Notes under the pieces: generated by a model
Seen by the model: the letters and a program-made list of their open reading frames with translations, nothing else
Database searches by the model: none
Told to the model about the DNA's origin: nothing
Shown here: positions 1 through 64,000 of the stretch, piece by piece
Layout of the letters: the number at the start of each line of letters is the position of its first letter
Numbering within the stretch: position 1 is the stretch's first letter
Program-made: the position numbers and the translations under genes
Source: a virus
Taxonomy: Duplodnaviria; Caudoviricetes
Length of the DNA: 64,000 nt
Reading direction: 5' to 3' (one strand)
Virus record (IMG/VR): IMGVR_UViG_3300025011_000016

Positions 1-1
1 T

Positions 2-1009
2 GAATGGACTAAAGAATATAATAAAACTGTAAAGAATGAAGTGGCTAGTGATTTTAATATAACTGTCAACAAGTTCTTTAAAGATATTAAAAATAAGAAA
101 CGGTGTAAACTTCATTTTAAAAGAAAGATCCATGGTAATGGATCATTCCGAATATACAATAAGAATAAAGGTAACGTTAAAATTATTGACAAAAACAAAT
201 TCTCTTTTATTATTAATAGAGAATATGGTCATATGTCATTGAAAACTTTTGAAGATATAAGTTTCTTATATCAATATGAAATAAAAACAATGACTATTAG
301 TATGAAGAATTTTAAATATTATGTATCATTTACATATGAGTTAGATGTCCCAAAGCATACTCATACGAAAAACATAGTGGGTGTAGATCTAGGAATACTT
401 AATCCGGTAGTTTGTTTTGATGGAAAAGATATCATAAATCCTAAATTCCCAAAGGGAATTATTAAGAAACTAGAGAAGAAAACCGATAAACTTTCAACGA
501 TAGTTTCTAAAAAGAAGTATGATAAGTACGATCCATCGAAAAACTATATAAAAGCGAGAACCAAGCTTAATGATATTTATATTAAAATAGTGAATATCAG
601 AATGGATTATATTCAGAAGGTTTCAACCTTCTTAGCTAAGACTTATAGAAACGTAGTAGTCGATGAGTTTAGTTTTAAAGAATTACTTACAGAATCTGAT
701 GGTATTAAGCGTATTAATAGGGGTATTCATAGAGTTGGTGCCTTTACGTTTACACAAGTGTTAAAATATAAATGCTACTTTTACGGTAGCGAATATATTT
801 TAGCGTTACCTAATACTACTAACACATGCTCTGAATGTAACCATAAACTTAAAACTAAGTTAAAGTTATCTCAAAGAATCTTTAATTGTCCAATATGCGG
901 GCATATAGATGACAGAGATAATAATGCGGCTATTAATATTTATAAGTCGTTTAAAGGATCTTTATTAACTAACGTAAATAAAGATTTCGCCGTTGGTCGG
1001 ACGGTTTAA
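2..1009 (+). CDS. tnpB: TnpB-family RNA-guided endonuclease (IS200/IS605/IS607 type), 5'-truncated by the window edge
   Basis: RuvC-I VGVDLG, RuvC-II VVVDE, zinc finger CSEC...CPIC and RuvC-III DRDNNAAINI. The frame is open from position 2, upstream of the GTG at 41. Confidence 0.92.
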   Translation, partial: EWTKEYNKTVKNEVASDFNITVNKFFKDIKNKKRCKLHFKRKIHGNGSFRIYNKNKGNVKIIDKNKFSFIINREYGHMSLKTFEDISFLYQYEIKTMTISMKNFKYYVSFTYELDVPKHTHTKNIVGVDLGILNPVVCFDGKDIINPKFPKGIIKKLEKKTDKLSTIVSKKKYDKYDPSKNYIKARTKLNDIYIKIVNIRMDYIQKVSTFLAKTYRNVVVDEFSFKELLTESDGIKRINRGIHRVGAFTFTQVLKYKCYFYGSEYILALPNTTNTCSECNHKLKTKLKLSQRIFNCPICGHIDDRDNNAAINIYKSFKGSLLTNVNKDFAVGRTV

Positions 1010-1028
1010 AGAACCTTAAACGGTTAAG
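985..1028 (+). mobile_element. Putative right end / omegaRNA 3' part of the TnpB element
   Basis: Two short hairpins (ccgt-tggtcgg-acgg and gtttaa-agaacc-ttaaac) overlap the tnpB stop codon, where TnpB omegaRNAs normally lie. Confidence 0.4.
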
Positions 1029-1031
1029 TTA

Positions 1032-2408
1032 TTGTGGTATCTAACGAATACTACTAACACGACAGATAAGGTAGATACCAATGCCGTTGAGTTAATTCCT
1101 ATCCTGACTATTAAGGATGATATTGGTGTATTAACTGATGACTATATATTCACAAATTTATTTCTAGTTACAGTTAGTAAATCTCCAGGGATTATTGGTT
1201 ACTATATTAATTCAATTGATGATAAATTGTCTCTAGATTACGAGTATGTGAATTCAGATTCCATAGTACAATTCATATGTAATAACATCAATATATATAG
1301 GAATGCAATTGCAGGTGAGGATGTATACAAGATTACAGTCGCATTAACTCCAACCTTAGATGACGGTGAAGTAATGGCAACTAAAGTTGCCAATATTATT
1401 ACAGACTTAGGAATATTAAAGATAAAAATAATGGTGGAAGATAATGGAGTGGAGATTTGCTATTTAGATACAATAATGACAGATTTCGATGAATTAACGA
1501 ATATATATACATTTGAAGCAACTTTGAGTACTACTGATTACATGACTTTCGACCAATATATGCAAGTTATGAATATTAATAATACTATCGATGGGATTAT
1601 TTTAGTCAATACTTTAATACCTATGTATAATTGTAAATTAAATGTTTATGCTTTCTATAAGTATAGTGAACTTGACGAAGAGGGAAATCTATATAAAATA
1701 CCCCATATATATGATCATATTGCTGAATTACAACCTTATACTTTAACAAATAAATATTCAACAGTAGATAAAAAAGTTAATTTCATAAGTCCTCTTAATA
1801 TCTTAAGAAGTATGGTAAACTTCACATCCGCTAATAATGTTGATGGGTATGATGTTACCATCAGTGCAGTTCCATTTGTATCAGCACCTATGATGAAAGA
1901 TCCAATTAAGTATAATTCTTTTATGAAAACTATATTGATTCAGTATGAATATATGCAAAATGCATTATCTAAAGTCACTAATAATTATGGTATAGATATG
2001 AAATTTTATAATACTTATGGGAGATCAAATAATTTTATTGCAGGTGATCTAGGGGTTCAACTAGATAATGTCAATACTAGAATATATATTAGAGTTAAAC
2101 CTAGCGTTGGTTCAGATGTCGATGATTTAATTCTATCATTAAAAGTATTCATCAAGAAATTTATTGAAAGTATAAATGCTTTAGGTTCAAATGGGATTTA
2201 TATATCCAATTTAATTACTAGTGTAGAAACAAATTTTTCCACCGTTGAATATATGAGGTTTGGTAATCTTAATGATTACGATTCTTCGGTTCAAATAATA
2301 GAGAACCGAACTCCCGATATAACATCATTGTCTAAGATTGATAGACAAAATTATGTGCCTGAATATCTAACAATTAGTTTAGACGATATTATTATTGATC
2401 TATTGTAG
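1032..2408 (+). CDS. Jumbo-phage virion/baseplate protein, probably only the C-terminal part or 3' exon
   Basis: No ATG or Shine-Dalgarno at the start, and the frame is open from 1020. The C-terminal FYNTYGRS...IYISNLI pattern is recalled from jumbo-phage baseplate proteins. Confidence 0.5.
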   Translation: MWYLTNTTNTTDKVDTNAVELIPILTIKDDIGVLTDDYIFTNLFLVTVSKSPGIIGYYINSIDDKLSLDYEYVNSDSIVQFICNNINIYRNAIAGEDVYKITVALTPTLDDGEVMATKVANIITDLGILKIKIMVEDNGVEICYLDTIMTDFDELTNIYTFEATLSTTDYMTFDQYMQVMNINNTIDGIILVNTLIPMYNCKLNVYAFYKYSELDEEGNLYKIPHIYDHIAELQPYTLTNKYSTVDKKVNFISPLNILRSMVNFTSANNVDGYDVTISAVPFVSAPMMKDPIKYNSFMKTILIQYEYMQNALSKVTNNYGIDMKFYNTYGRSNNFIAGDLGVQLDNVNTRIYIRVKPSVGSDVDDLILSLKVFIKKFIESINALGSNGIYISNLITSVETNFSTVEYMRFGNLNDYDSSVQIIENRTPDITSLSKIDRQNYVPEYLTISLDDIIIDLL

Positions 2409-2413
2409 AATCA

Positions 2414-2425
2414 AACATTATACTA
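2414..2425 (+). promoter_or_regulatory. Late promoter motif AACA-N6-TA
   Basis: aaca-ttatac-ta upstream of 2461. The same motif precedes five other late-type genes and matches the AR9 nvRNAP late consensus. Confidence 0.7.
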
Positions 2426-2460
2426 ATTAAACGATAACGAGTGAAAGAGGCGATAATAAA

Positions 2461-3654
2461 ATGACAAATTTTCCTAAAACTAATAATGTTGTTGTTAAGC
2501 ATAATACAGGAGTTAAAACTCTTAATGCCATTAATAATATGAGTATTGGTGCGGCATGTAAAGAAGCTTATATGAAGAGAGTGCTAGTTGAACACTATGA
2601 AGACATAGATGCAAGTGCTATTCAATCTGAGAAAGAATATGAAAATAGACAGGCTGGGGGAAATATCGCCAGTCGACAAATACTAGAATCCCAATTATTC
2701 TATAAGAGTAATGATATTTACAGAAGTGGCAAAGAGATTTTATTCAAAGAAATTGTATTTGAACTGTTTAGAAAATCCTTGAATCTTGATGAAGAGTTCG
2801 TTCTTGAACATCTTGAGAATTTAAAACAAGTTTCAGATTCTTATATCGATAAGAATGGTGGTTTTAAACTTCTTGAAACTGCCAGTATGGAGAGTAAATT
2901 CCCATTATTGAAAAATATACAGTCTCTATGCGAAAGTGTTGCCAAGGAAGTTAGTAAGAAGAAGATGAAATTGGCACCACAAGTTAGCACAGCAAATCAA
3001 TTAACATTTGAACTTAGTGAAGATGAGAAGAATGAATTTGATTATGAGAAAGATAAACTTGGTATGGATGAGTTGGCAGGTCTAGTCAAACAAAAAGTAC
3101 TAACTGTTATTCAAGATGAAAAAAGTCGGCAGAGTAAAGAAGATGATCTCATTACAGATATTGAAAATCAATTGAGGGATGATGATACTGTAACTGATCC
3201 TACATCTGCCCAAGAAGCATTTTCTAAAATTAGGATTAAACAAAATCCCGTTGAAGAGGTTACATTGTTTAGTGCTTTAATGCACCACTCTTATAAAGAG
3301 TTGTTAGAGAATACCGCCACTCAAGATTCTGATACCAATAATGCAGATGATAGGGAAGATAGAAATTATAAGGTTAATGTTGATGTGGATGATATTAATG
3401 GTAGTAGTGACCTTGATCATTTAGATCATCAAAATAGACATTCTAATGAGTATGATTTATCTGGTGAGATCGGTGAATATCAACCTGATAAAAATACTTC
3501 ATTCATCGACAGGGATGAATTTGAGATCGATATGGATATGGTCCTTGCTGAGGCATTAACTAAGTATACACTAATTGAATTATGTCATACCTTACAACTT
3601 GAAAAATACGATGCCAAATCTGTTAAAAAACTTTCTCAGAAATTACTACAATAA
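2461..3654 (+). CDS. Jumbo-phage hypothetical protein, probably virion structural
   Basis: 397-aa acidic ORF with RBS (gaaagagg) and late promoter motif, followed by a terminator. Confidence 0.6.
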   Translation: MTNFPKTNNVVVKHNTGVKTLNAINNMSIGAACKEAYMKRVLVEHYEDIDASAIQSEKEYENRQAGGNIASRQILESQLFYKSNDIYRSGKEILFKEIVFELFRKSLNLDEEFVLEHLENLKQVSDSYIDKNGGFKLLETASMESKFPLLKNIQSLCESVAKEVSKKKMKLAPQVSTANQLTFELSEDEKNEFDYEKDKLGMDELAGLVKQKVLTVIQDEKSRQSKEDDLITDIENQLRDDDTVTDPTSAQEAFSKIRIKQNPVEEVTLFSALMHHSYKELLENTATQDSDTNNADDREDRNYKVNVDVDDINGSSDLDHLDHQNRHSNEYDLSGEIGEYQPDKNTSFIDRDEFEIDMDMVLAEALTKYTLIELCHTLQLEKYDAKSVKKLSQKLLQ

Positions 3655-3657
3655 AAA

Positions 3658-3706
3658 AACGTATAATATGGAGGTAGCTTTTAAAGCTACCTCCATATTA
3701 TACGTT
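3658..3706. terminator. Bidirectional terminator hairpin
   Basis: Near-perfect long palindrome gtataatatggaggtagctt-tt-aaagctacctccatattatac between convergent genes. Confidence 0.85.
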
Positions 3707-4021
3707 TCGTTTAGGTCTTATGGTAAGTTCTCCATTACCAGATAATATTTTAAAAATAAAGTTAATATCAATAGTGGGTGGTATTAAATTCTTTAATAAT
3801 TGTGTAATTTTATTTCTAATCTCAGTAATATCTTTTTTACGATCTATCTTGATAATCATCTCTTCAGAAGTAAAACTAAAGTTATATTCACCAGTTATCT
3901 GACTTCCCAACCTAATTAAAATTGAAGTCGCATTAATTTTATTCTTCTTAATTTTTTTCAATTGATCATAGATATAATTATTGACCAATCTATTCTCAAC
4001 TATTTCTGCAATTTCCGACAT
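3698..4021 (-). CDS. Hypothetical protein
   Basis: 107-aa ORF with RBS gaggtg, ending at the shared terminator. Confidence 0.7.
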   Translation of the reverse strand: MSEIAEIVENRLVNNYIYDQLKKIKKNKINATSILIRLGSQITGEYNFSFTSEEMIIKIDRKKDITEIRNKITQLLKNLIPPTIDINFIFKILSGNGELTIRPKRNV

Positions 4022-4090
4022 AGTGGAACACCTCTATTCTTTTATATAATTAATATATTGTATATAGGTAAATATAAAATAACTATTTTA

Positions 4091-4747
4091 TTATATAATA
4101 GAATCCCTTTCTATTATGTTATCAATACCCTCATTATATACTTTCCACGATTCAACTTTCTTCTTATTGAACTTGCAATCATACTTGTCCATATATTCAA
4201 TATGAATTTCTATTCGTGGTTTAAATGAATAAAATTTTCTTACCCTTCCATCTATTATGAGACAATCTTCAATCAATAAATGTTTCTGAATCATATCTGA
4301 ATAAGTCTTACCGGCGTTATCCCAGTCGGGTCTTGGGAGAGCGCATAATGTTTTTAGTTCAGCTAATATCTTTTCAACCTTAGACATATTATCGGGCATT
4401 TTCATATACAGGTCACAATAAAATTTACATGGTGTGGTTATTAAATGATGTAAGTCCTTTGAACTATCCATAAAATCCTTAAATATATCATTATAATTCT
4501 TGGCATCCTTCACATAAAAAACCCTTCTTCTACCTATTCTTGGGCGAGCCGTTGCCTGTGGAAAGAAGTAGAAAACAAAGTCTAATGATTCCCATTTTAC
4601 TCTTTTTAATTTCATTAAAGCTTTTTTAAGATTGTCGATGTCTTTAGTCGATGGCTTTAATAAATTTAATATATATTTGAATCGTTCTGAAAAATCATTT
4701 GGTATGTGATCATATTTTTCTTGATATTCTTTAATCCTTCTCTTCAT
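4091..4747 (-). CDS. rusA: RusA-like Holliday junction resolvase
   Basis: ARPR near the N-terminus, PDWDNAGKTYSD and IEDCLIIDG...KFYS..PRIEIHI RusA motifs. Confidence 0.8.
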   Translation of the reverse strand: MKRRIKEYQEKYDHIPNDFSERFKYILNLLKPSTKDIDNLKKALMKLKRVKWESLDFVFYFFPQATARPRIGRRRVFYVKDAKNYNDIFKDFMDSSKDLHHLITTPCKFYCDLYMKMPDNMSKVEKILAELKTLCALPRPDWDNAGKTYSDMIQKHLLIEDCLIIDGRVRKFYSFKPRIEIHIEYMDKYDCKFNKKKVESWKVYNEGIDNIIERDSII

Positions 4748-4756
4748 ATTACACCT

Positions 4757-6484
4757 CTATATTCTAAATAACGGTTCAATTTTATTCCGAATATTTTGTA
4801 CAAATTCTTTATATATATTACCAGGTAGATCAATAGTTGAACCAAAGAATACTGAAAACATAGTTTCTAATCTGACCATAAAATTAGGTTTGGTTATGTC
4901 GATACCACATGATACTGCTAAGAATTCTATCAATCCCTGATTCTGAAAGAATAATTCTGGTTTACTAGTAGAGCTAATCATCAAATTACTATACAAGTCC
5001 TTTATACCTATTTGAACTTTCATTTCAGTTGGTAAACCATCTACTGTCCAAGATTCACCATTACCACCTTTATCAATACTTATAGAATCTATTATTCCCA
5101 ATTCGCAGGAAAACCATCCTTTGGCAAATGCTTTTACTAAGAATGGTGCGGAATAACTATTTGCCCCAGTTTGTCTCGGCATAGCTAATCCTAATATATG
5201 CATTAATGGAACTAATATATTTAGATAAATACTTTCTTTATCACCATATGGAGATACTAAATTCATACTCACACTATATGATTTATTATATGCGGAATCG
5301 CCCCATAATTCAGGGAATAGTATATTAGATCCAGTTAAAACTTTATCTGACATACCAAGTAATCTAGACCAGAATCCATCTCCTGAACTATTAACCATTT
5401 TTTGAGATATTTCTTCTAAATTATTAGCGAATGATTGTTTAGCAACATCAATATTTTTAAGATTGGCTGTATTAGTTAAGAAAGATAATTCTTTAATTAT
5501 TCCCTCAGTACTATCAAACATTCCTTCCATTTTTGATTGATGTGTATTATTATTTGATGATTCCGAGAATGATGTACTGGGTTCTACATAAAATTGCACG
5601 TATTTATATCTACCGAACATGAGATCATATATGTCAGTTTCAACTGTAGATACATCAAATAGTGATTTCTTCGGAGTATCTTTAGGCACATAATCGCTTT
5701 TATACTTGTAATCACTCCAGTCGTAGTATTTATATGGTGCTCCATCACCAGGACCTTTTAAATCTCCAATCTGTAGATATAATGCACAAACCCTACACAT
5801 GAGATTGACATATTTCATGTATTCTGCGTAATCTGTCAGAAAATCAAAATATCTTATTTCTGATGTATTCCCAATTATCTTTAGTAATGAATCTTGTGCT
5901 TCAGGTTCATCCGTAGTTTTACCTGTAAAAAAGGATGTTATTGCTGAACGGTCATCAGCAGATACATCTGGTAGATAATTAGGACGACCTGGAACAAAAT
6001 ATATTATAGGGGATTCAGCCACTATGTTCTCAAGATATTTTCGCCCTAGATCTAAAGAATCGTTTATTCTGAAATCAGTTTCTTTTGTAAATTGAAATGG
6101 GCATCCGAATAGTCTGGTTGAAGCGTCGATCTTAACTTCATACTTTTTTGTTGCTGCATATAACATCTCTATTATTTTAGCATCAAGTCCTGGGCTAGTT
6201 CCAGTCGCTGGAGGTGTATCAGTTGAACCTGTAGATGGTGGTGATGTTGTGGGTGAAGTTAATGGTGGTACATCTGTACCAGGAACTTTTGTTGCATATG
6301 TTCCACATATCCACCCCCTACCATCTGTTAAACCATACCAAACAACTCCACCGACAATAACTAATTTATCAACGTTTACAACAGTTCCTTTTGGTATTGA
6401 ACCACTGATTGGATAGTTAGTTCCAGCACCTTCTCTGAAATTTAAATCTGAAGAATTCGTTGTTATAGTTACATCATATGACAT
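4757..6484 (-). CDS. Virion structural protein with N-terminal SH3b cell-wall-binding domain
   Basis: LNFREGAGTNYPISGSIPKGTVV...WY...GWI is an SH3b pattern, followed by a Pro/Thr linker. Late promoter motif at 6535-6546. Confidence 0.7.
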   Translation of the reverse strand: MSYDVTITTNSSDLNFREGAGTNYPISGSIPKGTVVNVDKLVIVGGVVWYGLTDGRGWICGTYATKVPGTDVPPLTSPTTSPPSTGSTDTPPATGTSPGLDAKIIEMLYAATKKYEVKIDASTRLFGCPFQFTKETDFRINDSLDLGRKYLENIVAESPIIYFVPGRPNYLPDVSADDRSAITSFFTGKTTDEPEAQDSLLKIIGNTSEIRYFDFLTDYAEYMKYVNLMCRVCALYLQIGDLKGPGDGAPYKYYDWSDYKYKSDYVPKDTPKKSLFDVSTVETDIYDLMFGRYKYVQFYVEPSTSFSESSNNNTHQSKMEGMFDSTEGIIKELSFLTNTANLKNIDVAKQSFANNLEEISQKMVNSSGDGFWSRLLGMSDKVLTGSNILFPELWGDSAYNKSYSVSMNLVSPYGDKESIYLNILVPLMHILGLAMPRQTGANSYSAPFLVKAFAKGWFSCELGIIDSISIDKGGNGESWTVDGLPTEMKVQIGIKDLYSNLMISSTSKPELFFQNQGLIEFLAVSCGIDITKPNFMVRLETMFSVFFGSTIDLPGNIYKEFVQNIRNKIEPLFRI

Positions 6485-6534
6485 AATGAAAACCTCCTTT
6501 AAATATAAAAACCATAGAGATAAGATATTAATCT

Positions 6535-6546
6535 TATCTCTATGTT
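6535..6546 (-). promoter_or_regulatory. Late promoter motif AACA-N6-TA, overlapping a hairpin at about 6510-6548
   Basis: Minus strand reads aaca-tagaga-ta. Confidence 0.55.
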
Positions 6547-6558
6547 TTATATTAATTA

Positions 6559-9500
6559 TTAAGTTATTCTACCTCTAGCAATAGTTTTGGCCACTTCATA
6601 GTTTCTAGATTCTTTATCCTCTTTCTTAGTCCCCATTCCCATAAAAGGATTTATACTAGTACTAGTTTGTCCTGGAGCAATAATAATATTATTTTGTGAA
6701 GTATTTCCAGATGTTGGAGGTTGATTATTTGATACATCAACTTGAATTTTCATATTTGAAAGACTACGTATACCATCAGTTGTATTACCAGTATTCGATG
6801 CTATTGATTGTAAGACATGTATAGCTTCAGATAATAACTCATCACTAAAGCTACCTGTATTTGATGCTTGTTGATTATTACTCATATATGATCTTACTGC
6901 AGGAGAACTTCCTGATGAGAAACTTGGGAATGACAAATTATTCATAACTGTGCCGTTATCTGGATTAGATGTGAGTTTGCTTGTTATAGAGTCAGTTAAT
7001 TCTCCGAAACCACCAGGTACATGTTGTGCCCCATATCCACCTTGTTCTGGGTCCCAATCAGATAAGTCTGAGTATAATCCAGACATCCTGCCTGAATATA
7101 TGCCAGAATGTTTACCCCAATAACTCTTTGCTTTAAATTCATTATATAAATGATCAAATTCAGATTTACCAGTTTGAGATGTTTTTGAATATGCTGACAT
7201 AAATGGACTTATATTAGCAGGTCCAGTATTTGCAAAATCTCCTAAGAATACTATTGATCTAGGATCTGCTATTTTCTTAGGAACTACTCCATATTTATAT
7301 ACTTGAGATAAATTTGTATCTCTAACATGATTCATAATCATGTCGTCTTCAACTTGTTTAGTAATACCATAATTGCTAGTTAAGAAATTTTGCAATCTAG
7401 TTTGTTCCGAATTAGACCAAGGAGAATTACTATTCCAATTAACTTTATTAGCAAAATAATTAGCTTCACTGTTACCAGGTAATTTTGCCGCCATATTTTG
7501 CATAAGTTGTTTAGCGTATCCACCTCTCCATTGTAAAGCTCCAATGGATGGTGATATAGATTGTCCTGTACTTCCATTTATGTCATTCTTAGCAAAAGTA
7601 TAGTTTCCATTAGATTCATGCTTAATAGTTTCTTCAGCAGTTTTCTTCAATATAGCATCTTGTAAATTCTTTGGTATAAAATCAATACCTGCTGTACTAG
7701 ATGGTGCTTGTATAGGTGAACCCGTATCATCAGTTCCCCAAGATAATTGATCATTTCTTCCAAAGAAGGCATTCTCAGTATATATACCCATTAACTCACT
7801 CAATTTACTAAATAAATCTTCACCTGAAAATGGTCCTTCTTTTTTTGCAACAGATGGGCTAGAACTCGGTGTATCTGTACTTGGTGTAGGGATAGGTCCA
7901 CCACCATATTTAAAGCCCCATGCTTGTTTAGCCTCATTCATTACAGTGTTCATATTATATGAATGTGAATATTTTTCTCCTCTTGGGTCGTTAATCATAA
8001 CCTTATTAGGACCATCATTACCAACAGCTACTACAAAATGTCCGGCTGAAGTAAATGGTGAATTTTCTGAAGCTGACGATCCGGGTCGAATTCCAGATAA
8101 TACTATAGGCACACCATTATCTAACCAATTTCTAACAGTTCCTTTATTTGAAGATGGATCGATCTGTGTTGTTTGCATACTAAACTTCTTTGCTATATCA
8201 TTAAAATATCCCCAACTAGTTCCTTGATTCGTACTATACCCATCTTCTTGTGCGATCTTAGCCATTTGAACTGGAGTATATTGCTTACCAGTTAATTGAG
8301 ATACAACCATCGCGGCTGATGTTGGCCCACAACCACGTTTTTCCATTGCTGGATTAGGTGAGTGTCCTTTTCCTGGACTATAATCATAAGGAACATTAGC
8401 CCAACGATCATCGGCTTGGGAATAATATGAGAAGTTATTAACAGTCGATGGGGCTTCTCCAAAACCACCATTAAATCCACCCATACCACCTCGACGAACA
8501 TTAGATGTAGTATTGGTACTGAAGTTCGCATCTTTAAGCTCAAGATCGGCATTTCCATTGAAGAGGTTTACAACCGAATTCCAACCATTCTTTACTTTAT
8601 CTCCAATTTTACCAAAAGTATTTTTCATACCATCAGCAATATTTTTAAAGAATGATTTTATTGGTGTAATAGCATCATCCACATATCCTGAGATAACAAC
8701 CCAAGTATCTCTAAAAGCCTTAACTATAGGTTCTGTTTTCTCATTAATATCCTTTTTAATTCCGGCCACTTTTTCATCAACAATTGACGTCATAACGGAC
8801 CAAGTATCTCTAAATGACCCTGAAATCAAATCGACTTTTTCACCAACATCTTTTTTAATCTCAGCCACTTTTTCATCAACAATTGACGTCATAACAGCCC
8901 AAGTATCTCTAAATGATCCAGTTATCGAATCTAGTTTTGTGCTCGTTTCAGTACTAATCTTTTCACTGGTCTTACCTAAATTAATACCTAATGTATCTAT
9001 AAAGTTATTTGCCGTAACTCCAATCCCATATATAGTTTTTGCAGTCTTTTCAGAATCTAGTATACCCAATGATGCACTTTCCAGCCCACCCGATATTCCT
9101 GAGGCTATTCTCATTCCAGTAGATATAGTTCCATTACCCGTAACATTGAGATTCTTTTTAACGGTATCGTTATTTATAAAATCACCAACTATTGGCATAT
9201 TATTGGCGACCCATTTAGTATTGTTAACAATACCATTGCCTACATAACTAGCTCCCTGAGAAATCTTCCCACCAACGTAACTAGCTCCATTTTTAATTCC
9301 ACCGACAACTTTATCGGCAATAGTTGGATTTGTTAAGGCATTATATTCATCTGGAGTTAAATTTTTATTATTTTCGATATTATATTCTTCCAATTCCTTT
9401 TTAAAGGCACCTTGATTATTTTCTAATTTAATTCCTTTATCGTCACCAGCCCATGCTGCATATAAATAATTAGCAATCATTTCCAGAAAGCCTGTTCCTC

Positions 9501-12500
9501 CAGTTATTGATGAGGCTATCGTATTTCCTTGGGTAGCACTGACAAATACATCGTTTGCTATATTGATCAAGAAGAACCAACTAAAATTTAACATCCCCTT
9601 CATAGCAGATGAAATACTCTTCATCATATAATCAGTCTGCTCTGGGTGTACTCTGAACAAATGAGACGCCTCAAACCACCCAGTTACAAGACCATATGTT
9701 ACCCAAGTAGCATCAAGTAAGCCTAATGTTGCTGCAGATCCTGCTAAACGAGCAGTACCAGCTAACCATTTAGGAAGTGTCTTTCCAAGAACCTCTTTCG
9801 TGAATACCTTAGTTACAGTTGCGCTTATTGCCCCAAAACCTTTTTTAGCTTGTGGGCATTTCTCCCCAAGATATGCAAATAATTTTGACATCATTTCTTG
9901 AATAGTTTTTTGAATTTTAGCTATCTGTGACCCTTTAACATCATTGGCCATTTTAGTCGAATCCTCTATAACAGCTAGACCGGATTCTTTTACAACAGAA
10001 GAGGGTTTCCCTAATATTTTAGTCAATACTTTTTTACCTGTATTAACTATTGGATTTACTACTTTGGTGCCAGTTTTAATCATTTTACGCCCACCAGCTA
10101 CCATAGGTTCCACAAGTTTCTTATTTAAAAGTCTGGTGCCATATACGAGTCCTTTACCAACATGCTCGGCAGTATCCATATCTGTTATCGGATTACCATA
10201 GGTATCACTGTGATCACCATCGGTTGGGGAATCAGTTTTACCTATAAACCAATTAAATAACTTCTTTAAATATGGTAATGCCATTAATGCGGCTGTTGTG
10301 ATTAAACCAGCCTTACCAAATATTCCTAACCAATCTGCTCGTTGGCCTTTAATAAGGCCAGCAATATTGCTTAATAAAGATACCTCTTGAATCTGACTAT
10401 TCTGAGTAAATTCTCTATCCTCTCTGGCTTGATTTTGAGCTATAGTAAAAGAAGCGGTTCTTCTGGATACTTGTTTCTGGTCAGCATTCAACTCAGCTTC
10501 TTGTGCAGCTTCTTCAGCTCTGGCAGCATCCTCTTTATCTTCTTTAGTATCAAAAATATTCATTGCACCGAGCATTGAGTTTGTAATTTGATCCATCCCA
10601 TTAGATATAGAACGGAAGGGAAGTACTTTTCCTCTTGTTGATGAACCTGAGTTTGGAGATGGAGTGGTTGATACTAATCTAACTGGTAATGTATCCGATG
10701 AAACTATTCGTACTGGCATTGGAGTTAAATTCCCTGAATGGGTTACTCCATCAGTTCCTGTAGGAGCTAAAGTTCTTGCACTTCCATTAATCTGCATTAC
10801 CCTAACTTCTTTAACTAAATCTAAAGAACCCCCGGCTATAATAACCTCACTTTTCCACCCAGCCATTTTACCAATAGAACCAGCTAAGAACTTAATAGGT
10901 GATGTTACAATTTCAAATAAACTATCACCAATAGAAAGTAATTTCTGACCTACTGATGTGACTACATTAAATGTGAAATCTGTTATAGCACTTGCCGATT
11001 TAAACATAAAGTCAGTTACCATAGGAACCATTTTGAATAGTGCACCTACAGTACCAGATATAGCTTTACCAACAGCTTCACCAATACCTTTTGTTATCAT
11101 ACCTAAACCTTGTCCAACACCGAGAAGTATTTCTCCAAGGCCTTTACCGAAACCGATTAGTGAATGTGATACTAAACCTAATGTACCACTGAATAATTTA
11201 GCGACACCTTTTAATGATTCACCAATGGCAGGTCCCACAATCTTTAATGATTCAGCGACCGTTTGTAATGCAAATCCAACAGTTTTTACTATAGCTAATG
11301 GTAATTTAACTAAAGCCAATAATGTTTCTTTACCAATATTTAATACTTCTTTACTAAAATTCCACATCCCCTTAGCTATATCGACAGGAATTTTTACAAT
11401 TGCTTTACCTACACTTACAATTGTAGTACCAAGAGTTGATAATTTATCTCCAACATATCTAATTGGTTTCATCAATAATTCTTTAGCTGTGTCAAAAGGT
11501 TTATATAAAGCTCTTTTTATTTTACCTAAGAAACCAATTCTATCCCTATTAGAACTACCGGATAGATCTTCATCTCCTATACCACTTTGTTGTTGTAATA
11601 ATTTTCTTATTTTAAATACATTACTACCAACACCATCTAATTGACCTTTTACTTCTTGAGCAATAATCTTAATATCGCTGGCCATATCATTCATAATTTG
11701 AGGTTTAAATTCTAATGTAGACGTCTTACCAGATTTACTAACTTGAGGTGCTAAAGTAGTTGTATTTGTTTTATTTGAAGAATTATCCATTATAGGAGTT
11801 GGTCCATTATCCTGTTGAGAGTTATTAATTGGTGGAACTAATTGAAGAGTGGGTCTTGATTGAGTTGGTCCACTTTGAGTTGTTGGTATATTAGAACTTT
11901 TCGATTGCCTATAATCATCTAAACTAACAACGGGAAATGTAGACTTATTTGATTGATTTGGATTTGACATATTGTTAGCTTCAGCTATTCTAGTATTAGC
12001 CGATTCAATAGGATTTCCTTCACTACCATGAGTTCTATATACATCAACTATTACGTTACCATTTCTATCAAAATTATCATAATCGTTATCAGAACCAACA
12101 CCACGTCTTCTATTAAGTTTATCCCACTTAGCATCCAATATAGCTTTCTTCTCATTATATTTAGCTGCAGTATCGGATGCTCGTTTAGCTTTAGCAATCT
12201 CTAATTCCTTAGCATAAGGTGCTCCTTCAGAACTATTCCTAGCATCTTCAATAGCTTGTCTATTGAATATACTGTCTTTAACTGAACCCCAGAAACCTCT
12301 TTTCTTACGATAAGCCGCAACACCTTGCTCTTTATGTCGAGCCATTAATCCTTCAGATAAACCTTCCATAGCTCTAAGTGGTGCTGACAATAATGGCCCA
12401 AATATTCTACCAATACCATTAAGAAGTGTTGATAAGAAACTTTTCAAAGGTTTCATAACATTATCATTCATAAATTGTCCAAAAGGTTTACCAACAAATT

Positions 12501-15500
12501 TCTCAAAGGAAGTCCCTAAGAATGTTTGAAAGTTTTTCCAACCCTGAACAAAAGTATCTTTTAAGCTCCTAATCATAAGAGTCATTTCATGTTTTAAAGG
12601 ATCTATTGCATTTAAGAATGGATTAGCAATACTCTCCCCAAACCATTTTTGTATATTAAGGTTTATCTCTCCGAATTTTAATTTTAAAGGAGCTAATACT
12701 TCTAACTTTGTCCAGTTAATAAATTTCCCGAAAAGTCCTCCTTTTCTTAATTGTGTATCAGCATCGAATTCACCAAACAAAGCCTTTCTCCATTTATCTG
12801 AAGATAATGCAATACCTGCGGCGGCACCTAATAATGCTCCACCAATAGGACCACCAGGTAATAGCATCGCACCCATTAAACCAAATTTACTTGTAATCAT
12901 ACCAAGTGCGGCTCCACCAGCCGCACCAGCTCCCATATTACCAAATAAATTTTTATTCTTTCCTTTTCTAAATTGACCAAATAATTTGTCTACAACTCCA
13001 CCTTGTCTTTTTCCATCAGCATCTTTCTCACCAAACATCGCCTTTTGAAAACGTTCGGATCGTACTAATAAAGATGTGCCAACCCCTAATATAGCCCCAC
13101 CGACAATTCCTCCAGGTAAGAAAAATGATGGTAATAAGCCGAAGCTAGTTAATAATGATTTAGCGGCTCCCATACTAGCTCCACCAATTATACCAACCTT
13201 ATTCTTCTTTAAAAAATCAGTTGTTTTTTTACTAACAAAACCACCAATTCGAGTTCCATTAATATCCTTAGGACCAAACAACCAATTATTAAATCTATCT
13301 GATTGGGATAAGAATCCCATAGTAGTCGCGACTACAGCCCCACCAATAGGGCCACCTGGTAATAATAACGAGCCTAGTAAACCTAATTTACCTCCAAATA
13401 ATAAACCAGCAGTTCCACCTAATAAACCATAAGCTAATGACTTTGGTGCCTTCTTTTTAATATTTTTAAATAGTTCATCCATGACAATATGATTCTGATT
13501 ATCTTTACCACCAATTCGTTTTGGTCCAAACATAGCATCACTAAAGTTTTGGAAACCTTTACCAATACTACTAACAATTCCAGAAAAAACACCTTTAGTA
13601 TTATTAGTAGGATCATTAGTATCTTTCTTGCCAAATAAATATTCTTTTAAATTTCCTTTAAAGTCTTTAAACATCGATTTCAATTCACCGAAAACACTAG
13701 AATTATTATCTGAGAATTTATCACCAGCTCTATTAGTATAACCTTTACCAGTGAAATAATATTTAGCCCCATCCCAGATATCCATTAATGAATTTGCAGT
13801 TTGGGAGAATACACCATTTTCTCTTGCCCCATTAGCTCCACCCGGATCTCCAAATAGATAATTGGCTAATTTAGAGAGTTTACCTTTAGCTGTATTAACC
13901 ATTTCACTATTTTTCAATTTAGTTATAAATCCATCTTTTCCAAAGAGAGCATCTTTAATCGGGAGAAATATCTCTGTCTTCATCCATGTAGAAAATGTTT
14001 CAAATTTAGTTTTCATTAATGATAAAGTCTTAGAAAAAAATGAAGTGTTCTCATCAGTTCCTTGTTTACCAAACACCATTTCATACATGGTTAAATCTAT
14101 CTTCTTAAATACACCTGATAATAATTTAACTGGTGCCTGAAATAAATCATTGACTTTCTCTCTAATCATATTATATCTTTCTTGAGCGTCACCTTTAAAG
14201 AATTTACCTGCCCATTTGAATATATTATTACCTTGATTTGGTCCAGGAACTTTATCTCTTTCACTCACATATGTTCCAATTTGAGCTTGAAAATCTCCTT
14301 CTCCTAGACCCGAATCTGAAAGTGAATCTATTGTTCTTTGACCATGATTCATTCTCTGACCAATTTGAGTTTCAGTTGATGGTGTGATTGTATTATTCTT
14401 TCGATTTCTTTCTTTTATAATATCTTCTCTTTGTTTCATTCTCTTTAATCCACTACTACTATGAGTCGGTGGAACGAATGGTGAAAGAGGATCTGTATTA
14501 GTTGACTGATTTGGAAATACTATTATGCCTTTAAGTAATATTTTTTTAATATCACGTAAATAATCTAAACTGTTAAGATCATATGCATCGGATGGCAATA
14601 ACCCTCCGCCTTTTTTTAGTTTAAACTTACTTGGATCTTTAGTATCGCGAGTAAGATGACCATCTATTCCAGCTTCATTAAATATATTATTAGCATTATT
14701 CTTTAAAGGATTCTCCTCGGCATCCATCATGAATCTGTTTTGTTCTCTACGGGCATTAATTACGCCCATACCAAACATCTGTGATTGCATATTCTTAGGT
14801 AGAGATAGAATCAATTGTCTAAAGAATTTCTGCTGATCCCCTTTAAATTTAAATACATCAGCTAGTTCATCAACGGCATTACCATTTTTATCTTTAGTAC
14901 TAGTTGGATTTACAAGATAATTAGATTTTGCAAGGTTTATAAAGAAACTATCTATATCTTTATAAAATTTATTACGTTCCACACCATCTTCAATATAAAA
15001 TGAATTAGCTCTATCTTTTATTTCACTAATAGCATCACTAAATTGATTTAGAACAGTTCTTTCTTTCTGATCATCAAAATCTTTTTTCATTTGATAAACT
15101 GATCCAAATGTTCCCTTATCATAATCGAAACCCATCTCTTCTTTACCTGTTAAAGCAGAGAGTATTTTTCTTAAATATGTTGGTATAACATCAGTTATTG
15201 ATTTCTTAACATACCCATCAAAAGGAACTGGCCCTTTATTAAACTTAGACATATCTACAGATGATTTTGTTTTAACATTAGCTCCAAACACCTGACCAAA
15301 TAATTGCATTATAGGATTATCAGATTTATAAGCTAGTCTGTTAATTTTCATTAGCATGGCTGGGAAAAATCCCTGAAAGGACTTATCCATATCTGTCATC
15401 GCTGACTTAAGCATATTTGGTATTAAAGCTGTAACTATTTTAGTTGAAATAAAACTTAAGGGTGAGGCCGCAAGGAATTTTAAAGTATCTTTATCCTGCA

Positions 15501-16389
15501 ACATACTTTTTATTGGTGATAAAAACATATTAGAATCAATAGCATTTCCAACTTGTTTCCATACCATATTACCATAACCTTTAAGATTCAAACCTCCTTT
15601 AGATAATAAAGCCATATCTAAAGGATCGTCTTTCCTCTTACCTGGTTCAGTAGGTTTAGGTGAAGACTTTTGAATCTCAAGTAAAGTATCTCCTAATACT
15701 TTTAGATTTTGTTCGTAATAGACTAAAGATGCTGATATATATTTTGTCATAGATTCACTCTGGAAGTTAACTAATAAAGCTAAGTTATTATTAATCCCAT
15801 TCAATCCCTGCATTATACCAGTACCTATTTTTTTATTAGATAATAATGTGGTGGTAGCTAATGATACACCTAAATCATTTGTTACCTGAGCTGTTGACAA
15901 CATAGCTTGAGTTTGTCTATCTACAGCTTTAACCATGGGATTATTCTTATTTATATTACCTTCTATATTATTAATATGAATTGGTTGTTGCTTAGATGAT
16001 GTATCATCGGATTCATCAAAGTTAAAATCACTCATTCCAAATTCATCGTCACCATCTTGGAATACCTTATCTTGACGATCCTTATTATATATCTTACCTG
16101 ATTTAATATCCTTCATAGCATTTTGTATTGATGATCTTGCTATATCAGCATATTCACTACCGATAATTTCATCAACGACACGTTTACCTTGAGATTTCAT
16201 TCTGCGTAAATCTGTATATAATTCCTTTACAGTTTCTACATTAGATGTAGTGAAATCAATAGTTGCTGGCATCATTTCATTTACAAGATCCATAGATGTA
16301 TAGCCTAATGATTTACCAACATTTTTAAACCAAGACATTGCACTTGGAGTTTTAACTTTAACTGATCCTTTCTTACTTTTATCAATCAT
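6559..16389 (-). CDS. Giant tape-measure-like virion protein (~3,270 aa) with C39-like peptidase and C-terminal lysozyme-like domain
   Basis: True start is likely ATG at 16389 (RBS aaaggag, late promoter at 16422-16433). C39 motifs YYSQADDRW...GCGPTSAAMV...GHFVVAVG...INDP. HESNGNY...SIGALQW resembles a lysozyme-like fold. Long amphipathic helical central region. Confidence 0.75.
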   Translation of the reverse strand: MIDKSKKGSVKVKTPSAMSWFKNVGKSLGYTSMDLVNEMMPATIDFTTSNVETVKELYTDLRRMKSQGKRVVDEIIGSEYADIARSSIQNAMKDIKSGKIYNKDRQDKVFQDGDDEFGMSDFNFDESDDTSSKQQPIHINNIEGNINKNNPMVKAVDRQTQAMLSTAQVTNDLGVSLATTTLLSNKKIGTGIMQGLNGINNNLALLVNFQSESMTKYISASLVYYEQNLKVLGDTLLEIQKSSPKPTEPGKRKDDPLDMALLSKGGLNLKGYGNMVWKQVGNAIDSNMFLSPIKSMLQDKDTLKFLAASPLSFISTKIVTALIPNMLKSAMTDMDKSFQGFFPAMLMKINRLAYKSDNPIMQLFGQVFGANVKTKSSVDMSKFNKGPVPFDGYVKKSITDVIPTYLRKILSALTGKEEMGFDYDKGTFGSVYQMKKDFDDQKERTVLNQFSDAISEIKDRANSFYIEDGVERNKFYKDIDSFFINLAKSNYLVNPTSTKDKNGNAVDELADVFKFKGDQQKFFRQLILSLPKNMQSQMFGMGVINARREQNRFMMDAEENPLKNNANNIFNEAGIDGHLTRDTKDPSKFKLKKGGGLLPSDAYDLNSLDYLRDIKKILLKGIIVFPNQSTNTDPLSPFVPPTHSSSGLKRMKQREDIIKERNRKNNTITPSTETQIGQRMNHGQRTIDSLSDSGLGEGDFQAQIGTYVSERDKVPGPNQGNNIFKWAGKFFKGDAQERYNMIREKVNDLFQAPVKLLSGVFKKIDLTMYEMVFGKQGTDENTSFFSKTLSLMKTKFETFSTWMKTEIFLPIKDALFGKDGFITKLKNSEMVNTAKGKLSKLANYLFGDPGGANGARENGVFSQTANSLMDIWDGAKYYFTGKGYTNRAGDKFSDNNSSVFGELKSMFKDFKGNLKEYLFGKKDTNDPTNNTKGVFSGIVSSIGKGFQNFSDAMFGPKRIGGKDNQNHIVMDELFKNIKKKAPKSLAYGLLGGTAGLLFGGKLGLLGSLLLPGGPIGGAVVATTMGFLSQSDRFNNWLFGPKDINGTRIGGFVSKKTTDFLKKNKVGIIGGASMGAAKSLLTSFGLLPSFFLPGGIVGGAILGVGTSLLVRSERFQKAMFGEKDADGKRQGGVVDKLFGQFRKGKNKNLFGNMGAGAAGGAALGMITSKFGLMGAMLLPGGPIGGALLGAAAGIALSSDKWRKALFGEFDADTQLRKGGLFGKFINWTKLEVLAPLKLKFGEINLNIQKWFGESIANPFLNAIDPLKHEMTLMIRSLKDTFVQGWKNFQTFLGTSFEKFVGKPFGQFMNDNVMKPLKSFLSTLLNGIGRIFGPLLSAPLRAMEGLSEGLMARHKEQGVAAYRKKRGFWGSVKDSIFNRQAIEDARNSSEGAPYAKELEIAKAKRASDTAAKYNEKKAILDAKWDKLNRRRGVGSDNDYDNFDRNGNVIVDVYRTHGSEGNPIESANTRIAEANNMSNPNQSNKSTFPVVSLDDYRQSKSSNIPTTQSGPTQSRPTLQLVPPINNSQQDNGPTPIMDNSSNKTNTTTLAPQVSKSGKTSTLEFKPQIMNDMASDIKIIAQEVKGQLDGVGSNVFKIRKLLQQQSGIGDEDLSGSSNRDRIGFLGKIKRALYKPFDTAKELLMKPIRYVGDKLSTLGTTIVSVGKAIVKIPVDIAKGMWNFSKEVLNIGKETLLALVKLPLAIVKTVGFALQTVAESLKIVGPAIGESLKGVAKLFSGTLGLVSHSLIGFGKGLGEILLGVGQGLGMITKGIGEAVGKAISGTVGALFKMVPMVTDFMFKSASAITDFTFNVVTSVGQKLLSIGDSLFEIVTSPIKFLAGSIGKMAGWKSEVIIAGGSLDLVKEVRVMQINGSARTLAPTGTDGVTHSGNLTPMPVRIVSSDTLPVRLVSTTPSPNSGSSTRGKVLPFRSISNGMDQITNSMLGAMNIFDTKEDKEDAARAEEAAQEAELNADQKQVSRRTASFTIAQNQAREDREFTQNSQIQEVSLLSNIAGLIKGQRADWLGIFGKAGLITTAALMALPYLKKLFNWFIGKTDSPTDGDHSDTYGNPITDMDTAEHVGKGLVYGTRLLNKKLVEPMVAGGRKMIKTGTKVVNPIVNTGKKVLTKILGKPSSVVKESGLAVIEDSTKMANDVKGSQIAKIQKTIQEMMSKLFAYLGEKCPQAKKGFGAISATVTKVFTKEVLGKTLPKWLAGTARLAGSAATLGLLDATWVTYGLVTGWFEASHLFRVHPEQTDYMMKSISSAMKGMLNFSWFFLINIANDVFVSATQGNTIASSITGGTGFLEMIANYLYAAWAGDDKGIKLENNQGAFKKELEEYNIENNKNLTPDEYNALTNPTIADKVVGGIKNGASYVGGKISQGASYVGNGIVNNTKWVANNMPIVGDFINNDTVKKNLNVTGNGTISTGMRIASGISGGLESASLGILDSEKTAKTIYGIGVTANNFIDTLGINLGKTSEKISTETSTKLDSITGSFRDTWAVMTSIVDEKVAEIKKDVGEKVDLISGSFRDTWSVMTSIVDEKVAGIKKDINEKTEPIVKAFRDTWVVISGYVDDAITPIKSFFKNIADGMKNTFGKIGDKVKNGWNSVVNLFNGNADLELKDANFSTNTTSNVRRGGMGGFNGGFGEAPSTVNNFSYYSQADDRWANVPYDYSPGKGHSPNPAMEKRGCGPTSAAMVVSQLTGKQYTPVQMAKIAQEDGYSTNQGTSWGYFNDIAKKFSMQTTQIDPSSNKGTVRNWLDNGVPIVLSGIRPGSSASENSPFTSAGHFVVAVGNDGPNKVMINDPRGEKYSHSYNMNTVMNEAKQAWGFKYGGGPIPTPSTDTPSSSPSVAKKEGPFSGEDLFSKLSELMGIYTENAFFGRNDQLSWGTDDTGSPIQAPSSTAGIDFIPKNLQDAILKKTAEETIKHESNGNYTFAKNDINGSTGQSISPSIGALQWRGGYAKQLMQNMAAKLPGNSEANYFANKVNWNSNSPWSNSEQTRLQNFLTSNYGITKQVEDDMIMNHVRDTNLSQVYKYGVVPKKIADPRSIVFLGDFANTGPANISPFMSAYSKTSQTGKSEFDHLYNEFKAKSYWGKHSGIYSGRMSGLYSDLSDWDPEQGGYGAQHVPGGFGELTDSITSKLTSNPDNGTVMNNLSFPSFSSGSSPAVRSYMSNNQQASNTGSFSDELLSEAIHVLQSIASNTGNTTDGIRSLSNMKIQVDVSNNQPPTSGNTSQNNIIIAPGQTSTSINPFMGMGTKKEDKESRNYEVAKTIARGRIT
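8680..8945 (-). repeat. Three ~99-bp (33-aa) tandem repeats inside the giant protein
   Basis: SFRDTW(A/S/V)V(MTSIVDEKVA) occurs three times. ccactttttcatcaacaattgacgtcataac recurs 99 bp apart. Confidence 0.85.
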
Positions 16390-16421
16390 ACTTTCATCTC
16401 CTTTCATAATACATATAGTCT

Positions 16422-16433
16422 TAGATAAATGTT
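16422..16433 (-). promoter_or_regulatory. Late promoter motif AACA-N6-TA
   Basis: Minus strand reads aaca-tttatc-ta upstream of the giant protein start. Confidence 0.7.
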
Positions 16434-16470
16434 TTACTATAAAAAAATAAGGTTTGTTAAAAAGACAAAA

Positions 16471-16508
16471 AAATATACAGAGCATCAAAAAGATGCTCTG
16501 TATATTTA
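16471..16508 (-). terminator. Terminator hairpin
   Basis: aaatatacagagcatc-aaaa-gatgctctgtatattt. Confidence 0.8.
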
Positions 16509-16519
16509 AATAGATTACA

Positions 16520-16825
16520 CTATTCACTAAATTCAAATTGTTTTGAATAACTGGCAACTAGACTAGCTATCATCATTTTATAACTTCTGATGTGTGTAAC
16601 AGTACCGGTACATTCAATTTGAAATGTATAAGTATCATCTACTCGCATCTGGCCAGATTTAACTTTAACCCGATGTTGTTTACCATGAGTTTGTATCCAT
16701 GTGGTAACTAATTCAACATGTAAATCTTCAGATAACACAGCTCTCACGTTTAATGTCTTAGTAATAACCTCATCAATTTTCCTAATATGTCTCTGCGTAT
16801 TTTTTTCTTCAACCAACATATACAT
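16520..16825 (-). CDS. Hypothetical protein
   Basis: 101-aa ORF coupled to the upstream gene (RBS gggag) and ending before a terminator. Confidence 0.65.
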   Translation of the reverse strand: MYMLVEEKNTQRHIRKIDEVITKTLNVRAVLSEDLHVELVTTWIQTHGKQHRVKVKSGQMRVDDTYTFQIECTGTVTHIRSYKMMIASLVASYSKQFEFSE

Positions 16826-16829
16826 TCTG

Positions 16830-18143
16830 TTATCTACTCCCTTGTAAGTTTTTTGTCCATTCGTCTTGGGTTATCTCAGTATAATTACCAGTAGAATTAA
16901 CAAGTACACGACCCACACCTATATGATTAGAATCGTTTGGGTTATAACTTGCCACTTCAAGAACCCCAAGTCCATGTGTTGATATATCCGCAAGTTTTAT
17001 AATATGAATATCTACACCTGAAGTATGACGATAATATTTACCTATCTCAAAGCGTTCCGGTTGTTTGATATTAGGTAATTCATTCTCTGGAGTTGAGGGC
17101 TTCATACTGCCTTTATCAATACTAATAGAATCAATTATACCCATTTCACCAGGAAAGCATCTTTCTACAAATGCTTCGTCTCTCCGTTTGAAATCATTAT
17201 CCGTGATAACAGATCCAGGCCTAGATCTAACCACGTCGCTCAGACAACTTGCATCAATATCGGTATCAGTAACTCGGTCCATTACGGGAATGTTATTAAC
17301 CCCATCACTTAACTCAGTTACGGCATAATTTGGGGTTTGAATAAATACATCCATTGCTTTACTCAAACACTCAAAAGCGTATTTAAGTTCGTTGAACTTC
17401 CCAGTGATCTTCAATTTATCAATACTACTATCCGATAATTCAAAATCTGGAAATACCGAGGTAATGTCCATTTCTAGAAGTTTACTCAGATCCTTTTCTA
17501 GAGGATCTTTCTGGGATTTAGGAATTGAAGTACTAATACAATGATATTCTCGATGTTTTAAATCCAGGACACCGGCATTAGTCTTATCGCATAAACCTTC
17601 CATGAATTCACAAAACTTCTTATCTATAAGAGGTATTAACTCATTCTCAACTTTTAATCGTTGGAGAGAATTAACATTAAAAAGTTCTATGACCATAGAT
17701 GGTCTACCCATCTGTATTTTCCCATTAAGATTATCTGGGGTTTGACACTCCTCCATATCATCAACACCATAGTGTTCACAATCTGAACCAATACATCCCA
17801 ATTCATCACACGGATCATCATCGTCATCGTCGGAGATAACATTGGTTAAAAATTCCCCGACCTCCAAAATTTGATCAAGATCCCACTCAAGATACTTATC
17901 GGACATAATAGCCATAGCTTCATAGATCTTTTTATGCTTATTGTGTTCTGTCTCGGTTATTTCAACCCAACCTTCGGTATATGCCGGGTCGTCTTTACCA
18001 ATCATAATCAAAGCTCCAGTGCCAGCTCTACAAAGAAGTTTTGCACCAAATGCTGTACTCTGAACTACCTCAACTGCTTTAGTCTCAATTCCGCTTTCAT
18101 GTTGATAACATTTACCCACTTCAAAATTAGCCATGTTAAACAC
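16830..18143 (-). CDS. Hypothetical protein with related N- and C-terminal domains
   Basis: FEVGKCYQHESG...WVEITE at the N-terminus versus FEIGKYYRHTSG...YTEITQ at the C-terminus. RBS gaggagag. Confidence 0.75.
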   Translation of the reverse strand: MFNMANFEVGKCYQHESGIETKAVEVVQSTAFGAKLLCRAGTGALIMIGKDDPAYTEGWVEITETEHNKHKKIYEAMAIMSDKYLEWDLDQILEVGEFLTNVISDDDDDDPCDELGCIGSDCEHYGVDDMEECQTPDNLNGKIQMGRPSMVIELFNVNSLQRLKVENELIPLIDKKFCEFMEGLCDKTNAGVLDLKHREYHCISTSIPKSQKDPLEKDLSKLLEMDITSVFPDFELSDSSIDKLKITGKFNELKYAFECLSKAMDVFIQTPNYAVTELSDGVNNIPVMDRVTDTDIDASCLSDVVRSRPGSVITDNDFKRRDEAFVERCFPGEMGIIDSISIDKGSMKPSTPENELPNIKQPERFEIGKYYRHTSGVDIHIIKLADISTHGLGVLEVASYNPNDSNHIGVGRVLVNSTGNYTEITQDEWTKNLQGSR

Positions 18144-18161
18144 ACTCTCCTCTTTCTCTAT

Positions 18162-18566
18162 TTACTTCATTAACTTATTAATATTAGTCCGCCCATTAGA
18201 TGCCTTAGCACTGTAAACACATCCACAATTAAGACAGACTATACTAATAACGTCAAAAATTTCATTATGATTTTCTCTTTCAGTTCTGAAATAACTTGCA
18301 GATTCTGAACCTGCTTTACAATCTGGACAATCATCACTTAACCTGGTATTTATGATAGAAATAATAGGTATAAGATTAGAATATCCAAGTATGTGAATTG
18401 AATAATTGAATATCGGTATAGTAGTTAGGTTATATTTAGTAATGATTTTAGCCAGTTCAATCATCATGACGACCCGACTAAATTCACCTTTAGCATTAGC
18501 ATGACGAATAATTAAATTATGAGCATTTAGTCTATCTTCATATGTTGGAAACTGATAATATGTCAT
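18162..18566 (-). CDS. Hypothetical protein with possible zinc ribbon
   Basis: CPDC...CLNC cysteine pairs. Confidence 0.65.
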   Translation of the reverse strand: MTYYQFPTYEDRLNAHNLIIRHANAKGEFSRVVMMIELAKIITKYNLTTIPIFNYSIHILGYSNLIPIISIINTRLSDDCPDCKAGSESASYFRTERENHNEIFDVISIVCLNCGCVYSAKASNGRTNINKLMK

Positions 18567-18569
18567 ATA

Positions 18570-18737
18570 CTACATACCAGCTTTTAAATATATCAGTCCA
18601 CATAATATCACGATAAGACTACCACCAATTGAGAAAGCCAATGCTGAAGTTGTACTTCTACGGATTTCCTCTTTAATGATATTTCGTTTTACCAAAATTA
18701 CCCCAGCAACTCCCAAGGCAATTAATCCACCTGTCAT
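18570..18737 (-). CDS. Small membrane protein (55 aa), absent from the ORF track
   Basis: MTGGLIALGVAGVILVKRN...AFSIGGSLIVILCGLIYLKAGM has two hydrophobic segments. RBS aaagggg. Confidence 0.6.
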   Translation of the reverse strand: MTGGLIALGVAGVILVKRNIIKEEIRRSTTSALAFSIGGSLIVILCGLIYLKAGM

Positions 18738-18830
18738 AACAATTACCCCCTTTATTTAATATATCTGATAAATATCAGATAATACATACTAGGTGAAATA
18801 CATAGTTAAGACCAAGTATTGAAAACGTCT

Positions 18831-18871
18831 AAACCCCACAGAGTATCTTTTATTGATACTCTGTGGGGTTT
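18831..18871 (-). terminator. Strong terminator hairpin
   Basis: 17-bp stem aaaccccacagagtatc / gatactctgtggggttt. Confidence 0.85.
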
Positions 18872-18883
18872 AGTTTTAATAAA

Positions 18884-19032
18884 TGTCGCCGAGTGGCAAT
18901 GAACCATAATTAAGCTTTTGGTTGAAATGACGGCAGGTCATTATAAGTAACCAAAAAATGTATGCTGGTATGATTCGATAATCCCGACGGAGGACTAATT
19001 CCCAGGATTAATTCGTGCTCTCCTCGGCGGCA
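18884..19032 (-). ncRNA. Candidate structured RNA (~150 nt)
   Basis: Closing helix cgccgag/ctcggcg and internal ttttggtt/aaccaaaa stem enclosing atgac/gtcat. GC-rich relative to its flanks. Confidence 0.4.
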
Positions 19033-19043
19033 AAGATAACTAA

Positions 19044-19586
19044 TTAAACGACGCGTTCTTTAAGCCACTTCGGGCACTTGCTGCGTTTTTCAAGCAGGCT
19101 ATGGGCTTTCTTACTGACCTTAATGAGATCCTTAGTTTTGATATCACGGAATTCTCCAACCGAAGGGCCGAGATCTTTCAATGAGAGAGAGCCGATGAAA
19201 TCTTCTTTCGGAATGAAATCGAACTTCTTGCCAGCCGCAATATACTGGAATACCAGCTCGGAACATACTTCGTAAAGGCCGTCAACATTATGGATATCAT
19301 ATCCATCAACAACACGCTGAGCTTCTTGCTTGTCAACACCGAAGTCAACAAGGATAACCCGGAGCATATTCCGGAATTCTTTGATAGGTAGAACTTCCTT
19401 AGTAACCATAGCGCCATCTTTGGTGCCGACACTGTTAATAACGTAAGCTTCCTCGTTCAAAAACGCTGTAGCCAACTTATTGAAATCGGCCCGACTGAAT
19501 GATTTTACCGGCTTGTTCTTTTTTGACATCGATACGTTTGCTTTGATCTCATCAAAGACTTCCTGAAATGTTTTGACTGTACTCAT
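19044..19586 (-). CDS. Conserved jumbo-phage protein, probably highly expressed, possibly DNA-binding
   Basis: 180 aa with RBS aggagg and C-ending codon bias unlike neighbouring genes. Basic N- and C-termini. Confidence 0.7.
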   Translation of the reverse strand: MSTVKTFQEVFDEIKANVSMSKKNKPVKSFSRADFNKLATAFLNEEAYVINSVGTKDGAMVTKEVLPIKEFRNMLRVILVDFGVDKQEAQRVVDGYDIHNVDGLYEVCSELVFQYIAAGKKFDFIPKEDFIGSLSLKDLGPSVGEFRDIKTKDLIKVSKKAHSLLEKRSKCPKWLKERVV

Positions 19587-19639
19587 GATAACATTACCTC
19601 CTACTAATTTAATTAATAATAAGTTTAACGTGTAAGTTT

Positions 19640-19807
19640 TTACACGTTAATATTAATCACCATTTTACCATCAGTTTGTTCATCTTTGTCTTTATTCTTA
19701 CCATGTTTCTTTTTACCCTTCTTCATGGCCACTTTATGACCTAAATTCTTAAGGGTATCAAATACATCATCTATAACAAATTCATCAATATTTATTTTAC
19801 TACCCAT
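19640..19807 (-). CDS. Small Lys-rich protein (55 aa), absent from the ORF track
   Basis: MGSKINIDEF...KKGKKKHGKNKDK. RBS ggaggtg and late promoter at 19824-19835. Confidence 0.65.
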   Translation of the reverse strand: MGSKINIDEFVIDDVFDTLKNLGHKVAMKKGKKKHGKNKDKDEQTDGKMVININV

Positions 19808-19823
19808 ATGCCTCACCTCCTCT

Positions 19824-19835
19824 TAAACATTTGTT
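19824..19835 (-). promoter_or_regulatory. Late promoter motif AACA-N6-TA
   Basis: Minus strand reads aaca-aatgtt-ta. Confidence 0.65.
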
Positions 19836-19932
19836 ATGTAGTTAGTAGAATAATATATATTTATAATAGTATATTAATTTTATATGATCCTAAATTTAAA
19901 TATGAATAAATAGTAATTTAAAACTATATATT

Positions 19933-19943
19933 TATATATTATA
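19933..19943 (+). promoter_or_regulatory. Early promoter motif TATATATTATA
   Basis: The same 11-mer precedes several + strand accessory operons (30613, 33091, 33777, 34543, 36478). Confidence 0.6.
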
Positions 19944-20091
19944 AAAGTGAAGACTATGCGAATATAAAAGAGGGAGATTCTGGCGGATATCCGCCAGCCC
20001 TATTCGCTTTTTGGATCATAATGATTTTGAATTATATATTATCTTATTAGTTAGAGTACATATTATAAAGAGAAAGAGGAGTGTGGTAATA

Positions 20092-20883
20092 ATGTTATTA
20101 TTATTTAAAGAGAGTGAACGAGGTCTATTTTCTAAAATCAACAATCGGGGTAAAATCGTTAAACCGGCAACTAATTCAGGTATAACTAAACCTGGCTATG
20201 CCTTAGTAGATAAACTAGATGAGAAGGAAAGGACTATTTTTGCATCCGGAAATAGTTTAGTTTTCGATCCATTACCTGTTATTGACGAGAAATTTATCAT
20301 AGAGACTTTTAAGTTCCATTCTCAGGGGCATATTGTAAATAAGATTCTTCTGGCTGATGGAATAACTGAGGCTATACGATTTACAGGGAAATCCGAAGTT
20401 ATTGGATTCGTTAATAATGAAATGTTAACCCTCGATTATACTGATGAATCTACTCAATATAAAGTAATCGGCGACATAACAGATCAATACGAAATCATCT
20501 ATGATTCAATAGTTCCGTATCTGAATAACTACTACTATCAATCGGTTGATATTGATGACTTTAAGTTTACACTATCTAAACTTGCGCCCAGTATTATTCA
20601 TTCCGACTATTCGATACTTATCCCCTGTAATATATATGGGGGACTGCATTATAGTATTGGAAAATGGATGTTTCCTGTTTGTATCGATTCAAACAAAGTT
20701 AATATCTTAGCATTGACTAATTTATCTGAAATTTTAAAAGAAATCAAAATTCATAATACTATGATCCTGAATACCTGGAAAAAGTATGGTTTCGATATAT
20801 GTAATAAAAATATGCGTATATTTTCTGACATACTAAACCGGTTAAAAATACTCTCTGGAATTCAAGAATTAAAGGAGAAGTGA
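20092..20883 (+). CDS. Hypothetical protein
   Basis: ATG at 20092 with RBS gaggag is preferred over the TTG at 20011. Confidence 0.65.
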   Translation: MLLLFKESERGLFSKINNRGKIVKPATNSGITKPGYALVDKLDEKERTIFASGNSLVFDPLPVIDEKFIIETFKFHSQGHIVNKILLADGITEAIRFTGKSEVIGFVNNEMLTLDYTDESTQYKVIGDITDQYEIIYDSIVPYLNNYYYQSVDIDDFKFTLSKLAPSIIHSDYSILIPCNIYGGLHYSIGKWMFPVCIDSNKVNILALTNLSEILKEIKIHNTMILNTWKKYGFDICNKNMRIFSDILNRLKILSGIQELKEK

Positions 20884-20890
20884 TAATGAA

Positions 20891-21322
20891 ATGAAATTAA
20901 TTAAATTTGTTAAAGAATGTACTCAAGAGGATGTAGTCAAATACTTCGTGGAACGAAACGATGGTAAATTTGACTATATTAAATGTAATGTATCCAAAGA
21001 AGGAGTTGTAAAGAAAAGTAAATATCTTGCTGAAGGATTAAGCCAGTCTAGTGTTGGTATCGAAATAAGACACGGGCTTTTAAACCGAGGTTATACTGAA
21101 ATTATATCAGCTAATATGACTGGTGATGCGTCGATGTTACTTGGACTATGTAATGTCCCTCATATTAATATGAAACCAGAATATTTCCTTCCTGAGGTGC
21201 TTATATCTTCTGTGAAAAAGAAATATACACCGGTTATTCATTTAACTTTACCTTCAAAAACGTTGGAGAAAAACTCTATACCATGTCATCCAAAAGAAAT
21301 GAAAAATGAGGAGGATATTTAA
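20891..21322 (+). CDS. Hypothetical protein
   Basis: 143-aa ORF with RBS aaggag, in an operon. Confidence 0.65.
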   Translation: MKLIKFVKECTQEDVVKYFVERNDGKFDYIKCNVSKEGVVKKSKYLAEGLSQSSVGIEIRHGLLNRGYTEIISANMTGDASMLLGLCNVPHINMKPEYFLPEVLISSVKKKYTPVIHLTLPSKTLEKNSIPCHPKEMKNEEDI

Positions 21323-21323
21323 A

Positions 21324-21659
21324 ATGAAACTAATCCCAGCTTATGATTGGACTATTGTTGAAAATGTATTACTCGAAGAAGATGCCCGAACTAATTATAT
21401 AAAGAACACTACGGTTGCAACTAGTTTAAAAGAAGTTAGAAAAGTCTTAAAGAATTATTCAAGAAATAATATCTCAATGCATACTAGAGGATTTATAGAC
21501 CTCTATTTAGATAATATGTCGTTATTATCTAAAACCCAAATTGTTAATGATGGAAGTTACAGGAATTTCGTATTGGGTGTGCGGCCCGATAGAATTCAAG
21601 AAACTGGTTGCATTAAATCAGGATTTCCTATGTATAACTATCAAGAAGTATTAACCTAG
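21324..21659 (+). CDS. Hypothetical protein, paralog of 21830..22354
   Basis: Shares MKLIPA and K(T/I)QI(V/C)NDGSY with the next gene. RBS gaggagg. Confidence 0.6.
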   Translation: MKLIPAYDWTIVENVLLEEDARTNYIKNTTVATSLKEVRKVLKNYSRNNISMHTRGFIDLYLDNMSLLSKTQIVNDGSYRNFVLGVRPDRIQETGCIKSGFPMYNYQEVLT

Positions 21660-21829
21660 ATATCTTGCTAGTGCTGAAGTGATATTTCTAAATTTAACGA
21701 TGGAACGGTGGAGTGATATCTTACGAGATAAAGGTAGGGGTTGTAATAAGGCTTATCTATTTATGCTTCCAGAGGATAAGATTGCAGCCATAATTAATTC
21801 TCGATAAAGAAAGGGGTGTTGGATACCAT

Positions 21830-22354
21830 ATGAAAAAGAAATTAATACCAGCCGTTTGTGAAACTAACTTATTCAAACGGCCATTTTCAGTTGAAGAACA
21901 AATTGATATTCAACGGAAAAATACCCGTAAATTCTCTAGGAGAGATACCGTGAAGATAATTCTATCATTTCTAGAACGTAATGTCATAACCGATATTGAC
22001 AGAGAAATATTTAATAAAATTCTTGGGGATACTAAAATACTAGATAAGATTCAAATTTGTAATGATGGTTCATATCTTAATGGGAGAATTTACTATAAAT
22101 TGGATATTAACGGACCATCTAATAATAGTAACATTATTGTCGATGGGGACTATTGGTATCGATCATCTATACAACCGGATATAATTACTAAACTCAATTT
22201 TATGAAAAATAACTTTGAAGTAATATATCTACAGTGTATAAGTCATTTTAGATCTTTCTTTGAACTCAGAATGCATGAATTCATTCCGTCATGCCCAGAT
22301 CATGAAATAATTACACATGTATCATTTGAACGTAACTATAAAAAGGTAACATAA
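21830..22354 (+). CDS. Hypothetical protein, paralog of 21324..21659
   Basis: KKLIPA and KIQICNDGSY. RBS aaagggg. Confidence 0.65.
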   Translation: MKKKLIPAVCETNLFKRPFSVEEQIDIQRKNTRKFSRRDTVKIILSFLERNVITDIDREIFNKILGDTKILDKIQICNDGSYLNGRIYYKLDINGPSNNSNIIVDGDYWYRSSIQPDIITKLNFMKNNFEVIYLQCISHFRSFFELRMHEFIPSCPDHEIITHVSFERNYKKVT

Positions 22355-22358
22355 CCTT

Positions 22359-22397
22359 AAAAATAATAGACTAGCTTAATTGCTAGTCTATTATTTT
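22359..22397. terminator. Bidirectional terminator
   Basis: aaaataatagactagc-ttaatt-gctagtctattatttt between convergent genes. Confidence 0.85.
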
Positions 22398-22406
22398 TTT
22401 TAAAGT

Positions 22407-22791
22407 TTATCCACCATGATGAATATCGTCATAAACATCACCTGGAATTGTCAATATTTCATCAGGCATAATATCAGTAACAGCTATTAAATCATCACCG
22501 ACTAATTGACAATTTGGATTTTGATCATATTGAATATGCAAACCTAAATAATTTACCCAATGATTTACATATAAGGGACTTACTATTTCACCAGAATTTA
22601 TTTTTTTACTAGTATAGAATGTCATTTTCCCATCTTCATCCCATTTACTATATATTGAATTCGGAAGTGATTCTACACCAACACCTTCTTTGATAGGTTC
22701 CCATGGTTTATTAGTATAAATTTCTTGCAATTTTCTTTTTAATTCAATTAAGACTTTATTGCCAAACATGGTTAATAGAATACTAGGAGTC
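22407..22791 (-). CDS. rpoB: RNAP beta subunit exon 7 (C-terminus with SET-like extension)
   Basis: Completes AT|G and continues TPSILLTMFGNKVLIELKRKLQEIY, in frame with the ORF 22407..22769. Confidence 0.8.
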
Positions 22792-23068
22792 CAATAATGT
22801 TAATAATATTCGTTAAATATTATAAAGGATAAAATCCTTTCTCTATCTTTCAATAGAAGTTCAGACTATTTCATCATCTCATTAGAGATGCTTCTTATTT
22901 TGATTCACACTTGTAAATCTAAGAACTCTACCGTTCTAGTCGTTGAACCTTATTCTTTTGTAAGAATATTGGCTGCGGATTGTCCAATCTATATTAGTAA
23001 AGCCCTAAGAAGTTTCCCGCAATTAAAGAAGTTTGCATTATATATCACTATACAATGGGACGAATTCC
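22792..23068 (-). ncRNA. Group I intron 6 (277 nt, no ORF)
   Basis: 5' exon ends in U with P1 aggau/guccc. Contains aauccgcagcc, guucaacgacuag and gaaauagucu core elements and ends in G. Confidence 0.88.
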
Positions 23069-23202
23069 ATCCTCGCTAAAATTGAGCCCGGTGCTATGGT
23101 GGAACTTATTTCTTCATTAGGCCGAGATAAGGCGTATGGTTCAAAACCTTCCTCGACCACCTCCCCTATGATAGACTTGAGAGCGGTGAAATAGACAATC
23201 TT
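23069..23202 (-). CDS. rpoB: RNAP beta subunit exon 6 (134 nt)
   Basis: KIVYFTALKSIIGEVVEEGFEPY...GSILAR. Joins GD|K upstream and RM|T downstream. Confidence 0.85.
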
Positions 23203-24422
23203 CTTTATATTCATACATGTCCATAAGCATGTATAAGTTCACATATGGAACTTCCCTAAGTTTCCTTAGGATACTAGACTATATCTTCATCTCTTAATAA
23301 GGTAATTACTTCTTAGATAGAGATGCTTCTTATTTCGATTTAAGGGGATTTCACCCACCCATTTAGGCCCTACTCCTATTGTGTATTTCAACACTAAAGG
23401 ATAGTCGTTGAACGATATGTTGTAAGACATTCTTTATATATACCTTTATATAATTTACCCTGGTTTAATTTTTTTAACATATTTTTTAATTTTTTTGAAT
23501 CATAATCAAATTTAGGTAATATATCTTTTATACGTATACCTTGAATCAACATATTACTCATCTCAATAATATCTTCTTTACTATAAGTTTTATAATATAT
23601 TTTATCATTATCCCATACATACAAATCACTTATAGCTCTCCAACTTTTTCTATGTTTAATTTCAGATAACATAGATAATATATTCGGTCTATCTTCCCAA
23701 TGAAATATATTAATTATTTTTGTTAAACTATATCCCAATACAAAGTATTTACATATTTGATGTACTTCATCGTTTGTAAAGAATGCTTTAAAGTGTCTGT
23801 CACAATTCTCATAAAGGTTATTCTTAGCGGCGTGTGCCTTATTTTCATTAGCAGTCACCCATTCTAAATTATCAACCCTATTATTTAATTTATTACCATC
23901 TATATGATTAGCCTCTAACTCTTCTATAATATTATTGGGTAATGGATTAAAATGGATCAATACCAAACGTTGAACTGAAAATTTTTTGTACTTCTTATTA
24001 TCTACCTCTAAAGCAACACGACAATATCCTTTTTCATTACCGGGGTTATTAAATCCTAATATTTTATTTCGTTCAATGTTCTTTACCCTACCATGATCAC
24101 TAATCATATACTTAGGTTTGATATTTTTATACACTATATCTTTCCATTGCTCATGGTCAGTTACAATATTTATAAATAATTTCATAGAAACACCTCTTTA
24201 ATTTTTATATTAGATATACGTTTAGCCATATATTATTAGTTATTTTTCTTACAACACATTCGCTGCGGATCATCCAATCTTTATCATTATTACTTATACT
24301 AGGTTAATTACTCCCAGTCATTAATATAAAATTAATTAGTAGATAGAGCAATAAGGATATCCCCGCAATTAAAGAAGTTTTTTACTAATATATCACTATA
24401 CTAGGGAGACAAACTGTATGTA
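23203..24422 (-). mobile_element. Group I intron 5 (1,220 nt) with homing endonuclease
   Basis: P1 ggagau/gucucc, core elements, terminal G at 23203. The stem arms 23415-23427 and 24247-24259 enclose the HNH ORF. Confidence 0.9.
23394..24185 (-). CDS. NUMOD4-HNH homing endonuclease
   Basis: WKDI...YMISDHGRVKN (NUMOD4) and NHIDGNKLNN...NLEWVT..EN..H (HNH). The stop codon lies in the intron core. Confidence 0.88.
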   Translation of the reverse strand: MKLFINIVTDHEQWKDIVYKNIKPKYMISDHGRVKNIERNKILGFNNPGNEKGYCRVALEVDNKKYKKFSVQRLVLIHFNPLPNNIIEELEANHIDGNKLNNRVDNLEWVTANENKAHAAKNNLYENCDRHFKAFFTNDEVHQICKYFVLGYSLTKIINIFHWEDRPNILSMLSEIKHRKSWRAISDLYVWDNDKIYYKTYSKEDIIEMSNMLIQGIRIKDILPKFDYDSKKLKNMLKKLNQGKLYKGIYKECLTTYRSTTIL

Positions 24423-25148
24423 ATCTCCAATCCCGAGCACGTCATTATACTTAATATAAAATTCAAATAAAACTCCTTGGTCCACTACAGTACCTTTAAC
24501 TTTACCATCCTTAGATTCGATTTTTTTAGTGGGTTCGTTCATCATAATGCCACATTTATATATAGAATCCCCTTTATCATATTTATTGAGAACATTTTTC
24601 TTCTTATTTATTCTAGTATAATAATCAGATACAATTTTTCTCAATGAGGGACTTAACTCTTCTAGTTCAACCGTAGTGTAGATCTTGATATCTACAATCT
24701 CACCAGAATACTTAGTTTTAATAGGCGTTTTCCCTAATGATTTAATATCTTCTCGTAATTCCTTACCAATAGAATCTAAAAATTTATTTAATGAGTTGTC
24801 ATCAAAAGAAACTTCGAACCGGATAAGTTCATCTGAAACTTGAACTTTCTGCCCTATCTCAACCATATAGTCAACATTCGCATTTAAACCTAGAGCAACA
24901 GTTTTTTCCATAACAATGTCTGCCGCCATTTCTCTACCCAATTTCTTTGTTATAAAAGCAGAATCTTCAAAGGTAGAATATGTTGATAAACATGCAACTT
25001 TTTGTAATGATCCAATATTAAATCTATTACCAGTTATTTTACTATCAGTAAAGAATTTACTATCCGATGCAAGTATATCTTTTTGTTTAAATTTTTGACC
25101 TTTAACTAGATTACATGTTAATTTATTTGATAGATAGAAACCCCCAGC
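24423..25148 (-). CDS. rpoB: RNAP beta subunit exon 5 (726 nt)
   Basis: AGGFYLSNKL...YSTFEDSAFIT...TKYSGEIVDIKIY...VLGIGD. Matches beta-subunit regions (ED and GDK motifs). Confidence 0.88.
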
Positions 25149-25329
25149 CATTATATTCATATAGATTATAAACCTATACAGTTCTCAAATGAACTTCCCT
25201 AATGTTAATTAGGATACTAGACTATATCTTCATCTTATAAAGATGATCCCTATTTCGATATATAAATATATCTACGAGTTCTCACTCTAGTCGTTGAACC
25301 TGTCTTATAGTAATATAGAAGATTATAAG

Positions 25330-25340
25330 TATATATTATA
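25330..25340 (+). promoter_or_regulatory. Early promoter motif TATATATTATA inside intron 4
   Basis: Exact match to the motif upstream of the early operons. Confidence 0.6.
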
Positions 25341-25377
25341 TTAATAGATAATAAAATAAAGGAGCCAAATAATTACT

Positions 25378-25440
25378 ATGTTCCACGTTATTATATTCTT
25401 TATGTTGCTTCGTATTCTCAGTCGTTTAGGTAAAAAATAA
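25378..25440 (+). CDS. 20-aa peptide MFHVIIFFMLLRILSRLGKK inside intron 4, antisense
   Basis: RBS aaaggag upstream. Hydrophobic segment with a basic tail. Too short to be sure it is translated. Confidence 0.35.
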   Translation: MFHVIIFFMLLRILSRLGKK

Positions 25441-25457
25441 TTAGGGAGTGTTTTACT

Positions 25458-25823
25458 ATGATTACACCAAAGGATATTTTAATGAACTTAATTCAAACTG
25501 CACAAGACGATGAATTATTTCAAGAAAATGCCATTGAGTTAACCAACAGATTTTTCTATAATCGATTTCTTAGTGTCTTAAAACAATATAACGGTGATGA
25601 GGCTAAGGCATATGACGCCTTCATCGTAAAAAAGAATCTATATCTCTTCAATTTATATATTGAGGAGTTCATTGATTTACAGCGTTCCACTTATCAATCT
25701 ATGTATCCATCACAATGGACTGAGAATCCATATAATATGGTTTTACGTAAAGAACTCAGACAGATTCATCATTATCTATGTGCCGACCCAAGAATACTTG
25801 ACATGCCATCATATCACGGATAA
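25458..25823 (+). CDS. Unknown 121-aa protein inside intron 4, antisense
   Basis: RBS agggag. No HNH, GIY-YIG or LAGLIDADG motif seen. Confidence 0.7.
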   Translation: MITPKDILMNLIQTAQDDELFQENAIELTNRFFYNRFLSVLKQYNGDEAKAYDAFIVKKNLYLFNLYIEEFIDLQRSTYQSMYPSQWTENPYNMVLRKELRQIHHYLCADPRILDMPSYHG

Positions 25824-25983
25824 TCTATTAATACTATATGGGTGATTTTATATCACCTCTCTTTTTTTACTATAAGACTTGGCTGCGGATTGTCCAATCT
25901 TTATTATATAAAGCTCTAAGGAGTTTCCCGACAATTAAAGGATATTCTTTATACATTCACACATATAAAGGGCATTTTAGTTT

Positions 25984-26215
25984 ACCATTTTTAACTACTT
26001 TAGTTGAAGTATCAATAGCTTGTATAGAATTGTCTTTATATCTAATAATAGTTAAACCATTAGCATCATTAACTTCTTCTACAATACCATCTTGTTTCGC
26101 CACAATAACGAAGTCATTTGATAAATGATATTGAATAACTTGTTCCGCACCATTAGATATTAAAACAGGTGATGATTTTACAATAGGTATGATATGCTTC
26201 GATTGTTTACTGGCC
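25984..26215 (-). CDS. rpoB: RNAP beta subunit exon 4 (232 nt)
   Basis: (M)ASKQSKHIIPIVKSSPVLISNGAE...FVIVAKQDGIV...VVKNG. Confidence 0.88.
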
Positions 26216-26503
26216 CTTTCATGCACATGAGTTATTAGCACATGCAGTTCTCTTACGAACTTCCCTAACTTTCATTAGGATAATAGACTATATCTTCGTC
26301 CTTTATTTTTTTTATATAAAGGAGTTTCTTATTTCGATACATAAAGTATCTACGAGTTCACACTCTAGTCGTTGAACCTTCCTCTTATAAAGAGACTTGG
26401 CTGCGGATTGTCCAATCTTTATCTTATAAAGCTCTAAGGAGTTTCCCGTCAATTAAAGAAATGACTTTAAATATATTACTATACTTATGCGACAGTATTA
26501 TTC
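26216..26503 (-). ncRNA. Group I intron 3 (288 nt, no ORF)
   Basis: Perfect P1 ugcgau/gucgca, core elements, terminal G at 26216. Confidence 0.9.
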
Positions 26504-26523
26504 ATCGCAGTTCTTGTACTATC
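26504..26523 (-). CDS. rpoB: RNAP beta subunit exon 3 (20-nt micro-exon)
   Basis: gat agt aca aga act gcg at = DSTRTA(M), restoring RD-DSTRTAM-ASKQ. Confidence 0.85.
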
Positions 26524-27298
26524 CGTAACCATTCATGTTTCCATAAATGACAGACTATATCTTCATCTACATAGTTACATGTTTAGATGTCCTCCATTTC
26601 GGCTTATAAATAAACCTACGAGTTTACACTCTAGTCGTTGAACCTTTCTCTATAAAAAATAGTAATATCATACTCTGAATTTATATATCATATACTTGAA
26701 TATAATAAAATAATGGAGTTGAATTGATATGATATGATAATAAATGATATCCATAATATAACAGACTTCGATCAGTATATAGAATTCTATACTCAATTAA
26801 CTAATACATATGGTAAACTAAATCATTATATCTCCAAAATATTTGAAAGGCGTGGAAATATCAGTATTGACCATCTACCAATTAAATCACATAAACTTAA
26901 ACTCGGTACTCTTTTATATCATGTATCCGAAACTAAATATGATTTTTTAAAATCATCATTTAAAAGTAGAGATGAATTTTTATACTCTGAAAATAGAATA
27001 TATTTTACTACAGACATCGAATCATTAGAGCCACATTTTAAAAAGTATCGATATGTCTATATGTATGTAGTTACAGGTAATGAAAATACATTTATCGACT
27101 ATGAGTATAATAATAACAAATCATTCTATATATCTAATGATAAACCATTTGAAATTAAAGAGGTTCAACTTCTTTAATTTTTTTATAGAGACTTGGCTGC
27201 GGATTGCCCAATCTTTATATTATAAAGCTCTAAGGGGTTCCCCGACAATTAAAAGGATTCTTATTATGTATTTCTACATAAAGGGACAATAGTAATTT
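26524..27298 (-). ncRNA. Group I intron 2 (775 nt) carrying an antisense cargo gene
   Basis: P1 gggau/guccc, core elements, terminal G at 26524. A perfect 13-bp stem (26647-26659 / 27179-27191) encloses a + strand ORF. Confidence 0.88.
26734..27177 (+). CDS. 147-aa protein inside intron 2, antisense, possible ADP-ribosyltransferase-like fold
   Basis: RBS tggag and promoter-like tatatatcata at 26682-26692. LYHVS...RIYFTTD pattern. No homing-nuclease motif. Confidence 0.65.
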   Translation: MIINDIHNITDFDQYIEFYTQLTNTYGKLNHYISKIFERRGNISIDHLPIKSHKLKLGTLLYHVSETKYDFLKSSFKSRDEFLYSENRIYFTTDIESLEPHFKKYRYVYMYVVTGNENTFIDYEYNNNKSFYISNDKPFEIKEVQLL

Positions 27299-27582
27299 AT
27301 CCCGTGTTACACCCAATGGTGATAATAATTCAGCAGGAGAAAATAAATTTGAATCTTTTAATTTATCCAATTGATCATTCTTTATGTCAATATAACCCCT
27401 CGGACTAACTATATTAGGTTCTAATGTTAACTGTCTAACGATACCACAGTTTGCGTCGGGTGACGTTGATATTGCTATAATACCTAACATAGTTTCATCA
27501 TACGCTCTCTTATCTTGGGTATAAGCGTTATCTTCGTTCATCCCACTAAATCCCTTTTGGGATATCACACGACCTTTTTCCA
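27299..27582 (-). CDS. rpoB: RNAP beta subunit exon 2 (284 nt)
   Basis: (L)EKGRVISQKGFSGMN...DKRAYD...STSPDANCGIVRQLT...ELLSPLGVTRD. Confidence 0.88.
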
Positions 27583-37572: not shown

Positions 37573-38043
37573 ATGGATAAATTCGTTAATTATGGTGGTG
37601 TTAACCTTAAGGTAAAAGATAATGGTGATGGTACTTGGTCAGCACAAGCTGTATTAGATGGAACTGATGCTACTGGAGTAACTCAGGAATCTGGTGGTAC
37701 TGGTTCAAGAGGTTGGTTATCTAGTATTTATAATGTTATGAAAGGTATACAAACTACTATTAATGCATTTATTGCAGGCAATACTGTTAATGAAGTTAAA
37801 CGATATACATTAGTAGCTAATACTGATACATTATTTACATTTTCAGGTGTATGTAAAAGATTTGATATTCTTAATGTTGGACCAGGTGATGCTTATTATG
37901 AGGTCGATGGGGTTGCATCTGTTAATGGTACAACAAGTACTTTATTACCTGCTGAAACAGGATATGGTATATCTATGCAGGGAACGACAATCCATGTTAT
38001 TTCTACAGGAACCCCAATTGTTCAAATTGTGGGGGTGAGATAA
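37573..38043 (+). CDS. Probable tail-associated structural protein
   Basis: Gly/Thr-rich and beta-rich, late promoter, RBS aaaggag. AT-rich jumbo-phage codon style. Confidence 0.55.
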   Translation: MDKFVNYGGVNLKVKDNGDGTWSAQAVLDGTDATGVTQESGGTGSRGWLSSIYNVMKGIQTTINAFIAGNTVNEVKRYTLVANTDTLFTFSGVCKRFDILNVGPGDAYYEVDGVASVNGTTSTLLPAETGYGISMQGTTIHVISTGTPIVQIVGVR

Positions 38044-40068
38044 ATGGAAGGTTATTTTAAATTACCGGGTACTGTAAAAGCAGATCTTGCTGCGTATAAG
38101 GCAGAAACTACGGCACAGTTAGCTGATAAAGCACCGCAAATAGCATTAGATATTGAGAAGGCAAGGATTAATAATTTAGTCGCGGTCACCAATGCTTCTT
38201 TTTACGAAAAATCTACAGCAGGGATAACTGGAGTATTATTAATAGTAGAGAGTGGAGCAACTACAGGACAAATTAATCTTGCAAGCGTTACACCAGTAGC
38301 GACAGGATATACAGCAGTAGCGGGTGATTATGTATTACTTGTTTATGGTGTAGCGAGTGGTAGTGCAGAATTAATAGATCTGAAAATTGGGGCCGATGGT
38401 ATAACCTATGGAAGTGCAGGGGAAGCAGTCAGAGGGCAAATTGGTAAATTAAAGACAAATATTGGTGGTGAAAAAGATTGGACACACTTAACGGGTGATT
38501 ATGTATTACAAACTGTACCGGCAATAAGCGGTGCAAGATGGTCTGCTATGAATAGCGACCTTGGACATACATTAATTCTTTTAACCAGCCTATTATACTA
38601 CTATTACACAGAACCTATCGAAGTTAAGGCGGGAGATAAATTCCATATTCAGGTTACAGGTAGCAGGGCTGATTTGTACCATGTCATTTACTTGGATGAA
38701 GATTCTATCTTCATTGGGGGGGAATGTTATGGTGACGGTGTATGGGATGTTGAAATTACTATACCAGAAAACTGTAAATACTTAGAATTCAATATATTAG
38801 CAAATTTGTCTGTGTATAAGTACATTTATGACAGACTTGCAACCGAAAAGTATGTTGAAACAAATTGCGTTACATTTTCAGACAAGTCTTTAACATACCA
38901 AGACCCTGCTAATAGATGGAATGTAGGTACACAATCGGTTGTCGATGAAATGACAACTTATCTAAACAGTGTGAAATTTGATAAGGATACATTTGATGTC
39001 CGCTATAAAATGACGACTAATTTTTCCCATGATTCCAAACTTGCGATTGATGCAGTAAATGGTTTAGCCTATTGCTGTATGCTTACTAATGATGTTGGAA
39101 CAGGAGATAGCCCAACGTATACAGACGCATATTCTATTTTGGAAATAATTGATTTGGATAGTTGGACATTACTTGGTAGGCATGATGCTGGTAAGTATGG
39201 GGATGCGGTTGGCGGTTTTACAATTATCTCAGGTGTTGGCGGTGCTACACCAATTATCATTGATGGGGATATAACAGTTACGTTTTGCGCGAAACTTAGT
39301 GACAACAAATGGTATATGTTGCGTAAAGTGTTTGATGTAGCAACTAGCACTTTCGGAGCTACTGCTATTTGCCAGTTTACTCACGAGGCGGCGACCTTTG
39401 ATTTTACAACTGATAATATTAGCTTAAATGTATTCACGCTTCCAAGTGTAGACCACTTTCCTAATGTTGGGGCACAGGCGAGTAAACACACTGATGGTTA
39501 TTATTATTGTGGCTTACTGTTCAATAGTTTGATTCCAAACAGTATTTTGATCAGGACACTAGATTTCTTAACCTTTGAATATTGGCTTGAACCTCAATTC
39601 GTTGATTCGCAAGCTAACTGGGAGGGTTCTTGCTTCTGCAAAGATGGTTATCTGTATTACGCATTAAGGCAAATTTCAAATAGCACAGAACCATTCAATA
39701 CTAAAATACTCTTATCTAAAATCAATCTTACGTCTAAGGCGATAGTGGAACAAATTAAGATTCAAGATGCTGGGTCAAAAGGATATTTTTTCACAGATGG
39801 TACTAATATTTATTTGGTTCATAGCACATGTGCAAGACAAAGAACTGAAATATTAAAAATAGACCCTTCCAATCTTGGTAATAGCAGTATCGTTGTTCAA
39901 GGAACGATGCAATCTGTCTATCCAAACATTGAAGCATACAATGGATATTATTACTTGCTTGGAACTGGAAATAGTTCGACTAGTGTATATCTTAGAAAAT
40001 TTGACTTGTTGCCTTACGCAAATCTTGATATATCAAATAGAGTGGTAAGTTTATTTGATATTCAGTAG
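38044..40068 (+). CDS. Tail fibre / receptor-binding-like protein with probable C-terminal beta-propeller
   Basis: TTAQLADKA and ELIDLKIGADGITYGSAGEAVRGQI segments are recalled from Firmicutes phage tail proteins. Aromatic, beta-rich C-terminus. Confidence 0.55.
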   Translation: MEGYFKLPGTVKADLAAYKAETTAQLADKAPQIALDIEKARINNLVAVTNASFYEKSTAGITGVLLIVESGATTGQINLASVTPVATGYTAVAGDYVLLVYGVASGSAELIDLKIGADGITYGSAGEAVRGQIGKLKTNIGGEKDWTHLTGDYVLQTVPAISGARWSAMNSDLGHTLILLTSLLYYYYTEPIEVKAGDKFHIQVTGSRADLYHVIYLDEDSIFIGGECYGDGVWDVEITIPENCKYLEFNILANLSVYKYIYDRLATEKYVETNCVTFSDKSLTYQDPANRWNVGTQSVVDEMTTYLNSVKFDKDTFDVRYKMTTNFSHDSKLAIDAVNGLAYCCMLTNDVGTGDSPTYTDAYSILEIIDLDSWTLLGRHDAGKYGDAVGGFTIISGVGGATPIIIDGDITVTFCAKLSDNKWYMLRKVFDVATSTFGATAICQFTHEAATFDFTTDNISLNVFTLPSVDHFPNVGAQASKHTDGYYYCGLLFNSLIPNSILIRTLDFLTFEYWLEPQFVDSQANWEGSCFCKDGYLYYALRQISNSTEPFNTKILLSKINLTSKAIVEQIKIQDAGSKGYFFTDGTNIYLVHSTCARQRTEILKIDPSNLGNSSIVVQGTMQSVYPNIEAYNGYYYLLGTGNSSTSVYLRKFDLLPYANLDISNRVVSLFDIQ

Positions 40069-40107
40069 GTCGTAGTTGACGCAAACCCCGACACAGAGAG
40101 GTGAAAA

Positions 40108-41925
40108 ATGGCACAACTAAAAATATTAAACCCCTCCCTCGAACCTTTGGCGATACTACTTAACGTAGTGTCGCCTTCTGTTTCCGAAGAAATAAACCGC
40201 GAGTTCACGGCATCGTTTCAAACCATTATCGACGGCGACAAAAGCGACTACATCACCTATCAAAACATCGTCGAAATTGAAGGTAACTATTTTAACATCG
40301 TCTACACGAAAGACAACCACAACCCCGACGGCACACTGACAATCGACGGTGAGTGTGAGCATGTGAGTTATGATCTAATCGGCGACGAAAACGACCCGGC
40401 AGACCCTATGATACATGAGTATTACGCAAATGTTGGCACCCCTACAGCGTTACTGACAACGTTGCTTTCCGGCACAGGCTTTACGGTAGGACAAGTTGAT
40501 TTTACTGCGCTGACAACTATCGCGATTAACGAAAAGGTTAACAAGCGGGGAATACTCATAACGCTGGCTGAACAGTTAGGCGGGGAACTAAAGTTCGACA
40601 AGTACGAAATATCCCTATTGTCGCGCAGGGGAGCGGATCGTGGGCTAGGATTTAGGTATCGTCGAAATCTAGCTAGTATGTCGCGGATCACAGACAACCG
40701 TAACAAGGTTGATGGATTGCCTACCGTGACATACACCACGGATGTTGTCGAATTGGAGTTCGCTGAAGGGCATGGGACTGACGATCATTACGAGTTGGGG
40801 GATACAGTTTATCTATTTGACGACCAGTTAGGCATTGCAAATGTGCCACTTAGAATTATCAAGGAGTCTCACAACCCTCAGCAACGTATGCAGGGAAACG
40901 TGACTATATCAAATCTCTCGGACGCATTCGTAAAGGATATACATGACACGGTGGCTGGGTTGCAACAGAGTACAGTGTATAAGGGAGCGTTGTACAACGG
41001 GGTAAGGATAAGTGCATACGATGGGTTCGTGGCGACTAGGACGGACAATAAAGTCAGGACGACACTCAATGCAACGAATGGAATTTCGGTACAAAGTGGC
41101 GATGGTTTAGGTACGTGGGTAGACAGGTTTTACGTCGATATTGACGGCAACACTCGCCTGAAAAATGCTTTTATTGACATAACTAGTGGTGACACATATA
41201 TCCTGATTAGCCCGACTGAGGGGATCAGGATTACAAAGGATAGTGTCGATAAGTTTTCCTTAGACACCAATGGCAATGTGCAGCTAAAAGACGCATCAAT
41301 CAACATAACCAGTGATGGCACAAACATAATTATTAGCCCGGTCGAAGGGATTAAAATTACCAAGGACAGCGTCGATAAGTTCTATGTCGATGTCAATGGA
41401 AATCTAACCTTTGACGGCAAGATGATGGTAACTGACTCAGGGAATACTTTGGCGGAAATATTCAAGGATACTAACGGAGGGATTCTAAATCTCTATGATT
41501 TGTCAGGAAACCTGAATGTAAAGATCGGAGTAGAATCAGGAGTTGCAGGGAATACAGGGGGAACGCTGGTCTTGTTTAAGGATGTTCCTCCCGGATCTGA
41601 TCCAATCAATTTTAGAAGGGTAGAACTTGGCATTAGCAGTACGTTTGACTGTGGGGCTGCAAACTTTAGAGACACAAGCAACAAGGTTAGGGCTAGTATT
41701 CAAGCCGACTCTTCCGCTGGCCCGTATATCGGGATAAGGGATTCCGCAGAAGTAATGAAGAGTTATATTTCCGAGTTTTTTGGCAAAATAGACAACGAAT
41801 TAATTGCAACTAGGCCTTGGGTAGATATCCAAATAGCCGCCTACGACCTGGTTATAAAGGAATGGGTTGTAGAGCAAATAGCGGCTGTAATATTTACACA
41901 CATTGAGGAATTCCACACACCATAA
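40108..41925 (+). CDS. Siphovirus tail protein (prophage tail / Tal-like)
   Basis: GELKFDKYEISLLSRRGAD.G..FRYRRNL and YELGDTVYLFD..LGI...RIIKESHNP. Lies just before the lysis genes. Confidence 0.8.
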   Translation: MAQLKILNPSLEPLAILLNVVSPSVSEEINREFTASFQTIIDGDKSDYITYQNIVEIEGNYFNIVYTKDNHNPDGTLTIDGECEHVSYDLIGDENDPADPMIHEYYANVGTPTALLTTLLSGTGFTVGQVDFTALTTIAINEKVNKRGILITLAEQLGGELKFDKYEISLLSRRGADRGLGFRYRRNLASMSRITDNRNKVDGLPTVTYTTDVVELEFAEGHGTDDHYELGDTVYLFDDQLGIANVPLRIIKESHNPQQRMQGNVTISNLSDAFVKDIHDTVAGLQQSTVYKGALYNGVRISAYDGFVATRTDNKVRTTLNATNGISVQSGDGLGTWVDRFYVDIDGNTRLKNAFIDITSGDTYILISPTEGIRITKDSVDKFSLDTNGNVQLKDASINITSDGTNIIISPVEGIKITKDSVDKFYVDVNGNLTFDGKMMVTDSGNTLAEIFKDTNGGILNLYDLSGNLNVKIGVESGVAGNTGGTLVLFKDVPPGSDPINFRRVELGISSTFDCGAANFRDTSNKVRASIQADSSAGPYIGIRDSAEVMKSYISEFFGKIDNELIATRPWVDIQIAAYDLVIKEWVVEQIAAVIFTHIEEFHTP

Positions 41926-41954
41926 GCCATAGGGCTTATTTTTTATGGGTAGCA

Positions 41955-42233
41955 ATGAAAGGATGGCGAAAGGAAGGTGTGCTAATGGAACATCAAGACG
42001 TACTTATGGACATCAGGGAACGCTTAGTTCGCGTGGAAACAAAGTTGGACAACCATAACGGCATCAGGGAAAGACTTGATGCCGCAGAGGACAAGGCAAT
42101 CGAAAACGAGTCTAGATCTAAATCGAATTGCCATCGAATCGACAAGCTAGAGGCTAACCTAACATGGCTCTGGCGCACAATTGCCGGGGCTGTTATTGTT
42201 GCTGGAATTGGGGCATTGGCTATTTTTAAGTAG
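41955..42233 (+). CDS. xhlA: XhlA-family holin/hemolysin-like protein
   Basis: ERLVRVETKLD...RIDKLEANLTWLWRTIAGAVIV. The true start is probably MEHQD. Confidence 0.75.
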   Translation: MKGWRKEGVLMEHQDVLMDIRERLVRVETKLDNHNGIRERLDAAEDKAIENESRSKSNCHRIDKLEANLTWLWRTIAGAVIVAGIGALAIFK

Positions 42234-42244
42234 GAGGAATTGGT

Positions 42245-42913
42245 TTGCCTAAGGTATACATTAGTCCAAGTACGCAGGAAATGAACCGAGGAGTATCGCC
42301 GTTTGGTACTGAAGAAGCGGAAACGAACAAGATTGCGGATGTGCTTATTCAGCTATTGAGCAACGATGGGAGATTTCAAGTAAAACGTAATTCTACAGCT
42401 ATGGACCCTTACCAATGTGCTGAAGACTCTAACAACTTCGGGGCTGATATTCATGTCGCAATCCATAGCAACGCCGGGGGCGGAGAGGGGACGGAGGTTT
42501 TTGCCTATGGTGCAGGTTCAAACTCAGACCGATTAGCCAAGTGTCTTTACAGCAAGGTTGCGCCTCTTAGCCCGGGAAATGACCGAGGAGTGAAGTTTAA
42601 CCCCAAGCTAATCGAGGTAGGAAACAGTGTCAACGCCACGTCCTGCTTAATCGAGCTGGCATTTCACGATGAAGCTAACGATGCAAGATGGTTGGTTAAC
42701 GGGCGAGATTCAATTGCTATGGCTCTCTACCATGGGATTTGTGACTATTTTAGTTATGATTACATGGAGATTAAAGAAGCGTCTGAGGTTAAAAAAACCA
42801 TTGCGCCTGACGATATTTACATAAGCGTAAGGGCGCAAAAACACTTGGCAGATCAGGCGATAAAGGATATTAACAAGCTGGGGTTTGCTGCCAAGATTCT
42901 TGAGTTGGCATAA
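42245..42913 (+). CDS. N-acetylmuramoyl-L-alanine amidase (Amidase_3) endolysin
   Basis: KVYISPS, E.E.N, ADIHVAIHSNAGGG.GTEV and LIELAFHD. Confidence 0.88.
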   Translation: MPKVYISPSTQEMNRGVSPFGTEEAETNKIADVLIQLLSNDGRFQVKRNSTAMDPYQCAEDSNNFGADIHVAIHSNAGGGEGTEVFAYGAGSNSDRLAKCLYSKVAPLSPGNDRGVKFNPKLIEVGNSVNATSCLIELAFHDEANDARWLVNGRDSIAMALYHGICDYFSYDYMEIKEASEVKKTIAPDDIYISVRAQKHLADQAIKDINKLGFAAKILELA

Positions 42914-42986
42914 ATCAAGGTAAACCATTGACCAGCCTATAATGCATGGTTTACCTAGGTAAACTTGTAAACTTTTAGTAAACCTT

Positions 42987-43178
42987 TTGAAAGGAGCGAC
43001 AGCCATGGAAAATAAAGCAACACTAATCGCGATCGGTGGGGTTGTTGTCATAGGGCTCGGAGTCTTGGCTCAATCTGTAATTACCGGGCAGGCCATGGAC
43101 CCGGAGCTGATAAAGTTAATCGTAACTGGTCTTGTAGGATTTGCTAGTGGTGCGGCTGCGGTAAAGATAGCTGGTTAA
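42987..43178 (+). CDS. Small membrane protein, possible holin
   Basis: Two hydrophobic helices, located in the lysis cassette. Confidence 0.6.
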   Translation: MKGATAMENKATLIAIGGVVVIGLGVLAQSVITGQAMDPELIKLIVTGLVGFASGAAAVKIAG

Positions 43179-43190
43179 ATAAGGACATAA

Positions 43191-43224
43191 CGAAAGCCCT
43201 CTCCGCCTTGGAGGGGGCTTTTTG
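43191..43224. terminator. Bidirectional terminator
   Basis: aaagccctctcc-gcct-tggagggggctttt between convergent units. Confidence 0.75.
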
Positions 43225-43228
43225 CATA

Positions 43229-43390
43229 TTAGAAATTGAACAACCTCCCCAACAACTTACCCAACAACCTACGTTCCACTCGTTTTACTACAGTCTCGCG
43301 CTTAACCGCATTTACATCCCCCAGAACCTTAGCCAAACCATATAGGATGCCTCTGGTTTTTCCGATTGTTAGACCTTTTTTCTTAGCCAT
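43229..43390 (-). CDS. 53-aa cationic amphipathic peptide, absent from the ORF track
   Basis: MAKKKGLTIGKTRGILYGLAKVLGDVNAVKRETVVKRVERRLLGKLLGRLFNF. Start overlaps the upstream stop. Confidence 0.65.
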   Translation of the reverse strand: MAKKKGLTIGKTRGILYGLAKVLGDVNAVKRETVVKRVERRLLGKLLGRLFNF

Positions 43391-43763
43391 TTTTAATCAC
43401 CTTCTTTCTGACATAATCACTCATGGTCACATTGCTTGCGACGGCCGCTTCTCGTATGGCCTCCCATTCTGCATCGGTGAATTTAATATGGCGACTGATG
43501 CGAGGATTTTTGGATTTCTTTCGCCCGGATCCTTCGCGTTTTCCACCATGCCTTGTATTTTCTACCCAAACACCGTCTTCGACAACGTAATCATTCTGGG
43601 AATTAACCCCGAACGATTGACCTTCCTGAGACGGCCTGAAATCTTCGCCTTCAAGTAATTCGTTTTTTCCATCCCATTGAGCTGGTTTTCCGTCGACATA
43701 ACCGATCGTGTAGCCGCCATCGTCAACCAGTTTCTCGCAGAACATCCAGGTTTCAAATCTCAT
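43383..43763 (-). CDS. Protein with C-terminal ribbon-helix-helix-like DNA-binding domain
   Basis: HGGKREGSGRKK...RHIKFTDAEWEAIREAA...MSDYVRKK. Confidence 0.6.
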   Translation of the reverse strand: MRFETWMFCEKLVDDGGYTIGYVDGKPAQWDGKNELLEGEDFRPSQEGQSFGVNSQNDYVVEDGVWVENTRHGGKREGSGRKKSKNPRISRHIKFTDAEWEAIREAAVASNVTMSDYVRKKVIKNG

Positions 43764-43765
43764 AG

Positions 43766-44140
43766 TTATTTCTCCTTCCTTTCAACGTATTTCCAAAAAT
43801 CATGATGAAGTTCCGGTTTTCCCTTGAAAACATGATTACAACTACCAACACCAAGGACTCCAACCCCGGTGTAGTATAAGGTGCATATACCGATAGGCCC
43901 CATAAAAGTAAAATACCTATCAACGTGAGATGAACCACCAAAATCTTTATGATTGCGTGATACGGCCTGATGCTGGACATCAACATCCACTATATATTTG
44001 TTTCCGTTTTCATCAGTAATCTCGACGAACTGGTGACATCCAACGCGCTGGTAGTAACATTTCTCCATTCCGCTATACGCCATCCATACTACCGGATGTT
44101 CACTAATGCCTGTTATTTTCATTTTTAAAACCTCTTTCAC
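43766..44140 (-). CDS. Hypothetical accessory protein
   Basis: 124-aa ORF in a leftward operon. Confidence 0.6.
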   Translation of the reverse strand: MKEVLKMKITGISEHPVVWMAYSGMEKCYYQRVGCHQFVEITDENGNKYIVDVDVQHQAVSRNHKDFGGSSHVDRYFTFMGPIGICTLYYTGVGVLGVGSCNHVFKGKPELHHDFWKYVERKEK

Positions 44141-44176
44141 GTGCCGGGTGTTGGCTCCCGGCTGGCCTTTGAGTTA

Positions 44177-44560
44177 CTAAACCAAGTACGCTTGAAAAAC
44201 TCCTTGGAAGTTCTTCTCTGCTACAGTACGAGCTATCAGTTTGTGGTTTTTTCCTGCATCCGTTACAAACTTTACAGTTACGTTTCCTTTTTTCACTCCT
44301 GGGATAACTTCAGTGATGGTAGCATTCTCGTACGCTACGTTGAAGGCTTTAGTTGTTGCCGAAATTCTAGCTCCGACAACCGCATTTAATGAAGTTAATG
44401 GTGTTTTCACGGCTTTTACTCCTTTCTTCAGCGATGCCCACAATGTCCGAAGTGCCAACGCTAAACGAGCCACATAATCCCCAACCATTTGCTTTGCTAT
44501 CTTGTGGGCCTCAACCATCATTTCACGTTTACTTAATTTGATCTTCGTCATTGCGTGCAA
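44177..44560 (-). CDS. Hypothetical accessory protein
   Basis: MVEAHKIAKQMVGDYVARLALALRTLW. First gene after a consensus promoter. Confidence 0.65.
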   Translation of the reverse strand: MHAMTKIKLSKREMMVEAHKIAKQMVGDYVARLALALRTLWASLKKGVKAVKTPLTSLNAVVGARISATTKAFNVAYENATITEVIPGVKKGNVTVKFVTDAGKNHKLIARTVAEKNFQGVFQAYLV

Positions 44561-44582
44561 CCCCTTTCTTTATCTTGATATA

Positions 44583-44611
44583 AGTATACACCTTAACCAA
44601 ATATATGTCAA
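44583..44611 (-). promoter_or_regulatory. Consensus sigma-A promoter
   Basis: Minus strand reads TTGACA-17 nt-TATACT. Confidence 0.8.
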
Positions 44612-44648
44612 CACTTTTTTCAAGATTTCCATAAAATTTTACAAAATA

Positions 44649-44680
44649 AAAAGCCCTCGGCTCATTCCGGGGGCTTTTTG
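44649..44680 (-). terminator. Terminator
   Basis: aaaagccctcgg-ctcatt-ccgggggctttt. Confidence 0.7.
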
Positions 44681-44685
44681 TGGTT

Positions 44686-45018
44686 TTACTTTAAACCAAA
44701 CTGTGCCTTCGTGTTCAACTTATTATTCTGGAACATAACGTTCGCGTTAGCTCCAATGTCACCCTCTCCTTTGTATGTGTACATAACCGTGTGCAGAGCC
44801 CCTCCCTTTGTTCCTGACTCGGACACCACTTCCCCCGGCCCGCCGATGATACTGGTTGCATCCTCGTAACTCATGCCTGTTGCGAGTTGGCCGAATTCAG
44901 CCTTTGTCATGGTCGGCTTGTTACCTGTCGTGGACGGAGCGTCCCCCATCGCGCCGATTGCTACCCCTAAAACTACTAGACCGACTACTCCGATCAATGC
45001 CTTTTTAATAAATCCCAT
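44686..45018 (-). CDS. Exported/membrane-anchored protein, DUF3862/BLIP-like domain
   Basis: N-terminal hydrophobic helix. MTKAEF.QL.TGMSYE....IIGGPGE...Y.Y.G.G..GANANVMFQN.KL..KAQFGL. Confidence 0.7.
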   Translation of the reverse strand: MGFIKKALIGVVGLVVLGVAIGAMGDAPSTTGNKPTMTKAEFGQLATGMSYEDATSIIGGPGEVVSESGTKGGALHTVMYTYKGEGDIGANANVMFQNNKLNTKAQFGLK

Positions 45019-45341
45019 GCAAATCTCTCCCTCGTTTTTTAAATAATGTGATAATTATACCACTAAGACCCCTGCCTTTAAATAGTAACGTTCGGACATT
45101 TCGCATCCCCCACCTTCCCCTACTCAACTCATCCCTGCGCAAATGCCCCTTTTTGCACAATTTCAGAGGGCTTGAGGGAGGTTGGCCGAACAATCGGCTA
45201 TATCATGTTGCTATAACGTTCGCTTTACCTTGTATCCCTTCTTGCGCTCCTTGGGACGAAACATAGGTATAGCTTCATGATGCTCTGGCAGCATGAAAAT
45301 AAATAAGAGTGGGCCGAAAACAATTGCTAAAGTAATCCATG

Positions 45342-45557
45342 TCATGTTGTCACCTTGTCGGACATTGCCAACTTTATCACAAGGGATCGCAACCGGTCTG
45401 CTTCTTCCTTTAATCGTTCTGTCTCACCCAACAACTCCGAGCAAGCCAAGTTTACAGCCGCATTCCTGCTTATCCCGCAGCCCTTAGCGTAAGCGTCTAA
45501 ATCTTTCAAGAGTGGGGCAGAGAAGTGAATTAGTGCGGGCTTCTTTTTCTTTTCCAT
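45342..45557 (-). CDS. CopG-like ribbon-helix-helix protein
   Basis: LIHFSAPLLKDLDAYAKGCGISRNAAVNLAC, followed by a coiled coil. Confidence 0.65.
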   Translation of the reverse strand: MEKKKKPALIHFSAPLLKDLDAYAKGCGISRNAAVNLACSELLGETERLKEEADRLRSLVIKLAMSDKVTT

Positions 45558-45619
45558 GCAACAGCCTCCCTATATCAACATGATATATATTTATGAGGGT
45601 TCGCGGAAAATATGACTGT

Positions 45620-46162
45620 TTACTTGCCAAAGAATCTCCACCAGGGTTTCTTGTTGCGTTGTTGTTGTATTAACTTGATATCATTGAGCCTTTGTAATAC
45701 CTCGTTATCTCTAAGCTCTGCGCTCCTGCGGCCATCCTCGTCCTTCTCGTGAAGCTTCGTGAATCCTTCTTTGAATTCCGCCCTTATGTCCTCAAGTTCA
45801 TCTTGAAGTTGGAGTATAATACGATTCTGCTTGGCTAGTTCTTCAAGCAAGGTATGGCGAATACTATGCACTAAATCTTCCTGTTGCGTTGCCTCGGTGC
45901 TGTTGTCAGGGGATTGTGCTACCAAATCAGTAACAACCCCAAATCGTTTTTCTAGTACCTCTATAATTTGATCATGGTCTAACTTTTTGGTATAAGATGT
46001 CTTAATAATGTTCAGGATTTCAATGGTTGAATCCCTCTCGAATTTAGTAGTTTTACCTTCCCCTTGGGTATTGAAGTAGGGTAGATAGGTATCTTTGTAA
46101 TAGCGACAAGTGCTTATATTTATGTCTGTCAATTCCGAGCATTGCTTGAGCGTGAGATACAC
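45620..46162 (-). CDS. HTH plus coiled-coil protein, pSK1 Par-like plasmid partition candidate
   Basis: N-terminal MerR-type HTH (LTLKQCSELTDINISTCRYY), central coiled coil, amphipathic C-terminus KKPWWRFFGK. Confidence 0.6.
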   Translation of the reverse strand: MYLTLKQCSELTDINISTCRYYKDTYLPYFNTQGEGKTTKFERDSTIEILNIIKTSYTKKLDHDQIIEVLEKRFGVVTDLVAQSPDNSTEATQQEDLVHSIRHTLLEELAKQNRIILQLQDELEDIRAEFKEGFTKLHEKDEDGRRSAELRDNEVLQRLNDIKLIQQQRNKKPWWRFFGK

Positions 46163-46182
46163 GACTTATACACACCCTTTCC

Positions 46183-46314
46183 TGTGGATAACCACCATTG
46201 TATTATTAATAAGATCAACTCTTGTAATAGTATATTTTGTGGGGAAAGATTCTTTCGGGGTCCCCGCAAAGTTCTTTCGGGGAGGGGGAAAGATTCTTTC
46301 GGGGTTGTGGATAA
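46183..46314. promoter_or_regulatory. Putative plasmid-type replication origin
   Basis: DnaA boxes TGTGGATAA at 46183-46191 and 46306-46314 flank an AT-rich tract and three iterons. Confidence 0.75.
46241..46304 (+). repeat. Three iterons with 22-bp period
   Basis: ggggaaagattctttcgggg at 46241 and 46285, variant cccgcaaagttctttcgggg at 46263. Confidence 0.85.
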
Positions 46315-46317
46315 CTT

Positions 46318-46704
46318 TTATCTCTCCCGCATCATCATTTCATAGATGGTATTTGGGCTTATTAACCCCTCTTTTACAGATCGTTCAAGGTGTTCTGTCT
46401 CTTCGGAGCAGAGAAAATACATAACCTTCTCGTCGCCCGGTATTCCAGCCTTAACAATCCATATGTAGCCGTGTTCCTCTAGCCATCGCATCCCGGCTGT
46501 GATGCTCGGCCTTGATAGCTTTGTTAGCTTCAGGAGTTGAGGCATAGCTAGATAATCGCCAATTTTTTCCCATCCCCAACACTTTCGTATAAGGATAAAA
46601 TAGCACTTCATGGCAGCTAGGTTTGTTATTTTAGGCATGAGTTGATCAAAGACAACATTTGGCACTTCGGTAAAATTTTTCTTCGGGCGTGGCAATCTGA
46701 ACAC
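46318..46704 (-). CDS. Small replication initiator (lambda O N-terminal-like winged helix)
   Basis: FTEVPNVVFD...ILIRKCWGWEK.GDYLA..QL..LT.LSR.SI..G..WLEEHGYI. RBS aggag. Directly adjacent to the iterons. Confidence 0.72.
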   Translation of the reverse strand: MFRLPRPKKNFTEVPNVVFDQLMPKITNLAAMKCYFILIRKCWGWEKIGDYLAMPQLLKLTKLSRPSITAGMRWLEEHGYIWIVKAGIPGDEKVMYFLCSEETEHLERSVKEGLISPNTIYEMMMRER

Positions 46705-46881
46705 GACAAAAAACTCCTATCGAATTAATTTAGGAATGGACAGGAGCCGTGCCTATGCTTTATAATAAAACCACAGCACAAAACAACCTATCCAGCAAAC
46801 CCCTTGAGATCACTTTAGCAGGTGGAATCTCAGGGGGTTTTCCTATTTTGCTTTAATTCGACAGGTTAACACTTCAATCCT

Positions 46882-47112
46882 TCAAATCCAAAGAATAACA
46901 TGAATAGCTACACCCACAACGTAAACACAGGCTAGAAGTTTGAGCGTCACATACAGTATTGGTTTTCTCTCAGAGAATGGTAATTTTTCGACATGATGAT
47001 TATTTATATATTCCTGCATATACTCCGGATCTACTAATACCAAATCTTTATCAACAACTACATACTTAAAGAATCCTCCCAAGTCCTTAGAAACAACCAC
47101 ACAGCAAAACAT
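46882..47112 (-). CDS. Possible small membrane protein
   Basis: C-terminal hydrophobic helix. Start uncertain. Confidence 0.4.
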   Translation of the reverse strand: MFCCVVVSKDLGGFFKYVVVDKDLVLVDPEYMQEYINNHHVEKLPFSERKPILYVTLKLLACVYVVGVAIHVILWI

Positions 47113-47194
47113 CCTTTCTATATTGTAATTTATCTTATAATTTCGGCAAATACTTTTAAAATCCTCTAGAATTTTCCTTATCGAGCATAAAGTA

Positions 47195-47227
47195 AGCAGG
47201 TATTTGACTTAACAAATACCCGCTTAT
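47195..47227 (-). terminator. Terminator downstream of the repressor
   Basis: aagcaggtatttg-acttaa-caaatacccgctt. Confidence 0.65.
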
Positions 47228-47240
47228 AATTTTATAGTTA

Positions 47241-47621
47241 TTATTTAGATTTCATCTTTTTTATAGTTTCTAAAAGATCGCGAAGGAAGATCGGGTCAAT
47301 TTGTTCATCGTGTAATTCGCGGGCCAGTATAGCATATGGCAAGCTTTCGCGTGTAGCGAAGAACTCGACAATATCTTCCGGAGGCTCATAGTCTGATATC
47401 TTTATCATTTCCTCGAAGCTCAAGGCGTTATCATCCATAAAGAACCATGTGTTGGTATTAAGAGCTTTGGCTAACTTTTCCAACGCTTCAGTGGCGGGCC
47501 TTTTCTTTCCATTTTCTATTTGAGAAATAAAAGGAGCCGATAATCCGGCCATCTTGGCTAAGTCGGTTTGGCTAAATCCTCTTAGCTCTCTCACATACTT
47601 AACTTTCTCTCCAAAATTCAA
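47241..47621 (-). CDS. XRE-family phage repressor (CI-like)
   Basis: VRELRGFSQTDLAKMAGLSAPFISQIENGKKRP. Divergent from a Cro-like gene. Confidence 0.88.
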   Translation of the reverse strand: MNFGEKVKYVRELRGFSQTDLAKMAGLSAPFISQIENGKKRPATEALEKLAKALNTNTWFFMDDNALSFEEMIKISDYEPPEDIVEFFATRESLPYAILARELHDEQIDPIFLRDLLETIKKMKSK

Positions 47622-47798
47622 AACCTTTCGCCTCCTTTTGCAGTAATATAACCACGGGTAAAATAATTATATTAGGTATATTGCAATGTTGCTCACAGTA
47701 ATATATACTTACGATATGAGGTAGATAGAACAGATAAAACCAATATTTTATTTACCTCTGCCATTACCAAAAGTAATTAAAAAGGTGGTGATAATAAA

Positions 47799-48029
47799 AT
47801 GATAACCGCGAGTAAAGATCAAACCATTGCAATAGTAGGCAAGAACCTCAGACGATTGATTGAATCAAGGGAAGGTCTTACTCAAACTAAGTTAGCCAAG
47901 GATGCTGGTGTATGCTATTCAACGGTTACCGATACTTGCAATTTGCGAAGCGTTCCAAGCGTCAAAGTCCTCGGGGTGCTTGCGAAAACTCTCGGATGCA
48001 GTATGGCAGATTTGTTCAAGGAGGAATAA
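47799..48029 (+). CDS. XRE-family Cro-like regulator
   Basis: GLTQTKLAKDAGVCYSTV...PSVKVLGVLAKTLGCSMADLF. Confidence 0.85.
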   Translation: MITASKDQTIAIVGKNLRRLIESREGLTQTKLAKDAGVCYSTVTDTCNLRSVPSVKVLGVLAKTLGCSMADLFKEE

Positions 48030-48193
48030 TGAAAAACAGTTTTACCATGTCAGCAAGTGAGAATAAAAAGAAAGCTAGGATACCAACCCTAGCGCATTAT
48101 TTTATTCTTACTATCAAAAAGCTTTTCAACTTCAAACAACCCCTTAATGCTTACCAGGCAAAAAGAGGAAGGTTGAAACTGTTACCTGCTTGA
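48029..48193 (+). CDS. Small hypothetical protein
   Basis: ATG overlaps the Cro stop, with RBS aaggagg. Confidence 0.5.
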   Translation: MKNSFTMSASENKKKARIPTLAHYFILTIKKLFNFKQPLNAYQAKRGRLKLLPA

Positions 48194-48409
48194 CGCACTT
48201 CCAGCTCATCAATATTACCAGTATTGATAGACCGAAAGTACGTCGATCGAGCAACGTTGCTCTAATTAATTTGTCCGCTACCAACGAACGATTCAGCCAT
48301 TTCCAGTGGCCGAGTCAAACACCGCCGTAGTTCATAGGGCTTGTTTGCTACGCTCTTGTTTAACTGTGTTCAGTCTACACAATTATCAATGTGGTGTCAA
48401 TAGGGTATT

Positions 48410-48742
48410 ATGACATTTTTGCAAAAAAGTATTAAAAAAGTGATGTTATGTAATCGTTTCGTCAAGGAGGGGAAGGCAATAGAAAAAGCATTAGTAAGTG
48501 AGTTCAAGCGATTAACAGGTTTTAACGGTGGCGATATTGCTAAAAAGTATGGAGTTAGTCGGCAGTTTGTTCATCAGGAGTTAAGTAGTAACACGTTGAC
48601 GCATAAGGCTAGTTCGGCTTTCTTCTTAAATGCAATGATTAACGAAAAGGTTTTAGAACTAAAAAAGCAGGTTCGGGATTTGGAGTTTTTGCAGCTCAGT
48701 ATTGAGGGCAGCGTAACGAATGGGGAGGACAAGCATGAGTAA
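48410..48742 (+). CDS. HTH-containing protein
   Basis: GGDIAKKYGVSRQFVHQEL. Confidence 0.6.
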   Translation: MTFLQKSIKKVMLCNRFVKEGKAIEKALVSEFKRLTGFNGGDIAKKYGVSRQFVHQELSSNTLTHKASSAFFLNAMINEKVLELKKQVRDLEFLQLSIEGSVTNGEDKHE

Positions 48743-49409
48743 TTTAACAACCATTCAAGTCGAAGTTGATCTTGGGGTAAACCCTCACGATGGAGCGGCA
48801 AAGGTTAGCACAAGGTTTATAGCTGATGTGTTCAACAAGGAACATAAGGATGTGTTGGAATCAGTTAGGAATTGTAATTGCAGTAATGAATTCTCGCGGC
48901 GGAATTTTACGCCGTCAACCTACAAGGATTCAAGAGGAAAGAAGCAACCTGAAGTCCTGCTCACGAAAGACGGATTCGCTTTTATTGTAATGGGTTTCAC
49001 TGGCAAAAAGGCTGCTCAATTTAAAGAAGCATATATCAACCGATTTAACGAAATGGAAAAAACCTTAAAAGACCTTAACATCGCAAGGCTCGAATACCCC
49101 GAACTTACGGAAGCAATCAAATCCATGCACGCAGAACCGAAGTTCTTCCATTACTCAAATGAGGCAGACATGTTCAATCAAATTATTTTAGGCATGAAGT
49201 CGAAAGAATTTCGCAGGAAGCACAACCTTGATAAAGGTGATTCAATCAGACCATACCTAACTCCATTTCAAGCCGAGGCAATGAGGAAAATGCAACAGTT
49301 CGACGTAGGCTTAGTTGTGGCCGTTCCTGATTTCGCCGAGCGCAAGAAGATTCTGCGAACCTATTTTATGCAAACTTATTTTCCTGAGACGTTGAAGTTA
49401 AATTCTTAA
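48735..49409 (+). CDS. rha: Rha-family phage regulatory protein
   Basis: VSTRFIADVFNKEHKDVL...Y.D..GKKQPEVLLTKDGFAFIVMGFTGKKAAQFKEAYINRFNEME. Confidence 0.9.
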   Translation: MSNLTTIQVEVDLGVNPHDGAAKVSTRFIADVFNKEHKDVLESVRNCNCSNEFSRRNFTPSTYKDSRGKKQPEVLLTKDGFAFIVMGFTGKKAAQFKEAYINRFNEMEKTLKDLNIARLEYPELTEAIKSMHAEPKFFHYSNEADMFNQIILGMKSKEFRRKHNLDKGDSIRPYLTPFQAEAMRKMQQFDVGLVVAVPDFAERKKILRTYFMQTYFPETLKLNS

Positions 49410-49430
49410 TGCACCAGGAGGGGTCAAGCT

Positions 49431-49694
49431 GTGAAAATTGAGTTTAACGAAGGCGAACCGTTATCCGAAAAAAGTCGCCTTGTACTAATCAATCATGTCA
49501 TCGAAAACACTGACAAGATCGAAGCTATCCATAATTTAGATGGTTTCTCAGATTACTTGCTAAGAACCTTAATGAATGACGAGTGTATAAGCTGCTCTCT
49601 GTGCAAGGTTAACCAAGGGAAGTGCTATGGAAAGATTGGCGGAAATCCTTGCTTAGTATTTAGGCCAAAGGAGGACAAGCTATACACCACCTAA
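49431..49694 (+). CDS. Hypothetical protein (Cys-rich)
   Basis: RBS aggaggg and GTG start. Confidence 0.55.
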   Translation: MKIEFNEGEPLSEKSRLVLINHVIENTDKIEAIHNLDGFSDYLLRTLMNDECISCSLCKVNQGKCYGKIGGNPCLVFRPKEDKLYTT

Positions 49695-49828
49695 AATCCT
49701 GGAAAGTAACCGGTCGTGATCGTTCTCGGAGGCTGGGGTATCAAGAAAAGCAGAGGCTGCAATTGAAGGATGAGCAGGCCAAAGGCAAGATTGAATTGTT
49801 TGTGAAGAAGTTAGTAAAGTAAAGGAGG

Positions 49829-50020
49829 ATGAAAAACTTGAAAAAATGGCAATGGTACACCCTCGGAGTTTTGCTCTATGTAGCGATATTGTCGCTCTCA
49901 TTTAATCAATTTTCTAAAGGAAACGTACAGTATGGATTTTTTTATTCTGTAGCTTCCGGTGTTGTAGGGGCAAGGATTCTTTTAACTTTTATTAAGGATA
50001 GGGCGAAGAAACATAAGTAA
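49829..50020 (+). CDS. Small membrane protein
   Basis: Two hydrophobic segments. RBS aggagg. Confidence 0.6.
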   Translation: MKNLKKWQWYTLGVLLYVAILSLSFNQFSKGNVQYGFFYSVASGVVGARILLTFIKDRAKKHK

Positions 50021-50032
50021 AGGAGGCGCACT

Positions 50033-50257
50033 ATGACTAAGCAAACACTCCAAACCTGCCAATGCGGAAAACCCACGGAATTTCCAGAAGCCCAAGTAAA
50101 AACAACCTGCTCATGCGGTCAAGTCTGGGAAATGGATTGCGGAGGGTATTGGTTCACAAACCTTGTTATACCATTCGCCACTCCAAAGGCTCGGTTTACG
50201 TCTGAAAAGCGCAAGAATTACCCTAAAAGTAACAAGCGGAGGATGGTAAAAAAATGA
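50033..50257 (+). CDS. Small zinc-ribbon protein
   Basis: CQCG...CSCG. Confidence 0.6.
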   Translation: MTKQTLQTCQCGKPTEFPEAQVKTTCSCGQVWEMDCGGYWFTNLVIPFATPKARFTSEKRKNYPKSNKRRMVKK

Positions 50258-50667
50258 GTAGAGATATTAAGTTTAGGGCTTGGGATAAGGACTGCAAAAA
50301 AATATTACCGTGGGAAATGATGGTAACTGGTTTTTTGCAAGGGTTTTTGAGCAAAAAATACAATGTTGAGGTTATGCAATTCTCCGGACTCCATGACAAG
50401 AATGGCAAGGAGATTTATGAGGGGGATATTATTAATCTCATAAATTGCGAAGGAGATTCGATAAATGTAGTCTGCGAGCTTGGAACTGCAAGGAGAAGTG
50501 TAACTAACTGTATCGTAGATATTACTGGCTTTTATTTCAAATTACCTAACGGTAAGAAGTCTTTTCCTGTCGTCAATAACTATCTAGGGAAGCATGATTT
50601 GGAAATATTTGAAATCATTGGAAACATCTACGAAAATCCTGAACTCTTGGAGGATACTAAATGCTGA
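50254..50667 (+). CDS. yopX: YopX-family protein
   Basis: REIKFRAWD-like start, MQFSGLHDKNGKEIYEGDI and EIIGNIYENPELL. Confidence 0.88.
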   Translation: MSRDIKFRAWDKDCKKILPWEMMVTGFLQGFLSKKYNVEVMQFSGLHDKNGKEIYEGDIINLINCEGDSINVVCELGTARRSVTNCIVDITGFYFKLPNGKKSFPVVNNYLGKHDLEIFEIIGNIYENPELLEDTKC

Positions 50668-50930
50668 AAACAATACTAAAACCACTACGCAAGCAGCTAC
50701 TAAAATCCAAGCGAATCAAGCAAGCAGTAACCGACAGCCTCAAGCGCAAGAATCTGGCAGGAGCGTTACTAAACAGCGAATGCGTCCGTATGCCTGAGAA
50801 GTCTGATTGTGTGTTAACGATTGAATATGAGGGGTTCGTAGTTGACTATCACGATGGGCGCATGGTCGGGCAGCGTGGGGTTGTGCCGTTTGTTATGCGG
50901 CCATTGGGGTTGTGGAGGTGGAAGCTATAG
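50661..50930 (+). CDS. Hypothetical protein
   Basis: Translationally coupled ORF in the early operon. Confidence 0.55.
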   Translation: MLKTILKPLRKQLLKSKRIKQAVTDSLKRKNLAGALLNSECVRMPEKSDCVLTIEYEGFVVDYHDGRMVGQRGVVPFVMRPLGLWRWKL

Positions 50931-51877
50931 AGTCCTGGGAGCTGAAGCAGATGCAATCTCTTCCGCTCGAACTAAAGATTATTAAGACGAAATTGCGGAT
51001 TAGGGAATGGTATGAAGCGTGGGATGGTCAAGTATATGTTTCGTTCTCGGGTGGTAAGGACTCAACAGTTTTACTGAAGTTGGTTCGTGAACTTTATCCC
51101 GATGTTCCGGCTGTATTTATGGATACGGGGTTAGAGTATCCGGAGATTAGGGAGTTCGTCGGAACTATTGAAAATGTTGTTACAATCAAACCAAAAATGG
51201 CATTCAATAAAGTTATCGAAAAATACGGATATCCAGTTGTGTCTAAGCAAACATCCGATATAGTGTACAGAATTCGCCACTACAATATTAGCGATAGGGC
51301 GATGAATTACTACTTAGTTGGAAAACCAGAAAGAGGATTGGGCCCAAAGCTATCATTAAAGTGGAGAAAACTACTAGACGCTCCATTCGAGGTAAATTCC
51401 TACTGCTGCAACGTAATGAAAAAAAGACCTGCCAAGATATACGATAAGGATTCTGGAAGGAAGGTAATGACTGGGGAAATTGCTTCTGAAAGTAGAATGA
51501 GATTACAACAGTATCTTGACCGTGGGTGCAATGCGTTTGATGCCAAAAACCCCAAGTCGACTCCATTGGGTTTCTGGACAGAACAAGACGTTCTGCAATA
51601 TATCAAGAAATTTGAGGTTCCATATGCAACTGTGTATGGAGATATTATCGCAGTTAGTGGTGGTGGATTGACGTTAACCGGATTATCGCGTACCGGGTGC
51701 ATGTTCTGCATGTTTGGGGTACACATGGAGAAGGGTGAGAATCGCTTTCAACGCATGGCAAAGACCCACCCTAAGCAATATGACTACTGCATCAACAAAC
51801 TAGGATTAGGCGAAGTCCTGGACTATATCGGCGTAGATTATCGCGTCAATAATCTGTTCGAAGGAGGAACAAAATGA
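50912..51877 (+). CDS. Phosphoadenosine phosphosulfate (PAPS) reductase-family protein
   Basis: YVSFSGGKDSTVLL PP-loop, DTGLEYPE, CCNVMKKRP and RTGCMFC. Confidence 0.88.
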   Translation: MEVEAIESWELKQMQSLPLELKIIKTKLRIREWYEAWDGQVYVSFSGGKDSTVLLKLVRELYPDVPAVFMDTGLEYPEIREFVGTIENVVTIKPKMAFNKVIEKYGYPVVSKQTSDIVYRIRHYNISDRAMNYYLVGKPERGLGPKLSLKWRKLLDAPFEVNSYCCNVMKKRPAKIYDKDSGRKVMTGEIASESRMRLQQYLDRGCNAFDAKNPKSTPLGFWTEQDVLQYIKKFEVPYATVYGDIIAVSGGGLTLTGLSRTGCMFCMFGVHMEKGENRFQRMAKTHPKQYDYCINKLGLGEVLDYIGVDYRVNNLFEGGTK

Positions 51878-52026
51878 AGCAAGGCAAAAACCCGACCCGC
51901 ACCCAAAGTATTCGCCTGAAAAAGCTTGGGCTAGTTCCGACTAATTGGCTCGTCTCGAAGTGCAGCCCCACTGAGTTTGTTGTCGTCCATCGTGTGAGTG
52001 GTGAAGTTAGGAGGTTGGGAGTATGA
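51874..52026 (+). CDS. Small phage protein (50 aa), absent from the ORF track
   Basis: MKQGKNPTRTQSIRLKKLGLVPTNWLV. Coupled on both sides. Confidence 0.6.
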   Translation: MKQGKNPTRTQSIRLKKLGLVPTNWLVSKCSPTEFVVVHRVSGEVRRLGV

Positions 52027-52448
52027 CAAACTGGTTCGCAAACCTCGAAACCAAAGCCCAAATGAACTCTTTAGCCATCGGAGCAATCGAGGAAATCATG
52101 GGAGATATCAGCACAACTGCACCATCGAAGTTGATTGGAATTGCTAGATGGCTGAGGGAATTGGATTTAGCGCGGAACGCAAAAATGGCCCCGCGCCAAC
52201 GGGACCTAAAGGAAATTACTCAAGGTAATTGTAGCATAGATTCGAGCCGAATTGAATCGTTGGTAGATTTTCCTCTGGTTAAGAGAGGGCCGGATTGCGA
52301 GAAGTGTCAGTGCTTCAACTGTGACCGTCTAACACGATGCCACATTTTATTGCCATCAACTCTCAAGCATTGCGCGTATGCGTGCGGTGGACATGCCCCA
52401 ATCACAAACTGTGAATATGCGAATAAGGAGAATGAAATATGCGAGTAA
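52023..52448 (+). CDS. Hypothetical protein with Cys-rich C-terminus
   Basis: CEKCQCFNC...C...C...C. Confidence 0.55.
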   Translation: MTNWFANLETKAQMNSLAIGAIEEIMGDISTTAPSKLIGIARWLRELDLARNAKMAPRQRDLKEITQGNCSIDSSRIESLVDFPLVKRGPDCEKCQCFNCDRLTRCHILLPSTLKHCAYACGGHAPITNCEYANKENEICE

Positions 52449-54139
52449 AAAAACTAAGCGTCAGTAATTTTCTCGGAATAACAGAGCTATCCCTTGACCT
52501 TGGAAAAGTGAACATTATCACAGGCCGAAAGGGAGAGGGCAAGACTTCTGTAATAGAATCACTCCAAAAAGGATTCACCAACACGTCCGAGCGAACCGAA
52601 ATAGTCCGACACAACGAGTCAGAGGCGACAATTTTTATCCAGACAGACACTGGCCTTGAGATTGACCGCAAGATCCGCACCGGTGGAAAGGCAGACTATT
52701 TCAAGCTGAAGAAGCCCGGAGAAGCGGTGCCTTCGACCGAGAAATATCTCAAGCAGTTTATAAGCGGCGATATCTTTAAGCCCTTGGAGTTCGTTTCTAA
52801 ATCCCCGACTGAGCAAGCAAAAATCATCCTTAACCTTCTTGAAATCCCTTGGACTCTTGACGACATATCCAACTGGTTCGGAGAGATCCCGGACAGCGTA
52901 AACTATCAAGCGCACATCCTCCAAGTCCTCGGTCAAATTGTCGCTTATTACTTTGACCAAAGGACGGCTGTAAATCAGGAGATTGGCGTTCTGAAGGCGC
53001 AGATTGCCGGGTATAGGAATGAGTTGCCGCCGAATTATGACGGGGAGTTCTGGCGGGCTAAGAGCGTGGCAGAGGCTTATAAGAAGCTATCTGATGCCGA
53101 GCAGGTTAATAAGGCTATAGATAGTGCTGTGAACTTGATTGAGAGCCTAGAACAACGCATTGACATCGTTAGGGCCGAGGCTGAGACAGAGAAGCAAAGC
53201 AAGTTGAATCAGATGGCACAGAAGCGTAACGAGATTAAGGAATTTAAGGCTTTTCTTGAAAATAAGGTTGCCGAGGCAGAGAGCAAAATATTGCAATCCG
53301 ATTCAAGAATTAAGCAGACAGAGGATTCTTTAGGAATTGAACATGAACGAAAATTAACAAAGATGAATGTGGAATATGCAATTAAACTGCAAATACTGAA
53401 TGATGAACATGCCGCTAAATTGAAAGAATCAAGAAAATTGATATCTGACGAAGTTACAGTTACCGAACAATTAATCGTTAGCTATAACCAATCAATCGCC
53501 ACCAAAGACCAAGAATACGCCAACATCGACGAACTAGAAACTCAATCCCTCCTGTCCATCAGTGAAAAAGCAGACGAGCGCATAAAAACGGAAGATGCCA
53601 AAGTCGGGAATGCTCGAAAAACCCTAGCAGAAACCGTGCCTGTCGAAGTCGAACCACTCCGAAAAGCAGCAGACGAAGTTGCTAACATGCAAAGCTATCT
53701 CCGCGACTTTGATCTCATGTCCTCTATGATCCGCGAAAAGTTGGCACCGAAAGAAGAACTCTCCAAAACCCTTACGGCCCGAATCGAGAAGGGGCGCGAA
53801 ATGCCGAAGGAGCTATTAAAGATTGCAGCGTTGCCGATACCGGGAATCGCTGTGGATGCGAACGGGTTGATCCGCATTGGCGAGACGTTGATTGACGGAC
53901 TGTCCGAGGGTGAGAAGTTGGAGCTTGCCTTTAGGGCGGCTAAGGCCCAAGCCGGTGAGCTGAAACTCATTTGTCTGGATGGTTGGAACAAGATCAATCC
54001 GAGTGATCGGGAGTGGATTGAGCGGGAGATTGCCGAGGATGAGTATCAATATATTTTGCTTCTTACGGATGATGGCGATCTGAAGATTGATATATCGGAT
54101 GGAGTTAGCGCGAACGAAAGAGGCACAGAAATATGCTAA
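52439..54139 (+). CDS. SMC/RecF-like AAA ATPase with long coiled coil
   Basis: Walker A GRKGEGKTS, signature LSEGE and Walker B LICLDG. Confidence 0.85.
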   Translation: MRVKKLSVSNFLGITELSLDLGKVNIITGRKGEGKTSVIESLQKGFTNTSERTEIVRHNESEATIFIQTDTGLEIDRKIRTGGKADYFKLKKPGEAVPSTEKYLKQFISGDIFKPLEFVSKSPTEQAKIILNLLEIPWTLDDISNWFGEIPDSVNYQAHILQVLGQIVAYYFDQRTAVNQEIGVLKAQIAGYRNELPPNYDGEFWRAKSVAEAYKKLSDAEQVNKAIDSAVNLIESLEQRIDIVRAEAETEKQSKLNQMAQKRNEIKEFKAFLENKVAEAESKILQSDSRIKQTEDSLGIEHERKLTKMNVEYAIKLQILNDEHAAKLKESRKLISDEVTVTEQLIVSYNQSIATKDQEYANIDELETQSLLSISEKADERIKTEDAKVGNARKTLAETVPVEVEPLRKAADEVANMQSYLRDFDLMSSMIREKLAPKEELSKTLTARIEKGREMPKELLKIAALPIPGIAVDANGLIRIGETLIDGLSEGEKLELAFRAAKAQAGELKLICLDGWNKINPSDREWIEREIAEDEYQYILLLTDDGDLKIDISDGVSANERGTEIC

Positions 54140-54639
54140 TTTCTAGAAAATGGGCAATACCAAATAAAAACACTTTCAGCATCAAGCCGATAGCCGAACT
54201 AATCGAAAGGCATTTGGTAAAAGGATGCACTATAGACCCTTTTGCTAATAGCAACAAAACCGCAACCATTACAAATGACTTAGATACGCAACATGACACA
54301 GATTACCACATGGATGCCTTGGATTTCCTAAAGCAGTTTGAAGATGTCTCGGTAGATATGTGCTTATATGACCCACCGTATTCTCCGCGTCAAGTGAGTG
54401 AGTGCTATAAATCTTTAGATATGACCGTAAATATGCAAACCACACAAGCTAGTTATTGGAGTAATCAAAAGAAAGAGGTCGGCAGGGTCATAAGAAAGGG
54501 AGGAAAAGTGATTACATTCGGGTGGAATAGCGGTGGAATAGGTAAAAAATATGGATTTGAAATAGTCGAAATATTATTGGTTTCCCACGGAGGATGGCAC
54601 AACGACACAATTTGCACAGTGGAAAGGAAGGTTTGTTAA
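54133..54639 (+). CDS. Putative N6-adenine DNA methyltransferase
   Basis: IDPFAN motif and catalytic YDPPYS. Confidence 0.75.
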   Translation: MLISRKWAIPNKNTFSIKPIAELIERHLVKGCTIDPFANSNKTATITNDLDTQHDTDYHMDALDFLKQFEDVSVDMCLYDPPYSPRQVSECYKSLDMTVNMQTTQASYWSNQKKEVGRVIRKGGKVITFGWNSGGIGKKYGFEIVEILLVSHGGWHNDTICTVERKVC

Positions 54640-55524
54640 ATGGCTAACATAGTCGTAAAAAACCCAACAGTAGCCCAATACCTGGGATCAGTGGACATAA
54701 AGCGGTACATTGAAGGAGTCCTGAAAGAGCGTGCAGGGCAGTTCGTGACCTCGTTAGTGTCAATGTCAAAACTTACCCCTGCGTTAAGCGGTTGTGACCC
54801 TGAAACACTTATGTATTGCGGCCTGAAGGCGGCTAGTCTAAGCCTTCCGTTAGATAACAACCTTGGGTTCGCTTATGCGGTTCCCTACAAGAACAACAAG
54901 ACTGAACCTCCAACTATTGAGGCGCAATTCCAAATTGGTTATAAGGGATTCATTCAGCTTGGGCAGAGGACCGGTCAGTACAAAAGTATGAACGTTATCA
55001 ATATCCATAAAGGCGAGTTGATAAGCTGGGACCCATTCACGGAAGAACTTGAACTGGAAATTGTAAGCGACCAAGAAGCACGTTCTCTCCTTCCGGTCAT
55101 TGGATATGCTGCTGTTTTTATACTAACGAACGGGTTCAAAAAAGTCAGCTATTGGCCTACGGCAAGGGTTGAATCCCATGCCAAAAGATTCTCGAAGGCT
55201 TTTCATAAAGGACCTTGGCAAACAGACTTCCATGCAATGGCAAGAAAGACGGTCCTAAAGGATATGTTGAGCCATTGGGGGCCTGCTTCTACGGAGATAT
55301 CAGAGGCCGCAAAGTTTGATCAATCTGTTGTTCGTAAAACAGAGGCTGGGGAAGAATACCCAGATTACGTGGATGGTTCACTGGTTGAGGATGTTCCAAA
55401 CTTGCCAGAATCAAGCATCGAAGCTGAATTCAAGGCTGAGCAGGAGCGCAAAAAAGCGTTCGACGCCGAAGAGAGTCGGAGATTGGATGCAGAGTTGGCG
55501 GAGAGGGAGAATGCTGGTGCTTAA
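54640..55524 (+). CDS. recT: RecT-family single-strand annealing protein
   Basis: LGFAYAVPY...AQFQIGYKGFIQLGQRTGQY and W..DF.AMARKTV. Confidence 0.92.
   Translation: MANIVVKNPTVAQYLGSVDIKRYIEGVLKERAGQFVTSLVSMSKLTPALSGCDPETLMYCGLKAASLSLPLDNNLGFAYAVPYKNNKTEPPTIEAQFQIGYKGFIQLGQRTGQYKSMNVINIHKGELISWDPFTEELELEIVSDQEARSLLPVIGYAAVFILTNGFKKVSYWPTARVESHAKRFSKAFHKGPWQTDFHAMARKTVLKDMLSHWGPASTEISEAAKFDQSVVRKTEAGEEYPDYVDGSLVEDVPNLPESSIEAEFKAEQERKKAFDAEESRRLDAELAERENAGA

Positions 55525-64000: not shown

Follow-up and report, generated by a model that had tools for sequence, protein, structure and literature searches.

A probable early gene cassette lodged antisense in the P6 loop of a group I intron of a phage virion RNA polymerase gene

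Several described systems resemble, each in some respects, the locus studied here. Morons are promoter-gene-terminator units found between conserved genes of lambdoid phages, and in fungal mitochondria a group I intron of rnl contains rps3, a sense-strand, essential and organellar gene that does not encode a nuclease. In the introns of phage T4, ORFs placed in group I intron loops have their own promoters and a temporal class unlike that of the interrupted gene; these ORFs encode nucleases on the sense strand and are expressed at middle or late times inside genes of the early class. In nuclear rDNA, a group I intron may hold a protein gene on the strand opposite the intron (position L2066; PMC9548176), and the genes in question encode His-Cys box nucleases of eukaryotic rDNA. 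In phage AR9, the gene g190 and its own early promoter lie within an intron of the late gene g189, which encodes the beta subunit of the virion RNA polymerase (virion RNAP), and g190 is expressed independently of this host gene (PMC5312081). For this very gene, then, the presence of an early unit within an intron has already been published.

Our analysis concerned a stretch of 64,000 nucleotides (the window) from an AT-rich, uncultured AR9-like jumbo phage found in groundwater metagenomes on contigs of up to 272 kb. The RNAP beta gene of the window is about 30-40% identical to AR9 g189 and is, to judge from its sequence, the orthologue of this virion-RNAP beta gene. The reading that we favor, and that we consider probable, is that the P6 loop of one of its putatively self-splicing group I introns houses an autonomous, moron-like early transcription unit, although the interrupted gene itself is late.

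The likeness to AR9 g190 consists of an orthologous, late, multi-intron host gene and of an intron-borne gene with its own early promoter, built on the same TATATATTAT core. However, g190 is a sense-strand HNH homing endonuclease, whereas the cargo in the window is antisense, lacks a nuclease domain and is followed by a terminator of its own; its family also includes free-standing genes. Compared with T4, the situation is the reverse, that is, an antisense and probably early non-nuclease gene inside a late gene. In contrast to the nuclear rDNA introns, the host is a phage protein-coding gene and the cargo is not a nuclease. The cassette shares with morons its self-contained organization, with promoter and terminator of its own, its variable presence and its accessory gene, but classical morons lie between genes, whereas this unit lies inside a ribozyme loop within an essential gene. 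It resembles rps3 in being a non-nuclease gene in a group I intron and differs from it in being antisense and variably present.

The features of the locus are listed below; positions are those of the window, and a slash marks a splice junction in the peptides given in the text.

~30515-22800, minus strand: RNA-polymerase beta subunit gene, from PHROG hits.
25984..26215, minus strand: exon 4, upstream of the intron, 232 nt, ending in ...VVKNG; PHROG RNAP beta match and tblastn continuity with relatives.
25149..25983, minus strand: group I intron "intron 4" (site D), 835 nt, in the virion-RNAP beta gene; Rfam RF00028 halves and core alignment.
24396..25148, minus strand: exon 5, downstream of the intron, starting with AGGFYLSNK at 25148; PHROG RNAP beta match, E 8e-49.
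Minus strand: predicted ligated exon sequence after removal of intron 4, ...AAAAAUGGU joined to GCUGGGGG; junction taken from intronless relatives.
25302..25313, no strand assigned: P6 stem arm (3' strand in the intron RNA), GTCTTATAGTAA; perfect 12-bp complement of 25867-25878.
25867..25878, no strand assigned: P6 stem arm (5' strand in the intron RNA); perfect 12-bp complement of 25302-25313.
25330..25340, plus strand: putative early (virion-RNAP type) promoter core, TATATATTATA; over-representation and match to the AR9 consensus core.
25378..25440, plus strand: 20-codon ORF, hydrophobic with a basic tail, with AAGGAG at 25359-25364; coding status unsupported.
25458..25823, plus strand: 121-aa gene, P0001, of a conserved family; GGGAG (25444-25448) nine bases before the ATG.
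25840..25868, plus strand only: intrinsic terminator, a 7-bp hairpin (25840-25858) followed by CTCTTTTTTT; terminator scan.

Rfam searches revealed three complete group I introns in the RNAP beta gene of the window and the separated halves of three more. AR9 g189 is annotated as six joined pieces and has five introns. The three split introns have one large insert each, always in the P6 loop between the AAUCCGCAGCC and GUUCAACGACUA core elements: a sense HNH/NUMOD4 ORF, an antisense ORF of 147 codons and the cassette of intron 4. In the latter, RF00028 was recovered as two separate halves (25855-25933 at 26.6 bits and 25197-25328 at 26.9 bits), which fall under the Rfam cut-off of 50 bits for the sole reason that the insert splits them. 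Once the cassette is removed, the remaining core of 282 nt aligns over its full length to a cargo-free paralogue (26263-26513) that itself scores 82.8 bits, and the conserved catalytic core of group I introns (P3-P9, with the Q and R elements) is present. The last base of the 5' exon is U (25984), the last base of the intron is G (25149) and the P1 pairing is weak, with 3 bp as read.

The junction could be fixed as ...VVKNG/AGGFY... because the two exon peptides abut, in frame and with a gap of 0, in the intronless loci L024, L026-28 and L031-32 and in more distant relatives (labels of this kind denote the related loci compared here; L010 is AR9 and L033 is RCUE01000010.1). A 5' splice site after ...CPLY was rejected, since the pairing found there is P2 and the intronless relatives put the junction at NG/A. 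The start of exon 4 (AM/A) was read off the sequence by comparison with L023, and the 3' end of exon 5 is approximate, within a few tens of bases of 24396. Exon 5 shares 40% identity with AR9 g189 and 68-83% with metagenomic relatives. In AR9 g189 (L010 5060-5340), a cargo-free intron lies about 10 nt downstream of the position of the NG/A site of the window, within the GGF codons, the two sites being close but not identical. We also observed in the window a micro-exon of 20 nt (DSTRTA plus two bases; 26504-26523) between two adjacent introns, the second of which is missing in L023 and L025, where the exons are contiguous.

The original prediction had placed a perfect 12-bp stem at both ends of the cassette and had located its elements on the strand opposite the intron, in a loop equivalent to the one that holds the HNH gene of intron 5. 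The stem was confirmed and is also the P6 of the intron; it encloses 553 nt, with the elements on the opposite strand, and all of them lie in the P6 loop, as does the HNH/NUMOD4 ORF of the neighboring intron. When the whole 835-nt intron RNA was folded, 12 of 12 pairs formed at probabilities of 0.85-1.0 despite the insert. Moreover, the stem shows one compensatory change, with T-A in the window and C-G in L011, L014 and L025. The loop would tolerate the insert because the long P6 stem keeps it away from the core, and intron 4 is predicted to splice with the insert in place.

An exact early-promoter motif had also been claimed inside the stem, and the motif at 25330-25340 proved to be one of seven exact copies of TATATATTATA in the 64-kb window, against 0.36 expected (19-fold); a count of seven was reached in none of 100 shuffles. 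All seven copies are intergenic, on the plus strand and upstream of plus-strand ORFs, at 30-218 nt from the nearest listed one (exactly 48 nt in four of the seven), and several come directly after terminator-like hairpins. In AR9, dRNA-seq gave the early-promoter consensus AAATATATATTAT-N6-G(+1), the use of which was ascribed to the injected virion RNAP; this enzyme was reported to be sensitive to single deviations (PMC5312081). The first ten bases of TATATATTATA are identical to the core of this consensus, and a G is found at +1, six bases past the ten-base core, in five of the seven local copies. The cassette promoter deviates from the AR9 consensus in having AAG for the upstream AAA and an A at +1, with a G one base later. 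By analogy with AR9, the cassette is probably early and its RNA is predicted to start at ~25346-25347. The same promoter motif heads the antisense cassettes of L011, L014, L025 and L033.

Elsewhere in the window, early promoters are often directly preceded by a common terminator-like hairpin, GAATACG...CGTATTC, with a T-run (33740-33776, 34500-34542 and 36440-36477); together, terminator and promoter form a module that recurs between early genes. Unlike AR9 g190, the sense HNH ORF in the next intron has no TATATATTAT upstream (24186-24260), and its expression signal is not obvious.

Two ORFs, each with a ribosome-binding site, had been predicted within the cassette. The larger one, P0001, is at the predicted place and belongs to a family for which an exhaustive HMMER search of 1.8 billion protein representatives returned 17 representatives at E<=1e-3. 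Family members have about 110-140 aa, with two longer exceptions, and share the conserved block RF-x-NELKQYN-x-DE-x-KAYD-x-FIA-x-KNL...YIEE...RK-x-MR. The closest relative of P0001 is the copy in L001 (63% identity), and a dN/dS of ~0.18 between the two indicates purifying selection. AlphaFold2, run with the family alignment, confidently modeled the protein as a four-helix bundle with no strand (pLDDT 87.5). The 121-aa ORF is, on this evidence, a real gene.

For the smaller ORF, the location was as predicted but comparative support for coding was not found. Its ATG lies 48 nt from the start of the promoter motif, as in three other early genes, and the spacing from AAGGAG to ATG is long (13 nt). 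The ORF is absent from all related cassettes (L011, L014 and L025), and among the related loci compared there is no homologue of the 20-aa peptide or of the leader, with no similarity beyond the promoter. One may speculate that it is the stub of a past replacement of cargo.

Homologues of P0001 were found antisense in the P6 loop of an intron at the same site in L011/L029/L030 and in L014/L057, where the exons are ~63-70% identical to those of the window and the cargo is 44-47% identical. In L011 and L014 the layout of the cassette consists of TTATATATTAT, a ribosome-binding site, the ORF and a hairpin with a run of eight U against the P6 arm. L025 carries a cassette of the P0001 family with the same layout and closely similar flanks in the intron at RD/D (site B; L025 1340-2150), and a sense NUMOD4 ORF at its NG/A site. 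This placement points to intron transposition or to an exchange of cargo between paralogous introns. Own promoter, own terminator and variable presence, the properties of a moron-like unit, characterize the cassettes of the window, L011, L014 and L025.

Other family members are free-standing (L001, L017 and L019-L022), and the more distant ones are ordinary genes of co-directional phage arrays; the few kb of sequence compared on their contigs contained no detectable intron. In L001 (1-2595, compared with window 20011-22769), the copy closes an early operon that is syntenic with window 20011-21659; a bidirectional terminator comes next, and then a convergent homologue of window 22407-22769. The copy is thus beside the polymerase gene, not inside it. 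It is annotated as starting at TTG, where a ribosome-binding site is not evident; AAGAGG is followed by an ATT in the same frame. In the maximum-likelihood tree, the window copy is sister to the free L001 copy (99/97) and the site-D copy of L011 is sister to the site-B copy of L025 (98/98), pairings that imply no fewer than two shifts of context in a small clade.

The closest relative of the window, L023 (83% exon identity), has an empty intron of 355 nt at the same site, and many other relatives, among them the intronless loci named above, have no intron at NG/A. The empty intron of L023 (646-1000) is a mosaic, with P1-P2 like those of intron 4 and P5-P9 like those of the first and the HNH-bearing introns of the window, suggesting recombination among paralogous introns. 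All eight contigs with the gene were 100% identical to the window over 25100-26000 or over the part of it that they cover. Among the DNA and RNA sequencing runs searched, those containing the window sequence were DNA runs from groundwater and estuary only.

P0001 is not the only kind of cargo. A second antisense cassette of the same design is present in intron 2 of the window, with a 13-bp P6 stem:

26524-27298, minus strand: intron 2, with the second antisense cassette.
26682, plus strand: putative promoter of the intron 2 cassette, TATATATCATA, a motif match with one mismatch.
26734-27177, plus strand: orphan ORF of 147 aa, inside the 13-bp stem.

The 147-aa ORF has no homologue outside its own phage and no Pfam or PHROG match, and its single-sequence model reached a pLDDT of 37. 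At the NG/A site of L033, an unrelated antisense ORF of 125 aa is found with the same promoter and a terminator. In fact, four introns of the L033 gene (460-5500) hold antisense cassettes, whose promoters end at 2322, 3315, 4695 and 5491, and each cassette begins right after the TAGTCGTTGAAC element and the P6 arm. Their ORFs are unrelated, with 253, 230 and 103 aa in the first cassette, then 125, 119 and 132 aa. The exons upstream of the first cassette and the 5' half of its intron were not found within the 2.3 kb of sequence there, and therefore either the insert is very long or the gene is split there. None of the cassette ORFs of L033 and of intron 2 matched a Pfam family. The constant feature is the slot, not the gene. 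The earlier idea that the intron serves as a protected landing site for early genes agrees well with these data as regards the landing site, with the P0001 family and unrelated cassettes in the same loop and with empty and intronless alleles; such a site may also offer protection.

The cassette terminator, which was missing from the first listing of features for intron 4, has a free energy of -8.4 kcal/mol (z -2.0), and its T-run abuts the distal P6 arm. In L011, L014 and L025, the corresponding position is taken by hairpins of different sequence, each followed by 7-8 U (z -3.2 to -3.4). There is no T-run in the other orientation, so the hairpin should not stop late transcription of the polymerase gene. 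The early RNA is thus predicted to extend over ~25346-25866 (~520 nt), wholly within the insert and with no core sequence. It had been proposed that an early antisense transcript could enter the intron core and regulate splicing. Such read-through is disfavored because the predicted RNA stays inside the insert and because the four cassettes of the family all have their terminator at one position, just short of the P6 arm. The antisense placement itself may keep the late pre-mRNA free of the translation signals of the cargo, and the intron free of ribosomes.

A broader version of that proposal would take the early antisense RNA as the functional product and the ORF as secondary. The RNA would pair with the loop insert of the late pre-mRNA, or read through into the core, and in this way delay or tune splicing and, with it, how much virion-RNAP beta is made. 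Over about 520 nt, the early RNA would indeed be a perfect complement of the intron RNA, at least eight cassettes of the clade share the antisense orientation, and many early RNAs of AR9 last to 20 min (PMC5312081). Nevertheless, we consider this explanation unlikely, given that terminators stand ahead of the core in the four cassettes of the family, that the ORF is under purifying selection and also occurs free-standing, that the cargo is unrelated between introns and that the intron of the closest relative, L023, is empty.

Copies of the P0001 family from different lineages share only 44-47% identity and yet have stayed in introns of a single gene, which could mean that the family is functionally linked to the intron or the RNAP and is more than a hitch-hiker. 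We see a small chance that two things hold together, namely that the virion-RNAP introns of this clade are vehicles for diverse early accessory genes spread by homing in co-infection, and that the 121-aa family in particular is tied to the intron or the polymerase, as a non-nuclease mobility factor or an antisense timer.

That the protein acts in mobility or maintenance of the intron, either as a new, non-canonical homing nuclease or as a targeting or repair cofactor for a nuclease encoded elsewhere, would explain its residence in a loop that normally holds homing endonuclease genes. The next intron has its HNH gene in the same loop, the patchy distribution of the family, both intronic and free-standing, is that of homing endonuclease genes, and a few charged residues are invariant (R36, D53, E69 and R101). 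However, no nuclease domain was found by Pfam, PHROGs or PDB-profile searches in any of the 18 family members, in agreement with the lack of a nuclease motif noted at first, and in the same profile run the ORF of the neighboring intron matched HNH_3 and NUMOD4. The prediction had itself raised the possibility that the ORF is a divergent homing nuclease fragment; homology and structure searches gave no profile or fold match to a nuclease, which argues against such a fragment of any known class. To our knowledge, the known homing-nuclease families contain beta structure, whereas the confident model of P0001 is all-helical and without strand. Additionally, the family occurs in introns at two different target sites, and several unrelated ORFs occupy the same slot. 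A role in mobility is, in view of all this, quite doubtful.

Searches for the function of P0001 in Pfam, PHROGs, PDB profiles, Foldseek (PDB, BFVD and AFDB clusters), VIA-align wide and the ESM Atlas returned only helical-bundle noise; the best structural matches, at Z ~8, were generic helical bundles in the range expected for unrelated bundles. A HEPN-like Rx4-6H reading of the C-terminal RKxxRxIxH was dropped, since the His is not conserved in the family alignment. P0001 is most likely an accessory early protein, a small binder of some host or phage component.

The persistence of the family in introns of one gene might also suggest a maturase-like or chaperone factor that aids folding or splicing of the insert-bearing intron. 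This is very improbable, as the protein would be early and the intron RNA late, free-standing members are found on contigs that show no intron in the few kb compared around them, and sister introns with other cargo, or with none, do without P0001. The leftover-like 20-codon ORF and long leader might suggest that the cassette is a relic in decay that no longer has a function. This reading has hardly any chance of being right against a dN/dS of ~0.18, an intact frame, an intact promoter, ribosome-binding site and terminator, and a layout conserved across diverged phages.

What the data show directly is the anatomy of the unit, the selection on its coding sequence, its conservation and its shifts of context; timing, transcript ends, splicing competence and protein function are inferred. 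If the cassette is an autonomous early unit lodged in the intron loop, as we favor, the sequence of events would be the following. Just after infection, the injected virion RNAP would bind the TATATATTAT core and start transcription ~6-7 nt downstream, producing a plus-strand mRNA of ~520 nt that is confined to the loop insert and stops at the hairpin and T-run before the P6 arm. From this early mRNA the 121-aa four-helix protein would be translated. Late in infection, the beta gene would be transcribed off the other strand, with the 12-bp P6 stem clamping the 553-nt insert outside the catalytic core, and intron 4 would splice, joining ...VVKNG to AGGFY.... The cassette, which has moved between introns and free-standing positions, would be cargo, with no part in the splicing or homing machinery. 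It would probably spread with the intron when homing endonucleases encoded elsewhere, e.g., the HNH of the next intron, mobilize closely similar introns.

Promoter-bearing ORFs in phage group I introns were already known from T4 and from AR9 g190, and antisense nuclease genes are known from nuclear rDNA introns. What is new is the combination, i.e., a non-nuclease cargo on the opposite strand, in a complete unit with a terminator, with several unrelated cargos recurring across a phage clade. In the literature searched, the coverage of which is incomplete, no antisense cassette with a non-nuclease cargo was described for a phage group I intron.

An ORF within a phage group I intron is taken to encode a homing nuclease, which is also what annotation pipelines expect. 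In this clade, one intron loop is repeatedly used as a slot for complete and probably early units on the opposite strand, and the proteins encoded by these units, none of them a recognizable nuclease, are of at least six unrelated kinds. Once lodged within an essential late gene, a cargo gene would not easily be lost by imprecise deletion, and if the cargo travels with the intron during homing, introns would be a route of accessory-gene exchange between phages. The conserved family of four-helix, probably early proteins is a candidate for tests of host takeover or counter-defence, and the insert-bearing, empty and intronless alleles provide a natural set for the study of how much cargo a ribozyme loop tolerates. 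Phage introns, it appears, can carry ordinary accessory genes.

Follow-up and report, generated by a model that had tools for sequence, protein, structure and literature searches.

The stretch of DNA analysed here (the window, 64,000 nucleotides in length) carries on its minus strand the gene for a beta-like subunit of a jumbo-phage virion RNA polymerase (RNAP), which is divided by six introns into seven exons, the third of them a micro-exon of 20 nt (Table 1). When the long upstream frame of this gene was used in tblastn, 205 phage records were matched, the best of them, about 30% identical, being from AR9/PBS1-type Bacillus phages, Staphylococcus jumbo phages and Listeria phage LPJP1, with E-values of 2e-73 to 4e-72 for g189 of AR9. 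Homology to jumbo-phage beta subunits and, as described below, to cellular beta places the product in the RNAP beta family, whose genes in jumbo phages have been stated in print to be often interrupted by introns. A Pfam search of the single exons found nothing, megablast with the 8 kb that cover the gene matched none of 50,697 phage records, and an IMG/VR search with the end of exon 1 retrieved a relative of 26% identity and nothing closer.

The splice junctions were placed by three rules, namely that the 5′ exon ends in a U paired to a G of the guide, that the intron ends in G, and that the product can be aligned colinearly with homologues whose genes are uninterrupted. The resulting seven-exon model is a single open frame of 4,431 nt with a TTG start at 30515 preceded by GGAG, and its sole stop codon is the terminal one; every 5′ exon has U as its final base and every intron has G, and across each of the six junctions the product aligns without a gap to phiR1-37 g099 and its LPJP1 counterpart, both of them uninterrupted.

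Table 1. Coordinates of the features discussed in the text (positions in the window)
Feature	Coordinates	Strand	Basis	Remarks
Whole gene, virion RNAP beta-like	22407..30515	-	splice model and homology	
Exon 1	30515-27866	-	splice model	
Intron 1	27865-27583	-	group I	
Exon 2	27299..27582	-	splice model	284 nt; last residues GVTRD; final base U27299
Intron 2	26524..27298	-	group I	775 nt; last base G26524
Intron 2 internal guide	27283..27293	-	P1 and P10 pairing	ACUAUU-GUCCC
Exon 3 (micro-exon)	26504..26523	-	frame and homologues	20 nt, gatagtacaagaactgcgat; D S T R T A and two bases of a Met codon
Intron 3	26216..26503	-	group I	288 nt; no ORF; last base G26216
Intron 3 internal guide	26488..26493	-	P1 pairing	GUCGCA
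Exon 4	25984..26215	-	splice model and contig L008	232 nt; first base g (26215) finishes the Met codon, then ASKQSKHIIP
Intron 4	25983-25149	-	group I	
Exon 5	25148-24423	-	splice model	
Intron 5	24422-23203	-	group I	contains HNH ORF 24185-23394
Exon 6	23202-23069	-	splice model	
Intron 6	23068-22792	-	group I	
Exon 7	22791-22407	-	splice model	
Tail endopeptidase	40108-41925			
Amidase	42245-42913			
Rha	48720-49409			
RecT	54640-55524			
PDDEXK DUF3799	55316-56329			

The Rfam group I model RF00028, with its gathering threshold of 50 bits, returned three full-length hits on the minus strand (27875-27629, 26513-26263 and 23094-22841), and at a relaxed threshold pairs of half-hits appeared for three more introns, which bear large inserts. 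Intron 3 corresponds to the second of the full-length hits, which covers the whole model (1-253) at 82.8 bits (E 1.5e-19) and so exceeds the threshold. Intron 2 is represented by half-hits at 27304-27146 and 26701-26531 of 28.7 and 30.3 bits; it falls below the threshold, and in halves, because of the 553-nt insert between them, and its orthologue at the same site on the metagenome contig L008, which lacks the insert and is 360 nt long as against 775 nt, scores 59.5 bits.

The 20-mer of exon 3 falls where the 3′ half-hit of intron 2 gives way to the full hit of intron 3. The string that the first-pass annotation had quoted reads as the reverse complement of 26504-26523, which puts the exon on the minus strand; the string is found once in the window, in none of 100 dinucleotide-preserving shuffles even with three mismatches allowed, and an exact search of IMG/VR gave 0 matches. 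In the model the protein segment spanning the micro-exon is TRDDSTRTAMASK, and the spliced product reads ...ELLSPLGVTRD/DSTRTA(M)/ASKQSKHIIP..., such that the site of intron 2 is between two Asp codons and that of intron 3 is inside a Met codon. The introns that Rfam places on both sides, the frame and the homologues bear out the earlier proposal of a 20-nt exon between introns 2 and 3 that encodes DSTRTA(M), the DxxRxxM motif of the beta subunit, and the alignment to beta supports the latter part as well; the proposal that skipping the exon would shift the frame also holds, in that a modelled join of exon 2 to exon 4 runs into a stop three codons on. Overall, it is clear that the 20-nt micro-exon between two group I introns is real. 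A product that retains intron 3 was also considered and was rejected, the modelled frame meeting a stop after six codons.

The link to cellular polymerases comes by way of LPJP1, a segment of which matches residues 673-823 of bacterial beta (E 2e-5), with its HADPPRISM opposite HDDANRALM at beta residues 673-681. The arginine encoded by the micro-exon is by this alignment the equivalent of R678 in Escherichia coli beta, a residue shown in a recent structural study to make a hydrogen bond to the gamma-phosphate of the incoming NTP, and termed universally conserved there (PMC13198411). The D-x-x-R-x-x-M motif is present in the product only when the micro-exon is spliced in, and the label of a core RNAP motif is justified.

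The homologues compared for their intron state were P0001-P0120, which include 110 full-length and uninterrupted genes (55–74% identity in exon 5, many on contigs of 200–300 kb), and the IMG/VR loci L014-L021, eight relatives that were found by way of P0123. The R and the M encoded by the micro-exon are each present in 110 of the 110, the D is retained in 102 and replaced by E in 8, the Asp at the end of exon 2 is invariant, and no gap occurs within four residues of the stretch in any of them; the nearest uninterrupted orthologues read SPLGVTRDDSIRTAMATKQSKHII and are colinear residue for residue. The gene is likewise uninterrupted at all eight IMG/VR loci, which yielded no further micro-exon. 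The six-intron state is thus exceptional in the clade, in which the 110 full-length homologues and these eight loci are free of introns.

The most informative relative is contig L008 (85% identity in exon 5), where the positions of introns 2 and 4 are occupied by introns and those of introns 3 and 5 are empty. All 20 bases of the micro-exon are identical in L008 and run straight into the homologue of exon 4 (gatagtacaagaactgcgat-g-agctctaaacag), and this fused junction without intron 3 shows that intron 3 of the window sits exactly at gcgat/g. Intron 2 of L008 has the same 5′ site (cacgggat/aaa), the same 3′ site (...g/gatagtac) and the same P10 partner, ACUAUU, as that of the window. A more distant relative (L009:1-190, 47% identity) begins within a group I intron that has its 3′ site at the same at/g of the Met codon, so intron 3 occupies a site that has served for insertion in two lineages or more. 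The ORFs of P0123 and P0125 begin exactly at MATKQSKH, and in these an intron may lie at or beside the same site.

A separate observation concerns a 36-nt block without mismatch between the window and L008, made up of 15 nt from the 3′ end of exon 2, the whole micro-exon and the first nucleotide of exon 4 (window 27313-27299, 26523-26504 and 26215; L008:29-43 and 404-424). No longer identical run occurs in the 1,021 nt of exon compared at 81% identity, where about 0.1 such blocks would be expected, and it stops exactly at the site of intron 3, past which the codons diverge immediately (gcc agt versus agc tct). The block may reflect a constraint from RNA pairing or the boundary of a recombination event.

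Judged by their sequences, introns 2 and 3 are both of an IA-like type with predicted P7.1/P7.2 hairpins, and they are members of one family: their P7, Q and R elements are identical and their halves are 78% and 62% identical, while the guide and P3 differ. Intron 2 and its L008 orthologue (26524-26560; L008:370-403) have just 7 nt from P9 to the terminal G and lack the tail of about 45 nt with P9.1/P9.2 hairpins that introns 1, 3, 4, 5 and 6 possess. Since the short tail is common to the intron of L008, its loss is old and tolerated and predates intron 3 in the lineage. Between the window and L008, P3 of intron 2 has undergone a compensatory change (UCCU/AGGA versus UUCU/AGAA), and the changes in P9 preserve pairing. 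Both ribozymes are probably active, and inclusion of the micro-exon is the likely main outcome. The 553-nt insert, which occupies the P6 loop of intron 2, holds a plus-strand ORF (26734-27177); this ORF and another in the P6 loop of intron 4 (25458-25823) have good ribosome-binding sites, and neither has a hit in Pfam or PHROG or any similarity to the intron ORFs of AR9 and BpSp.

It had further been claimed that the exon must supply both the 3′ splice-site context of intron 2 and the P1 strand of intron 3 (ugcgau), and the P10 and P1 pairings agree with this. Intron 2 starts with AAAUU-ACUAUU-GUCCC, in which GUCCC can pair as a P1 guide with GGGAU at the end of exon 2, and the adjacent ACUAUU can pair as P10 with nucleotides 1-6 of the micro-exon, GAUAGU, in six of six positions, the best P10 of the six introns. 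The guide of intron 3 matches UGCGAU, nucleotides 15-20 of the micro-exon, likewise in six of six positions and with a U.G pair at the splice site. A group I P1 and a terminal G are thus found for intron 2 (G26524) and intron 3 (G26216) alike. P10 of intron 3 is not convincing, with two of six pairs at the canonical position and, besides, an offset AGUA/UACU. The splice-site helices use 12 of the 20 bases of the micro-exon, six at each end with 8 nt between them, and one short exon serves the 3′ site upstream and P1 downstream, an arrangement of the type seen in Twort orf142. A local minimum-energy fold of 161 nt recovered the P1 hairpin of intron 3; it is uninformative on the long-range P10.

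The folding analysis also contains a competing helix of 7 bp, formed between nucleotides 1-7 of the micro-exon, GAUAGUA (26517-26523), and nucleotides 7-13 of intron 3, UACUGUC (26491-26497). This helix overlaps the guide of intron 3, and its U.G pair at exon nucleotide 3 would set a cryptic 5′ site there. It is possibly a product of chance, and elsewhere the matrix contains a non-cognate match that is just as strong.

The explanation that we favour, and as a whole regard as very probable, is that two related self-splicing group I introns have come to be inserted 20 nt apart within D-D-x-x-R-x-x-M and that each would find its own splice sites by means of its own internal guide. Intron 2 would hold the end of exon 2 through GUCCC (P1) and the start of the micro-exon through ACUAUU (P10), and intron 3 would hold the last six bases of the micro-exon through GUCGCA (P1). 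The two introns would then be removed independently, and exon 2, the micro-exon and exon 4 would be joined into ...TRD-DSTRTAM-ASKQSKH..., in which the arginine equivalent to R678 is restored.

A first alternative is the suggestion of the first-pass annotation that a single 20-nt exon serving both ribozymes forces an order of splicing. The folded cores may clash sterically with only 8 nt between the P10 and P1 segments, and the competing helix would block P10 of intron 2 and P1 of intron 3 until it was resolved. The pairing segments are, however, separate, and since they do not overlap, nothing in principle keeps either intron from being the first to react; in the local ensemble the canonical P1 prevails with a share of 0.86 against 0.11 for the competing helix, which appears in 0.6–3.4% of shuffled exons and is within chance; and the identical 20-mer is present in L008, which has no intron 3. 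Tandem introns around exons of 23–34 nt, both natural and engineered, do splice, with inclusion and skipping both observed and no obligatory order stated (PMC10136302), and phage AR9 appears to cope with an exon of as little as 11 nt. The idea of a forced order was therefore not borne out, and we consider it unlikely.

A second alternative is that a sizeable share of the transcripts skips the exon or uses the cryptic 5′ site, giving a truncated and frameshifted product that would be either waste or a brake on the polymerase. Two routes to skipping have been described, one by a hybrid ribozyme that combines the 5′ part of the first intron with the 3′ part of the second, and the other by use of the distal 5′ site by the second intron (PMC10136302). 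Skipping is documented for the 34-nt exon of the Coxiella burnetii 23S rRNA gene and for the 23-nt exon of Twort orf142, which is sometimes skipped as shown by RT-PCR (Landthaler and Shub 1999, as related in PMC10136302), and a figure of 47% has been reported in a polymerase gene of the Bastillevirinae (PMC10136302, PMC11878797). The membership of introns 2 and 3 in one family with identical P7, Q and R speaks for the same outcome. The differences in guide and P3 should, on the other hand, disfavour the hybrid ribozyme: a hybrid P3 made from the 5′ strand of intron 2 and the 3′ strand of intron 3 is worth only -0.4 kcal/mol, as against -5.6 and -3.2 kcal/mol for the cognate helices. Differentiated splice-site recognition elements were moreover found to favour inclusion in the engineering study (PMC10136302), and skipping would destroy an essential enzyme. 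Substantial skipping is, in our judgement, quite improbable.

It can also be envisioned that the micro-exon acts as a splicing checkpoint, in which the competing helix would couple the two ribozymes such that intron 3 has to be removed first or the share of cryptic-site or skipped products is tunable. If this were true, full-length beta would be made under the control of RNA folding late in infection, but we regard such a role as very doubtful.

Two further readings can be dealt with briefly, and to both we give next to no credence. An exon of 26 nt, beginning at 26529 after an intron 2 that ends at G26530, would also be preceded by G, in frame and free of stops, but its extra Val-Thr occurs in none of the 110 homologues and the six-of-six P10, which is aligned only with a start at 26523, would be lost; the 20-nt model predicts ...cgggat/gttacggatagt... 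at the junction of exon 2 and the micro-exon. That the gene is decaying, with one or both introns dead for splicing and the exon never expressed, might be read from the missing P9.1/P9.2 tail and foreign cargo of intron 2 and from the absence of any nuclease encoded by introns 2 and 3, but seven open exons colinear with orthologues, the compensatory change in P3, the age of the short tail, the 16 contigs, the longest of 248.6 kb, that carry the exon-4 ORF, and the established need of such jumbo phages for the virion polymerase in early transcription (PMC7598289) all contradict it.

A tiny exon between two group I introns has several counterparts among known systems. As described in the source cited above, orf142 of phage Twort resembles the window in that a protein-coding phage gene is split by several group I introns, two similar ones of which (in Twort highly similar and of subgroup IA2) flank a short exon, and differs in being a tail-tube gene with three introns, whereas the window has an RNAP gene with six. 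The window is in turn unlike Twort in that its exon has 20 nt and encodes an active-centre motif, that the neighbouring introns have differentiated guides and P3, and that the case is read from the sequence. The 34-nt exon of the C. burnetii 23S rRNA gene and the 24-nt exon of engineered tandem Tetrahymena introns also lie between two group I introns and, as in the window, carry the 3′ site of the upstream intron and the 5′ site of the downstream one; unlike the window, the former is in an rRNA gene and the latter in an artificial reporter, and the introns belong to other subgroups (PMC10136302).

Closer in kind are the homologous genes of other jumbo phages. Bacillus phage AR9 g189 (KU878088), a late gene, is 30% identical to that of the window and encodes the beta-like N-terminal part; its CDS is annotated as six joined pieces separated by five RF00028 introns, one of which contains an HNH gene, and the mature mRNAs of AR9 are reported to have been determined experimentally. 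Between its introns 2 and 3 is an 11-nt exon, aaagttggggt (L001:9089-9099, coordinates inferred from sequence), which agrees with the annotation in six pieces; unlike that of the window it is located in the SPDS-KVG-VRQL region, some 50 codons further upstream, and the AR9 intron near the motif follows ...TQQKH. Two other phages have a short exon that can be read at this motif of the gene: in Staphylococcus jumbo phage LY01 (OR836606; L002:9784-9807) it has 24 nt and encodes SPRIGMTG, and in Bacillus phage BpSp (KT895374; L003:8317-8349) it has 33 nt and encodes RIGMQSTQQKH, with insertion sites 1–10 codons away from those of the window. The LY01 introns are smaller than those of the window and have no Rfam hit at E<0.01, and phage PB50 represents a natural allele of the LY01 locus without the second intron.

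Given that tiny exons are known in Twort and Coxiella and can be read in AR9, LY01 and BpSp, the case of the window joins a known kind, and it reveals no new kind of mechanism. What is particular to the window is that an active-centre motif is split on both sides and that six related introns are found in a clade in which 110 homologues and eight IMG/VR loci have none. The 20-nt exon stands as a clean, orthologue-validated case of an exon that gene callers miss, and a polymerase without it would lack the arginine that holds the incoming nucleotide, so annotations of such phages are in error if tiny exons are not looked for. The public records of LY01 and BpSp omit their short exons likewise, and list the pieces of the gene as separate hypothetical proteins. 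The window and its intron-3-free relative form a natural pair for the study of how tandem ribozymes avoid exon skipping, and the same pair should be useful for asking how introns pile up at conserved sites.

A final observation concerns the window as a whole, whose record may be chimeric, concatenated or mosaic. The GC content is 44% over 38000-64000 as against 30% in the jumbo-phage part, with the step near 38–40 kb, and the genes of the GC-richer part are of temperate-siphovirus type (Table 1).

Follow-up and report, generated by a model that had tools for sequence, protein, structure and literature searches.

A probable phage-plasmid of uncultured groundwater Bacillota with a compact plasmid-type replicon in the integrase slot

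The minus-strand cassette at 45342-47112 of the 64-kb window (the whole stretch of DNA that we analyzed, 64,000 nucleotides) is probably a compact theta-type plasmid replicon, through which an integrase-less temperate phage would persist as an extrachromosomal prophage. We give this reading, which rests on sequence analysis, a probability of about 0.68. Since a plasmid-style replication unit occupies the usual integrase slot, persistence as a plasmid is the most likely lifestyle of this phage. An earlier note on this DNA had proposed just that, a plasmid replicon in place of the integrase and a probable phage-plasmid, and the proposal is now supported, short of proof, by a conserved origin, an antisense unit, near-complete relatives devoid of tyrosine and serine recombinases, and more distant relatives in which the initiator gene is linked to par genes. 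Phage genes and a predicted replicon, which together mark a phage-plasmid, are present on one molecule, the full morphogenesis set being seen in a relative (G001).

Phage-plasmids are common, but sampling beyond Enterobacteria and the Bacillus cereus group is poor, and to our knowledge prophage replicons have been identified in only a minority. The phage-plasmid lifestyle is well known; the replicon type itself has not previously been described. The cassette represents a small, sharply bounded replicon family, with a one-domain initiator of ~130 aa, a stereotyped origin, and a predicted antisense control RNA, and it serves as a marker of integrase-less temperate phages from uncultured groundwater Bacillota, among which we place this phage.

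Results

The Window Is a Chimeric Contig End Carrying Part of a Temperate Phage

The window forms the terminal part of a metagenome contig that is chimeric, a jumbo phage being joined to 24.1 kb of a temperate phage.

39901-40083, no strand: junction of the two genomes, ~183 bp common to the jumbo and the temperate phage; an assembly join

In other assemblies, 24.1-kb contigs begin at 39901. Read depth drops 4.5- to 11-fold at 40054-40083, reaching 0 in one run in which the jumbo phage is still present, and the jumbo contig continues beyond 40083 with different sequence. Thus, what the earlier note called a prophage does not lie in a host chromosome; the 24.1-kb contigs and the depth drop identify it as a fragment of a chimeric metagenome contig. 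The visible part runs from the tail tip to an HNH gene, and the structural arm is unseen because the window is the end of the chimera. A search for an extension past 64000 returned seven contigs carrying the HNH gene, all being either the window's own contig or contigs of 20-50 kb. The one HNH contig examined ends ~21 nt past the window end, which would fit a candidate cos end.

The cassette lies beside tail, XhlA, and amidase genes. The lysis module ends at 42913 and the cI/cro switch occupies 47241-48029, leaving a gap of ~4.3 kb that holds ten small minus-strand genes. The two modules are therefore not strictly contiguous, as had been claimed, while the accompanying statement, that neither an integrase nor an excisionase lies between them, stands. 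On the minus strand, the order within the slot is rep, the origin, a MerR-HTH/coiled-coil protein, and a probable ribbon-helix-helix protein. From the repressor leftward, the features are as follows.

47241-47621, minus strand: cI-type repressor, 126 aa (PF01381 HTH_3, E 2e-16), first gene of the leftward lysogeny block
47193-47226, minus strand: terminator-like hairpin after cI, with a 14-pair stem (consensus scan)
46882-47112, minus strand: conserved 76-aa protein with a hydrophobic C-terminus, upstream of rep
46705-46880, minus strand: structured rep leader, its closing stem adjoining the ribosome-binding site
46737-46852, plus strand: antisense unit, with promoter, predicted countertranscript of ~80 nt, and terminator
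46318-46704, minus strand: rep, encoding a 128-aa single winged-helix initiator (P0001; family matches and structure model)
46183-46314, minus strand: predicted origin, just past the rep stop codon, in the layout box-iterons-AT-box
46306-46314 and 46183-46191, minus strand: perfect DnaA boxes (TTATCCACA), flanking the iterons and the AT-rich block
46285-46305, 46263-46283, and 46241-46261, minus strand: three 22-bp dyad-symmetric iterons
~46197-46226, minus strand: AT-rich block, 80% A+T
45620-46162, minus strand: P0002, 180 aa, with a MerR-type HTH, a long coiled coil, and a W-W-R-F-F tail (structure model)
45342-45557, minus strand: P0003, 71-aa probable ribbon-helix-helix protein (phrog_18157 transcriptional repressor, E 2.7e-6)
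45211-45345, minus strand: putative ORF for a 44-aa hydrophobic/basic peptide, overlapping the ribbon-helix-helix stop codon (ATGA)

The repressor and the 76-aa protein show 60% and 68% identity, respectively, to the syntenic genes in G001; the latter has no family match in Pfam, PHROG, or NCBIfam. Because a terminator-like hairpin follows cI, rep is probably in its own transcription unit. A weak minus-strand promoter-like site is found beyond this hairpin, at 47149-47122. A plus-strand ORF at 46110-46424 was rejected as a gene, being the antisense frame of the conserved rep and origin.

Rep Is a Single Winged Helix Resembling the Origin-Binding Domain of O-Type Initiators

P0001 resembles the N-terminal origin-binding domain of phage O-type initiators. 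PHROG families of O-like replication-initiation proteins match it at E 4e-10 to 6.5e-10, and proteins annotated as O were recovered by tblastn at 3e-7. The only Pfam family to appear is PF04492 (Phage_rep_O), at 22.8 bits and hence below the cut-off of 28.7, and a precomputed PF04492 match is present in 27 of 29 P0001 homologues. NCBIfam gave no match for P0001, and a PDB sequence search with the Rep profile gave matches only at E>0.2. An exhaustive search reached E<=1e-30 in only four cluster representatives. The majority of the remote homologues are 220-400 aa long, and their match is limited to the N-terminal ~100 residues. P0001, which ends at residue 128, is devoid of the C-terminal helicase-loader-recruiting domain of full-length lambda-O-type initiators.

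As for the structure, P0001 was modeled as one winged helix (pLDDT 85.7), which sets it apart from the two-winged-helix RepA/RepE/pi class, and a fold search matched just generic winged-helix regulators. The homodimer model scored 0.60 against 0.02 for the best control, with runs sharing at least 87% of contacts and pLDDT of at least 79. Among proteins of solved structure, 20 of 30 pairs and 1 of 23 single chains attain a score of 0.60. The modeling thus supports, without proving, that the winged-helix fold dimerizes.

Lambda O itself has a homologous N-terminal winged helix, and P0001 shows 30-36% identity to O-like proteins of Pasteurella and Acinetobacter phages. In the lambda system, P-DnaB is recruited by a C-terminal domain of O, the O gene belongs to the early operon and contains the origin, and DnaA boxes are not needed. 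In contrast, P0001 corresponds to the N-terminal domain alone, and its gene, a member of the lysogeny block, precedes a predicted origin with DnaA boxes on either side. There is nevertheless a likeness to ori-lambda, where an AT-rich region also stands alongside dyad-symmetric iterons that are probably bound by dimers.

The Predicted Origin Is Conserved and Flanked by DnaA Boxes

The three iterons sit 3-76 nt beyond the rep stop codon, in an array (46241-46305) with a period of 22 and 2.9 copies, a period that corresponds to helical-turn spacing. The outer two are identical across 21 nt, and the iteron 20-mer occurs twice, against 0.01 occurrences expected by chance. The two DnaA boxes are two of only three perfect boxes in the whole 64 kb. 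The box-iterons-AT-box layout was found in nearly all of 24 related loci, with Rep identities of 56-98%; iteron sequence varies with Rep lineage, while the DnaA boxes remain TTATCCACA. Rep, iterons, and DnaA boxes, as reported in the earlier note, are thus present at the places it gave, are nonrandom, and recur in the same layout in relatives.

Two readings of these elements other than an origin deserve consideration. P0001 could be an origin-binding blocker or repressor, acting together with decoy iterons to keep out related superinfecting phages or to regulate neighboring genes. The absence of the C-terminal domain seen in the 220-400-aa relatives, as well as fold matches to MarR/ArsR-type repressors, would suit such a role. 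We nevertheless regard it as very unlikely, since two perfect DnaA boxes and an AT-rich block, for which a decoy has no need, are kept in nearly all lineages; in addition, no iteron copy is found elsewhere in the window, lytic replication region included, and relatives link P0001 to par genes. Alternatively, P0001 and the repeats could form a partition centromere with its adaptor, of the TubR/AspA kind. Typical centromeres are indeed repeat arrays bound by winged-helix dimers, and TubR is among the fold matches of P0001, with AspA among the weak sequence matches (E 0.37). This we consider highly improbable: no TubZ or other motor adjoins the cassette, relatives with ParA have a separate small adaptor gene after it, the significant sequence homology is to O-type initiators, and the repeats are flanked by DnaA boxes and an AT-rich block. 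An origin is the reading that we retain.

The rep Leader Faces a Predicted Countertranscript

The stretch 46695-46880, which covers the rep leader, folds with a minimum free energy of -62.8 kcal/mol (z -5.2), and a three-helix consensus is kept in nine relatives. On the opposite strand, a promoter matching 11 of 12 consensus positions (46737-46766) and a terminator, formed by a hairpin at 46797-46840 and a T-run, would define a short RNA antisense to the leader. This predicted countertranscript (~46772-46852) has a fold of -25.6 kcal/mol (z -3.3). Promoter and terminator are conserved in relatives, with compensatory changes at 8 of 11 pairs of the terminator stem. In most relatives, an A-run stands ahead of the hairpin when read in the rep sense.

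The arrangement is that of Gram-positive plasmids with ctRNA copy control (pT181, pIP501/pAMbeta1, and pMV158 types), in which, likewise, a structured rep leader is opposed by a short antisense RNA that runs from its own promoter to an intrinsic terminator. Unlike in these plasmids, the predicted RNA matches no Rfam family, ctRNA families included; the Rfam scan of 44900-47900 gave a single chance-level match.

Lytic Replication Probably Has Its Own Genes

The early operon carries a second replication system, on the opposite strand.

56343-57203, plus strand: DnaD/O-like initiator (phrog_5810, E 1.7e-39), early operon
57178-57954, plus strand: DnaC/IstB-like loader (phrog_50, E 1.2e-45), early operon
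56691-56777, plus strand: internal repeats, within this replication pair

The separate lytic initiator and DnaC-like loader that had been noticed at 56343-57954 are thus borne out by family matches, and the internal repeats may be the lytic origin.

This pair bears on the possibility that the cassette is a real origin serving early (theta) or establishment replication after infection rather than stable maintenance, with lysogeny unstable or absent (pseudolysogeny). The origin features would then be identical to those expected of a plasmid replicon, and both the lack of a partition motor in the close clade and a short Rep dependent on host factors would fit. We think this unlikely. The cassette belongs to the leftward block that includes cI and runs against the early operon, and the latter is already equipped with an initiator, a loader, and a probable internal origin. 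Moreover, countertranscript control is typical of copy-number homeostasis, and relatives tie rep to ParM-like or ParA genes. These points favor the plasmid replicon.

Downstream Proteins Include a Candidate DNA Tether

P0002 had been described as Par-like. It has no match to a Par family in Pfam or NCBIfam, and none of any kind in NCBIfam. Its structure model shows a MerR-type HTH followed by an 80-residue helix, an architecture that may be RacA/DUF3967-like, and the Par-like label does not hold. The best fold matches in AFDB Swiss-Prot were pXO2-68 (1.4e-3) and RacA (1.7e-2), both with TM <0.45. P0002 has no direct Pfam match to DUF3967, and hhalign against a DUF3967 protein gave a probability of 48% (E 1.8e-4); one homologue matches PF13411 MerR_1. 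The C-terminal W-W-R-F-F tail is hydrophobic. Together, these data make P0002 a candidate DNA tether of the RacA/DUF3967/pXO2-68 kind. Despite the MerR-like HTH, an excisionase was rejected, P0002 being a 180-aa protein with a long coiled coil.

P0003, previously labeled CopG-like, is probably of the ribbon-helix-helix class, given its match to phrog_18157, and it also shows a weak BrnA antitoxin match (E 0.003), with no match in Pfam. It is conserved in a close relative (L013). The label goes no further than a probable fold class, with no support for a CopG-type copy controller; P0003 is a candidate regulator or antitoxin. The 44-aa ORF has no family match.

Four Close Relatives Lack Recombinases, and More Distant Ones Link rep to Partition Genes

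No integrase or excisionase family was found among the genes of 39901-64000, which answers for the rest of the phage fragment the question whether a recombinase is encoded there. Four close relatives (G001, G004, G007, and G009), 60-68 kb long and 90-100% complete, have neither PF00589 (tyrosine recombinase) nor PF00239 (serine recombinase); G001 carries terminase, portal, and tail genes. Two of the four have terminal repeats, which in a metagenome contig do not tell a circular plasmid from terminally redundant virion DNA. For five other relatives (L008, L013, L014, L016, and L025), the scan covered the flanks available at the locus.

The phage might instead integrate through a recombinase in the unseen arm or through host Xer; the cassette would then be a plasmid module picked up by the phage, with at most an auxiliary role. 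Only 24.1 kb is seen, from the tail tip to the HNH gene, which leaves some room for an integrase in that arm, and a tyrosine recombinase is encoded outside the slot in two relatives (G011 and G012) and in a Bacillus carboniphilus plasmid. Such an integrase is unlikely, however, and so is integration as a whole: neither a tyrosine nor a serine recombinase is present anywhere in the four near-complete close relatives, the unseen arm is by synteny probably the packaging and morphogenesis module, and the cassette is strongly conserved (mean column identity 75% in alignment A1). Besides, recombinases in plasmid prophages often resolve dimers, and the presence or absence of recombinase or partition genes is not diagnostic of a plasmid prophage (PMC8026635). 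A search for the B. subtilis dif site gave no match, which says little for an uncultured host.

The distribution of the cassette also speaks for a plasmid replicon. The segment 45635-46886 is the sole DNA common to five diverged relatives (72-77%), and the cassette likewise lies between cI and lysis in G001, L013, L016/L017, and L025. Among 185,579 species genomes, the Rep family occurs on only four small MAG contigs and never on a chromosome-sized one. A blastn search with 45300-46900 gave no match among deposited phages and plasmids.

ParM-like genes are found 1-3 kb from rep in seven relatives, and ParA genes in four, all within the clade with 56-67% identity and mostly within 1-3 kb of rep. 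The window and the close clade have no ParA, ParM, or TubZ motor. A low-copy plasmid normally needs a partition motor. It is conceivable, although we hold it doubtful, that close-clade phage-plasmids segregate without one, P0002 tethering the episome to the pole, membrane, or nucleoid; the 128-aa initiator, antisense RNA, and P0002 would then form a self-sufficient maintenance cassette of ~1.5 kb, swapped among uncultured Bacillota phages.

Discussion

Our findings suggest how a plasmid prophage could be maintained by this cassette. In a lysogen, rep would be transcribed leftward, as its own unit downstream of cI. P0001 would dimerize via its invariant N-terminus and bind the three iterons past the rep stop codon, host DnaA would bind the two flanking boxes, and DnaA and Rep would open the AT-rich block. 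Since Rep is without the helicase-recruiting domain of full-length O-type initiators, host machinery would presumably load the helicase. The ~80-nt countertranscript, made from the strand opposite to the structured rep leader, would limit Rep synthesis and therefore set copy number. Finally, P0002 may tether or segregate the plasmid, the least supported step, and lytic replication would proceed via the separate early-operon initiator and DnaC-like loader. The question posed is how an initiator cut to its origin-binding domain can fire an origin with host DnaA alone. If the cloned cassette replicates, it would be among the smallest iteron replicons known, a vector module for Bacillota, and a metagenome sequence signature for plasmid prophages.

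Among known systems, P1 has a RepA built of two winged-helix domains, control through iteron handcuffing (incA), and ParAB-parS. The cassette resembles P1 oriR in that DnaA boxes flank the iterons and the initiator gene adjoins the origin. However, its Rep is a 128-aa protein with a single winged helix, an antisense RNA apparently exerts the control, and no motor for partition was found. Probably like the phage studied here, P1 is a temperate tailed phage without an integration module, with an iteron-binding initiator beside the origin and separate lytic replication (PMC7157519, PMC8026635). Integrase-less temperate siphoviruses are also known among mycobacteriophages (RedRock, Miko, Alma, and others), whose extrachromosomal prophages are maintained from a small clonable cassette; most such cassettes are RNA-dependent, and some require a RepA-like protein (Wetzel et al. 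2020, PMC7157519). These differ in their actinobacterial hosts, parABS, and unrelated RepA or RNA-primed origins, and their replication was demonstrated experimentally, whereas that of the present cassette is predicted from sequence.

Closer in host are the Bacillus plasmid prophages IEBH, Bp8p-C, B83, and RBClin15, Bacillota siphovirus genomes kept as circular plasmids (PMC4113786, PMC8026635, PMC11526630). Their maintenance genes lie between repressor and lysis, as in the window, and FtsK/SpoIIIE and replication-relaxation genes stand beside a rep-like gene, as also found in relatives G001 and L025. In confirmed members, a ParM-like motor is paired with an RHH/HTH adaptor, and Xer recombinases are present in some as well (B83); unlike them, the phage in the window has neither the FtsK cassette nor a motor. 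A cultured analogue is the 47-kb circular plasmid of B. carboniphilus (NZ_CP129015.1), which is a phage genome. Its repressor-lysis interval, again the site of the maintenance genes, encodes an O-like wHTH protein and a DUF3967 protein, followed by FtsK/SpoIIIE and a replication-relaxation gene. The Rep-like protein of this plasmid differs from P0001 in its length of 351 aa, with just 31% identity over 83 residues.

The contig joins two phage genomes

The G+C content of the window is ~30% until roughly 38 kb and ~44% from 40 kb onward. In other assemblies, the G+C-richer temperate-phage part (39901-64000) stands on its own as a 24.1-kb contig: one version has 100% identity to the window across 39901-51925, and a second (L018) matches 53415-64000 and stops ~21 nt beyond the window end. 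When contigs of four groundwater sequencing runs (X1-X4) were aligned on 36000-52000, X1 and X2 went from a depth of 54-66 to 12 at 40054-40083 and X3 from 322-342 to 29.5 (a 4.5- to 11-fold drop), X4 went from 7.4 to 0, and in all four runs the contig of the jumbo phage, the AT-rich first part of the window, continues past 40083 with different sequence. The temperate element is therefore missing from X4, which does contain the jumbo phage. The two phages have ~183 bp in common (39901-40083; context 38044-40108), with one SNP at 40042, at the 3' ends of a gene for a 674-aa tail-fibre-like protein in the jumbo phage and of the gene upstream of the tail-tip protein gene in the temperate phage. 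The depth drop and the diverging jumbo contig thus show that the assembler fused two genomes via these shared bases. What the earlier note called a prophage is, as the G+C shift, depth drop and separate contigs show, a 24.1-kb temperate-phage fragment on a chimeric contig, not part of a bacterial chromosome. The common receptor-binding end may mean that both phages have the same host.

The temperate fragment runs from tail-tip through lysis genes, lysogeny block and early operon to an HNH gene, and is devoid of packaging and head genes. L018, the sole other HNH-bearing contig read, terminates ~154 nt after the HNH gene (window 63868-64000); by analogy with HNH-terminase cos phages, this may be a physical cos end of virion DNA.

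A predicted replication cassette occupies the integrase slot

Ten small minus-strand genes fill the interval between lysis and the cI/cro switch, and family searches found no integrase or excisionase among them. The earlier claim that no integrase separates lysis from immunity thus stands as regards gene content, but the two modules are separated by these ten genes. The cassette is ordered along the minus strand as a conserved 76-aa protein, a structured leader, rep, an intergenic origin, a 180-aa protein and a 71-aa protein. The Rep, iterons and DnaA boxes reported earlier are all present (46183-46704).

Features of the lysis-immunity interval
to 42913: tail and lysis genes (Prophage_tail, XhlA, Amidase_3 endolysin, the last ending at 42913)
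45342-45557, minus: 71-aa protein with a ribbon-helix-helix match
45620-46162, minus: 180-aa protein
46183-46191, minus: second DnaA box, perfect, same orientation as the first
between the boxes: three iterons with a period of 22 bp, each an imperfect palindrome, and, between these and the second box, a block of 80% A+T
46306-46314, minus: first DnaA box, perfect, 3 nt after the rep stop codon
46318-46704, minus: rep, 128 aa
46737-46766, plus: predicted antisense promoter (11/12 consensus positions), directed away from rep and over its leader
46797-46840, plus: hairpin and T-run downstream of this promoter
47241-47621, minus: cI-like repressor gene, facing the cro-like gene
47799-48029, plus: cro-like gene

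Adjoining the replicon is a gene for a 110-aa BLIP/DUF3862-like lipoprotein (44686-45082; phrog_37750, E 1.7e-26) with an extended -10 promoter-like site (45082-45054), which looks like a lysogenic-conversion moron. A 44-aa ORF (45211-45345) with a hydrophobic N-terminus and a basic C-terminus overlaps the stop of the ribbon-helix-helix gene by ATGA, and could encode a small membrane peptide partnered with that protein in a toxin-antitoxin-like layout.

The second replication pair described in the earlier note was also recovered in the early operon, as a DnaD/O-like initiator (56343-57203, plus) and a DnaC/IstB-like loader (57178-57954, plus). The initiator gene contains tandem repeats at 56691-56777 (a 10-mer in 2.9 copies and a hexamer in seven), which may be a lytic origin embedded in its own initiator gene, as in lambda O.

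Rep is a probable O-type initiator domain with a stereotyped predicted origin

Rep matches PHROG O-like initiator families (E 4e-10) and, slightly under threshold, Pfam Phage_rep_O. Its family is a tight set of 128-133-aa proteins (mean column identity 75%) found only in metagenomes and a few Bacillota MAGs; an exhaustive profile search returned just four cluster representatives at E<=1e-30. Most of the remote homologues listed are 220-400 aa long and align only through their N-terminal ~100 residues, so Rep appears to be a free-standing version of the origin-binding domain found in O-type initiators. The monomer is modeled as a confident winged helix (pLDDT 85.7). The homodimer model passes controls, scoring 0.60 against 0.02 for the best control; among proteins of solved structure, 20 of 30 pairs and 1 of 23 single chains attain this score. 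Contact agreement is at least 87% and pLDDT at least 79 across runs. The predicted interface is the invariant N-terminal segment, and the model fits Rep dimers binding dyad-symmetric iterons.

The iteron 20-mer occurs twice, against 0.01 occurrences expected by chance. The stretch following rep was compared across 24 loci (Rep identity 56-98%); in nearly every one, a pair of perfect TTATCCACA boxes, in the same sense and ~125-135 nt apart, encloses three ~22-bp-spaced repeats and an AT-rich block. The repeat sequence varies by lineage (four types were found), while the DnaA boxes are constant, a pattern that fits each Rep reading its own iterons and all relying on host DnaA.

A predicted antisense RNA faces the rep leader

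In most relatives inspected, an A-run precedes the hairpin in the rep sense, which indicates that the hairpin terminates a transcript of the opposite strand. Relatives also conserve the antisense -35 and -10 boxes, and among 14 sequences compensatory changes are seen at 8 of the 11 stem pairs. The ~80-nt antisense RNA has a folding z of -3.3; the 186-nt rep leader has a folding energy of -62.8 kcal/mol (z -5.2), and its closing stem, conserved in nine relatives, extends to the ribosome-binding site. The antisense unit, which no Rfam family matches, and the structured leader together present the predicted anatomy of countertranscript copy control, matching that of Gram-positive plasmids. This predicted control RNA was absent from the earlier note and was found in the present analysis.

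Parts of the population differ at two sites: 46753, which lies between the antisense -35 and -10 and has a C>T change, and 46722, where 1 nt of the leader stem is deleted. Across 46680-48815 (leader, cI, cro and Rha-upstream), contig depth is raised 2- to 8-fold, which points to a region common to related phages that are more abundant in these samples.

Relatives share the slot, and four near-complete ones lack tyrosine and serine recombinases

A recombinase search of the rest of the contig had been proposed earlier; across the temperate phage's visible 24.1 kb (39901-64000), no integrase was found. The Rep family is encoded on 19 IMG/VR contigs. Four members of the close clade (Rep identity of 78% or more), G001, G004, G007 and G009, are 60-68 kb long and 90-100% complete by CheckV, two with terminal repeats, and all four lack tyrosine (PF00589) and serine (PF00239) recombinases. 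G001 encodes terminase, portal, virion and tail-fibre proteins and a DnaB-like helicase, and is therefore a whole tailed-phage genome.

The cassette occupies the identical slot, directly after cI and ahead of lysis, in G001 and in the loci L013, L016/L017 and L025. In five relatives, the sole notable DNA-level similarity to the window is 45635-46886 (72-77%), covering exactly the 180-aa gene, origin, rep and leader; judged by this pattern, the unit behaves as an exchangeable cassette. Selfish insertions occur within relatives' cassettes: an HNH endonuclease gene on the opposite strand between origin and next gene in L016/L017 (L016 3495-4295), and a TnpB gene after the 187-aa gene in L025 (11395-12516). 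In 60-68-kb relatives, the 180-aa gene is directly followed by an FtsK/SpoIIIE, replication-relaxation and M23-peptidase cassette (L004 13972-16545, in G001; L025 12606-15488), which is missing from the window's phage and resembles an operon of the Bacillus plasmid prophage RBClin15 (PMC11526630).

Partition genes accompany rep in the more distant clade

Neither a ParA nor an actin-like motor was found in the window or the close clade. In the more distant clade, seven contigs carry ParM-like (ALP_N) genes at a distance of 1-3 kb from rep, and four carry ParA; in metagenome contigs, ParA and a small adaptor gene sit directly upstream of rep. This linkage supports a plasmid role for the Rep family.

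The 180-aa protein, encoded after the origin in the close clade, had been called Par-like; it belongs to no Par family, and has a MerR-type HTH followed by a single helix of 80 residues, plus a W-rich tail that is conserved. The best structural neighbours of its model are pXO2-68 and RacA, the latter the chromosome anchor in sporulating Bacillus, and it aligns end-to-end but weakly with a DUF3967 protein. A role as a DNA tether is conceivable, though unsupported.

A probable phage-plasmid with a predicted replicon of a new type

The conserved origin, the par-linked relatives and the recombinase-free relatives support the earlier proposal, and a plasmid replicon in the integrase slot of a probable phage-plasmid is the most likely reading (probability about 0.68). 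The lifestyle itself is already known. P1 and N15 are established plasmid prophages. Mycobacteriophages in which replication cassettes replace the integrase (PMC7157519) and many Bacillus phages (PMC4113786, PMC8026635, PMC11526630) are too. What is new is a replicon with a one-domain initiator of ~130 aa, a stereotyped box-iterons-AT-box origin positioned after the rep gene and a predicted antisense RNA unit outside Rfam families. At the DNA level, the cassette has no match among deposited phages and plasmids, and RecT is <45% identical to that of the nearest cultured phages.

A cultured analogue is NZ_CP129015.1 (unnamed2) of Bacillus carboniphilus, a 47-kb circular plasmid that is a siphovirus genome, with O-like wHTH, DUF3967, FtsK/SpoIIIE and replication-relaxation genes, among others, between repressor and lysis. 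Although its record is annotated as a plasmid only, the phage genome is complete; it encodes an AimR arbitrium receptor and a HicAB pair, and the genes between repressor and lysis form a maintenance region. This cultured Bacillus thus probably harbours a phage-plasmid that has gone unrecognised. Its tyrosine recombinase gene is located inside the tail module.
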